A DNA stretch of 64,000 nucleotides from Rhodanobacteraceae bacterium (lineage in GTDB: Bacteria; Pseudomonadota; Gammaproteobacteria; Xanthomonadales; SZUA-5), in the NCBI GenBank assembly GCA_016713135.1, contig JADJPR010000006.1, forward strand, positions 82,169-146,168, in the 5' to 3' direction. A program made the translations under genes and the position numbers. Numbering within the stretch: position 1 is the stretch's first letter; each line of letters opens with the position of its first letter. A model generated the notes under the pieces. It saw nothing but the letters and a program-made list of their open reading frames with translations. It made no database searches and was not told the origin of the DNA. Positions 1-64,000 of the stretch are shown here, one piece after another.

Positions 1-340
1 GGTCAGCATGCCCGGCGTGGCATTGGCGATGCCGGTCAGCTTGACGCTGAAGGTCTCGTTGCCTTCGAAGGTGGTGTTGCCGTTGATCGTCACCGGAATG
101 GTCAGGCTGCTATCGCCGGCCGGAATGGTCAGGCTGCCGGACGGGATGGCCACGTAGTCGTTGTCCGCCACCGTCGCGCTGCCATCGGCCGTGGCCCGCG
201 TGAAGCTCACATCGCGACCGGAGACCGCCGACAGGCTGACCGTGAAGGTCATCGTGCTGGTGCCGGCATCGCCTTCAGGCTGGCTCGGGCTGGTGATCGA
301 CAGCGTCGGCGTGGCGTCATCGTCGAGGATGGTGCCGGTG
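1..340 (-). pseudogene. Out-of-frame 3' continuation of the giant gene (Calx-beta coding). It runs off the left edge of the window.
   Basis: Nucleotides 1-340 are almost identical to 17723-18062, which in the paralogue encode TGTILDDDATPTLSITSPSQPEGDAGTSTMTFTVSLSAV... That frame is therefore open here too. A single G present at 18063 is missing between 340 and 341. Confidence 0.6.
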
Positions 341-670
341 CCACCGCGGTACCGAGCGTCACGTCGCCGGTGGCGGTCAGGCCCGAGAGCGTCAGCGTGT
401 AGGTCTCGTCGTCCTCGTCCAGCGCGTCGCTGGCGATGGCCACGTTGACCGTTTGCGCGGTGGTGCTGCTGGCCGGGAAGCTGACCGTGGCGCCGCTGAT
501 CGGCGTGTAGTCCGCTGCGGTCGCCGTGCCGTTCGCGCTGTTCAGCGTCAGGGTCACGCCGGAGGCCACCGGGTTGCTCAGGGTCACGCTGAAGGCCATC
601 GGGGTGCTGCCTTCCAACTGGCTGAGCGCCGCCAACGCGAAGCTCACCACGGCGCTGTCGTTGTCCGTGA
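1..670. repeat. Near-identical tract shared with 17723-18393 (copy 1)
   Basis: Aligned by eye. Over positions 1-510 there are 2 substitutions plus one 1-nt indel. About 10 substitutions fall in 510-670, and beyond that only ordinary Calx-beta paralogue similarity remains. Confidence 0.9.
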
Positions 671-3600
671 TGTCGACATCGATCCCGGCCACCGTGATGC
701 CGCTGTAGTTCGGATCGCTGCTGCTGGTCGAGTGCGTGATCGCCACGCTCTGCGGGCCTTCGACCACGGCATCGTCGGTCGCGGTCACCGTGACCGTTCG
801 CGCCACATTCCAGTTAGCGCTGGTGAACACGAGGTTCGGCGGCGACAGGCTGAGTTGCGCGCCAGCGCCGAGGATCACCGCGACATCGCTGGTCGGCTGG
901 CTGGTCAGAACCACCGTGTAGGTATCCGTCGCGCCGCCCTCGGTGACCGCGGTGGTACCGCCAGATTGCGTCACCGTCACGTCCGCGCGGTCGATGATCG
1001 CCACCTGCACCCCGATCAAGTTGGGCGTGATGGCGGCAAAGTCGGCATCGCCGGTGAAGATCAGGCCGACGGTGGCCGAGTGCGGTCCCTCGGAGGCGCC
1101 ATCGTCCACCGCCGTCACCGTGACGGTCTGCGGGACGTTCCACTGGGCAGGCGTGATCACCAGCGGATTCGGCGCAAAGTTCACCTGGGTGCCGACGTCG
1201 AAGGTGATGGTGACGGTGCTGGCGGGCTGGGCAGTCAGTTCCAGCGTAAATGAATCGCCCGGACCGCCCTCAGTGACCACCGTCTCCCCCGCAGATTCGG
1301 TGATGACGACACCTGCGACGTCGTCATCGACCAAGGTGACCCGATGCAGGCCGCTTGCCGATGCGTTGGTCGCAGTCGTGGTCAGCGCACCGAACCCCAA
1401 CTGGAAGGTGTGGTTGCCTTCGATCAGTCCGTCGTTGACCACTGTCACGTCGATGTTGCGCGTATCGCCATCCGCGGTGCCTCCGAGGAAACTCAGTGAC
1501 GTGGTGGTGAGTTGGTAGTCGGTTGGTGTGGTCGCTGATTCGGCCGTCTGCTGCACGCTGACAGCGATATCGACACCCAGCGCTGCCGGGCCTGTCCCGG
1601 TGCCGGAGATGGCCAGCACGACGGGGACGCCAGTGGTGCCGGCGGACTCGCCCACACTGCTCGTCGACGCCACGAAGGTGATAGCGGCGCTGTCGTCGCT
1701 GAGGATTGAATAGCTGTTGCTGGCGCTGGTGGTGGCAAGCCCGCTCTGGATTTCCAGCGAAAGGGTGAAGGTTTCCGTGGCTTCGACCAGACGGTCGTCG
1801 GTGACGGAGGCCTCGGCACTGTTCGCCACCGTATCGTGGCTAGATCCGGCCGGAAACACGAAGCTGCCGGACACTGCCACGTCGGCGGCACCGGCCGTGC
1901 CCAGGGTAAGATTCATGGTGGCAACGACCTGCGCTGCGATAGTCCCACCCGGCGCTCCATTGGCCGTGACCTTGAGCGTCGCGCCAGGCGAGAACACCGC
2001 CCCTTCCACGACGCTGAAGCCGCTCGAAGCAAGAATGATCTCGGCGGTGTCGTTGTCGCTGATCGTCGCGGTCACGGCGGCCACGCTCAGCCCGTTGTAG
2101 CTGGCATCGGCGCTGGTCACCGAGTGGGAGACGCCCGCACTGTGCGTGCCCTCGACCACGGTGTCATTGGTCGCCGTCACGGTCACCGTCCGTGGCACAT
2201 TCCAGTTCGCAGGGGTGAACGTCACCGAGGGCGCCATCGTCAGTTGCGCGTTCGGGTTGATCGCCACCGTCACGTCCGCCGTCGGCTGACTGCGAAGCAC
2301 CAGCGTATAGGTGTCCGTTGCGCCGCCTTCGGTCACCGCAGTGCTGCCGTCGGACTCGGCCAGGATCACCCCGGCGGTGTCGTCGTCGCTGTTGCTGACA
2401 CCTACATCGGTCGCATTCACGCCGTTGTAGCTGCTGTCCGCGCTGGTCGCCGCCGCTGTCACGACCGTGTAGGCGACAGTGCCGTCGACGATCAGATCGT
2501 CGACGCCGGTCACCGTCACCGTGCGCGCCACATTCCAGTTGACCGCGGTGAACACCAGACTGGTCGGGGCGACGCTGCCTTCTGTGGCGTCGCTGCTGCT
2601 GAGGCCGATGGTGACATCGGCGGTCGGCTCGCTGTTCAGCACCACCGTGAAGGTCGCCGTACCACCGGCTTCGGTGGTGACCAGACCTGCGGTCGGGCTG
2701 ACCGTGATGCCGACGATGTCATTGTCGCTGTTGCTGACACCGACGTCGGTCGCATTCAAGCCGTTGTAGCTGCTGTCTGCGCTGGTCGCCGCTGCCGTCA
2801 CGATCGTGTAGGCGACGGTGCCGTCCGCGATCAGGTCGTCGATGCCGGTCACCGTCACCGTACGTGCCACATTCCAGTTGCCGCTGGTGAACACGAGGCT
2901 GGTCGGCGCGACGCTGCCTTCGGTGGCGTCGCTGCTGCTCAGGCCGATGCTGACATCGGCGGTCGGCTGGCTGTTCAGCACCACCGTGAAGGTCGCAGTA
3001 CCACCGGCTTCAGTGGTGACCAGACCTGCGGTCGGATTGACCGTGATGCCGGCAATGTCATCGTTCTGGATCGTGCCCTGGCCCTGGCCGTCCAACACGC
3101 CCGCCCCGACCACGTTGCTCACATTGACGACGAAGGTCTCATTGGCCTCGGCCACGACATCACCGTTGACCTGCACCGAGAAGGTGTAGTCACTGCTGCC
3201 CGCCGGGATGCTCTGGCCGGTCAGCGAGCGAGCCTGGTAGTCACTGCCAGCTGTCGCCGTGCCGTTTGCCGTCGCAATATCGAAACTGACGCCGCCCGCC
3301 AGCGCCGGGCTGGACAGACTCACAATGAAATCGAACTGCGTGGTGCCGCTGTTGCCCTCGCTGAGGCTGACATCGGAGATGCTCAACTGCGGCAAGGTCG
3401 ACAGCGTGGTGGTGTCGGTTGCGCTGTTGTTGCCCGGCGTCGGGTCAGTCACCGCCGAAGTCACCGTCGCCGTGTTGCTTAGCGTCCCCGTCGCCGCCAC
3501 GTTGATCGTGCCGGTTGCCGTGAAGCTCACGCTGCCGCCCGCCGGCAGGCCCACGGTCGCATTGAGGTTGCCACTGCCCGAAGCCGGGCAGGTCGCGCCG

Positions 3601-6600
3601 CCCGCGCCCACGCAGGTCCAGTTGACGCCCGTGATGCTGGCCGGGAAGGTGTCTGCGACCGTCGCACTGGCCACACTGCTCGGACCGGCGTTGCTCGCCA
3701 CGATGGTGTAGCTGATCCCCGAGCCCGGGATCGCCGCGGTCTGGCCGTCGGTCTTGGTGATGGAGAGATCGGCTTGTGGCGTCAGGGTTGTGCTGTCGGT
3801 CGCGCTGTTGTTGCCCGGAACCGGGTCGCTGACGGCCGAACTCACCGTCGCCGTGTTGCTCAGCGTCCCCGCCGCCGCCGCGCTGATCGTGCCGGTCGCC
3901 GTGAAGCTCACGCTGCCGCCCACCGGCAGGTTCACCGTCGCGTTGAGATTGCCGCTGCCCGATGCCGGACAGCTGCCGCCACCGGCGCCCACGCAGGTCC
4001 AGCTCACGCCCGTGATGTTGGCCGGGAAGGTGTCCGCCACCGTCGCGCTGGGCACTGCCAGCGGACCGGCATTGCTGGCGGTGATCGTGTACGTGATCGA
4101 CGTCCCCGGCACATCGGTGGTCCGGCCGTCGGTCTTGGCGATGGAAAGGTCGGCCTGGAACGGGGTGTCGGTTTGCCGCTCGTATGCGCCCATGTCGACG
4201 ATCGGGGCTGTTCCGAGCCCGGTGTCTGGCACCCCGGCATCGTTGTAGCGCCGCGGATTGCCGGCGAGGTCGGGGGCTTCGTCGGTCGTGCTGGCGTTGT
4301 CGTTCAGATCGAAGGTATCGACCGGCACCTGCGCGTTGTTGCCAGCATCCGTCGCCGGGCTCGAATCCTGCAGGCGGTAATCTCCCGAGGTGGTCGGCGC
4401 CGATGCCGAAGCGACCGGCGCAACGAACAACGGATCGACGGACAGATTGCCGGTCCCCGCAAAACCACCCTCGACGATGGTGTGGGTGATGGTCGCGCCA
4501 GTCAGCACGCTGCTGCCGCTGTTGCCCCACAGGATGCTGTTGCCGATGGTCAGCGTGCCGCCATTGTTCAGGATGGCACCGCCAGAGGTTGCATGGTTGC
4601 CGGCGATCGTGCTGTTGCTGATCGTCAGCGTGCTGCCGACGTTGTTGAACAGCGCACCCGGCGACGTACCAGCCCTGTTGCCGGTCAAGGCGCTGTTGCT
4701 GATGGTCATTTGACCGGCAGAGTTATTCGAGACCGCGCCAATGCCACTCGCCGCGCTGTTGCCGGTGAAAACGCTGTTGGCGATGCGGGTGGTGCCGCCG
4801 AAATTCTGCACCGCCCCGACCGACGTGGAGGTGTTGCCGGAGACTGCGCTGTCGATGATGTCGAGCGCACCGTTGGCATTGTAGATGGCGCCGTTGCCGG
4901 CGACCCCGCTGGAGCTGTTGCCGGAAATCGTGCTGCCGATGATGGTTGCGGTCGCATTGTCGTTCATCAGGAAGCCGCTGTTCTGGCTGGCGCTGTTGCC
5001 GGTGAACTGGCTGTTGATCGCCATCACGCTGCCCAGGTTGTAGATCGCGCCGCCGAATCCCGCGCCATTCCCGGAGAGCGTGCTGGCGCGGAGGGTCAGG
5101 ATGCCGCCATCGTTGTAAATGGCCCCTGCATTGGAAAGATTCCCGAGGCCGCCGCCCGACAAGTTCACGCCATCCAGAACGAGACTGCCGGTGGACGAAA
5201 CCGCCAGGAAGCGGAACTGCGGTGCGCCGCTGTCGCGGGTGACGGAGCCGTTCTCGAGCGTGATTTCGGTCGTGACTTGCGGCAGACCTGTGGCGCCGGC
5301 GTAGTCCGCGAAGGCATCGCTCAGAGTGACCGTCTGCGCGTTCAGGTCGATGCTGTCGGCCGTGCCATTGAGATTCGCGCACTGGATGGCCTGGCGCAGG
5401 CTGGCCACCCGCGCCGCGTTGTTGGCTCCCGCCAGCGTGTAGGGGAAGGTGAAGCCGGTGCAGGTGCCGCTCACCGCCACCGTCACCGAGCTGCTGCAGC
5501 GCGCCGCCGCCGGGCAGGTCGAATCCCCGCCTCCGCTGACCGTTGCCGTGTTGGTGATGCTCGCCGCGGTCGCGACACCCGGCGTCACCGGGATCACGAA
5601 GCCGGCGCTGCCGCTCGCCGCGAGACCCGCTGGCACAGTGCAAGTCACCGTCTGGCCGGCCGCCGCGCAACCTGCGGGCAGCGTGCCGATCGTCAATCCG
5701 GCGGGAATCGTGTCGGTGATCGTGCTGGCGGCCGTCGTGGCGGCCGTGCCGGTGTTGCTCAGCTGCAAGGTGAAGTTGGCGGGCGTGCCGACCGTAAAGC
5801 TTGGGCCACTGGCCGTCTTCGTCAGGGTCAACTGGGGCCGATTGACGGCCACCGTCACCGAACCGCTGCAGCGCGCCGCCGCCGGGCAGGTCGAATCCCC
5901 GCCACCGCTGACCGTCGCCGTATTGGTGATGCTTGCCGCGGTCGCGACACTCGGCGTCACTGGGATCACGAAGCTGGTGCTGCCGCTGGCCGCGAGGCCC
6001 GCCGGCACCGTGCAGGTCACCGTCTGGCCGGCCGCCGTGCAGCCTGCCGGTAGCGTGCCGATCACGAGTCCTGCTGGAATTGGGTCGGTGATCATGCTGG
6101 CGGCCGTCGTTGCGGCCGTGCCGGTGTTGCTCAGCTGCAAGGTGAAGCTGACCGGCGTACCGACCACGAAACTGGCGGCACTGGCCGTCTTGGTCAGCGT
6201 CAGCTGCGACAGCGTCGAGTTGGTCTGCTTTTCGAATGCGCCGAGGTCGACGATCGGTGCCGTGCCGCTACCGGTGTCGGTGACGCCGGTGTCGTCGTAG
6301 CGACGCGGATTGCCGGCGCGGTCGGGGGCGTCTTCGGTGGAGTTGCTGTTGCCGTTGACGTCGAAGCCGTCCGCCGGGACGTTGGCATTGGCGCCGGCAT
6401 CGATCGCCGGGCTGGTGTTCTGCAGCGCGAAGTTGCCCGCCGTGCTCGGCGTGGCCGACGCTGTCAGCGGGGTGGTGAACAGCGGATCGCTGTCGAGCGC
6501 ACCGAACAGGCCGCCCGCGACAATGCTGTTGCTGACCGTGTTGGTGCTGGAGGCGGCCGCATTGACGATCTGCGCCGCCGCCGTGCCGGCATTGCCGTTG

Positions 6601-9600
6601 CCCCAGACGATGCTGTTCTGCAGGATCAGATCGACGCCGGAAGTGGCATCCCCGGCGATGCCGCCGGTCCGAGCGCTGCCGGTCGCGTAGTTCCCGGTAA
6701 CCGTGCTGTTGATGATCCGCGCGTCGTTGGCCGTGATGGAACTCAGATACATCGCTCCACCGCCATTGCTGGTGGTGTTGGTCGCGACATTGCCGGACAG
6801 CACGCTGTTGGCGATGACGATCGGACCATTCTGTGCGGACAGGGCGCCACCGCGCCCGGCACTGTTGCCATGGACGGTGCTGTTGACCAGGTTCAGCGCA
6901 CCACTGGCGAAGATCGCGCCGCCGCTGCTCGCCGTGCTGCCCACGGCGCCGCTGAGCGTGCTGCGGACAATGGTGAGCGTGCTGCCGGTATCGGAGCTGA
7001 TCAGGCCGCCGGTATCGGCATAGGCCGTGCCGCCGCCATTGGTCAGGCTCATGTCGCGCAGCGTCAGGTTGCCGGTGCCGTTGACGTTGAGCAGGCGGAA
7101 TTGATTGCTGCCGCTGCGGGTGATCGTCCCGTTGCGCAGCGTGATCGGGCTGCGAATGCTGACCAGACCCGTCAGGCCGCCGGCATCCACTGCCGACTGG
7201 GTCAGCGTGACGGTCTGGCCGTTCAGGTCGATCAGATCCGCAGTCGCTGCGGTGGAGTTGGCGCAGTCGATCGCCGCGTTGAGGGTCGCGGGCGTGTTGT
7301 CCGGCAGGGTGTACGGGAAAGAGATCGACCCGCAGGCGTCGATTTCCACCGCGCCCACATCACAGGCCGGTCCGACCTGGCGCGGCTCGCCGCGCTGATC
7401 CACCGTCAGGTTCAGATTGGCCGGTCCGCACAGGTTGGTGCTGTCGGCATTCACCACATTGCTGTGCGGGGCCGGCAGATGCGTCTGGGTCGGGCCGCCG
7501 TTTGCGGCCAGCGTCGTGTCGATGAATTGCGGAGTGGCCACGCGTCCCGGGCAGAAAGTGTCGGCCGCGTAATTGCTGGTGCCGGTGAAGGTGGACCCGG
7601 ACGCGGTGCATTCCCGCGCAGTGCCGCCGCCGGTGCGCACATTGTTGGCGATCACCGACGCCCGCAGGTTGACCGTCGAACTGCCGGTCGCGTGAACGAT
7701 GCCGACCGTGGACGCACTGGTCCCGTTGTCATGGCCCGAGAAGGTGGTGAAGGCGATGTTGGCCTGCGCCGCAGCGAACACACCGATGGCATCGGGGGAG
7801 GCGCTATTGCCGGAACTGTTGCCACTGAAGGTGCTGTTGCGGACGTTGATCACCGCACCCGTGCCGGTGATGAAGATCGCACCTGGCCCGCCGCTGCCCA
7901 CATTGCTGGCCAGCGTGCTGCCGGCGAGGGTCACGGTTGCGCTGACGCCCGGCGAGAAATACAGCGCGCTGCCGCCCAGAGAAGTGTTGCCGCTGAGCGT
8001 GGAGTCGACAATGGAGACCGTCGCGCCACTCTGCAGCGCCGGAATTGCGATGGCACCACCGCCCTGGGTGCTGCGGTGACCGGACATCGTCACGCCGGTC
8101 AGGAACAACGAGCCTTGCGAGGACAAACCGCCGCCCAGGCTGGCGTAGGTCGTACCACCACCATTGCTCAGGGTCAGATCCGTGAGCCTCAGGGTCGCCG
8201 CCGTGGACGCGCTGAGCAGACGGAACTCGCTGGCACCGCTGCGGGTGATCGTGCCGTTGCGCAGCGTGAGGTCGGTGGTGACCTGCGGCAGGCCGGTGGC
8301 ACCGGTGTAGTCCGCGAAGGAACTGGTGAGGGTGACGGTCTGGCCGTTGAGGTTGATGATGTCGGCCGTGCCATTGGCGTTCGCGCATTCGATGGCCTGA
8401 GTCAACGTCGCCGGCAGATTGTCCGGCAGCGTGTACGGGAAGCTGATCGCGGCGCAGGGGTCCGCGTCGTCGTTCTGGATCGTGCCGGTGGCGCTGATCG
8501 GCGATCCCACCGTGTAGCCGCTTCCCGAAGCGACGCTCAGGATCACGGTTTCATCCGGTTCGACAGTGGTGTCCCCGGTGGGATCGATGGTGATCGTCGC
8601 GGTGCTCGAATTGGACGGGATGACCAGCGTCGCGATTCCACCACCGGTGTAGTCGCCGCCGCTGGTCGCGGTGCCGGCCGTGCCGATATTGACGGTGGTG
8701 GCGGTTGGCAGGCTGGGACTGCGGGTGACGGTGTAGGTCAGGTTGCCGGCGCCGTTCTCCAGCACGCTGGCCGGGGTGACTGCGATGCTCACCGTGGGCA
8801 GGGTCGAATTGGTCTGCTTCTCGAAGGCGCCGACATCGACGATCGGCGCGGTGCCGCTGCCCGTGTCGGTGACGCCGGTGTCGTTGTAGCGGCGCGGATT
8901 GCCATCCCGATCCAGGGTGGTGCCGCCCGGAATCAGGGCATTGTTGCCGGCGTCGACTGCACTGCTGAGATTGCCGAGCCGATAGTCCCCGAGCGCGTTG
9001 GGTGCGGCGGCAGCGCTCTGCGGATTGACAAACGACGGATTCACGCCAACCAGGCTGGACTGGTTGGTGGTGGTACCGCCGATGTCGTTGGTCGCGGGGA
9101 ATACCGTGGACTGGTTGCCGAACAGCAGCGTGTTGGAGAGCACTGCCGGCGAGTCACTGTTCTCGTTGCGCAGGCCGCCGCCCTGGTCATTGGTAAGGTT
9201 GCTGGCGATGGTGCTGTTGTTCAGCGTCAGGATCCCGGCATTGTTGTTGTAGATGCCGCCACCCTGCACCCCCCGATTGCCGGAGATCAGCACGTTGGTG
9301 ATGACCACGGTGCCGCCGGTGTTGGCGAGTGCACCGCCCACGCCACCGCCGGCCGTGTTGGTGGAATTGCCGTTCAGCGTGGACCGGATCAGGCTGATGG
9401 TGCCGAAATCGTTGTAGATGGCACCGCCATCGAGTTCAGAAAAATTGCTGCTGATCACGCTGTCGGTGATGTTCAGCGTGCCGCTGTTGAAGACCGCACC
9501 GCCACCGCCGGCCCCGCCCGGCCCAAAGCCATAACCATTGCTGAGGGTCAGCTGCACCAGGTTCAGCGTGCCGGCCGGCGCCACGTTCACCAGGCGGAAC

Positions 9601-11807
9601 TGGCTGCCACCGGTGGGTCGGGTCAAGGTGCCGCCGGTCAGGGTCATGCTGCTGGTGACCTGGGGCAGCGCCGTGGCGCCCGCGTAGTCGCCATGGGCGT
9701 CGGTGAACGAGAGCGTCTGGCCATTGAGGTTGATGCTGTCGGCACCTGCACCGTTCGAATTGGCGCATTGCATGGCCTGGCGCAGGTTGGCCACCCGCGC
9801 GGCATTGTTGGCACCGGTCAGCGTGTAGGGAAATACATAGGCGGCGCAGGGATCCACGAAGGTCAGCACCACGTCGTTGCCGTCGCCGCCGTTGTAGCTG
9901 ATGGTCAGACTGACGCCGTTGAACAGCACAGTGCCGCCGTTCGGCAGGCCGGCAAAGGTGCCGGTGATCGCGTCGCTGGCGTCGTTGTCGATCAGCACGA
10001 AGCTCTGCCCGCTGCCGGGCACGAAGGCGCCGGACAGCGCCAACGTGGCGCCGCCCAGATTGACCGTGCCGGTGACGTCGAGCTGGTCGTATTGCGTGGC
10101 GACGGTCGCGCCGGTGATCTCGGCGGCGAAGGTGGCGCCGGCCGTCAGCGCCATGTTGACCGTGTTGAGGCGCCCGGGCGCGCCCTGGCCCGGCGCCAGG
10201 GTGCCGCCGCTCGCCACGCTGGTGGCGCCGCCGAGCGTGCCGGTGCCGGCCAGAGTGGCGCCACTGGCCACGCTGATCGCGCCGGTGCCCACGGAACTGC
10301 CGTTGACTTGCAGCTGGCCGGCCGCAACGGTGGTCGGGCCGACATAGGTGCTGGTGCTGTTCAGCACCAGGGTGCCCGGACCCGATTTGGTCAGGCCGCC
10401 GCTGACCAGCGGATCGCTGCCGCCGCTCAGGGTCTGGCTGGATGCCACGGTCACGGTCTGGCCGGTGGACACCGTCCAGGTCAGGTTGCCGGCCAGGAAG
10501 GCTGCGGTGCCGAGGCCCAAGCCACTGCCGGCGCTGGGACCCGCGCTGCCGGCCAGGACGGAGCCGCCGCTCATACCGCCGCCGACGACAGTGAGGGTCG
10601 CGCCCTGGCGCACGAACACAGCGCCGCCGAGCCCGGCCCCACCGCCACCGCCCTGGTAGTTGGCGGCGCCGCTGCCGCCGCCGAAGCCGGCTGCGCCACC
10701 GTTCTGCCCTGCACCACCGCCACCTGCGAAGCCGCCGGCACCGCCGGAACCCGCCCCGGCCCCACCGCCACCGCCGCCATAGCCGCCGATGCCACCCACC
10801 TGGGTGTTATTGCCGCCACCCGCGCCGCCACCACCGCCGAAAGCACCGTTGCCGCCTTTCCCGGCGCCGCCAGGAGGGCCAACAACGGTGGCGGTTTCGC
10901 CGCCCGGGCCGCCGCCACCGCCATTCTGATTGGCGCCCGAGCCACCACCGCCGCCGCCGTTTGCGCCGCCAGCACCAACGCCAGTACCCGCCCCCGCGCC
11001 GCCGGCGGTTGCGCCGGCCAACAGGCCAGAACTACCGGCGCCGCCAGACCCGACACCGCCATTGGCGCCCAGGCCCAGGCCACCGCCACCGCCGGCATTG
11101 TAGCTGCCGCCATTGCCACCGTTGCCGCCCATACCGCCACCGCCACCGGAGCCCCCCTCGGCCACGGCCGCGCTGACGTTGCCGCCGTTTCCGCCGGTCG
11201 CGCGGTTGGTCAGCAACTGCACGTTGCTCAGCGTCGCATTGCCTTCGTTGACGAAGACCGCCCCGCCGAGGCCGGCCCCGCCGCCGCCAGCGCTCCACCC
11301 GCCGTTGATGCTGCTCCCGTTGCCGCCGGCACCGCCGCGCGCATTGCCGTCCTGCAGCGTGAGATTGGAAATGCTCCAGGTCGCGCCGGGGGTGGCGGTC
11401 AGTCCGCTGCCGTCGCTGCCACGCACGCCGAGGAAGAAAATGCGATCCCCCGTGGTGGCGGAGGACGAACCGCCATCGATCACGATGGCACCCTGGCCGC
11501 CGTTGGCGCCGTTGATGCTGATCCCGTTCGGATTGCGCAGCACCGGCAACGCGCCGGCCAGGTTGATGGTGCCGCCGCCGGCAATGTTGAAGGTGATCGT
11601 TGCGGCACTGCCCGATGCATTTGCAGTGTTCAACGCCGCGCGCAGGCTGCCGGCCGGTGGCGACGCCACGTTGTCCGCCAGACTGGTTACCACCTGCGCC
11701 GCCAGCGGCATGCCCAGGGACAGCAGAGCCAGCCCGATGACCAGCCGGCGCAGCCTCACGACCCACAACATCATGCGACCGGAGTGCGACGGCGAGAGAT
11801 TGTTCAT
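249..11807 (-). CDS. Giant secreted adhesin-like protein with signal peptide, Gly-rich tract, autotransporter-type beta-strand repeats, 4 CSLREA-like beta-helix modules, 4 DUF11-like units and >=10 Calx-beta domains. As sequenced it stops prematurely at 249.
   Basis: This is track ORF 249..12116. I moved the start to ATG 11807 (alternative 11774) because the first 103 codons overlap the 3' end of the kinase gene, and MNNLSPSHSGRMMLWVVRLRRLVIGLALLSLGMPLAAQ looks like a signal peptide. Modules visible by eye: a GGxGG-rich tract; TKSGPGTLVLNSTSTYVGPTTV-type repeats; four modules opening C..FPYTL....LRQAIQCAN; QLTLTKTAS.. and ADLSI.KTDG.. DUF11-like units; and many Calx-beta-like units (..DD...EG.E.F..). 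Confidence 0.85.
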   Translation of the reverse strand: MNNLSPSHSGRMMLWVVRLRRLVIGLALLSLGMPLAAQVVTSLADNVASPPAGSLRAALNTANASGSAATITFNIAGGGTINLAGALPVLRNPNGISINGANGGQGAIVIDGGSSSATTGDRIFFLGVRGSDGSGLTATPGATWSISNLTLQDGNARGGAGGNGSSINGGWSAGGGGAGLGGAVFVNEGNATLSNVQLLTNRATGGNGGNVSAAVAEGGSGGGGGMGGNGGNGGSYNAGGGGGLGLGANGGVGSGGAGSSGLLAGATAGGAGAGTGVGAGGANGGGGGGSGANQNGGGGGPGGETATVVGPPGGAGKGGNGAFGGGGGAGGGNNTQVGGIGGYGGGGGGAGAGSGGAGGFAGGGGAGQNGGAAGFGGGSGAANYQGGGGGAGLGGAVFVRQGATLTVVGGGMSGGSVLAGSAGPSAGSGLGLGTAAFLAGNLTWTVSTGQTVTVASSQTLSGGSDPLVSGGLTKSGPGTLVLNSTSTYVGPTTVAAGQLQVNGSSVGTGAISVASGATLAGTGTLGGATSVASGGTLAPGQGAPGRLNTVNMALTAGATFAAEITGATVATQYDQLDVTGTVNLGGATLALSGAFVPGSGQSFVLIDNDASDAITGTFAGLPNGGTVLFNGVSLTISYNGGDGNDVVLTFVDPCAAYVFPYTLTGANNAARVANLRQAMQCANSNGAGADSINLNGQTLSFTDAHGDYAGATALPQVTSSMTLTGGTLTRPTGGSQFRLVNVAPAGTLNLVQLTLSNGYGFGPGGAGGGGAVFNSGTLNITDSVISSNFSELDGGAIYNDFGTISLIRSTLNGNSTNTAGGGVGGALANTGGTVVITNVLISGNRGVQGGGIYNNNAGILTLNNSTIASNLTNDQGGGLRNENSDSPAVLSNTLLFGNQSTVFPATNDIGGTTTNQSSLVGVNPSFVNPQSAAAAPNALGDYRLGNLSSAVDAGNNALIPGGTTLDRDGNPRRYNDTGVTDTGSGTAPIVDVGAFEKQTNSTLPTVSIAVTPASVLENGAGNLTYTVTRSPSLPTATTVNIGTAGTATSGGDYTGGGIATLVIPSNSSTATITIDPTGDTTVEPDETVILSVASGSGYTVGSPISATGTIQNDDADPCAAISFPYTLPDNLPATLTQAIECANANGTADIINLNGQTVTLTSSFADYTGATGLPQVTTDLTLRNGTITRSGASEFRLLSASTAATLRLTDLTLSNGGGTTYASLGGGLSSQGSLFLTGVTMSGHRSTQGGGAIAIPALQSGATVSIVDSTLSGNTSLGGSALYFSPGVSATVTLAGSTLASNVGSGGPGAIFITGTGAVINVRNSTFSGNSSGNSASPDAIGVFAAAQANIAFTTFSGHDNGTSASTVGIVHATGSSTVNLRASVIANNVRTGGGTARECTASGSTFTGTSNYAADTFCPGRVATPQFIDTTLAANGGPTQTHLPAPHSNVVNADSTNLCGPANLNLTVDQRGEPRQVGPACDVGAVEIDACGSISFPYTLPDNTPATLNAAIDCANSTAATADLIDLNGQTVTLTQSAVDAGGLTGLVSIRSPITLRNGTITRSGSNQFRLLNVNGTGNLTLRDMSLTNGGGTAYADTGGLISSDTGSTLTIVRSTLSGAVGSTASSGGAIFASGALNLVNSTVHGNSAGRGGALSAQNGPIVIANSVLSGNVATNTTSNGGGAMYLSSITANDARIINSTVTGNYATGSARTGGIAGDATSGVDLILQNSIVWGNGNAGTAAAQIVNAAASSTNTVSNSIVAGGLFGALDSDPLFTTPLTASATPSTAGNFALQNTSPAIDAGANANVPADGFDVNGNSNSTEDAPDRAGNPRRYDDTGVTDTGSGTAPIVDLGAFEKQTNSTLSQLTLTKTASAASFVVGTPVSFTLQLSNTGTAATTAASMITDPIPAGLVIGTLPAGCTAAGQTVTCTVPAGLAASGSTSFVIPVTPSVATAASITNTATVSGGGDSTCPAAARCSGSVTVAVNRPQLTLTKTASGPSFTVGTPANFTLQLSNTGTAATTAASTITDTIPAGLTIGTLPAGCAAAGQTVTCTVPAGLAASGSAGFVIPVTPGVATAASITNTATVSGGGDSTCPAAARCSSSVTVAVSGTCTGFTFPYTLAGANNAARVASLRQAIQCANLNGTADSIDLNAQTVTLSDAFADYAGATGLPQVTTEITLENGSVTRDSGAPQFRFLAVSSTGSLVLDGVNLSGGGLGNLSNAGAIYNDGGILTLRASTLSGNGAGFGGAIYNLGSVMAINSQFTGNSASQNSGFLMNDNATATIIGSTISGNSSSGVAGNGAIYNANGALDIIDSAVSGNTSTSVGAVQNFGGTTRIANSVFTGNSAASGIGAVSNNSAGQMTISNSALTGNRAGTSPGALFNNVGSTLTISNSTIAGNHATSGGAILNNGGTLTIGNSILWGNSGSSVLTGATITHTIVEGGFAGTGNLSVDPLFVAPVASASAPTTSGDYRLQDSSPATDAGNNAQVPVDTFDLNDNASTTDEAPDLAGNPRRYNDAGVPDTGLGTAPIVDMGAYERQTDTPFQADLSIAKTDGRTTDVPGTSITYTITASNAGPLAVPSATVADTFPANITGVSWTCVGAGGGSCPASGSGNLNATVNLPVGGSVSFTATGTISAAAAGTLSNTATVSSAVSDPVPGNNSATDSTTLTPQADLSITKTDGQTAAIPGSGISYTIVASNAGPSSVASATVADTFPASITGVNWTCVGAGGATCPASGSGNLNATVGLPAGGSVSFTATGTINVAATGTLSNTATVTSAVTDPTPGNNSATDTTTLSTLPQLSISDVSLSEGNSGTTQFDFIVSLSSPALAGGVSFDIATANGTATAGSDYQARSLTGQSIPAGSSDYTFSVQVNGDVVAEANETFVVNVSNVVGAGVLDGQGQGTIQNDDIAGITVNPTAGLVTTEAGGTATFTVVLNSQPTADVSIGLSSSDATEGSVAPTSLVFTSGNWNVARTVTVTGIDDLIADGTVAYTIVTAAATSADSSYNGLNATDVGVSNSDNDIVGITVSPTAGLVTTEAGGTATFTVVLNSEPTADVTIGLSSSDATEGSVAPTSLVFTAVNWNVARTVTVTGVDDLIVDGTVAYTVVTAAATSADSSYNGVNATDVGVSNSDDDTAGVILAESDGSTAVTEGGATDTYTLVLRSQPTADVTVAINPNAQLTMAPSVTFTPANWNVPRTVTVTATNDTVVEGTHSAGVSHSVTSADASYNGLSVAAVTATISDNDTAEIILASSGFSVVEGAVFSPGATLKVTANGAPGGTIAAQVVATMNLTLGTAGAADVAVSGSFVFPAGSSHDTVANSAEASVTDDRLVEATETFTLSLEIQSGLATTSASNSYSILSDDSAAITFVASTSSVGESAGTTGVPVVLAISGTGTGPAALGVDIAVSVQQTAESATTPTDYQLTTTSLSFLGGTADGDTRNIDVTVVNDGLIEGNHTFQLGFGALTTTATNASASGLHRVTLVDDDVAGVVITESAGETVVTEGGPGDSFTLELTAQPASTVTITFDVGTQVNFAPNPLVITPAQWNVPQTVTVTAVDDGASEGPHSATVGLIFTGDADFAAITPNLIGVQVAIIDRADVTVTQSGGTTAVTEGGATDTYTVVLTSQPTSDVAVILGAGAQLSLSPPNLVFTSANWNVARTVTVTATDDAVVEGPQSVAITHSTSSSDPNYSGITVAGIDVDITDNDSAVVSFALAALSQLEGSTPMAFSVTLSNPVASGVTLTLNSANGTATAADYTPISGATVSFPASSTTAQTVNVAIASDALDEDDETYTLTLSGLTATGDVTLGTAVAPAPSSTMTPRRRCRSPARASLKAMPAPAR
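2373..3050 (-). repeat. Intragenic tandem duplication, 2 x 339 bp (two near-identical Calx-beta units)
   Basis: The protein units GITVNPTAGLVTTEAGGTATFTVVLNSQPTADVSIGLSSSDATEG... and GITVSPTAGLVTTEAGGTATFTVVLNSEPTADVTIGLSSSDATEG... are 113 aa each and lie back to back. Confidence 0.8.
3390..4150 (-). repeat. Intragenic tandem duplication, 2 x ~381 bp (DUF11-like units)
   Basis: The units ADLSIAKTDGRTTDVPGTSITYTITASNAGP... and ADLSITKTDGQTAAIPGSGISYTIVASNAGP... are 127 aa each. Confidence 0.75.
5464..6207 (-). repeat. Intragenic tandem duplication, 2 x 372 bp (DUF11-like units)
   Basis: The units QLTLTKTASAASFVVGTPVSFTLQLSNTGTAATTAAS... and QLTLTKTASGPSFTVGTPANFTLQLSNTGTAATTAAS... are 124 aa each. 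Confidence 0.8.
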
Positions 11808-12052
11808 TTGCGGCAAGCCCTGAATGGCGAACGGGTCGGCAGGCGAATTGCCACGCGGCAACTGCGTGGCGCCCGGGAGCATGAACTCAGGCGCGAATCG
11901 GACATAGACAGGATTCGGCCATCGACAGGCACAAATCGGACTTTTGCATCGGTTTGCGCAGGGCAGCGCGCCAAGCGGCCAGCTGTGAACAGCTCCAAGC
12001 CGGCTGCCGAGCGGCGCGGCGGGCGTGACGCTCAGCGCTGGGTCGTTGACGT

Positions 12053-15000
12053 TCAGACCTCGCCGAACTGGGCGCGGTACAGCCGATACAGATAGCTCGG
12101 GTTGTCGAACCCACATTGGCGACCCGCTTCGGCGAGCGTCTGGCAGCTGCCACTGCTGATCAGTTCACGAACCGAGTTCAGTCGCTGCACGCGTAACCAG
12201 ACGATCGGCGACAAACCGGTTAGATCAGTCACTCTTCGCCGTAGTTGTCGATCCGACAAGTGTGCAGCGTCGGACCACTCAGCGACCCCGAAGGCAGGAT
12301 CGGCCATCCGCTGGCGCACGATCTGCAGGATCGGGTCGTCAAGATGGGCGATGGCGTTCGCGGGTGCAGCCGGCCGCGCTGCGGCACCCTGCTGCTGCGG
12401 CCAATAGCGTCGAATCTCGGCGATCAGCTCGGAGAGCTCGAATGGCTTCGTGATCCAGGTGACCGCGCCCGCGTCGATTCCGGCATCGCGATCCATCAGC
12501 GTTGATTTCGCCGAGATCAGGATCACCGGCAGTGCGGCAAATTCCGGCATGGCCTTCAAGGTCCGGCACAGCGCCACGCCATCCATGCCTGGCAGCTTGA
12601 CGTCGCTGACCAGCACGCGCACGTCACCACGCTGCATCTCCGCCATCGCCAGCTCGGCCGTGGCCACCGTGCGCACCGCAAAGAACTCGGCCAGCCGTTC
12701 GCTCAGGTACGCCGCCAGTTCGGGGTGATCCTCGACCAGCAGAATGCCGCCATCCTGTCCTGAAGCGATCAGCGGCAGACCCGCTTCATCGGGGGTTTCC
12801 AGCACCACCTCGTCTAGGGCAATGTGCGCACTGCCGAGCGGGAGATCCAGCCAGAACACGGTACCTTCGGCGGCGTCGACCGACGTGCCGATGCGACCGC
12901 CATGCAACTCGGTCAATTCGCGCGCCAACGCCAGACCGATGCCCAGGCCTTCGCGCCCAGCGCGCGGTGGACCGTCGGCGCGAAAGAATCGATCGAACAG
13001 CGAATCGGCCAGTTCGGGGGGGTAGCCCGGCCCGCGGTCAGCCACGCCGATGTGGACGCGGTCGCCGTGCGCGTCGATATCGATGCTGACGCGAACGGCC
13101 GTATGGCTCGGCGCGTATTTCAGCGCGTTGTCCAGGAGATTGCCGAGGATGGTGGTCAGGTGATCGGCGTCGGCGTAGACCGGCAGGCTGCTGACCCCGC
13201 TGTGCAATACCACTTGCACCTGATGTTGCTCGGTGATTGGCGCAAATCCGGCGATGACCTTTTTCGCCCAGGCGACGAGGTCGATTCGGCGCACCTTGAG
13301 GCGCAACTGCCCACCCTCGGCCTGCACCAGCCCGACCAGTTGCTCGACCAGATGGCTCAGGCGCTCGGTTTGCTGCAGCGGCAATTGCAGACGTTGCCGA
13401 TCAGTGGACGGAAGGCTCCGCGGGCCTTCCATCAGCTCTCGCAGCGGCAGCTTGATCAGCATCAGCGGGGTGCGCAACTCGTGGCTGACGTCCGCCAGAA
13501 GTCGGATACGGAATCGGTCGAGGGCCTGAAGCCGTGCGGTCTGCTCGGCGAGCTTGCGATTGCGAACTTCGATCTCCCCATGGGTCACCGCCAGATCGCC
13601 GTGCACTTGCGCCAGCTCAACCAGGGTGGCTTCCACACGCTCCTTTTCGGCGCTGAGTTCCTGAGTCCGCAGGCGCACCTGGGCATCGAGGTCTTTGGCA
13701 CGCTGGCGCAATCGACTCACGCGCCATTGGGCCAGTCCGGCCATCAGCAGCAGGCAGCCGAGGCCCAGCAACCAGCGAAACTCGCGGGTCTCATGCCAGT
13801 AAGCGGGCACGGTGAATTCGAGTGCCACGGGATCTTGCGACCAGAAGCCGTCGCTGTTGCCGGCCACCACGTCGAGGCGATAGTGGTTTGGCGCCAGCGC
13901 CGCGAATGCGGCTACCCGGCGGGTGCCTGCATCGGTCCAGTCGCGGTCGACCGGATGCAACCGGTAGCGGAAGCGCACTTCGGCACCGGCGTGCAGATCG
14001 GCGGCGTTGTAGCGCACCTGCACCGAACGCATCCCGATTGGCAGCCGCTGTTGGTCGAGTTTGACCGGCGAGCCCTGACTGTCGACGCCATCGATGACCG
14101 CCCGCGGGGCCGAGCGCCGCAAGGGCAACTTCCCCGGATCGACGCGCACGACGCCGCGCTGCGACGGAAACCAGATGCGCCCGACGGTGTCGACGGCGGC
14201 AGCGGGCTGCACACCGCCATTGCCCTCCAGTTCGGTCAGGCCGTCGGCGAGGCCCAGGGTCAGCGGCGACAGGAAGCGGCTGCGCCCCTCCAGAAACTCG
14301 GTCAGGCCGGTACGGGTCAGGCGGAAGATGCCCTGGTTGCTGTTGACCCACAGATTGCCACTGGCGTCCTCGACCACCGCATGCGGGCTGTTCGAAGGCA
14401 AGCCAGCAGCGCGACCGATGAACCGTGCGCGACTGCCCGTGGCGTCATCAGCATCGATGCGCACCAATCCGCGACCTTCGGTGCAGCCCCACAGTGTACC
14501 GTCTCTGGCGCGGAACAGGCCGCGCACCGGCAAGCCAGCCAACAGCGCGCTCGCGACTGCATGCACGCCGCCGGCATCGATCCGCCAAAGGCCCTGGTGA
14601 CTGGCCAGATGCACGCTGCCGTCCGAACCGTGCAGGATGGCGTTGACGCGTACGACACTATCCCCGGGCCCTATGCGCTGCCACTGTTCGCCATCCTGGC
14701 GCCACGCACCGGCACCGCCACCCACCCAGAGTCGATCATCGGACGCAAAGCTGAGCGCGAGGATCTGCTGCTCCTGGAGCGGCGGCGGCAGCGCGACGGG
14801 CTGGAAGCGTTCGCTGTCGGCGGCTTTGCGATACAGACCCGGGGCGAACGTCGCAGCGTAGATGCTCTGGTCGGGCGCCACGGATACCACCCAGGGGTTG
14901 AGCCCCGGCAGGCCTGACTCCAGGCCGTAGGTGCGTACCGTTCCGTCGGTTGCGACGTGCTGGAGGCCGCCACCGAGGCTGCCCAGCCACATGCTGCCGT

Positions 15001-16120
15001 CGCCAGCCTCGGACACTGCGTAGATGTTGTCATTGACCATCGAGTTGTCGACATTGAGCAGATCGACGCGCGTCGGGTACAGGGCGTACAGGCCGTCGCG
15101 CAGCGTGCTGACCCAGACGCTGCCGGCGCTGTCGAAATGCAGATCGCGCACTTCCCCACGACTTTTCAGCTGTGCGACCTCGCCGCGGTACAGATCTCCG
15201 TCGTGGGAGCGCCACAGCGTTCCGTCTGGTGCGAGCCAACTGCGCGAACCCGTCAGCGATGGCGGGCCGACACGCACAGCTGTGGATAAGCCGGGGTCGA
15301 CGCGATACAAGCCGAGATCGGAACCGACCCAGATGCCGGTATTCGGGTCGGCGCGCATTTGCACCACGATGATTCGGTTGCCGTCGGGGGTCGTTACCGG
15401 GTCACCGCCGTCGGCCGTTACCCGCAGCAGATCGAGATCGGTGGCCAACAGCAGTTCACCGGCGTCGGTGGCGACGGCGAGCGGCGTTTCCGCCAGCCTG
15501 GGCCGCAGCACCAGATCGGGATCGGCGTAGACCAGGCGATGACCGTTGGCGTCATCGAGGTACACGCCCTCATGGTGGACCACCAGCCACAGCGCGCCGT
15601 CGCCCGCACTGAGCGCAAGTGCGACCTGGCCAGGCGAGGCGAATTGTTTGCGCAGAGAGAACTTGCCCTGGCCGTCCGGACAGAACCAGCCGCGATTCAG
15701 CGTCAGGCAGAGGGTCGACGGATCAACATAATGAATGGGGGATTCAGGATCTGCGGAATCCGGGCGGATGCGTGTGATCCCGGACGAATGCACGGCGAGG
15801 AGTTCACCGCGTGAAGACAGGGCATACACGCGCCGCGCGGAATCAGCATGCAGCGAATTGATCCGGTTGCCCGACATGTCGGGATTGCTGGCGGCGTCGT
15901 AGACGGTGAACTCGCGACCGTCGAAGCGTGCCAGGCCGTCGTGCGTCGCTACCCACAGGAATCCGTCGGCGTCGATGCGTGCCGCGCTGGCGCTGGCCAC
16001 CGGCAGGCCCTCGGTGGAACTCAGATGGCGGACCACCATCGGTCGACCCAACGCCCCGGAGCAGACCAGCAGCGATCCAAGCATCAGGCCGATCCGATCT
16101 CGTGGGCCGAAGCACCGCAT
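12053..16120 (-). CDS. Hybrid two-component system protein: periplasmic propeller/Y_Y_Y sensor, histidine kinase, receiver and AraC-type HTH
   Basis: The ORF is 1,355 aa. It has a hydrophobic N-terminus followed by repeated propeller-like segments. A Y_Y_Y-like block (VRFRYRLHPVDRDWTDAG..YRLDVVAGNSDGFWS) precedes a TM segment. Other motifs: H-box LLADVSHELRTPL; ATPase boxes DRGPGYP and GLGIGLALAREL; receiver ILLVEDHPELA...DVKLPGMDG; C-terminal AraC HTH ..CGFDNPSYLYRLYRAQFG. Confidence 0.9.
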   Translation of the reverse strand: MRCFGPRDRIGLMLGSLLVCSGALGRPMVVRHLSSTEGLPVASASAARIDADGFLWVATHDGLARFDGREFTVYDAASNPDMSGNRINSLHADSARRVYALSSRGELLAVHSSGITRIRPDSADPESPIHYVDPSTLCLTLNRGWFCPDGQGKFSLRKQFASPGQVALALSAGDGALWLVVHHEGVYLDDANGHRLVYADPDLVLRPRLAETPLAVATDAGELLLATDLDLLRVTADGGDPVTTPDGNRIIVVQMRADPNTGIWVGSDLGLYRVDPGLSTAVRVGPPSLTGSRSWLAPDGTLWRSHDGDLYRGEVAQLKSRGEVRDLHFDSAGSVWVSTLRDGLYALYPTRVDLLNVDNSMVNDNIYAVSEAGDGSMWLGSLGGGLQHVATDGTVRTYGLESGLPGLNPWVVSVAPDQSIYAATFAPGLYRKAADSERFQPVALPPPLQEQQILALSFASDDRLWVGGGAGAWRQDGEQWQRIGPGDSVVRVNAILHGSDGSVHLASHQGLWRIDAGGVHAVASALLAGLPVRGLFRARDGTLWGCTEGRGLVRIDADDATGSRARFIGRAAGLPSNSPHAVVEDASGNLWVNSNQGIFRLTRTGLTEFLEGRSRFLSPLTLGLADGLTELEGNGGVQPAAAVDTVGRIWFPSQRGVVRVDPGKLPLRRSAPRAVIDGVDSQGSPVKLDQQRLPIGMRSVQVRYNAADLHAGAEVRFRYRLHPVDRDWTDAGTRRVAAFAALAPNHYRLDVVAGNSDGFWSQDPVALEFTVPAYWHETREFRWLLGLGCLLLMAGLAQWRVSRLRQRAKDLDAQVRLRTQELSAEKERVEATLVELAQVHGDLAVTHGEIEVRNRKLAEQTARLQALDRFRIRLLADVSHELRTPLMLIKLPLRELMEGPRSLPSTDRQRLQLPLQQTERLSHLVEQLVGLVQAEGGQLRLKVRRIDLVAWAKKVIAGFAPITEQHQVQVVLHSGVSSLPVYADADHLTTILGNLLDNALKYAPSHTAVRVSIDIDAHGDRVHIGVADRGPGYPPELADSLFDRFFRADGPPRAGREGLGIGLALARELTELHGGRIGTSVDAAEGTVFWLDLPLGSAHIALDEVVLETPDEAGLPLIASGQDGGILLVEDHPELAAYLSERLAEFFAVRTVATAELAMAEMQRGDVRVLVSDVKLPGMDGVALCRTLKAMPEFAALPVILISAKSTLMDRDAGIDAGAVTWITKPFELSELIAEIRRYWPQQQGAAARPAAPANAIAHLDDPILQIVRQRMADPAFGVAEWSDAAHLSDRQLRRRVTDLTGLSPIVWLRVQRLNSVRELISSGSCQTLAEAGRQCGFDNPSYLYRLYRAQFGEV

Positions 16121-16299
16121 TCAAAACCTGGTCATCTGCAGAGCGGCCGATCATGCCATAGGGGTCAAAGGCCCACGGAAAGCGCAACGCTCGGTCCTGC
16201 CCAGTGAACGCAACGGCGCTGCGAACACCCGGCAACGGGGTGGGATTTCGTTGGTCGGTGTGCGGCGAAGTCGTTCCCCGGCGGCGCTTGAGGCGAGCA

Positions 16300-16332
16300 C
16301 CCGGTGTACGCGATGGAGCCGCGTACACCGGG
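16300..16332 (-). terminator. Perfect 13-bp stem / 7-nt loop hairpin between the FG-GAP giant gene and the sensor gene. It could be a terminator, attenuator or REP-like element.
   Basis: The sequence is cccggtgtacgcg-atggagc-cgcgtacaccggg. It lies 62-94 nt downstream of the stop at 16394. No U-tract follows on the minus strand. Confidence 0.4.
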
Positions 16333-16393
16333 CTGCGGGACAGGCTTTCGTAGGCCAGGGTTCGGCGAAGGCGTTCCACGGCGCTGCGGCCGC

Positions 16394-19300
16394 TCAGCGC
16401 AGCGCCGCCGTCTCCACCAGCCAGCCCGCCGCCGTCTGCCGCGCGGTCCAGCTCAGGCTCGGCTCGCCGGGCAGCGCCGTCCACGCGCCGAGGCGCAGGC
16501 GGCCGTTGCCGGCGCGCTGCGCCACCGCGTACTGGATCGTGGCCTCGTTCAGTCGCGCGTAGACACGCACCGCCTCGCCCTGCGCGTCTCGCAGGCGGAA
16601 TGCGACGCTGGCTTCGTCGCCAAGCGAGCGCCCGAGGGCCAGCGCCGGGATGCGCACGCTGCCGGTGGGCGCGTTCACCTGCGGGTCCTCGAAGCCATTG
16701 GCGAACAGCCCGTCGAGCAAATCGGTGTCGGTCGCGCTGTTGTTGCCCAGCACCGGATCCTCGATGGTGGTGTCCGCCGGCAGGGTGATCGCCGCGGTGT
16801 TGGCGATGCTCGCCGGGCTGCCGTCCACGTTGCCGTAGAAGGTCAAGTTCAGCAGGCCGCCGACCGGGAAGCTGGCGATGGTGACATCCAGGTTGCCCGT
16901 GCCGCCGGTCACCGGACAGGCCACACCACCAGAGGCGTCGCAGGTCCAGGTCACGTCGATCAGGCCGGCCGGGATGGCGTCGGTGATGCGGATATTCGCC
17001 GCCGCGTCCGGCCCAAGGTTGCGCACGATCACCGAGTAGACCAGCAGATCGCCGGGCTCGTAAGTCGGCACGCCGTCGCTCTTGGTCAGCGACAGATCCG
17101 ACAACGCATACACCAAGGTCTGCGCATTGCCCGCGCCGCTGCTGCTCGAGCCGCTGAAGTTGCCATCGCCGGCGTAACTGGCGCTCACCGTGCGGTTGCC
17201 GAGGGCGTCGAAGCTCAGGTCGCAAGCGGTCGCCGGCAGCGTGGCCGTGCAGCTGGCCGATCCGCTGCTCAGGGTCACCGTACCGGTCGGCGTGCCCGCA
17301 CCCGGCGCGTTGACGCTGAGGGCGAAGCTGAAGCTCGTCGGCTGGTTGATCCGGCTACGGGTCGGGCCGGTGACGCTGATGCTGGTGCTGGCCGGATCGA
17401 CCTGGTGGCTGGTGGTGCCGCTGCTGTCGCCGAAGGCCGTGGTCGCGGCGGTGTAGCTCGCGGTCAGGGTCTTGGCGCCGGCGGTGGTGCTGGTCAGGGC
17501 GCAGCTCGCCGTCGCGTTCGGCGCGGTGCCTGCCGTCAGCGTCACCGGACCGCAGCTCGCGCTGCCGTCGCTGATGGTCACCGTGCCGCTGGGCGACAGC
17601 GTCTGCGCCGCCACCGTGACGCTCACCGTGTACGGCTGGCCGACCACGGACGGATCGGGCAGGTCGGAGGTGATCGTGGTCGTGGTCGGCTGCTGGTCGT
17701 CGTCCTCGATGGTGCCGGTGCCGGTCAGCATGCCTGGCGTGGCATTGGCGATGCCGGTCAGCTCGACGCTGAAGGTCTCGTTGCCTTCGAAGGTGGTGTT
17801 GCCGTTGATCGTCACCGGAATGGTCAGGCTGCTATCGCCGGCCGGAATGGTCAGGCTGCCGGACGGGATGGCCACGTAGTCGTTGTCCGCCACCGTCGCG
17901 CTGCCATCGGCCGTGGCCCGCGTGAAGCTCACATCGCGACCGGAGACCGCCGACAGGCTGACCGTGAAGGTCATCGTGCTGGTGCCGGCATCGCCTTCAG
18001 GCTGGCTCGGGCTGGTGATCGACAGCGTCGGCGTGGCGTCATCGTCGAGGATGGTGCCGGTGGCCACCGCGGTACCGAGCGTCACGTCGCCGGTGGCGGT
18101 CAGGCCCGAGAGCGTCAGCGTGTAGGTCTCGTCGTCCTCGTCCAGCGCGTCGCTGGCGATGGCCACGTTGACCGTTTGCGCGGTGGTGCTGCTGGCCGGG
18201 AAGCTGACCGTGGCGCCGCTGATCGGCGTGTAGTCGGCCGCGGTCGCGGTGCCGTTGGCGCTGTTCAGCGTCAGGGTCACGCCCGAAGCCACCGGGTTGC
18301 TCAGGGTCACGCTGAAGGCCATCGGGGTGCTGCCTTCCAACTGGCTGAGCGCCGCCGGCGCGAAGTTCACCACCGCGCTGTCGTTGTCCGTGATGGCCAC
18401 GCTGATCGCCGGCAGCGCCTGGCTGTAGTTCGGGTCGCTGCTGGTGACCGACTGGTTGATGCTCGCGGTGTGCGGGCCTTCGACCACACTGTCGTCGGTG
18501 GCGGTGACGGTCACGGTCTGCGGCACGTTCCAGTTGGCCGGTGTGAAGGTCAGGCCCGGCGGCGCCAGGCTGATCTGGGCGGTGGTCGACAGCACCACAG
18601 TCACATTGCCCGTCGGCTCGCTCTGCAGCACCACGGTGTAGCTGTCGGTGGCAGCGCCCTCGGTCACGGCGGTGTTGCCGCCGGACTCGGTCACGGTCAC
18701 GCCGGCAGTGTCGTTGTCTGTGACCTGGACGCTGACTGCGGGCACCACGAAGTTGTTGTAGTTGCTGTCGCCGCTGGTGACCGCAAAGCTCACCGAACCG
18801 GTGTGCGGGCTGGCTTCGTCGATGTCGTCGTCGATGGCCGTCACGGTCACCGGTTGCGGCGTGTCCCAGTTGGCGCTGGTGAAGGTCAGCGAGGATGGCG
18901 TCGTCGTCACCTGGCTGCCGGTCAGCGCGATGCTCACGTCGGCCGTCGGCTGGCTGGTCAGCACCACCGTGTAGCTGTCCGTAGCGCCGCCCTCGGTGAC
19001 GGCGGTGCCGCCGCTCTCGGTGATGGTCACGCCCGGGGTGTCGTTGTCGGTGATGCTGACGGTGGTCGCTGCGCGGCCGAGGGTGATGTTGGGCGTGACG
19101 AAGCCATTGCCCAAGGTCAGGTCGAAGGCCTCGCCAGCCTCGCTGATCGCGTCGTCGATCAGGTTGGCGGTCGCGTTCAGCGCCGCGCCGTTCAGCGCGC
19201 CAGCGGGGAAGCTCAGGCTGCTGGTCGCCAGCGTGAAGTCCTCGGGCTCGGTCGCGGTGCCTTCGGTGAAGCCCACCGGCACCACGATGGCGTTCTGCAG

Positions 19301-22300
19301 GCTCGGCGTGCCAACGCCATCGGCGGTCAGGGTCAGGACCACCGGCTTGCTGAAGCTGCCGGCACCTTCGCTGACCGTGTCATTGGCCGGCGCAAACGCC
19401 ACCTGCGCCAGATCGTTGTCGGCAATGCTGACCGACTGCGTGCCGCTGGCGCTGAGCGCGCCTGCGCCGGTGACCGCGCCGAAGCCGAGCGTGAAGGTCT
19501 CGACGTTCTCGATCAGCACGTCGTTGGCGATGCTGACCGAGATCGGCTGGTCAACCGGCGACGGCGCATTCGCCGCAAACACCAGGCTGCCGGTGCTGCG
19601 GGTGTAGTCGGCCGGGGTCGCTGCGCTGCCCGCGGTGTCGCTGAGGGCCACACTGACGGCGGCTTCGGAGGCCAGCGGACCGGTACCCGTCCCGCTGATC
19701 GTCAGGCGTCCGGTAGCCCCGTAGGTGCCCGCCGACTCGCTGGTGCTGCCGGTGGGCGCGGTGAACGCGATTGCGCCCGACTCGTCGTCGGTCAGGGTCA
19801 GCACATGCGTGCCGCTGACCGTGCCGGGGCTGCCGACCAGACCGAAATTCAGCGTGCCGGTTTCGTCGCCTTCGAGGAGGCGGTCATTGATGAGCGTCAG
19901 GCTGATCGGCAGGATGGCGTTGTGGGCGCTGCCGGCCGCAAAGGTCACCTGGGCCCTATCCAGGCTGAGGTCGGCCAGCTCGGCACTGCCAAGCACCAGG
20001 AACACGTTCGCCGACATGTCGGTCGCGATGGTGCCGCCCGGGGTGCCGTTGGCCACGAGGTTGAGGCGTGCGTTGACCACGTGCGTGCCGGCAGTCTCGC
20101 TGACACTGCTGCTCGCGAGGGCGAAGGTGATTTCCCGCGTGTCGTTCTCGCCGATGCTGACCGCGACATCCGCCGGATCGATCGCAGCATAGAAGGGATC
20201 GCTGCTGGCCGCGGCCTGCACGATGGTGGTGCCGTGCGGATTGGCTTCGATCACGGTGTCGTCGACCGCCACCACCGGAACCGTGATCGCCAGGTTCCAG
20301 TTACCCGGCGTGAACAGCAGCGACACTGTACCGTCCGTATCGCCGTTGACGACGACCTGGGCCGGATCGAAGGTGAGGTTGACGGTGACGTCCGCCGTCG
20401 GCTGGCTGTTCAGCACCACCGAGTAGCTGTCGTTGGCACCGCCTTCGACCACGCTCGTGTTGCCGCCGCTCTCGGTGACGGTGATCCCCGGGGTGTCGTT
20501 GTCGGTGATCGTGACCACGTGGGTGCCGGACGCAGTGCCGCTGCCGGTGACCGCGCCAAAGCCGAGTGTGAAGGTCTCATCGGACTCGGTGATGATGTCG
20601 TCGACGATGGCGATCGCGATCGGCTGGGTGGCGGCACTCTGAGCGGCCGCGGCAAAGACCACGCTGGTGGTCGACAGGGTGTAATCCGCCGGGGTGGCCG
20701 TTCCCGGCGACTGTGTGACCGCGACGGTCAGCGGCGACGCCAGCGACGCCGTGCCGCTGCCCACGGCCGTGATCGTCAGCAGGGCATTGACGCTGTGCGG
20801 CGTGGTGGCTTCGCCGACGGTACTGGTCGGCGCCTGGAAACTCACCACCGCCGTGTCGTTGTCGGTGATCGTCAGCGTGGCGCCCGGACCGGACGCGCTG
20901 ATCGCGCCGGTGGTTCCGCCGAGGCTGGCGGTGAAGTTCTCGGTGCCTTCCACCAGGACATCCTCGCCGATGCTCACCGGTGCGCTTTGGGTCGCGCCGT
21001 TGGCGGATCCCGCGCTGAAGTTCACGGTCGCGGTGTTGCTCGGTCCGCTGAAGGAGAAGTCGCCGGTGCCGCCGCCGTAGCTGGCAGTGCCATCGACCAG
21101 GTTGATCTGGACGCTGGCGGCGCCCTCCAGCGTGTTGCCGGCGCCGGTGTTCAGGGTGACGGTCAGCGGCGTGCTGCCCGCCGACTCACTCACGCTTGCG
21201 TTGCCGCTGAGCGTGACCGTGGCCGATTGCGCGTCGGTGATCGTGCCGGAGAACGGGGTCGGCGACACACTGGTCCCAAGCGGCGCGCCGGTGATCGACA
21301 GCGTCAGCGAGTAGCTCTCGTTGCCCTCGACCAGGGTGTCGACATTGTGCGCGGCCGTCACCGCAACGGTGGCGAGGTCGACCGAGTTGGTGAACGAGAC
21401 ACTCGGCGTGAACGCGCCCAGATCGGCCGCTTCCGCGCTTACCAGGGTCTGGCCGATGCTGGCGTCGATGGTGCCTTCAAGGGTTGGCGTTCCGCCAGCC
21501 GGGGAGGCCGTGATGTCAAGGCGCACCGTGGTGATGTTGTTCGCGCCCTCGGCAGCACTGGCGCTGGCCGGCACCCATTCGAGCACTGCCGACTCGTCGT
21601 CGACGATGCTTACCGGCAAGTTGTTGCCGGCATTGCCATCGATACGGGCGGTGATGCCATGGTAGATCGCGTCGGCGCTGGTGAATGCATGGACCAGGTT
21701 GCCGCTGTGGTTGCCTTCCAGCGCACGATCGTTGACCGCGGCCACGGAGATGACCTGCGGCGTATTCCAGTTGGCCGTGGTGAAGCTGATGTCGAAGATG
21801 CCATCGGTATCGCCGTTGACGCTGAGGTCGCTGGCGGGGAAGGCGATGGCGACGTTGACCGTGGCGGCGGGCTGGCTGTCGAGCACGATGGTGTAGGTAT
21901 CGGTGCTGCCCGATTCGCTGACGGCGGTGCTGCCGGCCGTCTGCGCGATGCCGACGCCGGCGGTGTCGTTGTCGGCCACATTGACCGTGACATCGGCCAC
22001 CACAAGGTTGTTGAAGCGCGACTGGGCACTGCTGGTGTTGGCGCTGACGATGGTGACGGCTTCGGGATCGACCTCGTCGATGCCGTCATCGACTGCGCGC
22101 ACGGCCACGCTGACGCCCGTGGTGGCGTTGGCCGGGGTCAGGGTGACAGTCTGCGGCGACGCGCCAAAGCCGCTGCCCGCGTTGACCTGGACATCGGTGC
22201 CGAAGGTCAGCTCGATGGTGACGTTCGAGGTCGGCGTCTGGTTCAACGACACGCTGAAGTTGTCGCTGGTCGGTCCGGTTTCGGACACGGCGAGCGTGGT

Positions 22301-24787
22301 CGGCGTGACGGTGACTTCGGGCGCCTCCTCGAACAGGTAGGCGGCGCCGACGCCATTGCCCGCGGCGTCATGCAGCGGTGCGCCAACGGCGAAGATGCCG
22401 TTGGCCATCGCCAGCGTTCCACCGAATTCGTCGTTGGCGAGCAGGTCGGCGGGCAGTGCGATGGCGCTTTCGCTGAAACTGCTGCCGCTGCGCGAGAAGA
22501 CGTAAGCACTGCCGGCGCGCCCGTTGGTCGCAGGAGCGCCGACCAGAAGGCGGGTGTCGTCGAGGTCGACTTCAAACCCGAACTGACCCGGCGAGCCACT
22601 CGGTGAGAGGGTCTGCACATTGGTGTAGCCGGGGCCGGTGAACACATGCACCGCGCCGCTGGTGGCTGGGGACGCGGTGGGCGCGCCGACGGCCAGACGT
22701 CCGTTGAAAATCGAAATGCTGTTGCCAAAGAACCGCGTGGCAGGTGTCGGATTGGCCAGGCTGACGACACTGGCGAACGTGGCGCCGCTGAACACCCACG
22801 CCGCGCCCTCGTTCGCATTCAGGAAGAGCGCCCCGACCGCGATGCTCTCATCGTTGGCGGTGCCGGCGGCTGGCTCGTCAACGGACACGCTATAGCCGGC
22901 GCCCGCGCCCGGCGTCAGGCCCGGGATCGGCAGCGCAATCGCTCCCGTCATGAAGGTCAGGTCACGGTAGGCGTAGACCGCCCCGGTGTTTGAATTCTCG
23001 CCAGTGGCACTGACCGTGAGCACATCACCCATCAGGTCAACGCGATTGCCGAAGAAGGCATTCGCCGATGGGCTCGGCGCCGTCCGCTCCAGCGTCTGGA
23101 CCCATTCGGTTCCATTGAACAAGAACACATAGGCGGCGCCCGCGTCGTTGGTGGCGGTCGGGAAACCATCGAAAGTGGGGGCGCCGACAACCAGGCGATT
23201 TCCGTCCACGCTGATTCCCTGCCCAAAATGATCGCCAGCGGCCCCGTACAGCGCTGTCAACTTGCTGTGCGGCGTCCAGATGCCGGCATTGTTGCGGTAC
23301 ATGTAGACCGCGCCCGCATCGGCACCCTTCGCGTTGTCATCACCCTCCACGCCGACGGCAAGCCATTGACTGCTCATGGCGGTTCGATCACTGAATTGCT
23401 GGTTCAGCGACAGGGTGGGCAAGTCTTCCAGCGCATTCACCGGTGTGGCCGCCGTGTCGACGGCCCAAGTGACGCCCGGCTTGTTCAGCGAGGTCAGCGA
23501 GCCGGCGCGCGGCACCTGGCCGAGGCGTGTTCCCGGCGCGCTGACTACCGCCAGCGTACCGGCCATGGCAACGGACCGACCGTACTGGTGTCCGGCAGCT
23601 GCACCGGTCTGCGCCAGGTTGATGGTGTTGGTGGCCCAGATCGAGCCGTTGTAGGCATAGGTATTCGCTTGCCCGGCCGACGCCTGTGCGGACACCGCTT
23701 GCGAGGGCCGGCCGGCAATCGCGTTGTCGCCATCGAGCGCAACGCTGTAGCCCTGGTGCCCATTCACGTTGCCAGCGGCCGCGGAAGCATGGCTGAAGTT
23801 GAGCGTGCCATCGTTGAAGAATGCGACCGAGCCGGTATCGACGAAGCCGCTGTTGTCGGACAGTGGTGCGCCTACCAGCGAGCGCGAAGCCGAATCCGCG
23901 GCCCCGGGATTGGAGTCCCAGATCGCGACACTTTGACCGAAGCCCATGCCGGATTCGGCGATAGCCGGCGACAGCGTGTGCTTGAGACCGAAGGCATTGG
24001 AACCGCCGAGGTCCTGGCGAAAGACAAATGCCTGTCCGATCCGGTCGCCGCTTGGATTGGACGCGTACGGCGCGCCGATGATCAGGTACTCACCGGACAC
24101 GTCGACCGAGGCGCCGAAGGCGTTGCCCAAGTTGCCGACCTTGGGCAGCGCAGCCGCGCCCCAGGCATTGGTGCCGCCGTTGTTGCGCGATCGGATGGAC
24201 ACCGAGCCGTCGTTGGTCACCCCATCATTCGGCTCGCCAATGGCCGCGATGTCGCCGAAAAGCGCCACGGCGGCGCCAAACCGGCCGTCTGTCTCGGCGC
24301 CCGGTGGATCGATGGTGACGGTGGTGAAGCTGAACCCGGTGGACGATGCGTCCGTGTCCGAAAAGATGAAGGCGCGGCCCTGGTTGACCTGCGCGGCATC
24401 CCACTGTGGGGCGCCGACGATCACGGTCACCAGTCCGCCCGCCTCATAGATATCGACATCCGAGCCGAAGCCGCTGCCGGCCTGTTCCGTCGGCGGCGCG
24501 AGCTTGCGCCGGAACACCCAGGCACCTGCGACGCGTTCGTAGATGGACACCGAACCGCTGCGCGCCGGACCATTCGGCGAACCGACCGCCATCCAGGTCT
24601 GGTGCATGGCCACCGATTCACCCATGCGCTCATCCGGGACATTCAGCGGTACGTCGACCGTGAAGTCGGAGGGCAGGGCCTTCTGGATCTGGACCACGGC
24701 CGCGGACAAAGGCGCCGCGGGCAGCAGCAACAGGCCACAGGCCAGGCCGAGGGTGCGCAAGGACTTGTTTGAGCGAAGGCTGTTCAT
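16394..24787 (-). CDS. Giant FG-GAP (integrin-alpha-like propeller) / Calx-beta / Ig-like / DUF11 surface protein, 2,797 aa
   Basis: This is track ORF 16394..25234, trimmed to ATG 24787. A GGAGG lies about 5 nt upstream, and the N-terminus MNSLRSNKSLRTLGLACGLLLLPAAPLSAAV looks like a signal peptide. About 12 FG-GAP-like units are visible (FG.S..L.G..L.VGAP), followed by >=10 Calx-beta-like units. Then come Ig-like repeats (TVTISDGSASCGPVTLT..), one DUF11-like unit and an unassigned 97-aa tail after LFANGFE. Confidence 0.9.
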   Translation of the reverse strand: MNSLRSNKSLRTLGLACGLLLLPAAPLSAAVVQIQKALPSDFTVDVPLNVPDERMGESVAMHQTWMAVGSPNGPARSGSVSIYERVAGAWVFRRKLAPPTEQAGSGFGSDVDIYEAGGLVTVIVGAPQWDAAQVNQGRAFIFSDTDASSTGFSFTTVTIDPPGAETDGRFGAAVALFGDIAAIGEPNDGVTNDGSVSIRSRNNGGTNAWGAAALPKVGNLGNAFGASVDVSGEYLIIGAPYASNPSGDRIGQAFVFRQDLGGSNAFGLKHTLSPAIAESGMGFGQSVAIWDSNPGAADSASRSLVGAPLSDNSGFVDTGSVAFFNDGTLNFSHASAAAGNVNGHQGYSVALDGDNAIAGRPSQAVSAQASAGQANTYAYNGSIWATNTINLAQTGAAAGHQYGRSVAMAGTLAVVSAPGTRLGQVPRAGSLTSLNKPGVTWAVDTAATPVNALEDLPTLSLNQQFSDRTAMSSQWLAVGVEGDDNAKGADAGAVYMYRNNAGIWTPHSKLTALYGAAGDHFGQGISVDGNRLVVGAPTFDGFPTATNDAGAAYVFLFNGTEWVQTLERTAPSPSANAFFGNRVDLMGDVLTVSATGENSNTGAVYAYRDLTFMTGAIALPIPGLTPGAGAGYSVSVDEPAAGTANDESIAVGALFLNANEGAAWVFSGATFASVVSLANPTPATRFFGNSISIFNGRLAVGAPTASPATSGAVHVFTGPGYTNVQTLSPSGSPGQFGFEVDLDDTRLLVGAPATNGRAGSAYVFSRSGSSFSESAIALPADLLANDEFGGTLAMANGIFAVGAPLHDAAGNGVGAAYLFEEAPEVTVTPTTLAVSETGPTSDNFSVSLNQTPTSNVTIELTFGTDVQVNAGSGFGASPQTVTLTPANATTGVSVAVRAVDDGIDEVDPEAVTIVSANTSSAQSRFNNLVVADVTVNVADNDTAGVGIAQTAGSTAVSESGSTDTYTIVLDSQPAATVNVAIAFPASDLSVNGDTDGIFDISFTTANWNTPQVISVAAVNDRALEGNHSGNLVHAFTSADAIYHGITARIDGNAGNNLPVSIVDDESAVLEWVPASASAAEGANNITTVRLDITASPAGGTPTLEGTIDASIGQTLVSAEAADLGAFTPSVSFTNSVDLATVAVTAAHNVDTLVEGNESYSLTLSITGAPLGTSVSPTPFSGTITDAQSATVTLSGNASVSESAGSTPLTVTLNTGAGNTLEGAASVQINLVDGTASYGGGTGDFSFSGPSNTATVNFSAGSANGATQSAPVSIGEDVLVEGTENFTASLGGTTGAISASGPGATLTITDNDTAVVSFQAPTSTVGEATTPHSVNALLTITAVGSGTASLASPLTVAVTQSPGTATPADYTLSTTSVVFAAAAQSAATQPIAIAIVDDIITESDETFTLGFGAVTGSGTASGTHVVTITDNDTPGITVTESGGNTSVVEGGANDSYSVVLNSQPTADVTVNLTFDPAQVVVNGDTDGTVSLLFTPGNWNLAITVPVVAVDDTVIEANPHGTTIVQAAASSDPFYAAIDPADVAVSIGENDTREITFALASSSVSETAGTHVVNARLNLVANGTPGGTIATDMSANVFLVLGSAELADLSLDRAQVTFAAGSAHNAILPISLTLINDRLLEGDETGTLNFGLVGSPGTVSGTHVLTLTDDESGAIAFTAPTGSTSESAGTYGATGRLTISGTGTGPLASEAAVSVALSDTAGSAATPADYTRSTGSLVFAANAPSPVDQPISVSIANDVLIENVETFTLGFGAVTGAGALSASGTQSVSIADNDLAQVAFAPANDTVSEGAGSFSKPVVLTLTADGVGTPSLQNAIVVPVGFTEGTATEPEDFTLATSSLSFPAGALNGAALNATANLIDDAISEAGEAFDLTLGNGFVTPNITLGRAATTVSITDNDTPGVTITESGGTAVTEGGATDSYTVVLTSQPTADVSIALTGSQVTTTPSSLTFTSANWDTPQPVTVTAIDDDIDEASPHTGSVSFAVTSGDSNYNNFVVPAVSVQVTDNDTAGVTVTESGGNTAVTEGAATDSYTVVLQSEPTGNVTVVLSTTAQISLAPPGLTFTPANWNVPQTVTVTATDDSVVEGPHTASINQSVTSSDPNYSQALPAISVAITDNDSAVVNFAPAALSQLEGSTPMAFSVTLSNPVASGVTLTLNSANGTATAADYTPISGATVSFPASSTTAQTVNVAIASDALDEDDETYTLTLSGLTATGDVTLGTAVATGTILDDDATPTLSITSPSQPEGDAGTSTMTFTVSLSAVSGRDVSFTRATADGSATVADNDYVAIPSGSLTIPAGDSSLTIPVTINGNTTFEGNETFSVELTGIANATPGMLTGTGTIEDDDQQPTTTTITSDLPDPSVVGQPYTVSVTVAAQTLSPSGTVTISDGSASCGPVTLTAGTAPNATASCALTSTTAGAKTLTASYTAATTAFGDSSGTTSHQVDPASTSISVTGPTRSRINQPTSFSFALSVNAPGAGTPTGTVTLSSGSASCTATLPATACDLSFDALGNRTVSASYAGDGNFSGSSSSGAGNAQTLVYALSDLSLTKSDGVPTYEPGDLLVYSVIVRNLGPDAAANIRITDAIPAGLIDVTWTCDASGGVACPVTGGTGNLDVTIASFPVGGLLNLTFYGNVDGSPASIANTAAITLPADTTIEDPVLGNNSATDTDLLDGLFANGFEDPQVNAPTGSVRIPALALGRSLGDEASVAFRLRDAQGEAVRVYARLNEATIQYAVAQRAGNGRLRLGAWTALPGEPSLSWTARQTAAGWLVETAALR
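17723..18393. repeat. Near-identical tract shared with 1-670 (copy 2)
   Basis: Same alignment as copy 1. This copy is the in-frame version inside the 2,797-aa gene. Confidence 0.9.
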
Positions 24788-24801
24788 GGTTTTCCTCCGG
24801 C

Positions 24802-25232
24802 TCAGTTGAACGGGAACGCGGCGGGCAGGGTTGGGTCGGTACACGTGGCGCTGGTGATGTTGTTCAGCACTCCCACCGATGACGAAATGCCAAGCGTGTT
24901 GTTGGCATTCAGGTAGTTCTGCGCGTTCACATCGCCGGTACCGCTCATGCCCTCCAGCCGCAAGATGGTGGAGCTGATGTAGTAGAGGTCGATGGCGGGC
25001 AATCCGCTGCTGCCGGCTGCCACCTGGTTGTTGCGGATGTCGAAACAGGCGCGGTTGAAATTGGCAGATCCGGAATCGAAAGTCAGGTCGACCGTGCGCC
25101 AGAAGGCCTTGGTGGGCGAAATCGGGAACTGGCTGTTGGTCAGGGTGATCTGGGCGTTCGCATCGCTGCCGCTGATCGCGCCATTGCCGGAGAAGTAGAA
25201 CGATGAGCCCGCGGTGCCGCGGGCGTCCGCAC
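24802..25232 (-). pseudogene. C-terminal segment of the beta-helix protein, in a different frame
   Basis: The frame is open from about 25235. It reads ADARGTAGSSFYFSGNGAISGSDANAQITLTNSQFPISPTKAFWRTVDLTFDSGSANFNRACFDIRNNQVAAGSSGLPAIDLYY...PFN*, which is a natural continuation of ..TNYDLILSFNN from the upstream frame. Confidence 0.6.
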
Positions 25233-26405
25233 ATTGTTGAACGAGAGGATCAGGTCGTAGTTGGTGGTGCCGGAACCGCCGGTGTTGGCACCGTCCGAGA
25301 AGATGCCGACGGCATCGCCTTCGTGCGCGTTGTAGATATAGAGGTCGCTGACCACGCCGTTGGTGGTGGTGAAATCACCGCCTTCGATCTCGACGATTCC
25401 GAGGGCGAACTCGCCGGTGTAGTTGCGGATGTCGTTCGAGAACAGCCGGAAATTCAGGGTGCTGTTGCCCTGGGCATTGCGCAGGCTGATCGCGACCTCG
25501 CCATTGTTGGTATTCGAAGGGCCAGCGTAGGGTTCCGCGGTAAAGGCACTGGAGACGACAGCGAGGTCCATGCGTGCCCCGCTGTTGCCTTCCGGATTGG
25601 CGGTCAGGGCGATGCCGTCGATATCCTCGAAAACCGCATTCTGGATGAAGGCATTGATCCGCGCGGTGCCGTCCGCGCGCAACAGGATGCCGTTACCATT
25701 GCAGTTGCCGCCACCGCAGGCCGTCGTCGTGATGTTGTTGCGCAGGGTCATGTTGGTCCAACGGAAATCCAGGTTTCCGCTGAAGTTCTCCAGGTACAAA
25801 CCGTTGTCGGTGAAGTTCTGGATGATGCTGTTGTTGATATCGAGGGTGCCACTGACCTGAGCGCCGGAGACGGCGCCCTCACGGAAATTGAAAACGTGCT
25901 CGTTGTCGGCGTTGCCAATATTGTTGAAATCGACGTTCGAGAAGATGTTGTTGGTGCCGGTGATCCCGGTGCCGGTCACGCCATGCCCGCCGGTCCCGTT
26001 GACGATGACGTCGGTCGCCCGGAAATCCTGGATGTTGGTCAGGTCGAAGGCGTTGTCGACAATATTGGTGAAGGTGCCGCCGAGTCCGTCGCTGTGCACA
26101 TTGACGAAATTGAGATCGCCCATGATCGTGAAATCGCCGGTGTTGTTGCTCAAGCGCACACCGTCCAGGGCCCCATTGATGTCGAGTTCCTGGATGTTCG
26201 CGGAAATGCTCGAGTTGGCGATCTCGACACCGGCAGTCGTCTTGGCGCCCAGGTTGACCAGAGTCTCGACCAGCAACAGGCCGCTGGTCCGGTTGAGATT
26301 GATGCCGTGAGTACCCGCGCCAGTGCTGGTGATCGTGGCGAATGTCAGGACCACTTCATGCAGGGTGGCGTGATTGACGACCAACGCTGTCGCATTGCCC
26401 GTCAC
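25140..26405 (-). CDS. Right-handed beta-helix repeat protein, middle segment. The last ~29 codons look out of frame.
   Basis: Repetitive N/G/T-rich beta-helix-like sequence is present (NNSIIQNFTDNGLYLENFSGNLDFRWTNMTLRNN..). The tail RTPAAPRAHRSTSPAMARSAAAMRTPRSP is Arg/Pro/Ala junk. The GTG start overlaps the upstream stop by 4 nt. Confidence 0.65.
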   Translation of the reverse strand: MTGNATALVVNHATLHEVVLTFATITSTGAGTHGINLNRTSGLLLVETLVNLGAKTTAGVEIANSSISANIQELDINGALDGVRLSNNTGDFTIMGDLNFVNVHSDGLGGTFTNIVDNAFDLTNIQDFRATDVIVNGTGGHGVTGTGITGTNNIFSNVDFNNIGNADNEHVFNFREGAVSGAQVSGTLDINNSIIQNFTDNGLYLENFSGNLDFRWTNMTLRNNITTTACGGGNCNGNGILLRADGTARINAFIQNAVFEDIDGIALTANPEGNSGARMDLAVVSSAFTAEPYAGPSNTNNGEVAISLRNAQGNSTLNFRLFSNDIRNYTGEFALGIVEIEGGDFTTTNGVVSDLYIYNAHEGDAVGIFSDGANTGGSGTTNYDLILSFNNVRTPAAPRAHRSTSPAMARSAAAMRTPRSP

Positions 26406-28471
26406 ATCCAGAAGACAGTGGTCACGCGGCCCGGGCTGGCATTGGCGTAATTGATGTTCAGAGCGGTCGCGGCATTGGTGTAGATCGCGACATTGCCCAG
26501 GTTGACCCTGCCGGTGTTGCCGCCAAGCGCGACGGGCGTGGTGGCGAAGCGGGCGCCGGCAGTGCCGAGGTTGAGATTTGTGAAGGTGACATTGCGGGCA
26601 TTGTTGTTGATGACGACCCCACCCGATGCGTTGCTGCCAGTCACCGCCAGACCGACGATGTTGACTGCAGGGCCGGCATTCGCCTTGTTGATGGTTCCGC
26701 CGTAGGTGAAGTTGAGCGCATTGGTACCGGCGCCGTTGACCAGGTTCACCACGGCATTGCTGGCACCGGCGGTGCTGTTGAGCGTGCCGGCGGCCGCGGT
26801 CACGGTGCCGGCGCAGCCATCGAAGGACACGCCATTGCTGCCGCCGGCCGCCGTCAGCGTGGCCAGCGCCAGATTCGCGGTGCCGCCGGTGCAGACCACC
26901 GCGGGGCCCGCGCTGGTGGTGATCGCACTGGTGTTGTTGCTGACGGTCAGGGCTGCGTTGGTCAGTGAGATGCCGACGGTGCCGCCGGTCGAGGTCAGCG
27001 TGGCCAGTTGCAGCAGGAAGTCGCTGGCGGAGGCGCTGTTGACGCGGATGGCCTCGGTGGTCGGACTGCTGATGGTCGTGGTGCCGGTGACGATGACGTC
27101 GTTGTTGCCCACCGGGCTGTCCACGCTGATGCCGCGCGCGTTGCTGCTGGTCGATGACAGTGTGGTGAAGGTGGCATTCGCCACGAGATTCACGTTTTCC
27201 AGGTACAACGCCGGGCCGTCGGTGGACGTCAGCACGCTGTTGGTGCCGTCGATGCGCAGACGACCACCGTCAGAGCTGAAGGCCTGGGTGTCGGTGCTGG
27301 TCGCATCGGCGAGCACACCTTCGGCGAAGATCACTCGCGATGTCGCATTGTTGCCCTGAAGCCGGATCAGCGGTTCACTCGCGGCGCCGCCGTTCAGATC
27401 GACACCTGCCAGGGTCACGGTTCCGGCGGCGCCCTGCGTGGTGATGGCCAGTCCGCGGGTGTTGCTGCTGCTGAGATCGCTGGCGCTGTCGAAGGTGATC
27501 GTGCCACTGTTGTCCGAGACATTCAGCACGTAGCCGCCGGTGAAGGCGGACACAGTGGTTCCGAACAGACTGACTGCGGCCGCGTTGTTGAGGAAGGACA
27601 GGGCTGATCCGGTCGCCTGGGTAGCGCCAGTGATGGCGACGCCCTGGATCGTGATCACGCCCGCGCTGTTGATGAACTCGATCGCACCGCTGGCTCCGGC
27701 GGCAGAAGCAATGCCAATGCCCTCCAGCGTGAAGCCGCCGGCCCCGTTGCCGGAAATGGCCTTGCCGCCGGAATTGGCGATATTGAACTCGCGGACACGG
27801 CCGCCAGCGCCGAACAACTCGATCAAGGGGAAGCTGTTGCCGGACGAAATCAGCGGCCGGGTGCCTGGCGGAACATCGTTGGCGGTGCCGACCAGATCGA
27901 GGCCCGCCGCCTCGCCAAACAGCTTCTGCCCGGGTTCCAGGTCGAAGGTCACATCGTAGGTGCCGGCAAACACGAAAATGGTGTCGCCGTTGGCGTCCAT
28001 ATCGCCGACGCCGGAAGCGCCGTTGAGCGGGGCGAAGCTGTTGAACGGCGCCGAGCGCGTTCCGTTGCCGCCCGCCGGTGCGCTGTCGTCGACGAACCAG
28101 ACGGTTTCGCCACTCACGTCGATGCTGACCAGAGCAGTGCTCGCGCCGGTGGCGTCGCGCACGGTGTACTGGAAGCTGTCGACGCCGCGGAAGCCCGGCA
28201 CCGGCTGGTAGCTGAAGCTGCCGTCGGCGGCGACGATCACGCGCCCGCCAAACTGGCTGAACTCGTCGCTGGACTCGAGCCGGTGAGTCGTTGCATTGAA
28301 GCCGGTGTCGTTGGCCAGCAGGCCGGAACCGACGGGCACGCTCAACGAGGCATTGACGTTGACACTGTAGCTGTCATTGGCAACCGTGGGCGCCGCGCCG
28401 GCGGTGGACGCGGCAGCGCACGCAAGCGCCGCAGCCAACCAGTGAGAGGACCTGAAGACCGGTGCGGGCAT
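26402..28471 (-). CDS. Secreted beta-helix / cadherin-like-domain protein, N-terminal segment
   Basis: ATG 28471 has GGGAG about 8 nt upstream, and MPAPVFRSSHWLAAALACAAASTAGAAP looks like a signal peptide. It is followed by TVANDSYSVNVNASLSVPVGSGLLANDTG (cadherin/VCBS-like) and then a long T/G/A/N-rich beta-helix-like sequence. Confidence 0.75.
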   Translation of the reverse strand: MPAPVFRSSHWLAAALACAAASTAGAAPTVANDSYSVNVNASLSVPVGSGLLANDTGFNATTHRLESSDEFSQFGGRVIVAADGSFSYQPVPGFRGVDSFQYTVRDATGASTALVSIDVSGETVWFVDDSAPAGGNGTRSAPFNSFAPLNGASGVGDMDANGDTIFVFAGTYDVTFDLEPGQKLFGEAAGLDLVGTANDVPPGTRPLISSGNSFPLIELFGAGGRVREFNIANSGGKAISGNGAGGFTLEGIGIASAAGASGAIEFINSAGVITIQGVAITGATQATGSALSFLNNAAAVSLFGTTVSAFTGGYVLNVSDNSGTITFDSASDLSSSNTRGLAITTQGAAGTVTLAGVDLNGGAASEPLIRLQGNNATSRVIFAEGVLADATSTDTQAFSSDGGRLRIDGTNSVLTSTDGPALYLENVNLVANATFTTLSSTSSNARGISVDSPVGNNDVIVTGTTTISSPTTEAIRVNSASASDFLLQLATLTSTGGTVGISLTNAALTVSNNTSAITTSAGPAVVCTGGTANLALATLTAAGGSNGVSFDGCAGTVTAAAGTLNSTAGASNAVVNLVNGAGTNALNFTYGGTINKANAGPAVNIVGLAVTGSNASGGVVINNNARNVTFTNLNLGTAGARFATTPVALGGNTGRVNLGNVAIYTNAATALNINYANASPGRVTTVFWM

Positions 28472-28615
28472 ACGCGAACTCCCAGTGCCGCGGGCGTGGC
28501 GATACACGTCCACGCGGCGCAATCAGTTGTCGATTTCACGGTTCGGGCCCCGGCCCTACCGCTCGTCGGACAATACGCCGAATACGTGTCAATGGGAGTA
28601 CGCACTCTTGCGAAT

Positions 28616-29112
28616 TCAGCGCAGCCAGGGCGCGTCAGGCTCGCGGTTGTTCCAGCCCAGTTGCGCGGCGGCCGCGCCCAGCACCTTCGACTCGATGCAC
28701 CCATCCTGGTGCAATGCGCGCAGCGCCGCGAACGCGATCGCGGACGCATCCACCTCGAAGAAATCGCGCAGTCCGGCACGGGTGTCGCTGCGGCCAAAGC
28801 CGTCGGTGCCGAGCGTGACGTAGCGCCGCGGCACCGCGGCGCGGATCAGTTCCGGCAATGCGCGCAGATAGTCGCTGGCGGCGATCACCGGCCCGGAGGT
28901 TGCCGCGAGCTGGCGCGAGACATAGGCCACCGGCGCCGGCTCGTCCCAGCGCACGCGCGCCAGACGCTCGCAGTCGATCGCATCGCGGTGCAGTTCGGTC
29001 CCGCTGGTCACGCTCCACACCTGGGCGTCGACGCCGAGCTCCGCGAGGAGGTCCGCGGCTTTCAGGGCCTGCGGAAGGATGGCGCCGGAGGCGAGGAGCT
29101 GAACCTGGGGAC
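28616..29112 (-). CDS. aceE: Pyruvate dehydrogenase E1 component, C-terminal ~165 aa, in a different frame from the N-terminal part
   Basis: The segment PQVQLLASGAILPQALKAADLLAELGVDAQVWSVTSGTELHRD...YVTLGTDGFGRSDTRAGLRDFFEVDA.. matches the AceE C-terminus (VQLLGSGSIL...RVLGTDGFGRSDSRENLRHHFEVDA). This frame is open from 29215 down to the stop at 28616. Confidence 0.85.
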
Positions 29113-29340
29113 GGCGGGATTCGGGAATGGGGAACGGGGAATCGGTGGCGGAACGCGCACGACGCCCCTTCAGCTTCCCAGGCCTTCGCCTATTCCCGGA
29201 TGCGTTGTTGCGGGCCTAACTGCGCAGGAAGCCGCTTGCGCCGCGAAGCCGTCCGCAACACTCGTAGCTCCCGATCGGTCAGACCCGCAAGAAGGTGGGC
29301 CGCCGCGCCACCAATTCCCCATTCCCGAGTCCCGAGCCCC
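29113..29340. mobile_element. ~228-bp MITE/REP-like element with ~35-bp terminal inverted repeats built from CGGGA(A/T/C)T heptamers, inserted in aceE
   Basis: The left end is ggcgggattcgggaatggggaacggggaatcggtggcgg. The reverse complement of the right end is gggctcgggactcgggaatggggaattggtggcgcggcgg. The element lies exactly where AceE homology is interrupted. Confidence 0.7.
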
Positions 29341-31547
29341 GGGCTCACGCAGTACATCCCCCTCAGCACGCCCTCCCGCACGCCCGCCGGCATCGACGGC
29401 TGCGGGTAGTTCTCGTTGCCAACGGTCAGGTAATAGAAGACGTCGTTCTGCTCGCCGAGCATCTCCTCGATGCCGCGCTGCACGATCAGGGCCACCTCGT
29501 AGGCGAAGGCCGGGTCGTAGGCGCGGCAGTTCGGCACGCCGGCGAAGCCGAGATGGCTGGCGCCGTCCTGGTGCTGCAGGCCCTCGCCGCCGAGGGTGGT
29601 GCGGCCGCTGGTGGCGCCGAGCAGGAAACCACGCGCACGCTGGTCGGCCGCGGCCCAGATCAGATCGCCGACGCGCTGCCAGCCGAACATCGAGTAATAG
29701 ATGTAGCAGGGCAGCATCGGCAGGTCGTGGGTCGAATAACTCGTCGCCGCAGCGATCCACGAGCTGATCGCACCGGCTTCGCTGATGCCCTCCTCCAGGA
29801 TCTGGCCGCTTTTCTCCTCGCGGTAGTAGAGCATCGAGCCGAGGTCCTCGGGCTCGTACTGCTGGCCGTGCGGCGCGTAGATGCCGACCTGGCGGAACAG
29901 GCTGGCCATACCGAAGGTGCGCGCCTCGTCGGCGACGATTGGCACCACGCGCGGGCCGAGCGCTGCGTCCTTCAGCAGGTTGCCGAGCATGCGCACCACC
30001 GCCATCGTGGTCGACATCTCCTTGGCCTCGGCCTCCAGCGCAAACTTCGCGAAGGACTCCACCGCGGGCACCGGCAGCTTCTCGCTGCTGCGCGCCCGGC
30101 GGCGCGGAAGCTGGCCGCCGAGTGCCGCGCGGCGCGCGTGCAGGTAGCGCATTTCCGGGCTGTCCTCGGCCGGCTTGTAGAAGCGCAACTGCTCGACCTC
30201 GGCATCCGCCAGCGGCAGCCCGAAGCGGTCGCGGAAGGCACGCAGCTCGTCGATGTCGAGCTTCTTCTGCTGGTGGGTGGTCATGCGGCCCTGGCCGGCC
30301 TTGCCCATGCCGAAGCCCTTCATGGTCTTGGCCAGCACTACGGTCGGTTGGCCCTTGTGCGCCAGTGCGTGGGCATAGGCCGCGTGCAGCTTGCGCGCAT
30401 CGTGGCCGCCGCGTTTCAGACGATCGATGTCGCCGTCCGACAGGCCCTCGACCAGCCCCGCGAGCTCCGCGTTCTGGCCGAAAAAGCGCTCGCGGTTGTA
30501 GGCGCCGTCGTTGGCGGAGAAGGTCTGGAACTGGCCGTCGACGGTGTGCGCGAAGGCGCGCAGCAGCTCGCCGCCGGTGTCGCGCGCGAACAGCGCGTCC
30601 CAATCGGAGCCCCACAGCACCTTGATCACGTTCCAGCCAGCGCCGGTGAACAGCGCCTCCAGCTCATCGATCACCCGGCTGTTGCCGCGCACCGGACCGT
30701 CGAGGCGCTGCAGATTGCAGTTGATGACGAAGGTCAGGTTGTCCAGCCGCTCACGCGCGGCGAGCGAGAGCGCGCCGATCGATTCGGGCTCGTCCATCTC
30801 GCCATCGCCGAAGAAGCCCCAGACGCGCCGGCCGTGGGTGGTCGCAAGACCCCGATGTTCGAGATAGCGCAGGAAGCGCGCCTGGTAGATCGCGCTGATC
30901 GGACCCAGGCCCATCGAGCCGGTCGGGAACTGCCAGAAATCCGGCATCAGCCAGGGATGCGGGTAGGAACACAGGCCGGGCGCGCCGATCTCGCGACGGT
31001 ACCGCGCGAGCCGTTCCTCCGGCAGGAAGCCTTCGAGGTACGCACGCGCGTAAACACCAGGTGAGGAGTGCGGCTGGAAGTACACCAGGTCCGCGCCGTC
31101 CGGGTGGCCGGCGGCCTTGAAGAAATGGTGGAAGCCCACCTCGAACAAATCGGCCGCTGACGCATAGCTGGCAATATGCCCGCCTAGTTCGCCGGCCTCG
31201 GTATTGGCGCGCACCACCATCGCCAGCGCGTTCCAGCGCATCGCCGCGCCCAAGCGAGCTTCCAGTTCCAGATCGCCGGGGTAGGGCGGCTGCGCCGTGT
31301 GCGCAATGGTATTGCAGTAGGGCGTGATGCGCGCGCGGGCCGACTGCACGCCGCGCGTGAGGGCGTGGTCGGCCAGTCGATCGTAGAGGTACTGCGCGCG
31401 CTCCTTGCCGTCAATGTGGACGACCGCGTCGAGGGCCTCCAGCCATTCGCGCGTTTCCTCGGGATCGGCGTCCGCGACGGTCGGCGTCACCGCCAGCACA
31501 CGTTCGGCGGCACGGGGAAAATCGCGGTCGTTTTCGGGGAGGGACAT
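29190..31547 (-). CDS. aceE: Pyruvate dehydrogenase E1 component, N-terminal ~5/6. It reads into an inserted element and stops inside it.
   Basis: From ATG 31547 (MSLPENDRDF..) the sequence is collinear by eye with E. coli AceE. Shared motifs include PYPGDLELE, HISPGVYARA-like SSPGVYARAYLEG, GDGEMDEPES, NCNLQRLDGPV and FGFQR-like FGWQRVGD. Similarity ends at ..EGVLRGMYCVS (~29341). The remaining 50 codons are element-derived. Confidence 0.9.
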   Translation of the reverse strand: MSLPENDRDFPRAAERVLAVTPTVADADPEETREWLEALDAVVHIDGKERAQYLYDRLADHALTRGVQSARARITPYCNTIAHTAQPPYPGDLELEARLGAAMRWNALAMVVRANTEAGELGGHIASYASAADLFEVGFHHFFKAAGHPDGADLVYFQPHSSPGVYARAYLEGFLPEERLARYRREIGAPGLCSYPHPWLMPDFWQFPTGSMGLGPISAIYQARFLRYLEHRGLATTHGRRVWGFFGDGEMDEPESIGALSLAARERLDNLTFVINCNLQRLDGPVRGNSRVIDELEALFTGAGWNVIKVLWGSDWDALFARDTGGELLRAFAHTVDGQFQTFSANDGAYNRERFFGQNAELAGLVEGLSDGDIDRLKRGGHDARKLHAAYAHALAHKGQPTVVLAKTMKGFGMGKAGQGRMTTHQQKKLDIDELRAFRDRFGLPLADAEVEQLRFYKPAEDSPEMRYLHARRAALGGQLPRRRARSSEKLPVPAVESFAKFALEAEAKEMSTTMAVVRMLGNLLKDAALGPRVVPIVADEARTFGMASLFRQVGIYAPHGQQYEPEDLGSMLYYREEKSGQILEEGISEAGAISSWIAAATSYSTHDLPMLPCYIYYSMFGWQRVGDLIWAAADQRARGFLLGATSGRTTLGGEGLQHQDGASHLGFAGVPNCRAYDPAFAYEVALIVQRGIEEMLGEQNDVFYYLTVGNENYPQPSMPAGVREGVLRGMYCVSPGLGTREWGIGGAAAHLLAGLTDRELRVLRTASRRKRLPAQLGPQQRIRE

Positions 31548-31710
31548 GCTGCACAGGCTCGACGGAAGCTGGGCGCGAAGACTAGGCTGGAATGGGCCAC
31601 GGCGGCAGTCTCGCCGAATTCCCTTCGGTCGGCATCCGTGCACCCACGCCTGGTTCAACGTTTCTGCGCTTGCCCTACGATGCTGCGGCCCAAGGACCGG
31701 AGTCACTTTG

Positions 31711-32508
31711 ATGCCTCGATTCCACCAGCATTCCTGGGCGTGCATGCGATGCCTACTGGCGGGTGTCGCACTGCTGCTGACGGGCGTTCCTGCCACTGCG
31801 TCGAGCCTCTACAAGTGCACCACCGCCAGCGGCGGCGTCATCTATGCAGACCGGCCCTGCGGCCAGACCGGCACGGCCGGCGAAGCCGTCGTGAGCCAAC
31901 AATCGCTGGGGCAGCCATCGGAAAGCACCGCCGTCCCCGACGGGGCCGCCCTGACCCGGCGTTGCGCGGCGCCGGTCGGAAAACCCGTTGCCATCAAGGA
32001 CGCGCTGGAACAGCTGCCGGAGCCGCAGCGCCTCGCCCTGATGGGCATCGTCCGTGGCATGGTCCTGGCCGGCGTCAAGCGCGAGGATTTCGACGCGATC
32101 CAGGCGCACCTCGACGGCCGTGGGACGCTGATGCTGTGCCGGGCGGTCGAGGGCGGCTGGCTGGCGCATCGGATCGAGGCAAACGGCCAGGTGTTCAGAC
32201 TGTCACGCAGCGGGCGCGTCACCGTGCACAACGATGCCAACGACCCGGTCACGCTGGCCGGCCGCTGCGGGGATCTGGTGACCGCATGCTTCCAGCCCGG
32301 AGTGGCGGGACACTCGCTGGACCAATGCTTCGCCCATGCGCCGGTTTGCCCTGGCGGCAGGCTGACCCCGGATGCCCGGTGCTGTCCGCAGGCATGCAAG
32401 GACGCGTATCGCGAGCGACGGGCGGCGGGTGAGGATCCGCTGACGGTGTCGACCGAGGTGCTGTTTCCCCGCGAAGGTCCCGGGCAGTCGTGCACGCAGG
32501 TGCGCTGA
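31711..32508 (+). CDS. DUF4124-like secreted protein
   Basis: From ATG 31711 the N-terminus MPRFHQHSWACMRCLLAGVALLLTGVPATASS looks like a signal peptide. It is followed by LYKCTTASGGVIYADRPC, the characteristic DUF4124 opening. Confidence 0.7.
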   Translation: MPRFHQHSWACMRCLLAGVALLLTGVPATASSLYKCTTASGGVIYADRPCGQTGTAGEAVVSQQSLGQPSESTAVPDGAALTRRCAAPVGKPVAIKDALEQLPEPQRLALMGIVRGMVLAGVKREDFDAIQAHLDGRGTLMLCRAVEGGWLAHRIEANGQVFRLSRSGRVTVHNDANDPVTLAGRCGDLVTACFQPGVAGHSLDQCFAHAPVCPGGRLTPDARCCPQACKDAYRERRAAGEDPLTVSTEVLFPREGPGQSCTQVR

Positions 32509-32570
32509 GCGTGCTGGCGTGAACCCAAGGGCGATCACCGCCGTTCGCTCGGTTGCGGCTGTCGCAAGTG

Positions 32571-32588
32571 TGTAGTAACGTGCCTACA
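32571..32588 (+). promoter_or_regulatory. Candidate antitoxin operator (TGTAG-N8-CTACA) upstream of vapB
   Basis: The sequence tgtagtaacgtgcctaca lies 22-39 nt upstream of ATG 32610. GGAG is present at ~32597. Confidence 0.3.
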
Positions 32589-32609
32589 TACTCGTTGGAG
32601 CGCAAGGTC

Positions 32610-32864
32610 ATGACTGCAACCACCGTGTCCAGTCGCGAGTTCAACCAGAACGCCAGTGAAGCCAAGAAGGCCGCGAACGAGGGCCCAGTCTTCATCACCG
32701 ACCGTGGCAAGCCCGCGCATGTGCTGCTTTCGATCGAGGACTATCGGCGCTTGATCGGGGCCGGCATGAGCCTCGCGCAAGCGGTCGCGCAGGACGATGC
32801 GCCGGATGTGGACTTTGAACCTGCGCGTCTGGGTCAGATCGCCCGGCCAGCCGAGTTCGATTGA
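32610..32864 (+). CDS. vapB: Type II antitoxin, Phd/YefM-like (VapB partner)
   Basis: The 84-aa product is MTATTVSSREFNQNASEAKKAANEGPVFITDRGKPAHVLLSIEDYRRL.. Its stop overlaps the start of the PIN toxin gene. Confidence 0.8.
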   Translation: MTATTVSSREFNQNASEAKKAANEGPVFITDRGKPAHVLLSIEDYRRLIGAGMSLAQAVAQDDAPDVDFEPARLGQIARPAEFD

Positions 32865-33274
32865 TGTACCTGCTCGACACCAACGTGGTGTCGGAGCTGC
32901 GCCGGCCACAGCGCGCCAACCCGCGCGTGCTCGCATGGGCAAACGCGCAAGCGGCGGCGAGTTGCTTCCTGTCAGTGATCAGCCTGCTGGAACTGGAACT
33001 GGGTGCGCTGAGGGTGGCGCGCCGGGACGCCGGACAAGGCGCATTGCTGCGCGAGTGGATCAACGATCAGGTATTGACCCGTTTTGACGGCCGGATCATG
33101 GCGGTGGACCTCAAGGTGGCTTTGCGTTGCGCAAGCCTGCATGTGCCTGACCCGCGCGCCGAGCGCGATGCGCTGATCGCAGCGACCGCGCTGGTGCATG
33201 GAATGACGGTAGTCACGCGCAATCTGGCGGACTTCGCACCCATCGGAGTCCAGACCCTGAATCCGTGGGACTGA
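32861..33274 (+). CDS. vapC: PIN-domain toxin, VapC family
   Basis: MMYLLDTNVVSELRRP...ISLLELELG...DALIAATALVHGMTVVTRNLADF shows the acidic PIN residues in the usual order. Confidence 0.85.
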   Translation: MMYLLDTNVVSELRRPQRANPRVLAWANAQAAASCFLSVISLLELELGALRVARRDAGQGALLREWINDQVLTRFDGRIMAVDLKVALRCASLHVPDPRAERDALIAATALVHGMTVVTRNLADFAPIGVQTLNPWD

Positions 33275-33347
33275 CCATACCGGGTCATAGGCCGGGTTTG
33301 AGGCGCAGTTGAACGGAAAGTGGCTTTGATCGCTTGCGACGTCACTT

Positions 33348-33650
33348 TCAGAGCCTTGTTCGGCTCCTGGCCGGGGGCCATTGCCGCGCAGTGTGGACTA
33401 GCGCCAGCACCCACAGGGTGTTTTGATCGACGTCGATTTCGTACACCAGCCGGTAACTCTCATGCGGAATCCACTCACGAGTGCCGAGGATCGTGCCGGT
33501 ATGCCCAAGCATGGGGAAATCCGCCAGCCTGACGGCAGCGTCGGTGAACAACTGGTCCATTCGCACTGCGGCAGTCAGATCGTCTGCCGCAATGATGTCC
33601 CAGATGTCTCCGCGATCCTGCTCGGCCTCGGGTGTCCAGACAACTTTCAC
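33348..33650 (-). CDS. parE: RelE/ParE-family toxin
   Basis: The 100-aa product is MKVVWTPEAEQDRGDIWDIIAADDLTAAVRMDQLFTDAAVRLADFPMLGHTG....YRLVYEIDVDQNTLWVLALVH. It overlaps the upstream antitoxin gene by 4 nt. Confidence 0.8.
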   Translation of the reverse strand: MKVVWTPEAEQDRGDIWDIIAADDLTAAVRMDQLFTDAAVRLADFPMLGHTGTILGTREWIPHESYRLVYEIDVDQNTLWVLALVHTARQWPPARSRTRL

Positions 33651-33925
33651 GCCTGGCCGGTCGCCTTGGCGCGTCGGGCGGCGAATTTGGCTTCGACCTC
33701 ATCATTGGACTGGCCATGGCCTGCTCGCATGGAGGTCCGTGCCGCATCGACCTTGCGCTGCAGGAACGCGTCGTACTCGCGGGCCTGGCGCTGGCGCTGT
33801 ACGAACTCGCGCATCAGCTCCCGCACCACCTGCGAGGCGGGACGGTGTGCCGCCTCAGCTTCGGCCATGAATTGATCCCGCAAGTCAGGTTCCAGCTTCA
33901 TCGTGAAAACGGCTTCTTTCGACAT
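33647..33925 (-). CDS. parD: Ribbon-helix-helix antitoxin (ParD/CopG-like)
   Basis: ATG 33925 has GAGGTGG upstream. The product MSKEAVFTMKLEPDLRDQFMAEAEAAHRPASQVVRELMREFVQRQ.. is a typical RHH N-terminus. Confidence 0.75.
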   Translation of the reverse strand: MSKEAVFTMKLEPDLRDQFMAEAEAAHRPASQVVRELMREFVQRQRQAREYDAFLQRKVDAARTSMRAGHGQSNDEVEAKFAARRAKATGQA

Positions 33926-33955
33926 GGCCACCTCGCGGGTCCAACTCATGATGAC

Positions 33956-33977
33956 GTAGTATATACGTTGTCACTAC
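33956..33977 (-). promoter_or_regulatory. Candidate parDE operator/promoter (GTAGT-N12-ACTAC around a TATATA core)
   Basis: The sequence gtagtatatacgttgtcactac lies 31-52 nt upstream of the parD start. TATACT on the coding strand could serve as a -10 box. Confidence 0.3.
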
Positions 33978-34008
33978 CTCGCATCAGGACCCGGCCGAAA
34001 ACCCGCCC

Positions 34009-35346
34009 TCAATGGTGCTCATGCCCTCCGGGCTTCGCCGTCGACACCGGCGCGTGCGCGGGCGGCAACGGTGCGCGGCGCACCGGATTGCCGAAGTCGG
34101 GATCGCGGCTGACGCACTGGGCCACGGTGCCGGACGGGTGGCGGTACCAACCGGGATCGCGGTAATCGCCGGGCGCCAGGTCGTCGCGCACCTTGATGAC
34201 GCTGAACATGCCGCCCATCTCGAGGTTCCCGAACGGACCCTTGCCCATCATCATCGGCAGGGTGTTCTCGGGCCCGGGCATGTGGCCCATGTCGGTGTGG
34301 TCCTGGTGCTCGGCCATGCCGTGCTCGCCCATCGCCATGTAGCCCGGCAGCATCTTGCGGATCTCGGCCTCGATGCCGCGCTGGTCCACGCCCAGCGTAT
34401 TTGGCACCTCGTGGCCCATGGCGTTCATCGTGTGGTGCGACTTGTGGCAGTGGAAGGCCCAGTCGCCGGCCTGGGCGATGAACTCGAGGTCGCGCGTCTG
34501 GCCTACGCCGACGATCTCGGTGACCTCGGTGCGCCACAGGTTCCGCGGCCAGCGTCCGCCATCGCCGCCAGTGACCCAGAAGCGCGGGCCGTGCATGTGG
34601 ATCGGGTGTTCGTGCATCGACAAATTGGCGACGCGGATGCGCACCCGCTCGCCGCTACGCGCCACCAAAGGTTCGATCGCCGGGAACACCTTGGAGTTGA
34701 AGGTCCACAGGTCGAACTCGGTCATCACCGACGGGTCCGGTCGCCAGGTGCCCGGATGCAGTGCCCAGTTGTGCAACAGGATCGCGTAGTCGCGGTCGAT
34801 GGGCTCGGGTTCCGGCTCGCGCGGGTGGATGATGAACAAACCCATCATGCCCACCGCCATCTGCACCATCTCGTCCGCATGCGGGTGGTACATGTGGGTA
34901 CCGTGCTGCTTGAGCGTGAACTCGTACTCGTAAGTCTCGCCGGGCTTGATATGCGGCTGGGTCAGGCCGCCCACGCCGTCCATCCCGGAGGGCAGGTCGA
35001 TCCCATGCCAGTGGATCGTGGTGTGCTCGGGCAGCCGGTTGGTCACGTAGATCCGCACCCGGTCGCCCTCGTCGACTTCGATCGTCGGCCCCGGCGTGCT
35101 GCCGTTGTAGCCCCAGCACTTCGCCCGCGTGCCCGGCGCGAACTCGTGCTCGATCTGCTCGGCGACCAGGTGGAAGACCTTGACCCCGTCGACCACTTGG
35201 TGGGGCAGGGTCCAGCCATTTGGCGTGCGCACCTTGGGATGCCGGCGCTCGCCCCCGGGCGCGGGCTCCTGCGCGAGCGTCGCGACGGGCAGGGCGGCGG
35301 CCAGTGTGGCGGCACCGGTGTTGCGGAAGAAATCGCGGCGGTTCAT
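34009..35346 (-). CDS. Multicopper oxidase with Tat signal (copper resistance, CopA/PcoA/CueO-like)
   Basis: The N-terminus MNRRDFFRNTGAATLAAALP is a twin-arginine signal. Copper ligand motifs are present: TIHWHG, MYHPH, HPIHMHG and FHCHKSHHTMNAMG. A Met/His-rich segment (GEHGMAEHQDHTDMGHMPG..PMMMG) also occurs. Confidence 0.9.
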   Translation of the reverse strand: MNRRDFFRNTGAATLAAALPVATLAQEPAPGGERRHPKVRTPNGWTLPHQVVDGVKVFHLVAEQIEHEFAPGTRAKCWGYNGSTPGPTIEVDEGDRVRIYVTNRLPEHTTIHWHGIDLPSGMDGVGGLTQPHIKPGETYEYEFTLKQHGTHMYHPHADEMVQMAVGMMGLFIIHPREPEPEPIDRDYAILLHNWALHPGTWRPDPSVMTEFDLWTFNSKVFPAIEPLVARSGERVRIRVANLSMHEHPIHMHGPRFWVTGGDGGRWPRNLWRTEVTEIVGVGQTRDLEFIAQAGDWAFHCHKSHHTMNAMGHEVPNTLGVDQRGIEAEIRKMLPGYMAMGEHGMAEHQDHTDMGHMPGPENTLPMMMGKGPFGNLEMGGMFSVIKVRDDLAPGDYRDPGWYRHPSGTVAQCVSRDPDFGNPVRRAPLPPAHAPVSTAKPGGHEHH

Positions 35347-35448
35347 GGGGGTGGGAGTTGGCGGCAGTGCTTGGAGTTCGAGGCCAGCAGGGTCAAAGGT
35401 GAAACGTAAAACGTCAAACTGGCCCGGCGCCCATTGACGTTTCCCATT

Positions 35449-36897
35449 TCACTTTTCACCTTGCTTGCCGTGGTGATGGTGCTCCGACGGGGCCTCGGCG
35501 CCAGGCAACACCGCCTCCACGCCCACGGTCGGCTCGAAGGCCTCGTCGTCATCCGGCAGCGGTCCGCCCACGGCGCGGCGCAACTCGGCACGCGCGACCC
35601 AATAGTCGCGCACGGCTTCGAGATAGGCCTGGTACGCGGCGTACTGTTCCTGCTTGACCCGCAGCAGTTCGAAGGCGCCCTCGAACATGAAGTTCACTTC
35701 GCGCTGGGTGCCATCGACGATGCCTTCGCGCTGGGGCAGCAGGATGGTGCGGTAATCCTCGGCAATCTGCCTTTCGACTTCGACCCGCTCGACGGCCAGC
35801 GCGATCTCGTTGTCGATGGCGATGCGCAATTCGTTGAGACGCGCATCGGCGGCTTCGAGCTCGGCCTTTGCCCTTGCGATGGCCGCCTGGCCCTGCTGGA
35901 AGATCGGCACCTCGATGGAAGCTTCGAGCCCGCGCACGCGCACGTCGCCACCCTCGGTCTCGCGCTCGACTCCAAGTTCGAAGGCGCCGAGCCAGCGCCA
36001 CCGGGTGGCCAGGTCGAGAGCATCCTGGCGCAGATCGCGCTCGCGGATCGCCGCAGCGAGGTCCAGCCGTTCGCGCTCGGCCCGCTGCAGCAGCTTCGCC
36101 TCGATGTAGCGGCCGGGTGGCGGCGCCGCGAGCGTGTCCGGCAACGCCCAACGCACGCTGCTGCGCTGGCCGAGCAGGCTGGCCAGGCGCGCGCGGACGC
36201 TGCGGGACGCCGCCTCGGCGCGGCGGGCTTCGATGGCCGCCTCGCTCGCCGCAGACTGTTCCAGCAGCAGTTTCAGCCGCGGCATGTTGCCGGCTTCGTG
36301 GAAACGCCCGGCAAGCTGGGCCGACAGGGATGCGGCCTTCGCAACGGCCCCACGCATGGCAGCAACTTGCTGCGCCGCGAGCGCCTCGAACCAGGCAATC
36401 TCGACCTCGGTCGCCAGGTCCAGCACCGCCGCAGCGACGATCCGCTGCACGCGCTGGTATTCCGCGCCGGAGATGCGCTTTTGCGCCGGCAGCAGCAGGG
36501 ATTCAGTGAAATCGCGCGACAACGACTGGGTGTAGGTGCGGCTGCCATCGTTCTTCTCGCGCACCCAGCCGATGCGCGGGTTGGACAATCGGCTGGCATC
36601 GATCAAGTCGCCGCGTGCGATGCCGAGCTGCGCGTACTCGGCCTGCACCCGCGGATTGGCCAGCAGCGCCACGCTGACCGCGCGTTCCAGCGTCAGCGGA
36701 CCTGCCAGCAATTCGTCCACCCGCGCCTGCAATGCGGCTGCCTCGCGCTCGCCGCTGGGCGCCTCGATGCCGGGCCGCAACCGGGACGCCACCAGCGAAT
36801 CGACGGAATCGATACCCTGCTGACGTGTCGGCGTCGCACAGCCGACCAAGACCAGCAGTGCCAGTCCCAGGCCAGCGCGTTTGCATCGATTGTTCAC
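35449..36897 (-). CDS. TolC/CusC-family outer-membrane efflux lipoprotein
   Basis: The start was set to in-frame GTG 36897 (VNNRCKRAGLGLALLVLVGCATP, a lipobox). The body is long, coiled-coil-rich OMF-like sequence, and the C-terminus is His-rich (SEHHHHGKQGEK). Confidence 0.75.
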   Translation of the reverse strand: MNNRCKRAGLGLALLVLVGCATPTRQQGIDSVDSLVASRLRPGIEAPSGEREAAALQARVDELLAGPLTLERAVSVALLANPRVQAEYAQLGIARGDLIDASRLSNPRIGWVREKNDGSRTYTQSLSRDFTESLLLPAQKRISGAEYQRVQRIVAAAVLDLATEVEIAWFEALAAQQVAAMRGAVAKAASLSAQLAGRFHEAGNMPRLKLLLEQSAASEAAIEARRAEAASRSVRARLASLLGQRSSVRWALPDTLAAPPPGRYIEAKLLQRAERERLDLAAAIRERDLRQDALDLATRWRWLGAFELGVERETEGGDVRVRGLEASIEVPIFQQGQAAIARAKAELEAADARLNELRIAIDNEIALAVERVEVERQIAEDYRTILLPQREGIVDGTQREVNFMFEGAFELLRVKQEQYAAYQAYLEAVRDYWVARAELRRAVGGPLPDDDEAFEPTVGVEAVLPGAEAPSEHHHHGKQGEK

Positions 36898-36964
36898 GCG
36901 GCAATTCCGTCGATAGTCCGAGGCGAGTATGCGGCGCTCCGCGTGTGGCCCGGGTGGACCTGGA

Positions 36965-39193
36965 TCAAGCGCGCGCAGACGAGGGCCGCCAGCGCCGCAG
37001 CAACAGGGTGTTGCCGACCACGCTGACGCTGGAGAAGGCCATGGCCGCGCCGGCAATGACCGGATTCAGCAGCCCCGCGGCGGCCAGCGGAATGCCGATC
37101 AGGTTGTAGATGAAGGCCCAGAACAGGTTCTGGTGGATCTTGCGCGTGGTCCGGCGCGACAGATCGATCGCATCGGCCACCAGCCGCGGGTCGGGGCGCA
37201 TCAGGGTCACGCCGGCGGCGTGCATGGCGACGTCGGTGCCGCTGCCCATCGCGAAGCCCGCGGTCGCGGCCGCCAGCGCCGGTGCGTCGTTGACGCCATC
37301 GCCGACCATCGCCACCGGTCCGTGCGCCGCCAGTTCGCGCACTGCATCCGCCTTGTGTTCGGGCAACACGTCGGCACGTACCTCGTGGATGCCCACCGAG
37401 CGCGCCAGCGTGTCAGCGGCGGCCCGGTGGTCGCCCGAAATCAGCACGCTGCGAATGCCCATTCGATCCAGCGCGCGCACCGCCGCGGCCGACTCCGGGC
37501 GTGCCTGGTCGCCGAAGGACAGCAGCCCGTGGACGCATCCGTCCGCGTCCGCGAGCCAGGCAATGCTGCGTCCGGCCGACTGCTGCTCGGCGGCCTGGGA
37601 CGCCAGCGGCGACCGATCGACCCGGAGCTCCTGCATCCAGCGCTCGCTGCCCAGGCGCCAGAGACGGCCATCGACCTGCGCCTGGATGCCGCGACCGGCG
37701 ACCGCACGCACATCAAAGCCGACCGGCGAGGCGAGCTGGCGCTCGCGCGCCGCAGCCAGCACGGCGCGGGCCAGCGGATGTTCGCTGCCCGCTTGCAGCG
37801 CCGCCGCCGTGCGCAGCAGCGCATCCTCGTCGCCATCAGTCGCGGCCAGCGCAAGCAGCCGCGGCTGGCCCAGCGTCAGCGTGCCGGTCTTGTCGAAAAC
37901 CACCGTGCGCACACTGCGCGCCAGTTCCAGCGCTTCGGCGTCCTTGATCAGGATGCCGGCACGGGCGGCCACACCGGTACCGGCCAGGATTGCCGTGGGT
38001 GTCGCCAGACCGAGCGCACAGGGGCAGGCGATCACCAGGACCGACACGGCGTGCAGGATCGCGCGGCTCCAGTCGCCTGCGGCCAGACCCCAGCCCAGCA
38101 GGGTCAGCAGCGCGATCGCGGCCACCACCGGCACGAACACGGCGCTGACGCGGTCGACGATCCGCTGGATCGGCGCCTTGCGCGCTTGCGCGTCCTCCAC
38201 CAGCCGGATGATTCGCGCCAGCGCAGTTTCAGCGCCGACCGCGGTGGTACGCAGCAGCAGCAGGCCTTCGCCGTTGACCGCGCCGGCGATCACCGTCGCG
38301 CCCGGCTCCTTCGCCAGCGGCAGCGACTCTCCCGTCAGCAAGGACTCGTCGACATGGCTGCGGCCGTCCTCTACCCGACCATCCACCGCGATGCGCTCGC
38401 CTGGCAGCACGCGCACGCGATCGTCCACGCGCACCTGGGCGATCGGCAATTCACGCTCGACGCCATCGCGAATCACCCGCGCCGTGTCCGGCCGCAGCGT
38501 CTGCAGTGCCTGGATCGCCTCGCTGGCCTGCCGCCGCGCACGCCCCTCGAGCCACTTGCCCAACAGCACCAGCGTGATCACCACCGCCGACGCCTCGAAA
38601 TACAGATGCGCTTCGCCGTGGCGTGCGTCCACCGCGAGCAGTTGGTACACGCTGAGCCCGTAGGCCGCACTGGTACCGATGGCCACCAGCAGGTCCATGT
38701 TGCCACTGCCGGACTTCAGCGCACCCCAGCCAGCGCGATAGAAGCGGGCGCCCAGCCAGAACTGCACCGGCGTCGCCAGCCCCAGCTGCAGCCAGCCCGG
38801 CAGCATCCAGTGCACGCCGAACAACAACCCGAGCATCGGCAACACCAACGGCGCGCTCAGCATTGCAGCGATCATCAGGTGGCGCCGCTCTGAGTCCACT
38901 CGCGGCCGTGGCGCTTCGAGTGCGAGGCCAGTATCCGGGTCCTCGGGAGGCCACACGGCTTCGAAGCCGGCTTTTGCGATCGCCGCGGAGATGTCATCGC
39001 GAGCCAGCTCTGCGGCACCGCTCACCCGAGCCCACCCAGTAGCCAGGTTCACGCTTGCCGCCGCCACGCCGGGCAGCCTGTTGAGTGCTCGCTCGGCCCT
39101 TGCGACACAGGAGGCGCAGGTCATTCCTGCGATGCCCACCCGCCATTCCTCTTTCGCAGCCACCGCGATCCTGCCCTTGTCCATGGAGAGCAC
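36965..39193 (-). CDS. copA: Copper-translocating P1B-type ATPase
   Basis: Motifs present: N-terminal [15 protein letters not shown], the CPC motif ([11 protein letters not shown]), DKTGTLT, and [11 protein letters not shown]. The start could be GTG 39193 or ATG 39184. Confidence 0.92.
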
Positions 39194-39407
39194 TCTGCGC
39201 CGGACCTCACCGTAGCTTCAACCCCGCAACGTTGCCGAAGATCACCCGCCATCCGCACCAGGGCGGTAGCGGTTCAAAGCGCTTGCGTGCCGGAGTTGCG
39301 ATTCCGGTCACAACCAGAGGCCGCCCCGGCGTGCCATAAGCGATTTCGCTCAGCTTGCGGAACCCGCAGGCTGGCCGCGACGGCGCAACCCTTCCCGGGA
39401 GTACCTC

Positions 39408-39605
39408 ATGCATCTCGACGTCGACAACTTGTCCTGCCAGCACTGCGTGCGCACCGTCACCAGCGCCATCCGCACCCTCGACGCCAACGCCCACGTGGAA
39501 GTGGACCTGGCACGCGGTCAAGTCATTGCCGAGGGCAACCTCGAGCCGGAGAAAGTCATCGCCGTGCTGTTTGAGGAGGGGTACCCGGCAAGGGCGGTCG
39601 ACTGA
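39408..39605 (+). CDS. copZ: Small heavy-metal-associated (HMA) copper chaperone-like protein
   Basis: The 65-aa product is MHLDVDNLSCQHCVRTVTSAIRTLD.., with a CxxC in a ferredoxin-like HMA context. It is divergent from copA. Confidence 0.75.
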   Translation: MHLDVDNLSCQHCVRTVTSAIRTLDANAHVEVDLARGQVIAEGNLEPEKVIAVLFEEGYPARAVD

Positions 39606-39789
39606 TGGATGCGCCGCACGGTAGTACCACGCCAGATCTAAATTTTACATAATCTTGATTAGGCGCAAGAGTATGGAAATGGGCGCGATCGCGCCGGACG
39701 TCCCTCCGCGCCCCCTTCAAGCCGCCGGCAGGCGCAGCATCAAGGTAAGCGTCCGACAGCGCCATTGGTGCTCTGCCGGCGAGGATCTG

Positions 39790-41292
39790 TTACCCCGATC
39801 TCGGTGCCCAGCTCATCGGCAGCAGCGCATCGATCTCCCGGTTGAGCGTCGTCGGCAGGCGCTCCAGGACATCGGTCAGGTAGGCCACCGGATCACGGCC
39901 ATGCGCCTTGGCGGTTTCGATCAGGCTGGTGACGATGGCGCACGCCTCACCGCCGCGTTCGCTTCCCGCGAACAGCCAGTTCTTGCGCCCCACGGCGATC
40001 TCTCGCAACGCGCGCTCGGCGGCGTTGTTGTCGATGGCGACCGCGCCGTCGTCCAGATAGCGCGTCAACGCATCCCAGTGCTTGAGAGTGTACCCGATCG
40101 CAAGTGCCGTCGGCGATTTCGGCAATAGCTCGCGCAAGCTGTCCTCGCACCAGGACCGGAGTGCTTCAAGGATCGGCCGTGCCTCCTGCTGTCGCCGTTT
40201 GCCGCGCTCCGGCGGACTTTCTCCCGCCTCGCTCGCGGCCCTTTCGATGGCGAACAGCTCACCGATCCGCTCGACCGCCTCGTGCGCCAGTACGCGGTGG
40301 CCGCTCTTGTCGGCCAATGCGGCGATCTCAAAGAACTTTCGCCGGGCATGGGCCCAGCAGCCGACTTCCAGGATCTCCGGCCGCTGGCGATACAACTCGT
40401 CGTAGTTGCTCGCCGCATCCGCCTGCAGCCAGCCGCCCTTCCACGAGCGCAGGAAGTCACGCACATGCTGGCCGGCCTTGTCGACCGTGAAGTCGTAGAC
40501 CACGATGGCCGGATCGCGGCCCACATAGGCCCAGGCCCGCGCGCTGATCGTGCGGCCCACCGATTGCAGCGGCAGCACGGTCTCGTCGACATGGATCACC
40601 TTCTGCTGCATCAGCGCCGCGTGCAGCCGCAGCACCAGGGGCTTGAGCCATCCCGACAACGCGATCACCCAGTCAGACAGAGTGCTGCGCGGGATCGCCA
40701 CACCGCCGCGGCTGTAGATCTCCTCGATGCGGAACAGCGGCAGGTGATCGGCGTACTTGGACACCAGCAGGTGCGCACCCAGGCTCGCATCCAGGTGTGA
40801 GCCGTCGATCAGCTGCGCCGGCAGCCTGGCGCAGCGCACGCCCGCCTCCGGCTGCCGCGGATCGGCGTACTTGGGGCGCACGATCAGCTTCTTGAAGAAG
40901 ACCGCCGGCTTGAAGCACAGCTTGACCGTCACTTCCTCGCCGATCCGCTTGAGCGGCGCGCCGTCGGCGGCCACCTTCTCGGACTCGGGCAGATCGACTT
41001 CGACCCGCTCTTCCGGCAGCCCCTTGGGCAGCACCAGGCGCTGGCGCTCGGTCACGGTCTTCTTCGGGGTCACCGGTTGCTCGGACCGGATCTCCTGCTC
41101 GATCAGTTCGATGTCGGCATTGCCGAACATCGTCAGCTGATCGGCGTTCTCCGAGGACGCGCCGAAGCGCTGGCGCTTGAGCGCGGCGAGTTGCTGTTCG
41201 AGGGCGGCCAGGCGCGCTTCGGCGCTCTCGGCGCGAGCCAGCGCCGCCTCGTAATCAGCGCGGGGGACGACATCAGTGCTTGCCAGGACCAT
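39790..41292 (-). CDS. tnpC: IS66-family transposase TnpC
   Basis: The 500-aa product opens with a leucine-zipper-like N-terminus (AESAEARLAALEQQLAALKRQRFGASSE). The layout is typical of IS66 transposases. Confidence 0.9.
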   Translation of the reverse strand: MVLASTDVVPRADYEAALARAESAEARLAALEQQLAALKRQRFGASSENADQLTMFGNADIELIEQEIRSEQPVTPKKTVTERQRLVLPKGLPEERVEVDLPESEKVAADGAPLKRIGEEVTVKLCFKPAVFFKKLIVRPKYADPRQPEAGVRCARLPAQLIDGSHLDASLGAHLLVSKYADHLPLFRIEEIYSRGGVAIPRSTLSDWVIALSGWLKPLVLRLHAALMQQKVIHVDETVLPLQSVGRTISARAWAYVGRDPAIVVYDFTVDKAGQHVRDFLRSWKGGWLQADAASNYDELYRQRPEILEVGCWAHARRKFFEIAALADKSGHRVLAHEAVERIGELFAIERAASEAGESPPERGKRRQQEARPILEALRSWCEDSLRELLPKSPTALAIGYTLKHWDALTRYLDDGAVAIDNNAAERALREIAVGRKNWLFAGSERGGEACAIVTSLIETAKAHGRDPVAYLTDVLERLPTTLNREIDALLPMSWAPRSG

Positions 41293-41363
41293 CCCGGCAG
41301 GCTACCCAGCGAGCACCGGAAAGCAATGCAAGTAACTGATCTGCCGTCAAAAAGACAGATCGA

Positions 41364-41693
41364 TCAAGCCACCCGCATCGCGGTTACCGGGCGTAGCCTG
41401 CGCACCGACAGATCGATCCCTTCCAGCACCAGCCGCAGGTCGCTCTCCGACAGCGCCCCCGCCGTCACCGACGAGAATCGTCCACGCTCCAGACGCTTGT
41501 ACATCAGCCACCACCCATGGCGGTCGTACCAGAGGATCTTGACCTTGTCGCGCCCACGGTTGAAGAACACGTGCGCACTCGACAACGCCCGCTGCGGCCC
41601 CAGGCTGGCCTGCACCCGCAGCGCCAGGCCGTCGATGCCCAGACGAAAACCCACCGCATCGGCGCATACCCAGACCGGTAGGCCGCCGACCAT
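41364..41693 (-). CDS. tnpB: IS66 accessory protein TnpB (Orf2)
   Basis: ..VWVCADAVGFRLGIDGLALRVQ...VFFNRGRDKVKILWYDRHGWWLMYKRLERGRF.. is the typical IS66 Orf2 signature. Confidence 0.85.
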   Translation of the reverse strand: MVGGLPVWVCADAVGFRLGIDGLALRVQASLGPQRALSSAHVFFNRGRDKVKILWYDRHGWWLMYKRLERGRFSSVTAGALSESDLRLVLEGIDLSVRRLRPVTAMRVA

Positions 41694-41875
41694 CAGCGCC
41701 GGCGCTCGAAACGCAGTGGCTCGCCGACCAGCTCACGCAACAGCCGCCGGCGCCAAGACATGAAGGTTGCGTACGACCAACCCTGCGCCCGGCAATACAC
41801 CCGAGCGCTCAGGCGACTGCGCGAAGCGGCGCAGATGCGCATGAACCAGACCAACGAACCGAGGGAACGGGCCAC
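41693..41875 (-). CDS. tnpA: IS66 accessory protein TnpA (Orf1), short
   Basis: ..SARVYCRAQGWSYATFMSWRRRL.. resembles the HTH/WRRRL motif of IS66 Orf1. The stop overlaps the tnpB start (TGATG). Confidence 0.5.
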   Translation of the reverse strand: MARSLGSLVWFMRICAASRSRLSARVYCRAQGWSYATFMSWRRRLLRELVGEPLRFERRR

Positions 41876-41989
41876 GGCAGGACCCCGAAGCCGATGAAGC
41901 CGTCAGCCTCGCAGCCATCCGAGATGGACGGAAGAATGGGCGCGGTCGGACGGATACGCATCAAGGTCATCGGATGCAGCGATTAAGCC

Positions 41990-42419
41990 TGAAAGCCCGA
42001 TCTCGGCCGTCGATGTCGGCAAGCAGCTTCAGCGCGAGTTCGTCCAGCTCGCCGCCCTCGCGCACGCATCCAAGGCGATCACCGGCAAGCGCAAGCTCGA
42101 AGAGCGCATCGTCGAGCACCTGATCGCCTCGCCCACCCCGGCAGTCGCCGAACTCGTTGCCTCGCTGCGCGAGCGCCTCGCTGGCGCTCCCTGGCGCGTG
42201 ATCTCCGCGCGCAAGGCCGACAAACTCCTGCGCCAGAAGCTGTTCGAGCGCGTGTTCGCCGTCCGCGTCCGCGGGTTCACCCGCAACTACCGCAACGCCG
42301 AACTCGACATGCACCTCTCGCTCGACCAAGACATGACCCCGCTCACCCGGTTCCTCACCATCATCCGAGAGAAAGGACTCCACGGTGCGACCGTGGAACT
42401 TGAGCGCGGGACGGTTTGA
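41990..42419 (+). CDS. Orphan ORF or remnant of unknown function, with no canonical start. Its frame continues across the IS66 insertion site.
   Basis: The frame reads ..VGKQLQREFVQLAALAHASKAITGKRKLEERIVEHL...FAVRVRGFTRNYRNAELDMHLSLDQDMTPLTRFLTIIREKGLHGATVELERGTV*. I do not recognise any family. Confidence 0.3.
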
Positions 42420-42432
42420 AGCACAACGGCCG

Positions 42433-42741
42433 TCATCGCGCCGCCAGCCGTCGCGCCATCCCGATCCCGCGCATCCAACGCTGACCCAGCGCCTGCGCCT
42501 GCTCGATCAAGCGTTCCGCCGAACCGATCGCGCGGCTGTACGTCGAGCGAACCGCCATGACCTGCTCCGGCCAGCGACCGCCTGCGCCCACCCGCGCCAG
42601 CGCGGCCGGCAGCGCCCCGCGGATCACGCCGCGTTTGCCCTCGCGCAACACTCGCCCGGTGGCGTCGACCAACCGCAGATAATCCACCTGCGATATCGCC
42701 AGCACGCACAAACCCGTCACCCCGGCGATCGGCGCCAGCGG
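42433..42741 (-). pseudogene. 5'-truncated fragment (last ~102 codons) of a paralogue of the HUH/Y1 transposase-like gene
   Basis: PLAPIAGVTGLCVLAISQVDYLRLVDATGRVLREGKRGVIRG..AIGSAERLIEQAQALGQRWMRGIGMARRLAAR aligns with the C-terminus of the intact copy (ELAPVLGIRGLSVTALTTTEYIELVDMTGRQWHPTKRGRITG..VIGSESALLDKAAEIGQRWLRGLGVARSFSN). Confidence 0.75.
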
Positions 42742-42891
42742 CGCGGCCGCCCGTTCCGGCTCCGCTTCCATCGCCGGGAAGCGGGGACACGCATGGCGGG
42801 AAGCGGGGACACGCACAGATTGGCGGCTTTCCGACTCCGCCGTCAGAACTTTCCGACAGCCCGCACCCGCGGTCCGCGCCATGCTACTCCC

Positions 42892-43905
42892 ATGACGCAA
42901 GCCCGCTCCCTGCTGGTCCCCGCCAACGCCCACGGCGTCTATCACTGCGTGTCCCGCTGTGTACGCCGCGCCTGGCTCTGCGGGCGGGATCCATTGACCG
43001 GCGCGGATCACGAGCATCGCCGGCAGTGGGTTGAAGATCGCCTGGCGCAGTTGGCTGAGCTGTATGCCGCCTCGATCTGGGCCTACGCGGTGATGAGCAA
43101 TCACCTGCATGTCGTGATCGAGATGCATGCCGACGTCGCGCGGGACTGGAACCCGGACGAGGTCGCCACTCGCTGGCTGGGGCTCTATCCGCCGGAGGAT
43201 GGTCAGTACGAATCAGCGAAGGCGCAGATCGTCGCGAACGATACCCGTCTGGCCGTGCTGCGCGCGCGGCTCTGCAGCCTATCGTGGTTCATGAAGTCGC
43301 TGAGCGAGCCCATCGCCCGGCGCGCGAATGTCGAGGACCACTGCAAGGGCCGATTCTGGGAAGGGAGGTTCCGTTCCCAAGTGCTGCTCGACGAGACCGC
43401 GGTGCTGTCGGCCATGGCCTATGTGGACCTGAACCCGATCCGCGCCGGCATGACCTCGCAACTGGAGGGGTCGGTGCACACGAGCATCCTGAAACGCATC
43501 CGAGCCATTGAGTCGGATCCGGGTGGCGAGACATTGGCATGCACGACCGTTCGCAACGGTCGCGCCACAGCCAGCGTACCGTGCCGACCTGAGCTGGCAC
43601 CCGTGCTGGGTATTCGCGGCCTGTCGGTGACGGCGCTCACAACCACTGAGTACATCGAACTGGTCGACATGACCGGCCGCCAATGGCACCCCACCAAGCG
43701 TGGACGCATCACGGGAAAGCCGCCGGCCGTCCTTGCCCGCCTAAGAATGGACTCAAGCGAGTGGACCCACCGCGTGCGCGCGGTCAAGCCCGAGCAAGGC
43801 TTCTGTCGCGTGATCGGCAGCGAAAGTGCGCTCCTCGACAAAGCCGCCGAGATCGGCCAGCGCTGGCTGCGCGGCCTCGGCGTGGCTCGTTCGTTCTCGA
43901 ACTGA
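42892..43905 (+). CDS. IS200-like HUH (Y1) tyrosine transposase family protein (RAYT-like), 337 aa
   Basis: From ATG 42892. HUH motif: AVMSNHLHVVIE. Catalytic Tyr region: AYVDLNPIRAGM. Also present: GRFWEGRFRSQVL. Confidence 0.75.
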   Translation: MTQARSLLVPANAHGVYHCVSRCVRRAWLCGRDPLTGADHEHRRQWVEDRLAQLAELYAASIWAYAVMSNHLHVVIEMHADVARDWNPDEVATRWLGLYPPEDGQYESAKAQIVANDTRLAVLRARLCSLSWFMKSLSEPIARRANVEDHCKGRFWEGRFRSQVLLDETAVLSAMAYVDLNPIRAGMTSQLEGSVHTSILKRIRAIESDPGGETLACTTVRNGRATASVPCRPELAPVLGIRGLSVTALTTTEYIELVDMTGRQWHPTKRGRITGKPPAVLARLRMDSSEWTHRVRAVKPEQGFCRVIGSESALLDKAAEIGQRWLRGLGVARSFSN

Positions 43906-44126
43906 GCGCGACAGGCCATCCTTTTCGGCGCCGCGGGCGCCTGGGGGCGTTGGCTTTGGCCGGACCAAGTCGTTGAAATCACGAAGGAATCAGCCGCGAC
44001 GGGCGCGTTTTTCCCCGTTCGTTGTCGGTGGAATCGATGGGTGTTGAAATGGACGCCTCCCCCTTGCGGCTTCATCGAGCCAGACTGGATGTGCAGCACC
44101 ACAGTCAACAGAAGGAGGCGTCCGAC

Positions 44127-44427
44127 ATGAAGGCTAAACTGGTTGGTATCGACCTGGCAAAGAGTGTTTTCCAGGTTTGCGTGATTGCGCTGAGCGGCAG
44201 CGTGTTGTTCAACAAGAAGTTCACGCGGGCCAAGTTTCTTGAGTGGCTCAAGGATCTGGAGCCCACGACGGTCGCGATGGAAGCGTGCGCAACGGGTCAC
44301 TTCTGGGTCGCAAGTTGCTGGCGGCCGGGCACATGGTGCGCTTGATTCCGGCGCAGCACGTCAAGGCATTCTGCCGGGTTCACAAGAACGACAGCGGCGA
44401 TGCGTTGGCGATCACCGAGGCGGTACA
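44127..44427 (+). pseudogene. IS110-family transposase, N-terminal part, with a 1-nt frameshift at ~44304-44309 in a G run
   Basis: Frame 1 gives ..ACATGHFW. Frame 2 gives GRKLLAAGHMVRLIPAQHVKAFCRVHKNDSGDALAITEAV. The join needs one extra G in tggg. Confidence 0.8.
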
Positions 44428-46268
44428 CCCGAGTTCGACACTTATCCGACTTAAGTAATTGATTCGTAGCGCATCCGGTATCCCCGGTTGCCACTACGAT
44501 GGCCCGGTCAGCTCGTTTGGGGGCTTGGTGTCGGGCAACGGCAGGTCCAGCTGCTGGAAGATCGAACGGGTTTCCTCGCTGGTCGCGGTCAGTCCGCTCA
44601 CGGTCTTTCCCTCGGTGGTGAACCGGTGCAGTTGGATGGCCTTGAGCTTGCGCAGCGCGGCTGCCGGGCTGGACTCAGTCAGTTTCGGACGCATGACCCG
44701 GTGCAACAGCAGCGCCAGAAAGCAGATCAACGCGTGCGCCCGGATGCGCTCGGGCAGCCGGTGATAGACCGGCGCCAGCGCGATGTCCTGCTTGAGCACG
44801 GAAGCCGCGTCGATGTCCGCCAGGCGCTTGTAGCGTTCCACCACCTCGACGGCTTCAGGTCACGCACGTTGTCAACAGGATCAGCTTGCCGTCGAAGGCC
44901 TCCTGGCGTGCCAGCGCGGCGTCGTCAGGTGCCGCTGGCGTCGGCGCGCAAGTCGGCTGAGGATCTTCGACGATGCGCCCCTCACGCCGTGATGAGCGCA
45001 GGTAGGCGGTCGCTGGCGCGGCGCGCGCTTTCTTGCCCTCGTCCTGACGCGTGAGCTTGTCCACGTCCGCCTGTGCGCGCGCTTCGATCGCTGCGATCCG
45101 GGCGCGGCGCTGCGCGGTCTGCTCGGCTGCCACGAGAGGGTCGTGCGCCACCACCATGCGATAGCCACCCGCCTCGGTTTCCAGCACCTTGGGTACGGTC
45201 GCATCGGCGCACGTTCGCGCCAGTTCCACGACCGGATCCATGAAGTCGCCGTAACGGCGCGCCGGCACCGCGATGATCCAGGACAGCTCGACACCCCCTC
45301 GGCAACTAGCGCCTCCAGGGCCGCGATCTGATCCAGACTCAGCATGCCGCGATCGGCCACCAGCACCACGCGCTTGACCGCGTAGCGCGCCAGACTGCGC
45401 TGGATCATCGGCAACAAGGTGCTCACCTCGCCGACATCGCCGGGAAACACCTCGAAATCCAGTGGCATCCGCAACCGCTCTACAGCCCCAGCGCGAACTG
45501 ACGCGCGATGCCGCCGGTGCCTTGTTTATGCCAAAGGACGCACATGTCCGCCAGTCTCGTCTCGCCGTGGCTGCGCACATTGGTCAGGTCGTAGAACACC
45601 AGGTTCAGGTCCTGATCCAGCAGCGGTCGCACCAGCCCGGCCAGCCGCGACAGGATCGTGCCCGCATGGGCGTCCAGCACATCCATGGTCCGCAACAGGC
45701 GCTGGTGGGTCACTTCATCCGGGACCACGCCAGGGACGATGACTTCCTCCAGCCAACGCAACACGCCGAGCTTGAATCCGCGTCGCACAGGCGATTGATC
45801 ACCATCAGCCGCGTCAGCGTCGACATCGACGGCGTCCGGCGGTCAGCCGCGCAGGGGCGAAGCCCAGATCCAGCGCCGACAGCAGCAGGTGCCACTTCCA
45901 GGATCGCTGGAAGGTTCGCGCGGCCCGCGACCGGTCGCGGGCTCAGGCTGGCGATCAGGCGATCGAGCTTGTCCTGTGAACCTCGACCCGGCCGAGGTTG
46001 GCGACATGCCGGTGGCGAGCAACGCCATCGCCATCCCGGAAGGCCTCGACGAGCTGGATGTACTGCCTCGGGCCGGACTTAGTGATCTTCGCGAACATGC
46101 CGCCACGGTATCACGCCAATACAGCGTATTCCATAATGTTCAAGCTGAACGCGTGCCACTACACGATAGTTGCGGAATCGGCGTCCTCAGACAGCGCAAG
46201 CCATTGATCCTGCGAGACCACCCAGGCAGCGCCGGACTGCGAAACGCGCGAAAGGTGTCGAACCGGGG
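44428..46268 (-). mobile_element. IS1634/IS4-family element nested in the IS110 transposase gene, flanked by 6-bp direct repeats GGTACA
   Basis: The ends are cccgagttcgacac (44428-) and the reverse complement of 46255-46268, ccccggttcgacac. GGTACA occurs at 44422-44427 and 46269-46274. Removing 44428-46274 restores ..AITEAV|QRPKMHFVPVK. Confidence 0.8.
44494..46098 (-). pseudogene. IS1634/IS4-family DDE transposase, broken into >=5 frames
   Basis: Pieces found: MFAKITKSGPRQYIQLVEAFRDGDG.. (ATG 46098); ..LNLVFYDLTNV..; ..PLDFEVFPGDVGEVSTLLPMIQRSLARYAVKRVVLVADRGMLS..; and ..YKRLADIDAASVLKQDIALAPVYHRLPERIRAHALICFLALLL. Confidence 0.75.
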
Positions 46269-46274
46269 GGTACA

Positions 46275-46932
46275 GCGCCCGAAGATGCACTTCGTTCCGG
46301 TCAAGACTCTCGGCCAGCAGGATCTGCAGTTGCTCGGCCGTGTGCGCAGCAAGCTTGTATCGCAACGCACCGAACTGATCAGTCAGGTGCGTGGTTTGGC
46401 CAGCGAGTATGGAGTCACCTTCCCGACCAGTCGCGCCGCATTGATGGCAGGCTTGCCGCTGGCGCTGGAGGATGCCGACAACGGGCTGACCCAGTTGGCG
46501 CGGTTCGCCTTGCTCAACGTACTGGAAGATATCCGCGCGCTCGATTCGCGTCTGGCAGCGCTGACCTTGCAGACCGCTGCGCTCGCCAAGCAGGAGCCGG
46601 CGTACGCACGGTTGCTGACCGTGCCCGGCTTCGGGCCGGTGGTCGCGCCGACGTTCATCGCTGCGGTCGGCGACGGCAAGCAATTCGAGCACGGGCGGGA
46701 TGTGTCCGCCTGGCTGGGCATGGTCCCCAAGCAACACGGCACTGGCGGCAAAGTGCAGTTGATGCGCATCTCCAAAAATGGCGATCGCGATCTACGCACG
46801 CTGCTCATCCATGGCGCCAGAGCCGTATTGCGCTGGGTAGACCGCCGCGACGATGCCATGAGCCGTTGGCTGGTGAGCTTGAGAGCTCGGCGTGGCGAAG
46901 CGCGCACCATCGTCGCTCTCGCCAACAAACTG
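46275..46932 (+). pseudogene. IS110-family transposase, C-terminal part, lacking its last ~20-30 codons
   Basis: This is part of track ORF 45889..47157. Homology ends at ..VALANKL, and downstream codons derive from the antisense of another gene fragment. Confidence 0.75.
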
Positions 46933-47087
46933 GCGACACGCAGTGAAAGGTGCCGGCGGAACCGGGCGGAATCAGCAGCGAGCGGGCGTAGGTCATGCTG
47001 CCAGCATCGTCGCGACCAAGCGCCGATTGGATCGGGAATCAGTCGCAGGACGTGTCAGAAAAATCTGATTTTTGGCTGTCCTTTGCT
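46933..47087 (-). repeat. Copy A of a ~155-bp unit: 5' flank plus the first ~21 codons of a Y1 transposase-like paralogue
   Basis: The minus strand reads ..gatgctggcagcATGACCTACGCCCGCTCGCTGCTGATTCCGCCCGGTTCCGCCGGCACCTTTCACTGCGTGTCGC, encoding MTYARSLLIPPGSAGTFHCVS. Compare MTQARSLLVPANAHGVYHCVS in the intact gene. Confidence 0.8.
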
Positions 47088-47140
47088 CTCGTGCTCTCGT
47101 GCTTTCGCGGTGGGAAGTTTTAGGGCACGCCGCACGCAGC

Positions 47141-47345
47141 GCGACACGCAGTGGTAGGTGCCGGCCGAACCGGGCGGAATCAGCAGCGAGCGGGCGCAAG
47201 TCATGCTGCCAGCATCGTCGCGACCAGGCGCCGATTGGATCGGGAATCAGCCGCCCGAATCGTCGGAAAACTCTGATTCTTGGCTGTCCTTTGCTTTGTG
47301 CGGTTTGCAGTTGACGGAGGCGTCCATACGTGTCCCCGCTTTTTG
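47141..47345 (-). repeat. Copy B of the same unit (first ~27 codons plus a ~135-bp 5' flank including the AAGCGGGGACACGYATGG motif)
   Basis: It encodes MTCARSLLIPPGSAGTYHCVSRCVRRA. Positions 47141-47295 are about 90 % identical to copy A (offset 208 bp). The flank aagcggggacacgtatgg matches aagcggggacacgcatgg upstream of the intact gene. Confidence 0.8.
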
Positions 47346-47378
47346 GTTTTTGGTGGCGCCGCCCAACTAATACCGTAG

Positions 47379-47852
47379 TTATTCCGAAATTACGCTGAAA
47401 ACTTCTCTCCACAACTCTGGACGGCCGATTCGCTCGAGTCCGAGCTGGATAGCATTCTTGCAAGTCTCGTACTCTAACTCGTCGCTTAATTGATCGACAC
47501 GCAATGGCGTGACCGAGTTATCCGGCAATCCATCCTCATTCAATGGAACATACAACTCGTCTCGATCAGTAAATTCGGAAATTTTCTGGCCCGCCTCGTA
47601 ACATGCTGACGATCGGTACCCAATCCTGGAATCGTAACGAATTAGCAGTGCAAATTCTACATCATGAGAAAGCCGAGCTGATAAACTATCGACTTCGGCA
47701 GTGAATTGATTCTCATCGCGATTGGAGCGATGTAGAATTAACACCTCCAAAGAAATCTCTACCACTTGCATCGATATGTTGATCTCAGCCTGAATCTTCG
47801 CCGCACTAGTTCTTGGCTTAGATAATAGAATCCCCTCAAAAACTACACTCAT
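47379..47852 (-). CDS. Candidate immunity protein for the RHS C-terminal toxin (157 aa, no family recognised)
   Basis: The gene lies in low-GC DNA (~45 %). Its start overlaps the stop of the upstream ORF by ATGA. It sits immediately downstream of a polymorphic-toxin tip, and the product is acidic. Confidence 0.6.
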   Translation of the reverse strand: MSVVFEGILLSKPRTSAAKIQAEINISMQVVEISLEVLILHRSNRDENQFTAEVDSLSARLSHDVEFALLIRYDSRIGYRSSACYEAGQKISEFTDRDELYVPLNEDGLPDNSVTPLRVDQLSDELEYETCKNAIQLGLERIGRPELWREVFSVISE

Positions 47853-48118
47853 TTTAGCTCCGTATAATCCACCGGAATTCCTCCGGTCTCTGCCTCAATT
47901 CTTTTTCTCAACCGCGGACCGACTGCTGCTTTTCCCGTTTGAACTTCAATACGAAGACTGGGTGATACCGTCCCATCCTTCAGATAGTTATCCAATATTG
48001 ATCGGATTCTATCTTTTTCATCGCGGGGAATTGAACGATTAGAACCCAGACTATCACGGATTTCAGAAATATTGTTCCGGAGATTTGACGTAATCGCCGT
48101 GAAATCGTCGTACTGCAA
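47849..48118 (-). CDS. 89-codon ORF overlapping the RHS 3' end by 139 nt. It is probably the true, frameshifted end of the toxin domain rather than a separate gene.
   Basis: It has only a TTG start and no SD. The protein-like sequence LQYDDFTAITSNLRNNISEIRDSLGSNRSIPRDEKDRIRSILDNYLKDG.. contrasts with the implausible tail of the long ORF (..FLKSVIVWVLIVQFPAMKKIESDQYWITI). Confidence 0.45.
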   Translation of the reverse strand: MQYDDFTAITSNLRNNISEIRDSLGSNRSIPRDEKDRIRSILDNYLKDGTVSPSLRIEVQTGKAAVGPRLRKRIEAETGGIPVDYTELK

Positions 48119-48765
48119 CCGGTTTGCGAATTTGGCTTCGCGCGGAGAATAGTACTGCCGTCACGTTCCAGGAGCGCTATGTCGATTCCACCCCTGCGCT
48201 GAGCTCTGAAAATAGGCATCTGGCCGACACGTCGCGACGCGCTGTCGGAAACATTCTCGCAAACGGTGCCCTTGATGTTATTGGCGACGCCCACACTGGG
48301 CTTTGAACTACTCTGAAGCACATTCGGGGGTGCGACCGGAACATCATCGGCCAACTTCGTTCCCAACCCGACTTCGAGTTCAGTAGTTATGCTAGTGAGT
48401 GCCTTCCCGGCTGCCTTTGTACCCTGCACCACGGGACTTAGCGGCGTTGGCGGCAACTCGGCACCAGTGGCGACCGCAACAGCAGTACCGGCCGTCTCCG
48501 CCAGCAGTATTTGTTCCGGCATCGTTGCAGTGGCTGCATAGCGCCAACCACCCGCGCGGAAAGCCTGGACGATCCGAGTCCCTGCACCGAGCAAAGTTCG
48601 CCCGATCAATCCACCAGCCAACAGCGTCGCGCCTTGTAGCTGCATCTTGGCTGTTTCGACTTGCAGGTCCCCCACTTGCTGGAGCCCCTCGCGCGTGCTC
48701 AAGTCCGCCCCAATGGATTCGGCCATGGCGTCAAAGCAATCGCGGTCGGTCATCGGCGTTGGGCA
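47980..48765 (-). other. C-terminal variable toxin region (CT) following the DPDGR core boundary
   Basis: There are 261 codons after ..IDPDGR. GC falls progressively from ~48.6 kb, and no known toxin family was recognised by eye. Confidence 0.7.
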
Positions 48766-51700
48766 ACGCCCATCCGGATCAATAAGCGCCCCCGGATTAC
48801 CCAAAAATGCGAGATAGGAGTTGAGCGTCAGCGGCCGCTCGTTATCCCCCGCCCACTCATCCCGACTAGTGAACCGCCCCACCCCCGCCCGGTACTGCCG
48901 CGCCTGCGCATACAGCTCATCGCTTAACAGCGGATCCTTCAGATACCCCGTATGCCCCAGCCTGCTCTGCAGCCCAGTGCTCGCCTTCTCCACACCCCAG
49001 ACATCGGTCCGCGTCCACCCGGCAATGGCGGCGGTCCCGTCGGTGATCAGCTGCGGGGTGCCGTGCACATCGGTGTGCAGGGTGCTTCTGATCGATCCCT
49101 CGCGGGAGCTGATTGCCCACCCGTATGCGTGCTGGTAATCGGCCAGGCTGGTCCCGAGTGCGTTGGTGATGCCTGCCAGCCGGGTGCCGTCGAACTGGTA
49201 CAGCTCGGTGCTGCCCGCCGCCTCGCGCAGCGTGCGTTGCCCGAACGCGTCCACTTCGTAGCGGACGATCGGGTTCCCGCCCTCGCTGACTTCGAGCAGC
49301 CGGTCTTGGGTGTCGTACTGGTAGGTGCGGGTGATGCCGGCGGCGGTGTGGCTGGTTTGGCGGCCGGCGGCGTCGTGGCCGTAGCTGGCGACGACCTGAC
49401 CGTCTTCCCGGGTTTCCGTCAGGCGGTCGCGCTCATCGTAGTGATGCGTACGCAGCAAATTGCCGGGTAGCGACTCGGCGGTGCGATTGCCGACTTCATC
49501 CAGGGTGTACTCGACGCGCTGGCCGTCGGTGGTCACCGCCTTCAGGCGTTCGGCCAGGTCGAGTTCGTAGGCGATCTCGATGCGTTCGCTGCCGCGTTCC
49601 CAGCTTTCGGCGACGCGGTGGCCGTTGGCGTCCAGGGTGTAGCCGAGCGTCAGCAGAGCCGCGGCGCCGAGGGCGTGGCGTAGCTGGCTGACGCGTCCGG
49701 CGGCGTCGCGGCTGACTTCGGTGCGGGTGCCGTTGGCGTGGTCCAGCGCACTCAAGCGGCCAGCGCGGCTGACGGTCGCGGTGGTCGCCGTCGCTGCCGG
49801 CGGCGTGATGCCCTGCAACTGGTCCAGTGCGTTGTAGGTGTAGGACGTGCTGCCCTCGGGACCGGTGCGTTCGATGCGGTTGTCGCTGGCGTCGAAGCGC
49901 TGGTGCACGCTCAGGCCATTGCGATCAGTCCAGTCGGTGCGCCGGTTGAAGGCGTCGTAGCTGGCGGTCCACAAGCGCGGCGCGCCGGCACCGGCGTATT
50001 CCTCGACTCGCGTCAGATTCCCGTTGCCGTCGTAAAGCCGGACCACGCGATCGATGCCATCCGCGGCGGCGGGCAATCGGCGGGTTTCGACCAGGCGATT
50101 CAGCGCGTCGTACTCCATTTCCAGACGCTGGTCGTTCTCGCGCACCCACACCTCCCGATTGCCCTCGGCGTCGGGCGTGAACAGCTCTTCTGCGCCGCCC
50201 GGGTGCTCGGTGCGCGTCAAGCGATTCGAGGCGTCGTATGTGTGCCCGGTCACCTGTTCCCGCGCGTTGGTCATGCTGGTCAGATTGTCGGCCGGATCGT
50301 ACCCGTAGACCGTCTCGTTCTGAAGCGGATCGGTGACCTTCTCCAGCCGGCCCGCGGCATCGTAGTCGAACTTCCAACGGTGGTTTTCGGAGGCCGGCTT
50401 GACGATCGCCGTGCGCAAGCCGCGGCCGTCGTATTCAAAGTGGGTGACCTCAGCGAGCGCGTTGGACTCGGTAATCCTGCGCAGCCGCAGGTCGTAGGTG
50501 TAGGTGGTCGTGACACCGTCCGCATCGGTGCTGCTGAGCAACTGGTCGGCTGTTCCGTAGTTGTAGCGTACCGTGGCGCCCAGCGGACGCCGCTCTTCCT
50601 GCAGGCGCCCGGCGGTGTCGTAGACGAAGGTGGTGATGCGCCCCTGGCCATCGGTGTGGGACGCCCGCCGGCCGGCCGCATCGTAACTCTGCAATTCATC
50701 GCGACCTGCGCGCGAACGCTGCAACTCGCGGCCTTCGCCATCCAGCGTCAACACGGTCTCGATGCCCTTGCGGTCCGTCTCGCCGATGACCCGGTCCAGC
50801 GCGTCGTAACGCCAGGATTGGTGCGTGGTCAGGGGTGCAGGGTCATCCTGGCGGGTGCGCCGGTTGAGAGCATCGTAATGGAACACGGTCGCACGCTGCA
50901 GGCGATCGGTGTGGCGGATCTGGTTGCCAAGGTCGTCCCAGGCCCAGGACTGGGTGCCGGCCGGATCGATCGTCGAGATGCGCCGTCCCAGCGCATCGTA
51001 GTCGTGCGTGGTCGTGAATCCGCGCGGATTCCTCTCGCTGGCCAGTTCGTCGTGCAGCGTCCACGTGCGTATCCACTCACGCGCAAGCGGCCGGGTCTCG
51101 CGGATCTGGCGCCCGAGGTCGTCATGGTCGTAGGTGGTTTCTGCGCCCAGCGCATCACGCCGGGCGACGACGCGGCCCTCCTCGTCGTAGTCGAGTTCCT
51201 CGATCGACCCAAGTGCATCCGTACTCCTCTTGCGGCGGTTGAGGTCATCGTAGACGTGTGCGATCGGCGACTGGCTGGGACGGGTCTCGGTCAGCACATT
51301 GCCCACCGCGTCGTAGGTCACGCTGCGCACGCGACCGTCGCCTGGGCGGGTTTCGGAGACGACGCGACCGCGAGCATCGTAGGTGTAGCTGGTTGTGCGG
51401 CCGCTGGGATCCGTCAGGCTGAGCAGCTGCCCGGCGGCATCGTAAGTTCTGGTGCGCTGGCCGCCGGCGCGGTCAGTGGCGCTGGTCTCGCGCCCGCGCG
51501 TGTCGTACGCCCAGGTGCGCGTCAGCGCAGAGACGCCGGGATACTGCAGCAACTCGCTCGTCAGCCGGCCCATGCCATCGTAATTGCGCTGGGTGACGCG
51601 CCCCAGCGGCTCGCTCCTCTCGGTTTCGCGACCGAATCCGTCGTAATCGATCTCGGTCTGTCGCCCCAGCGGATCGGTCAGGAGAGTCAGCCGTCCTTCG

Positions 51701-54700
51701 CCGTCGCGTGCTTCCAGGGTGGTCAATTCACGGCTGTCGAGCAGGCGGGCAGTCTGCGTGCGGAAGTAGCGCGGGTGATCGTACTGATGCCGCGTGGTCC
51801 GAACCCCGGGACCAACGGCGACCCGCTCCTCGGTCAGGTTGCCCGCGCGGTCGTAGTCCCGCTCGGTGACCCGCCCGAGGGGCTCTGTCGTTCGTGTACG
51901 GCGGTCGAGCAGATCGTACTCGTGGGTAGTCTCGGTGCCATCGAATTTGCGTTCGCGCGTGAGATTCCCGTTTCCGTCGTAGTCCATTTCCCGGAAATCG
52001 CCAAGGGCATTGGTGACCTTGATCGCCCGGCCGAGCGCATCCAGTTGATGCACGGTGACACGGCCAAGTTCGTCGATTTCGCGGCGAACATCCTCGGCAT
52101 CCAGATAGCGGACTTCGCGCTGCGAGCCGTCTGCAAACGTGGTGACCGTCAATCGATCCAGCCCGTCATGGGTATAGGTCTCCACACGACCGACTTCGTC
52201 GGTACGCGACAGCGGGCGGCCACGCGCGTCAAAGGCCTGCCGCGAAACAGCGCTGTCCGCATGGACCGTACGCACGAGCAGTCCCATCGAGTCGTAGGTA
52301 TAGCTGGTCTGTGCATCCTCGAAATCCGTCCAGGATGCGACATCGCCGTTGGCGCCATAGGTCCAGGACTCGGTTTCACCGGACCGGGTTCGCGACACCC
52401 GGTTTCCGCGCTGATCGTACTGATAGATCTCGCCGACGCCGGCGAAGTCCGTGTGGCTCGCAGGGCGATTCAGGATTCGGAGGTCGAAGTTCTCGGGCGC
52501 CTTCCAGGTGTATCGCTGCTCGACCGGCGAACCACGGCCGCTGCGACGCTCCCGCAGCACATTGCCGAACTCGTCGTACTCAAAATCGGTGACGACCGCT
52601 TCACGGTCCACCTGGCGACTCGGCTGCCGATGTTCCAGATTCCATTCCGTTTGCGACGTCCCGATCGGATCGACCACGCGATCGACGCCACCGAAACCAT
52701 TCATCCGGTAATTGGTGTCGATGCTCCGCGGACTTGTGACGACGGTATTGACCGCCTGACCCAGACCCCGCAGGCCCTGGAACTCGAAGCGCGTGGCCTG
52801 CCCCAGTGCATTCGCGTGGCGGACGACGCGCAGTTCCGGAAGCACATCGATATTGCCGCCCCCGCGTGGCGAATGCACCCATTGAAGCTCGTAGGTGAAT
52901 GATTGCCGGGTGCGTGACGCAACCTCGTCGCGCACATTCAACATGCGCGAGCCCAGGCGATGCCAGGACTCGTCGGTACCTTCAACAAACCCGAAATCCT
53001 GGTAGGTGTAGGTCTCATCGAACGGCGCGTCCGTGCGATGCACCCGAGTCAGTTGTGCATTGCCGTCATAGGCGAAAAGCAGCTCGAAGCCGCCCGGCGC
53101 ACGGGCGCGCATCAGCAAGGGATAGATGCCCGGCTCTTCGTAGTCGCCGCCCGTGGGACGTAACTCGTATTCCAGCTCCAGGTTACGCCCGCCACTGCCC
53201 GACAGGGCACTGGTGACCGGGATGCCGCCGAGCCATCGATAGCTACGGGTGACCCGGTTCCCATTGGGATCCTCGGTGAAGGCAACCGGCACTATCCGGT
53301 AATTGCTCGCGGGATTCAGGTAGCCATTGCCGCGAGCGAAGTGGTAGCGCGTACCGTCCTTGGCGTAAACGTCATAACTCCCGTCCGGACGCTGGTAGAG
53401 ACTGCCGTGATATCCGTGCAGCGCGCGATAGCGCAGGCTGCCATCCGGTTCCGTACCGGCGGCCTCGAATTCAGTGCCCGCTCCCTGAGCGCCGACCAAC
53501 TGGGGTCTGCACGCATTCAGATGCAGCTCGACGTTGAGATTGGAACTCCATCCTCGTCCGAGACTCCCGATTCGCGCACCCTGCTGACTGCTCCAGGTAC
53601 GTTGCAGCGCGAGCTCCGGGCCGCGTCCCGGCAGCTGCAGGTCCTGACGGGAAACGGTGACCTGACCGTCGAACAGATCGACATCGGCTATTACGGTATG
53701 CCCAAGGCCCAGATGGTCCCGCCGATCCACCTGGTGAGTCAGTGTCGTGCGCAGCTCTTCCTGAACTCCCGACTCTGTGGTCGCGCGGACACGCACTTCG
53801 AACCGACCGATCGGAAGATTGTCTGCAAGAACCTCCTTGCGCCCGAGGCCCGCGTCGAACCACTCATCGTTGATCAATGTCCCGCTGAGGAGTGGGGAAA
53901 CGTTGCCGTGCTCGTCTTTCCGATAAAAGTCGGCGCGAACCCTGGCGCGGCGTGCGAGCAGGAAAACCAACTCCCCACTGCGATTGCAGTAATCATTGGC
54001 CGAGACATTGATCGCACGGAGCATGTGCGCATTTTCAGTCCCCCGAAGTGCCAGCGCCGTGGCCTCCCCGTTCGTGACCGCGCCATTCTGTCCGGAATGC
54101 AAGCCGACGCCGACGATAACGTCGTCCGAAGCCGTCAACGGAAACCGATCCGACTCAATCCGATACGGCGTGCCCTCGTTGATGCTGAATTTGATTGCGT
54201 AGTTTTCAGCGGGATCGTAGGTCCAGCCGCGGCTGTACATTAATGTGCCGGTATCCAATATTGGGGGGCCGATCCCACGTTGAATGATCTCCCCTGACTT
54301 CTCAAACTCAACCACAGTATCGCCGCCGAGATATTCTGGCGGAGCAACTAGCAGCCGGATGGATAGATCGTCAGCTACAGTTCCGGCAGCGGAGAGAGCA
54401 AACGGAAGTGGGTCCACCTCAGCAATCCGCGGCAGAACAGACCAGACTGCTGGAAAGCTAAAGTCCAATCGCACAACGAAATTGCCCGGTGTCTGCATGC
54501 GCCCGCCCACCTCGACCTTTCCTGGGCCGGGTGGCATCCTGACGTTGTATTCAAACAAGCCGCCACCCAACCACGTCGCTGGCGACGCAATTGCTCCCGA
54601 ACTAGTCGTCATTATCACGTCCGGGGTAACGGAGGGATAATTCCCGGGATAGAATGGACCAGGCAGTCGTGATACCCAGGTGACCAGCAGGTCGTTTTGC

Positions 54701-64000: not shown

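What the first reader, a model, noticed from the sequence alone, without database searches (positions are those of the whole stretch)
29100..29345. Inverted-repeat element (~228 bp) inserted inside the coding sequence of aceE
AceE homology stops at ..GMYCVS (~29341) and resumes at ..PQVQLLASG (~29110). That is where E. coli has only ~11 residues. The intervening DNA has ~35-bp terminal inverted repeats built from CGGGA(A/T/C)T heptamers.

The two halves are in frames offset by 1. Even so, the upstream frame stays open to 29190 and the downstream frame is open from 29215. A single 1-nt change within 29193-29215 would therefore give a continuous E1 protein with a ~76-aa insertion in a linker region, analogous to in-frame Rickettsia palindromic elements. 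Otherwise the E1 gene of the pyruvate dehydrogenase complex is disrupted, which would be remarkable for an aerobe unless a second copy exists.
Basis: partly seen in the sequence, partly recalled or inferred. Interest (0 to 1): 0.66.

Follow-up and report, generated by a model that had tools for sequence, protein, structure and literature searches.

The report
Sigma-factor domain cassette inside aceE
The pyruvate dehydrogenase E1 gene here is most likely not broken: the frame break looks like an assembly error, and the inverted-repeat insert is an in-frame cassette that adds a copy of the sigma-70 region-4 DNA-binding domain to a surface loop of the enzyme, between two known Xanthomonas-type GGGNNTC heptamer repeat arrays.

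Summary
The inverted repeat and the frame offset are real in the window. Arms of 36 nt lie at 29115-29150 and 29306-29341. The aceE halves are offset by 1 nt, with a TAG at 29192-29190.

The frame break is very probably an assembly artefact. Contigs from 8 public runs in 7 studies carry the same locus with 26 extra nucleotides, spread over 19 sites in 29179-29253. With them the gene reads straight through. No public run holds the window's own version.

The insert is not a classical MITE.
- Its arms are four-unit GGGNNTC heptamer arrays, the quadruplex-forming repeat class of Xanthomonas (Rehm et al. 2015). They are translated as flexible linkers, GLGTRDS and ESRVPSP.
- Its core encodes a sigma-70 region-4 domain that passes the Pfam threshold and aligns to E. 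coli RpoD 539-600.
- Related Lysobacterales AceE proteins carry the same domain in the same loop, with dN/dS of 0.1-0.3.
- Near-identical strains carry a plain 69-72-nt linker instead, sometimes in the same sample.
- No target-site duplication and no other copy of the core were found.

A sigma-4 domain inside a PDH E1 was not found in the literature searched. Its function is unknown.

The parts
29352..31547 (-). aceE 5' part: ATG at 31547 through ..LRGMY. It covers the N-terminal, thiamine-diphosphate and middle domains of the homodimeric PDH E1.
   Evidence: ORF and translation. 97% identical to P0001 and 81-91% to other Lysobacterales AceE proteins, with Pfam PDH_E1_N, Transketolase_N and PDH_E1_M. 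Aligns to E. coli E1 up to residue 717.
29099..29351 (-). The whole variable cassette: 253 nt in the window and 279 nt in the intact allele. Near-identical strains have an unrelated 69-72-nt Gly/Lys/Glu linker in its place.
   Evidence: Contigs of X7, X8, X12, X14 and X17 join 29098/29101 to 29352 with 69-72 other letters. The first 30 of these equal the P0001-type linker of L001.
29306..29341 (-). Upstream arm, G-rich on the mRNA strand: four heptamers GGGGCTC GGGACTC GGGAATG GGGAATT (29313-29340) plus GGTGGCG. Translated as PGLGTREWGIGG.
   Evidence: the repeat finder pair I1, heptamer scan, pairing 25/28. The same class of arm is present in L002-L005, L126 and L128.
29165..29305 (-). Core encoding a sigma-70 region-4 (helix-turn-helix) domain. 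It is corrupted in the window.
   Evidence: The reconstructed peptide AAAHLLAGLTDRELRVLRERGIDFADATLETVAAQFEATQQRIREIEAKALGKLKG hits Pfam Sigma70_r4 at 41 bits (cut-off 24.1). It also hits E. coli RpoD region 4 structures 1TLH, 2P7V and 3T72.
29179..29253 (-). Stretch where the window lacks 26 nt at 19 scattered sites. This produces the frame offset and the TAG at 29192-29190.
   Evidence: read laying insertions are identical in X1, X2, X3, X6 (partly), X11, X12 (partly), X13 and X16 (partly). Alignment. No public run holds the window's own words.
29115..29150 (-). Downstream arm, C-rich on the mRNA strand: CGCCACC plus GATTCCC CGTTCCC CATTCCC GAATCCC (29116-29143). Translated as ATDSPFPIPESR.
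   Evidence: the repeat finder pair I1.
28616..29104 (-). aceE 3' part: VQLLASG.. to the stop codon (E1 C-terminal domain).
   Evidence: Translation. Aligns to E. coli E1 residues 720-857. Pfam Transketolase_C_1 in relatives.

Best explanation
In nature this locus is an intact aceE gene for the homodimeric pyruvate dehydrogenase E1. It carries an in-frame cassette of about 279 nt in the surface loop that joins the middle and C-terminal domains (E. coli residues 717-720).

**What the cassette contains**
- It has two four-unit arrays of GGGNNTC heptamers in inverted orientation. These belong to the G-quadruplex- and hairpin-forming simple-sequence repeat class that is abundant in xanthomonads.
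- Because 7 and 3 share no factor, each array is open in every frame. The arrays are translated as flexible linkers of the type GLGTRDS (G-rich arm) and ESRVPSP (C-rich arm).
- Between the arms lies a copy of region 4 of the primary sigma factor (RpoD residues about 545-600). This is a small, independently folding helix-turn-helix domain.

**What is shown and what is inferred**
- Shown: the reading frame, the domain identity, the constraint on its sequence, the two alleles, and the co-variation of the arms.
- Inferred: the enzyme tolerates the domain because it hangs off a loop on two flexible tethers.
- Inferred: selection keeps the domain foldable.
- Inferred: the two arms are kept complementary by concerted evolution, that is, gene conversion or templated repair.
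- Inferred: the arms' hairpin potential and their 28-nt homology promote loss, in-frame internal deletion and allelic replacement of the cassette. That would explain why sigma-4, arms-only, one-arm and plain-linker alleles are interleaved among close relatives.
- Inferred: sigma-4 probably entered the loop first and the arrays colonised the two linkers later. The most basal sigma-4 allele has no arms. The same arrays sit in the linkers around the E3-binding domain of an E2 protein and in loops of other enzymes.

**The frame break in the window.** The frameshift and stop codon are a consensus error of that assembly. 26 nt were dropped in a region where two alleles coexist and a long hairpin forms.
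For: **Artefact**
- Eight runs from seven studies show the same 26 extra nucleotides, with 0-3 other differences in 29060-29400.
- The reconstruction is a continuous ORF whose insert scores 41 bits on Sigma70_r4.
- The window core is an exact subsequence missing 26 of 100 nt in 19 events, without one substitution.
- None of 5 sampled words of the window core is in any indexed run, while the flanks are in at least 20 runs.
- The window has another 1-nt deletion, at 25219, relative to two runs. It breaks an ORF.
- Both alleles coexist in one sample (X12) and in one study (X1 and X17).

**Domain**
- The Pfam threshold is passed by all five insert peptides tested.
- P0003 aligns over 62 residues to E. 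coli RpoD region 4 (539-600) without a gap, matching at most positions.
- The insertion point maps between E. coli E1 residues 717 and 720.

**Constraint**
- In the module, pN is 0.14-0.46 against pS of 0.56-0.80, giving dN/dS of 0.10-0.32. The rest of AceE gives 0.06-0.15.

**Arms**
- Every lineage has four units.
- Arms pair at 25-28 of 28 positions.
- L004 differs from L005 and L126 by 5 changes, all present on both arms and still pairing, and by none on one arm only.
- The repeat class, its four-unit preference and its convergent pairs are described in PMC4692102.
- A genome scan finds such arrays in Luteimonas, Lysobacter, Xanthomonas, Rhodanobacter and Pseudoxanthomonas.

**Alleles**
- P0006 equals a P0017-like allele with its core deleted in frame.

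**Arrays in frame in other genes**
- E2 (arms flank the E3_binding domain), a BioF-like protein, CbiD, a HemW-like protein, an IcmF-like protein, PurL and HycI.
Against: - I could not see raw reads of the assembly the window comes from, so the cause of the 26 missing nucleotides is inferred. The dropped letters are not homopolymer-type errors, and they are confined to the core rather than spread over the whole cassette.
- All comparison data are Logan contigs, which drop rare variants.
- The order of events (sigma-4 first, arms later) rests on one basal sequence (P0021) and a neighbour-joining tree.
- dS in the module is near saturation and rests on about 50 codons.
- dN/dS below 1 may reflect only the need to avoid a misfolding insert, not a function.
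- The AlphaFold model was poor (mean pLDDT 54). Surface exposure therefore rests on sequence alignment to E. coli E1, not on a structure comparison.
- Searches for the cassette in other host proteins were not sensitive.
Confidence: 0.8

Rival explanations
1. Classical MITE. On this view a non-autonomous transposon with terminal inverted repeats, mobilised in trans, jumped into aceE. Its body only happens to be translatable.
For: - The 36-nt inverted termini and the size of about 250 nt fit a MITE.
- The cassette is present or absent among near-identical strains.
- Palindromic elements with the same kind of heptamer termini do occur twice, in frame, in one PurL gene (L136) and again in L151. 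Mobile units with such ends therefore exist.
Against: - There is no target-site duplication. The alternative allele is an unrelated 69-72-nt linker, not an empty site.
- The body is a sigma-70 region-4 domain under purifying selection.
- No second copy of the body was found in the window, in 120 array-bearing genome loci or in 33 metagenome loci.
- The arms differ in heptamer type between lineages while the body stays homologous.
- The arms belong to a simple-sequence repeat class that brackets unrelated, native gene segments elsewhere.
Confidence: 0.07
2. Real pseudogene. On this view the sequenced organism truly carries the 26-nt-shorter, frameshifted core, aceE is inactivated, and pyruvate oxidation depends on another enzyme.
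For: - The window sequence as given has the stop at 29192-29190, and the downstream frame has no start codon before 29020.
- Contigs cannot prove that a rare variant is absent.
Against: - Nineteen separate deletions with no substitution, while both flanks are identical to other assemblies, is not a pattern of natural decay.
- The variant was not found in any indexed run.
- The same assembly has another ORF-breaking 1-nt deletion that short-read contigs of two runs lack.
- The rest of aceE shows no other defect.
Confidence: 0.08
3. Recoding. On this view the offset is bridged in vivo by a programmed frameshift or by ribosome slippage, induced by the G-quadruplex or hairpin formed by the arms.
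For: - The G-rich arm has four G-tracts on the mRNA strand, and the arms can form a stem of about 30 bp.
- RNA G-quadruplexes have been reported to induce -1 frameshifts (references 78-79 cited in PMC4692102).
Against: - Every other assembly of the locus is in frame without recoding.
- The overlap zone 29193-29215 has no recognisable slippery site.
- The window needs a net shift of +1 or -2.
- The sigma-4 reading would still be destroyed between the 19 deletions.
Confidence: 0.02

Closest known systems
GGGNATC / GGGAATC heptameric G-rich simple-sequence repeats of Xanthomonas and Nostoc (Rehm et al. 2015, PLoS One, PMC4692102)
   Same: - The heptamer unit has conserved GGG(A) and position 6.
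- There is a strong preference for four units.
- Convergent (inverted) pairs are frequent.
- The host order is Xanthomonadales/Lysobacterales.
- Both the G-rich and the C-rich strand are found on transcripts.
   Different: - In the paper 89-93% of arrays are intergenic, and the paired arrays described there lie in close proximity.
- Here both arrays are translated inside an essential-type gene, about 190-230 nt apart, and enclose a protein domain.
- Unit variants GGGACTC and GGGACCC dominate in relatives.
Rickettsia palindromic elements (RPE) inserted in frame in protein-coding genes (Ogata et al. 2000, from my own knowledge; mentioned in PMC10969869)
   Same: - A palindromic DNA element sits in frame in a housekeeping gene.
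- It lies at a loop that can tolerate extra residues.
- The host protein presumably stays functional.
   Different: - RPEs are multicopy elements with a conserved body, and their peptide resembles no known domain.
- Here only the arms are repeated in the genome.
- The body is a recognisable sigma-factor domain found, so far, only in AceE.
Region 4 of primary sigma factors (RpoD / sigma-70; Pfam PF04545; PDB 1TLH, 2P7V, 3T72, 1KU7)
   Same: - It covers RpoD residues about 539-600, matching at most aligned positions in P0003.
- All three helices are present.
- Core residues and several DNA-contact arginines (R554, R562, R584, R586, R588) are mostly kept.
   Different: - There are no regions 1-3 and no C-terminal tail.
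- E585 is Q in most modules, Q589 is E in most and S in P0017.
- Some lineages (P0017, P0004, the window lineage) have lost one or more recognition arginines.
- The domain is embedded in an enzyme.
Flexible inter-domain linkers of 2-oxoacid dehydrogenase E2 chains
   Same: In L144 the same inverted arrays encode the two linkers that flank the small E3-binding domain. This parallels the two tethers around sigma-4 in E1.
   Different: E2 linkers are normally Ala/Pro-rich and not repeat-derived. The E2 domain between them is native, not foreign.

Membership tests
GGGNATC heptamer repeat class (Rehm et al. 2015) | Tandem heptamers (GGGANTN)n, at least 2 units, with conserved positions 1-4 and 6 | tested here: met
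   Window arms are GGGGCTC GGGACTC GGGAATG GGGAATT and rc GGGATTC GGGAATG GGGAACG GGGAATC.
GGGNATC heptamer repeat class (Rehm et al. 2015) | Preference for four units | tested here: met
   There are four units in each arm in the window, L002, L003, L004, L005 and L126.
GGGNATC heptamer repeat class (Rehm et al. 2015) | Frequent convergent pairs that can form stem-loops | tested here: met
   Arms pair at 25-28 of 28 positions in seven lineages. The paper reports 70 and 75 such pairs in Xcc and Xac.
GGGNATC heptamer repeat class (Rehm et al. 2015) | Dispersed in many copies in Xanthomonadales genomes, mostly intergenic | tested here: inconclusive
   Arrays were found in Luteimonas, Lysobacter, Xanthomonas, Rhodanobacter and Pseudoxanthomonas, mostly just upstream of genes. 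The 64-kb window holds only this pair. The full genome was not available.
GGGNATC heptamer repeat class (Rehm et al. 2015) | G-quadruplex formation by the G-rich strand | not testable with these tools
   Four G-tracts are present. Confirmation needs biophysical measurement.
MITE | Terminal inverted repeats and a size of about 50-500 bp | tested here: met
   Arms of 36 nt and an element of about 227 nt in the window, 253 nt in the intact allele.
MITE | Target-site duplication flanking the element | tested here: not met
   The junctions are TAC|TGCGTG and CCCCAG|GTTCAG. There is no direct repeat. The alternative allele replaces the segment with unrelated sequence.
MITE | Several near-identical copies of the whole element in the genome | tested here: inconclusive
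   There is none in the window or in 162 related loci. The complete source genome could not be searched.
MITE | A parent insertion sequence with matching ends | not tested
   No transposase search was made with these ends.
Sigma70_r4 domain (PF04545) | Profile match above the curated threshold | tested here: met
   Scores of 28.6-59.7 bits against a cut-off of 24.1 for five lineages.
Sigma70_r4 domain (PF04545) | Colinear alignment with region 4.1-4.2 of solved RpoD structures | tested here: met
   Aligns to E. coli RpoD 539-600, E = 1e-21 for P0003 and 8e-12 for the window lineage.
Sigma factor (functional) | Regions 2 and 3 for core binding and -10 recognition | tested here: not met
   Only region 4 is present. 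The rest of the protein is PDH E1.
Homodimeric pyruvate dehydrogenase E1 (AceE) | PDH_E1_N, Transketolase_N, PDH_E1_M and Transketolase_C_1 architecture, and full-length similarity to E. coli E1 | tested here: met
   Precomputed Pfam domains of relatives and alignment to 1L8A.
Pseudogene | The frame-disrupting lesion is reproducible in independent sequence data | tested here: not met
   Eight runs show the in-frame version and none shows the window version.
RPE-like in-frame palindromic element | In-frame palindromic insert in a housekeeping gene that leaves the host ORF intact | tested here: met
   Reconstructed ORF of 985 residues without a stop codon.
RPE-like in-frame palindromic element | The same element body is inserted in many different genes | tested here: not met
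   The sigma-4 body is seen only in AceE. Only the arms recur in other genes.

The most novel reading that the evidence does not exclude
The sigma-4 domain on PDH E1 may be functional rather than a passenger. Displayed in up to dozens of copies per PDH complex on flexible tethers, it could bind natural ligands of sigma region 4. Candidates are the RNA polymerase beta-flap, Rsd/AsiA-type anti-sigma proteins including phage ones, region-4-contacting activators, or -35-like DNA. It would then act as a metabolic-state-dependent sponge or decoy. The coexistence of sigma-4 and plain alleles in one population would reflect balancing selection.

A second part of this reading concerns the arms. Inverted four-unit heptamer arrays, 28 nt long and about the minimal length for RecA-dependent recombination, may serve as portable homology arms. 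Such arms would let a domain-sized segment be copied from one gene into a loop of another. That would be a bacterial route to domain shuffling.
Probability: 0.15. Interest if true: 0.85.

Novelty: new variant of a known kind. Interest (0 to 1): 0.6.

Why it matters
- **Annotation.** It removes a false alarm. An aerobe with a disrupted E1 gene is most likely an assembly error, and annotation pipelines would wrongly call a pseudogene here.
- **Translated repeats.** The G-quadruplex- and hairpin-forming heptamer repeats of xanthomonads, described as mainly intergenic and of unknown role, are translated as inter-domain linkers inside essential enzymes. These include AceE, E2, PurL, BioF-like, CbiD and IcmF-like proteins.
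- **A possible route to new domain architectures.** In one case the arrays enclose a foreign protein domain. That offers a concrete system for studying how repeats create new protein architectures.
- **Possible link between metabolism and transcription.** A sigma-70 region-4 domain grafted onto pyruvate dehydrogenase is an unexpected architecture. It is conserved across lineages but dimorphic within populations. If it binds any of the known partners of sigma region 4, it would link central metabolism and transcription in a new way.

Tried and rejected
1. **Protein search with the module alone.** It returned only RpoD fragments, chimeric contigs and small stand-alone region-4 proteins. It did not even list the AceE proteins the profile was built from. 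It says nothing about other hosts.
2. **Protein search with the module plus AceE flanks.** It was biased to short fragments. One further module-bearing fragment (P0241) was found, but no census was possible.
3. **AlphaFold of P0004 with a 45-sequence alignment.** Mean pLDDT was 54, too poor for fold comparison. Helices at 758-768, 778-784 and 789-804 coincide with the sigma-4 helices and the flanks are coil. Nothing more was taken from it, and no fold search was run.
4. **Metagenome scan for (GGGACTC)2 N185-215 (GAGTCCC)2.** I expected more AceE cassettes. It gave 33 loci, none of them AceE or sigma-4. That argued against a mobile sigma-4 unit and revealed in-frame arrays in other enzymes.
5. 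**Literature searches.** Searches for sigma region 4 in PDH E1, for MITEs in Xanthomonadaceae and for heptanucleotide repeats found nothing specific. The search for GGGAATC found Rehm et al.. Their supplements do not mention rpoD or aceE.
6. **Translational bypassing or splicing.** Considered and rejected. The arms are inverted, not direct, and an RNA-labelled contig (X13) is colinear with the DNA.
7. **Second aceE.** There is none in the window. The genome could not be searched.


Full report
**1. What is in the window.**

aceE lies on the minus strand. The ATG is at 31547 and the protein runs without defect to ..VLRGMY, whose Y codon ends at 29352. AceE similarity resumes at VQLLASG (about 29104) and runs to the stop at 28616.

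Between the two halves lie 253 nt with a 36-nt inverted repeat. The arms are at 29115-29150 and 29306-29341, 83% complementary. They are made of heptamers of the type GGGAATC or GGGACTC. A two-heptamer pattern occurs four times, all inside the element, against 0.15 expected by chance.

The RNA of 29100-29350 folds far better than shuffles (z = -4.8). The upstream frame stops at TAG 29192-29190. The downstream frame opens at about 29215 and is offset by one base. It has no start codon before 29020.

**2. The frame break is not seen anywhere else.**

The flanks of the element occur in at least 20 public runs, nearly all of them sludge, bioreactor, biofilm or digester metagenomes plus one soil run. 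I laid the contigs of these runs on the window.

- The same locus appeared with 0-3 substitutions in 29060-29400 but 26 extra nucleotides, at 19 scattered places between 29179 and 29253.
- This held in X1, X2, X3, X11 and X13 over the whole element, and in X6, X12 and X16 over the part their contigs cover. That makes eight runs from seven studies.
- From the listed insertions and a 30-nt loose end I rebuilt that version. It reads in frame..GMYCVSPGLGTREWGIGGAAAHLLAGLTDRELRVLRERGIDFADATLETVAAQFEATQQRIREIEAKALGKLKGRRARSATDSPFPIPESRRPQVQLLASG..
- The window core is an exact subsequence of this version. 26 of 100 nt are missing and there is no substitution.
- None of the five sampled 31-mers of the window core was found in any indexed run.
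- Over 18 kb around the gene, X1 contigs show only about five other indel letters. One is a C missing at 25219, also absent from the window relative to X17. Restoring it lengthens a broken minus-strand ORF from 286 to at least 398 codons.

The assembly behind the window therefore has indel errors, and they are concentrated in this hairpin-bounded, polymorphic core. Nineteen deletions without a substitution is not how a gene decays. I conclude, by inference, that the frameshift is a consensus artefact. I could not inspect the reads of the source assembly.

**3. What the insert encodes.**

- The rebuilt peptide and the inserts of four relatives all pass the Pfam threshold for Sigma70_r4 (28.6-59.7 bits, cut-off 24.1).
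- Against solved structures, the best matches are isolated region 4 of E. coli RpoD (1TLH, 2P7V, 3T72). For P0003 the aligned stretch corresponds to full-length RpoD residues 539-600, gap-free and matching at most positions.
- With the AceE flanks included, the same search splits the query three ways: E. coli E1 up to residue 717, RpoD region 4, and E. coli E1 from residue 720.
- The insert is thus a complete sigma-70 region 4 grafted into the short loop between the middle and C-terminal domains of E1.

**4. Relatives.**

Of the 21 best AceE hits, all from Lysobacterales or Xanthomonadales metagenome bins, nine clusters are 965-1009 aa long and carry sigma-4 in this loop: P0003, P0004, P0007-P0010, P0012, P0017 and P0021. 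Two more, P0006 and P0016, carry arms without it. Ordinary AceE is about 900 aa with a 7-12-residue loop.

- **Constraint.** Codon comparison of six lineages gives pN of 0.14-0.46 against pS of 0.56-0.80 for the module (dN/dS 0.10-0.32). The rest of the gene gives dN/dS of 0.06-0.15. The domain is constrained as protein, but more loosely than the enzyme.
- **Residues.** Hydrophobic core positions and the C-terminal helix (IE.KAL.KLK) are best kept. The -35-contacting arginines are kept in some lineages and lost in others. E585 is Q in most modules. Q589 is E in all but P0017, which has S (numbering from my own knowledge of sigma-70). What is conserved looks more like fold than like DNA specificity.

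**5. The arms.**

In every lineage the domain is flanked by two arrays of exactly four heptamers, G-rich upstream and C-rich downstream on the mRNA strand.

| Locus | Upstream arm | Downstream arm |
|---|---|---|
| L005, L126 | (GGGACTC)4 | (GAGTCCC)4 |
| L002 | GGGACCC type | matching complement |
| L004 | GGGAATC GGGAATG GGGAATC GGGAATC | perfect mirror image |
| window | mixed unit types | mixed unit types |

Sources for the table are.

- The arms pair at 25-28 of 28 positions everywhere.
- L004 shares the inner linker sequences of L126 (GS..PPSL and LK.RP.RRT). It differs from L126 by five changes, all present on both arms and still pairing, and by none on one arm only. The arms evolve in concert.
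- Because 7 and 3 are coprime, an array gives the same cyclic peptide in all frames: GTRDSGL for the G strand and ESRVPSP for the C strand. Neither contains a stop codon. This explains why such arrays can sit in genes.
- A literature search for the unit found Rehm et al. 2015 (PMC4692102). [quoted passage not shown] 89-93% are intergenic. The function is unknown.
- My genome scan agrees on taxa (Xanthomonadales, Nostocales and some others) and on the usual intergenic position just upstream of genes. One hit, L024, is another AceE with a single array in the same loop.

The arms are therefore members of a known repeat class, in its minority intragenic situation.

**6. Is the cassette a mobile unit?**

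No target-site duplication exists. No second sigma-4-like segment occurs in the window or in 129 fetched loci other than AceE loci and an ordinary sigma-factor gene in the Nostoc locus L067.

A metagenome scan for inverted (GGGACTC)2 and (GAGTCCC)2 arrays 185-215 nt apart gave 33 loci, none with AceE or sigma-4. Instead, the arms often lie in frame inside other housekeeping genes and bracket native parts of them:

- a BioF-like aminotransferase (L146)
- CbiD (L161)
- a HemW-like radical-SAM enzyme (L158, L132)
- an IcmF-like mutase (L150)
- HycI (L134, L140)
- an E2 acyltransferase in which the two arrays are the linkers on either side of the E3-binding domain (L144)

These are documented. In PurL (L136) a palindromic body with such ends occurs twice, so mobile units with these ends do exist. 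The sigma-4 body, however, has so far been seen only in AceE.

**7. Alleles.**

Contigs of X7, X8, X14 and X17, and one contig of X12, have flanks that differ from the window by 0-5 letters per piece. They replace 29099-29351 by 69-72 unrelated nucleotides. The first 30 of these are the PLAVTGGGKM.. linker of P0001.

- X12 holds both alleles, and so does study P1 (X1 against X17).
- On a neighbour-joining tree of AceE without the loop, sigma-4 alleles, arms-only alleles (P0006 and P0016), one-arm alleles (P0014, P0020) and the plain PLA..GEKEKGK allele are interleaved. P0006 is a P0017-like allele with the core deleted in frame.
- The most basal sigma-4 allele (P0021) has no arms.
- This pattern needs either repeated loss or exchange of the loop by homologous recombination. 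The data do not decide between them.

**8. How it most likely works.**

Shown:
- The gene is intact in independent assemblies of the locus from other samples.
- The insert is a sigma-4 domain on two repeat-encoded linkers.
- The domain is constrained.
- The arms co-vary.
- The locus is dimorphic.

Inferred:
- The domain is tolerated because it hangs from a surface loop.
- The arms are homogenised by gene conversion or hairpin-templated repair.
- Their hairpin and their 28-nt homology drive deletions and allele replacement.
- Sigma-4 probably came first and the arrays colonised its linkers, as they did around the E3-binding domain of E2.

The function of sigma-4 on E1 is unknown. My default is a tolerated passenger kept foldable by selection. 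A real role as a binder of sigma-4 partners is possible, and I rate it at about 15%.

**9. Novelty.**

Four things are already known: the repeat class, in-frame palindromic inserts (RPE), region 4 as an autonomous domain, and assembly frameshifts. As far as I could search, two things are new: a sigma-70 region-4 domain inside PDH E1, enclosed by translated inverted heptamer arrays and dimorphic in natural populations, and the wider finding that these arrays serve as linkers inside many enzymes (for the searches). I class it as a new variant of a known kind.

Noticed in passing
window 25219: The window lacks one C that contigs of two runs (X1, X17) have. Adding it lengthens a broken minus-strand ORF from 286 to at least 398 codons. 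The ORF is a repetitive, probably secreted protein. This is probably another assembly indel.
   Followed up: partly
window 27295-27298: A paired +1/-1 difference to the X1 contig lies inside the 706-aa ORF 26402-28522. It is either a short local frame change or a strain difference.
   Followed up: no
L004 20305-20386, 5804-5824, 21213-21233; L005 21455-21482: A second heptamer family, (GGGGCAG)n, forms intergenic arrays and an inverted pair in the same Lysobacterales contigs.
   Followed up: no
L136 7995-8217 and a second site further downstream in the same ORF (6124-10518): A PurL gene carries two in-frame copies of a palindromic element with heptamer-array ends. The copies share a similar body (..LQALSAKDTKDAKEKQ.. 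and ..LQELSAKDANDAKKNQ..). A similar body occurs in L151. This looks like a true mobile in-frame element.
   Followed up: partly
L144 824-2068: In an E2 acyltransferase the two inverted (GGGACTC)/(GAGTCCC) arrays encode the linkers on both sides of the E3-binding domain.
   Followed up: partly
L150 1629-5405: An IcmF-like B12 mutase/MeaB fusion carries at least three separate in-frame array sites. They include a short inverted pair (GIGNGESGLG ... SPESRVPSPE).
   Followed up: no
L001 1764-2446; L003 9740-10461; L004 9222-9870; L126 2212-2860; L127 9076-9908; L005 6134-6540: In the relatives aceE is monocistronic, with no aceF beside it. In five of the six loci listed, a toxin-antitoxin pair of varying type sits directly next to it: PIN with PhdYeFM, MazE or PSK_trans_fac, or TacA with an acetyltransferase. 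In L005 a MazE-type antitoxin gene with a small unassigned ORF lies about 3.5 kb upstream.
   Followed up: no
P0182, P0236, P0225, P0228 (proteins): These are small stand-alone proteins consisting of a sigma-70 region-4 domain. Two are fused to a ClpX-type zinc finger and two have acidic tails. P0225 and P0228 share the TRQRIREIE signature of the AceE module.
   Followed up: no
L129, L131, L135 (about 230 nt each): A near-perfect nested palindrome built from GGGACTCG units with an AT-rich centre recurs in three contigs of lower G+C (54-58%).
   Followed up: no
X2, X12, X16 contigs matching 29115-29147 / 29311-29335: Other contigs of similar depth in the same metagenomes carry arrays matching the window's arms. 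One pair is only 123 nt apart. Further copies of the arms probably exist in this organism's genome.
   Followed up: no
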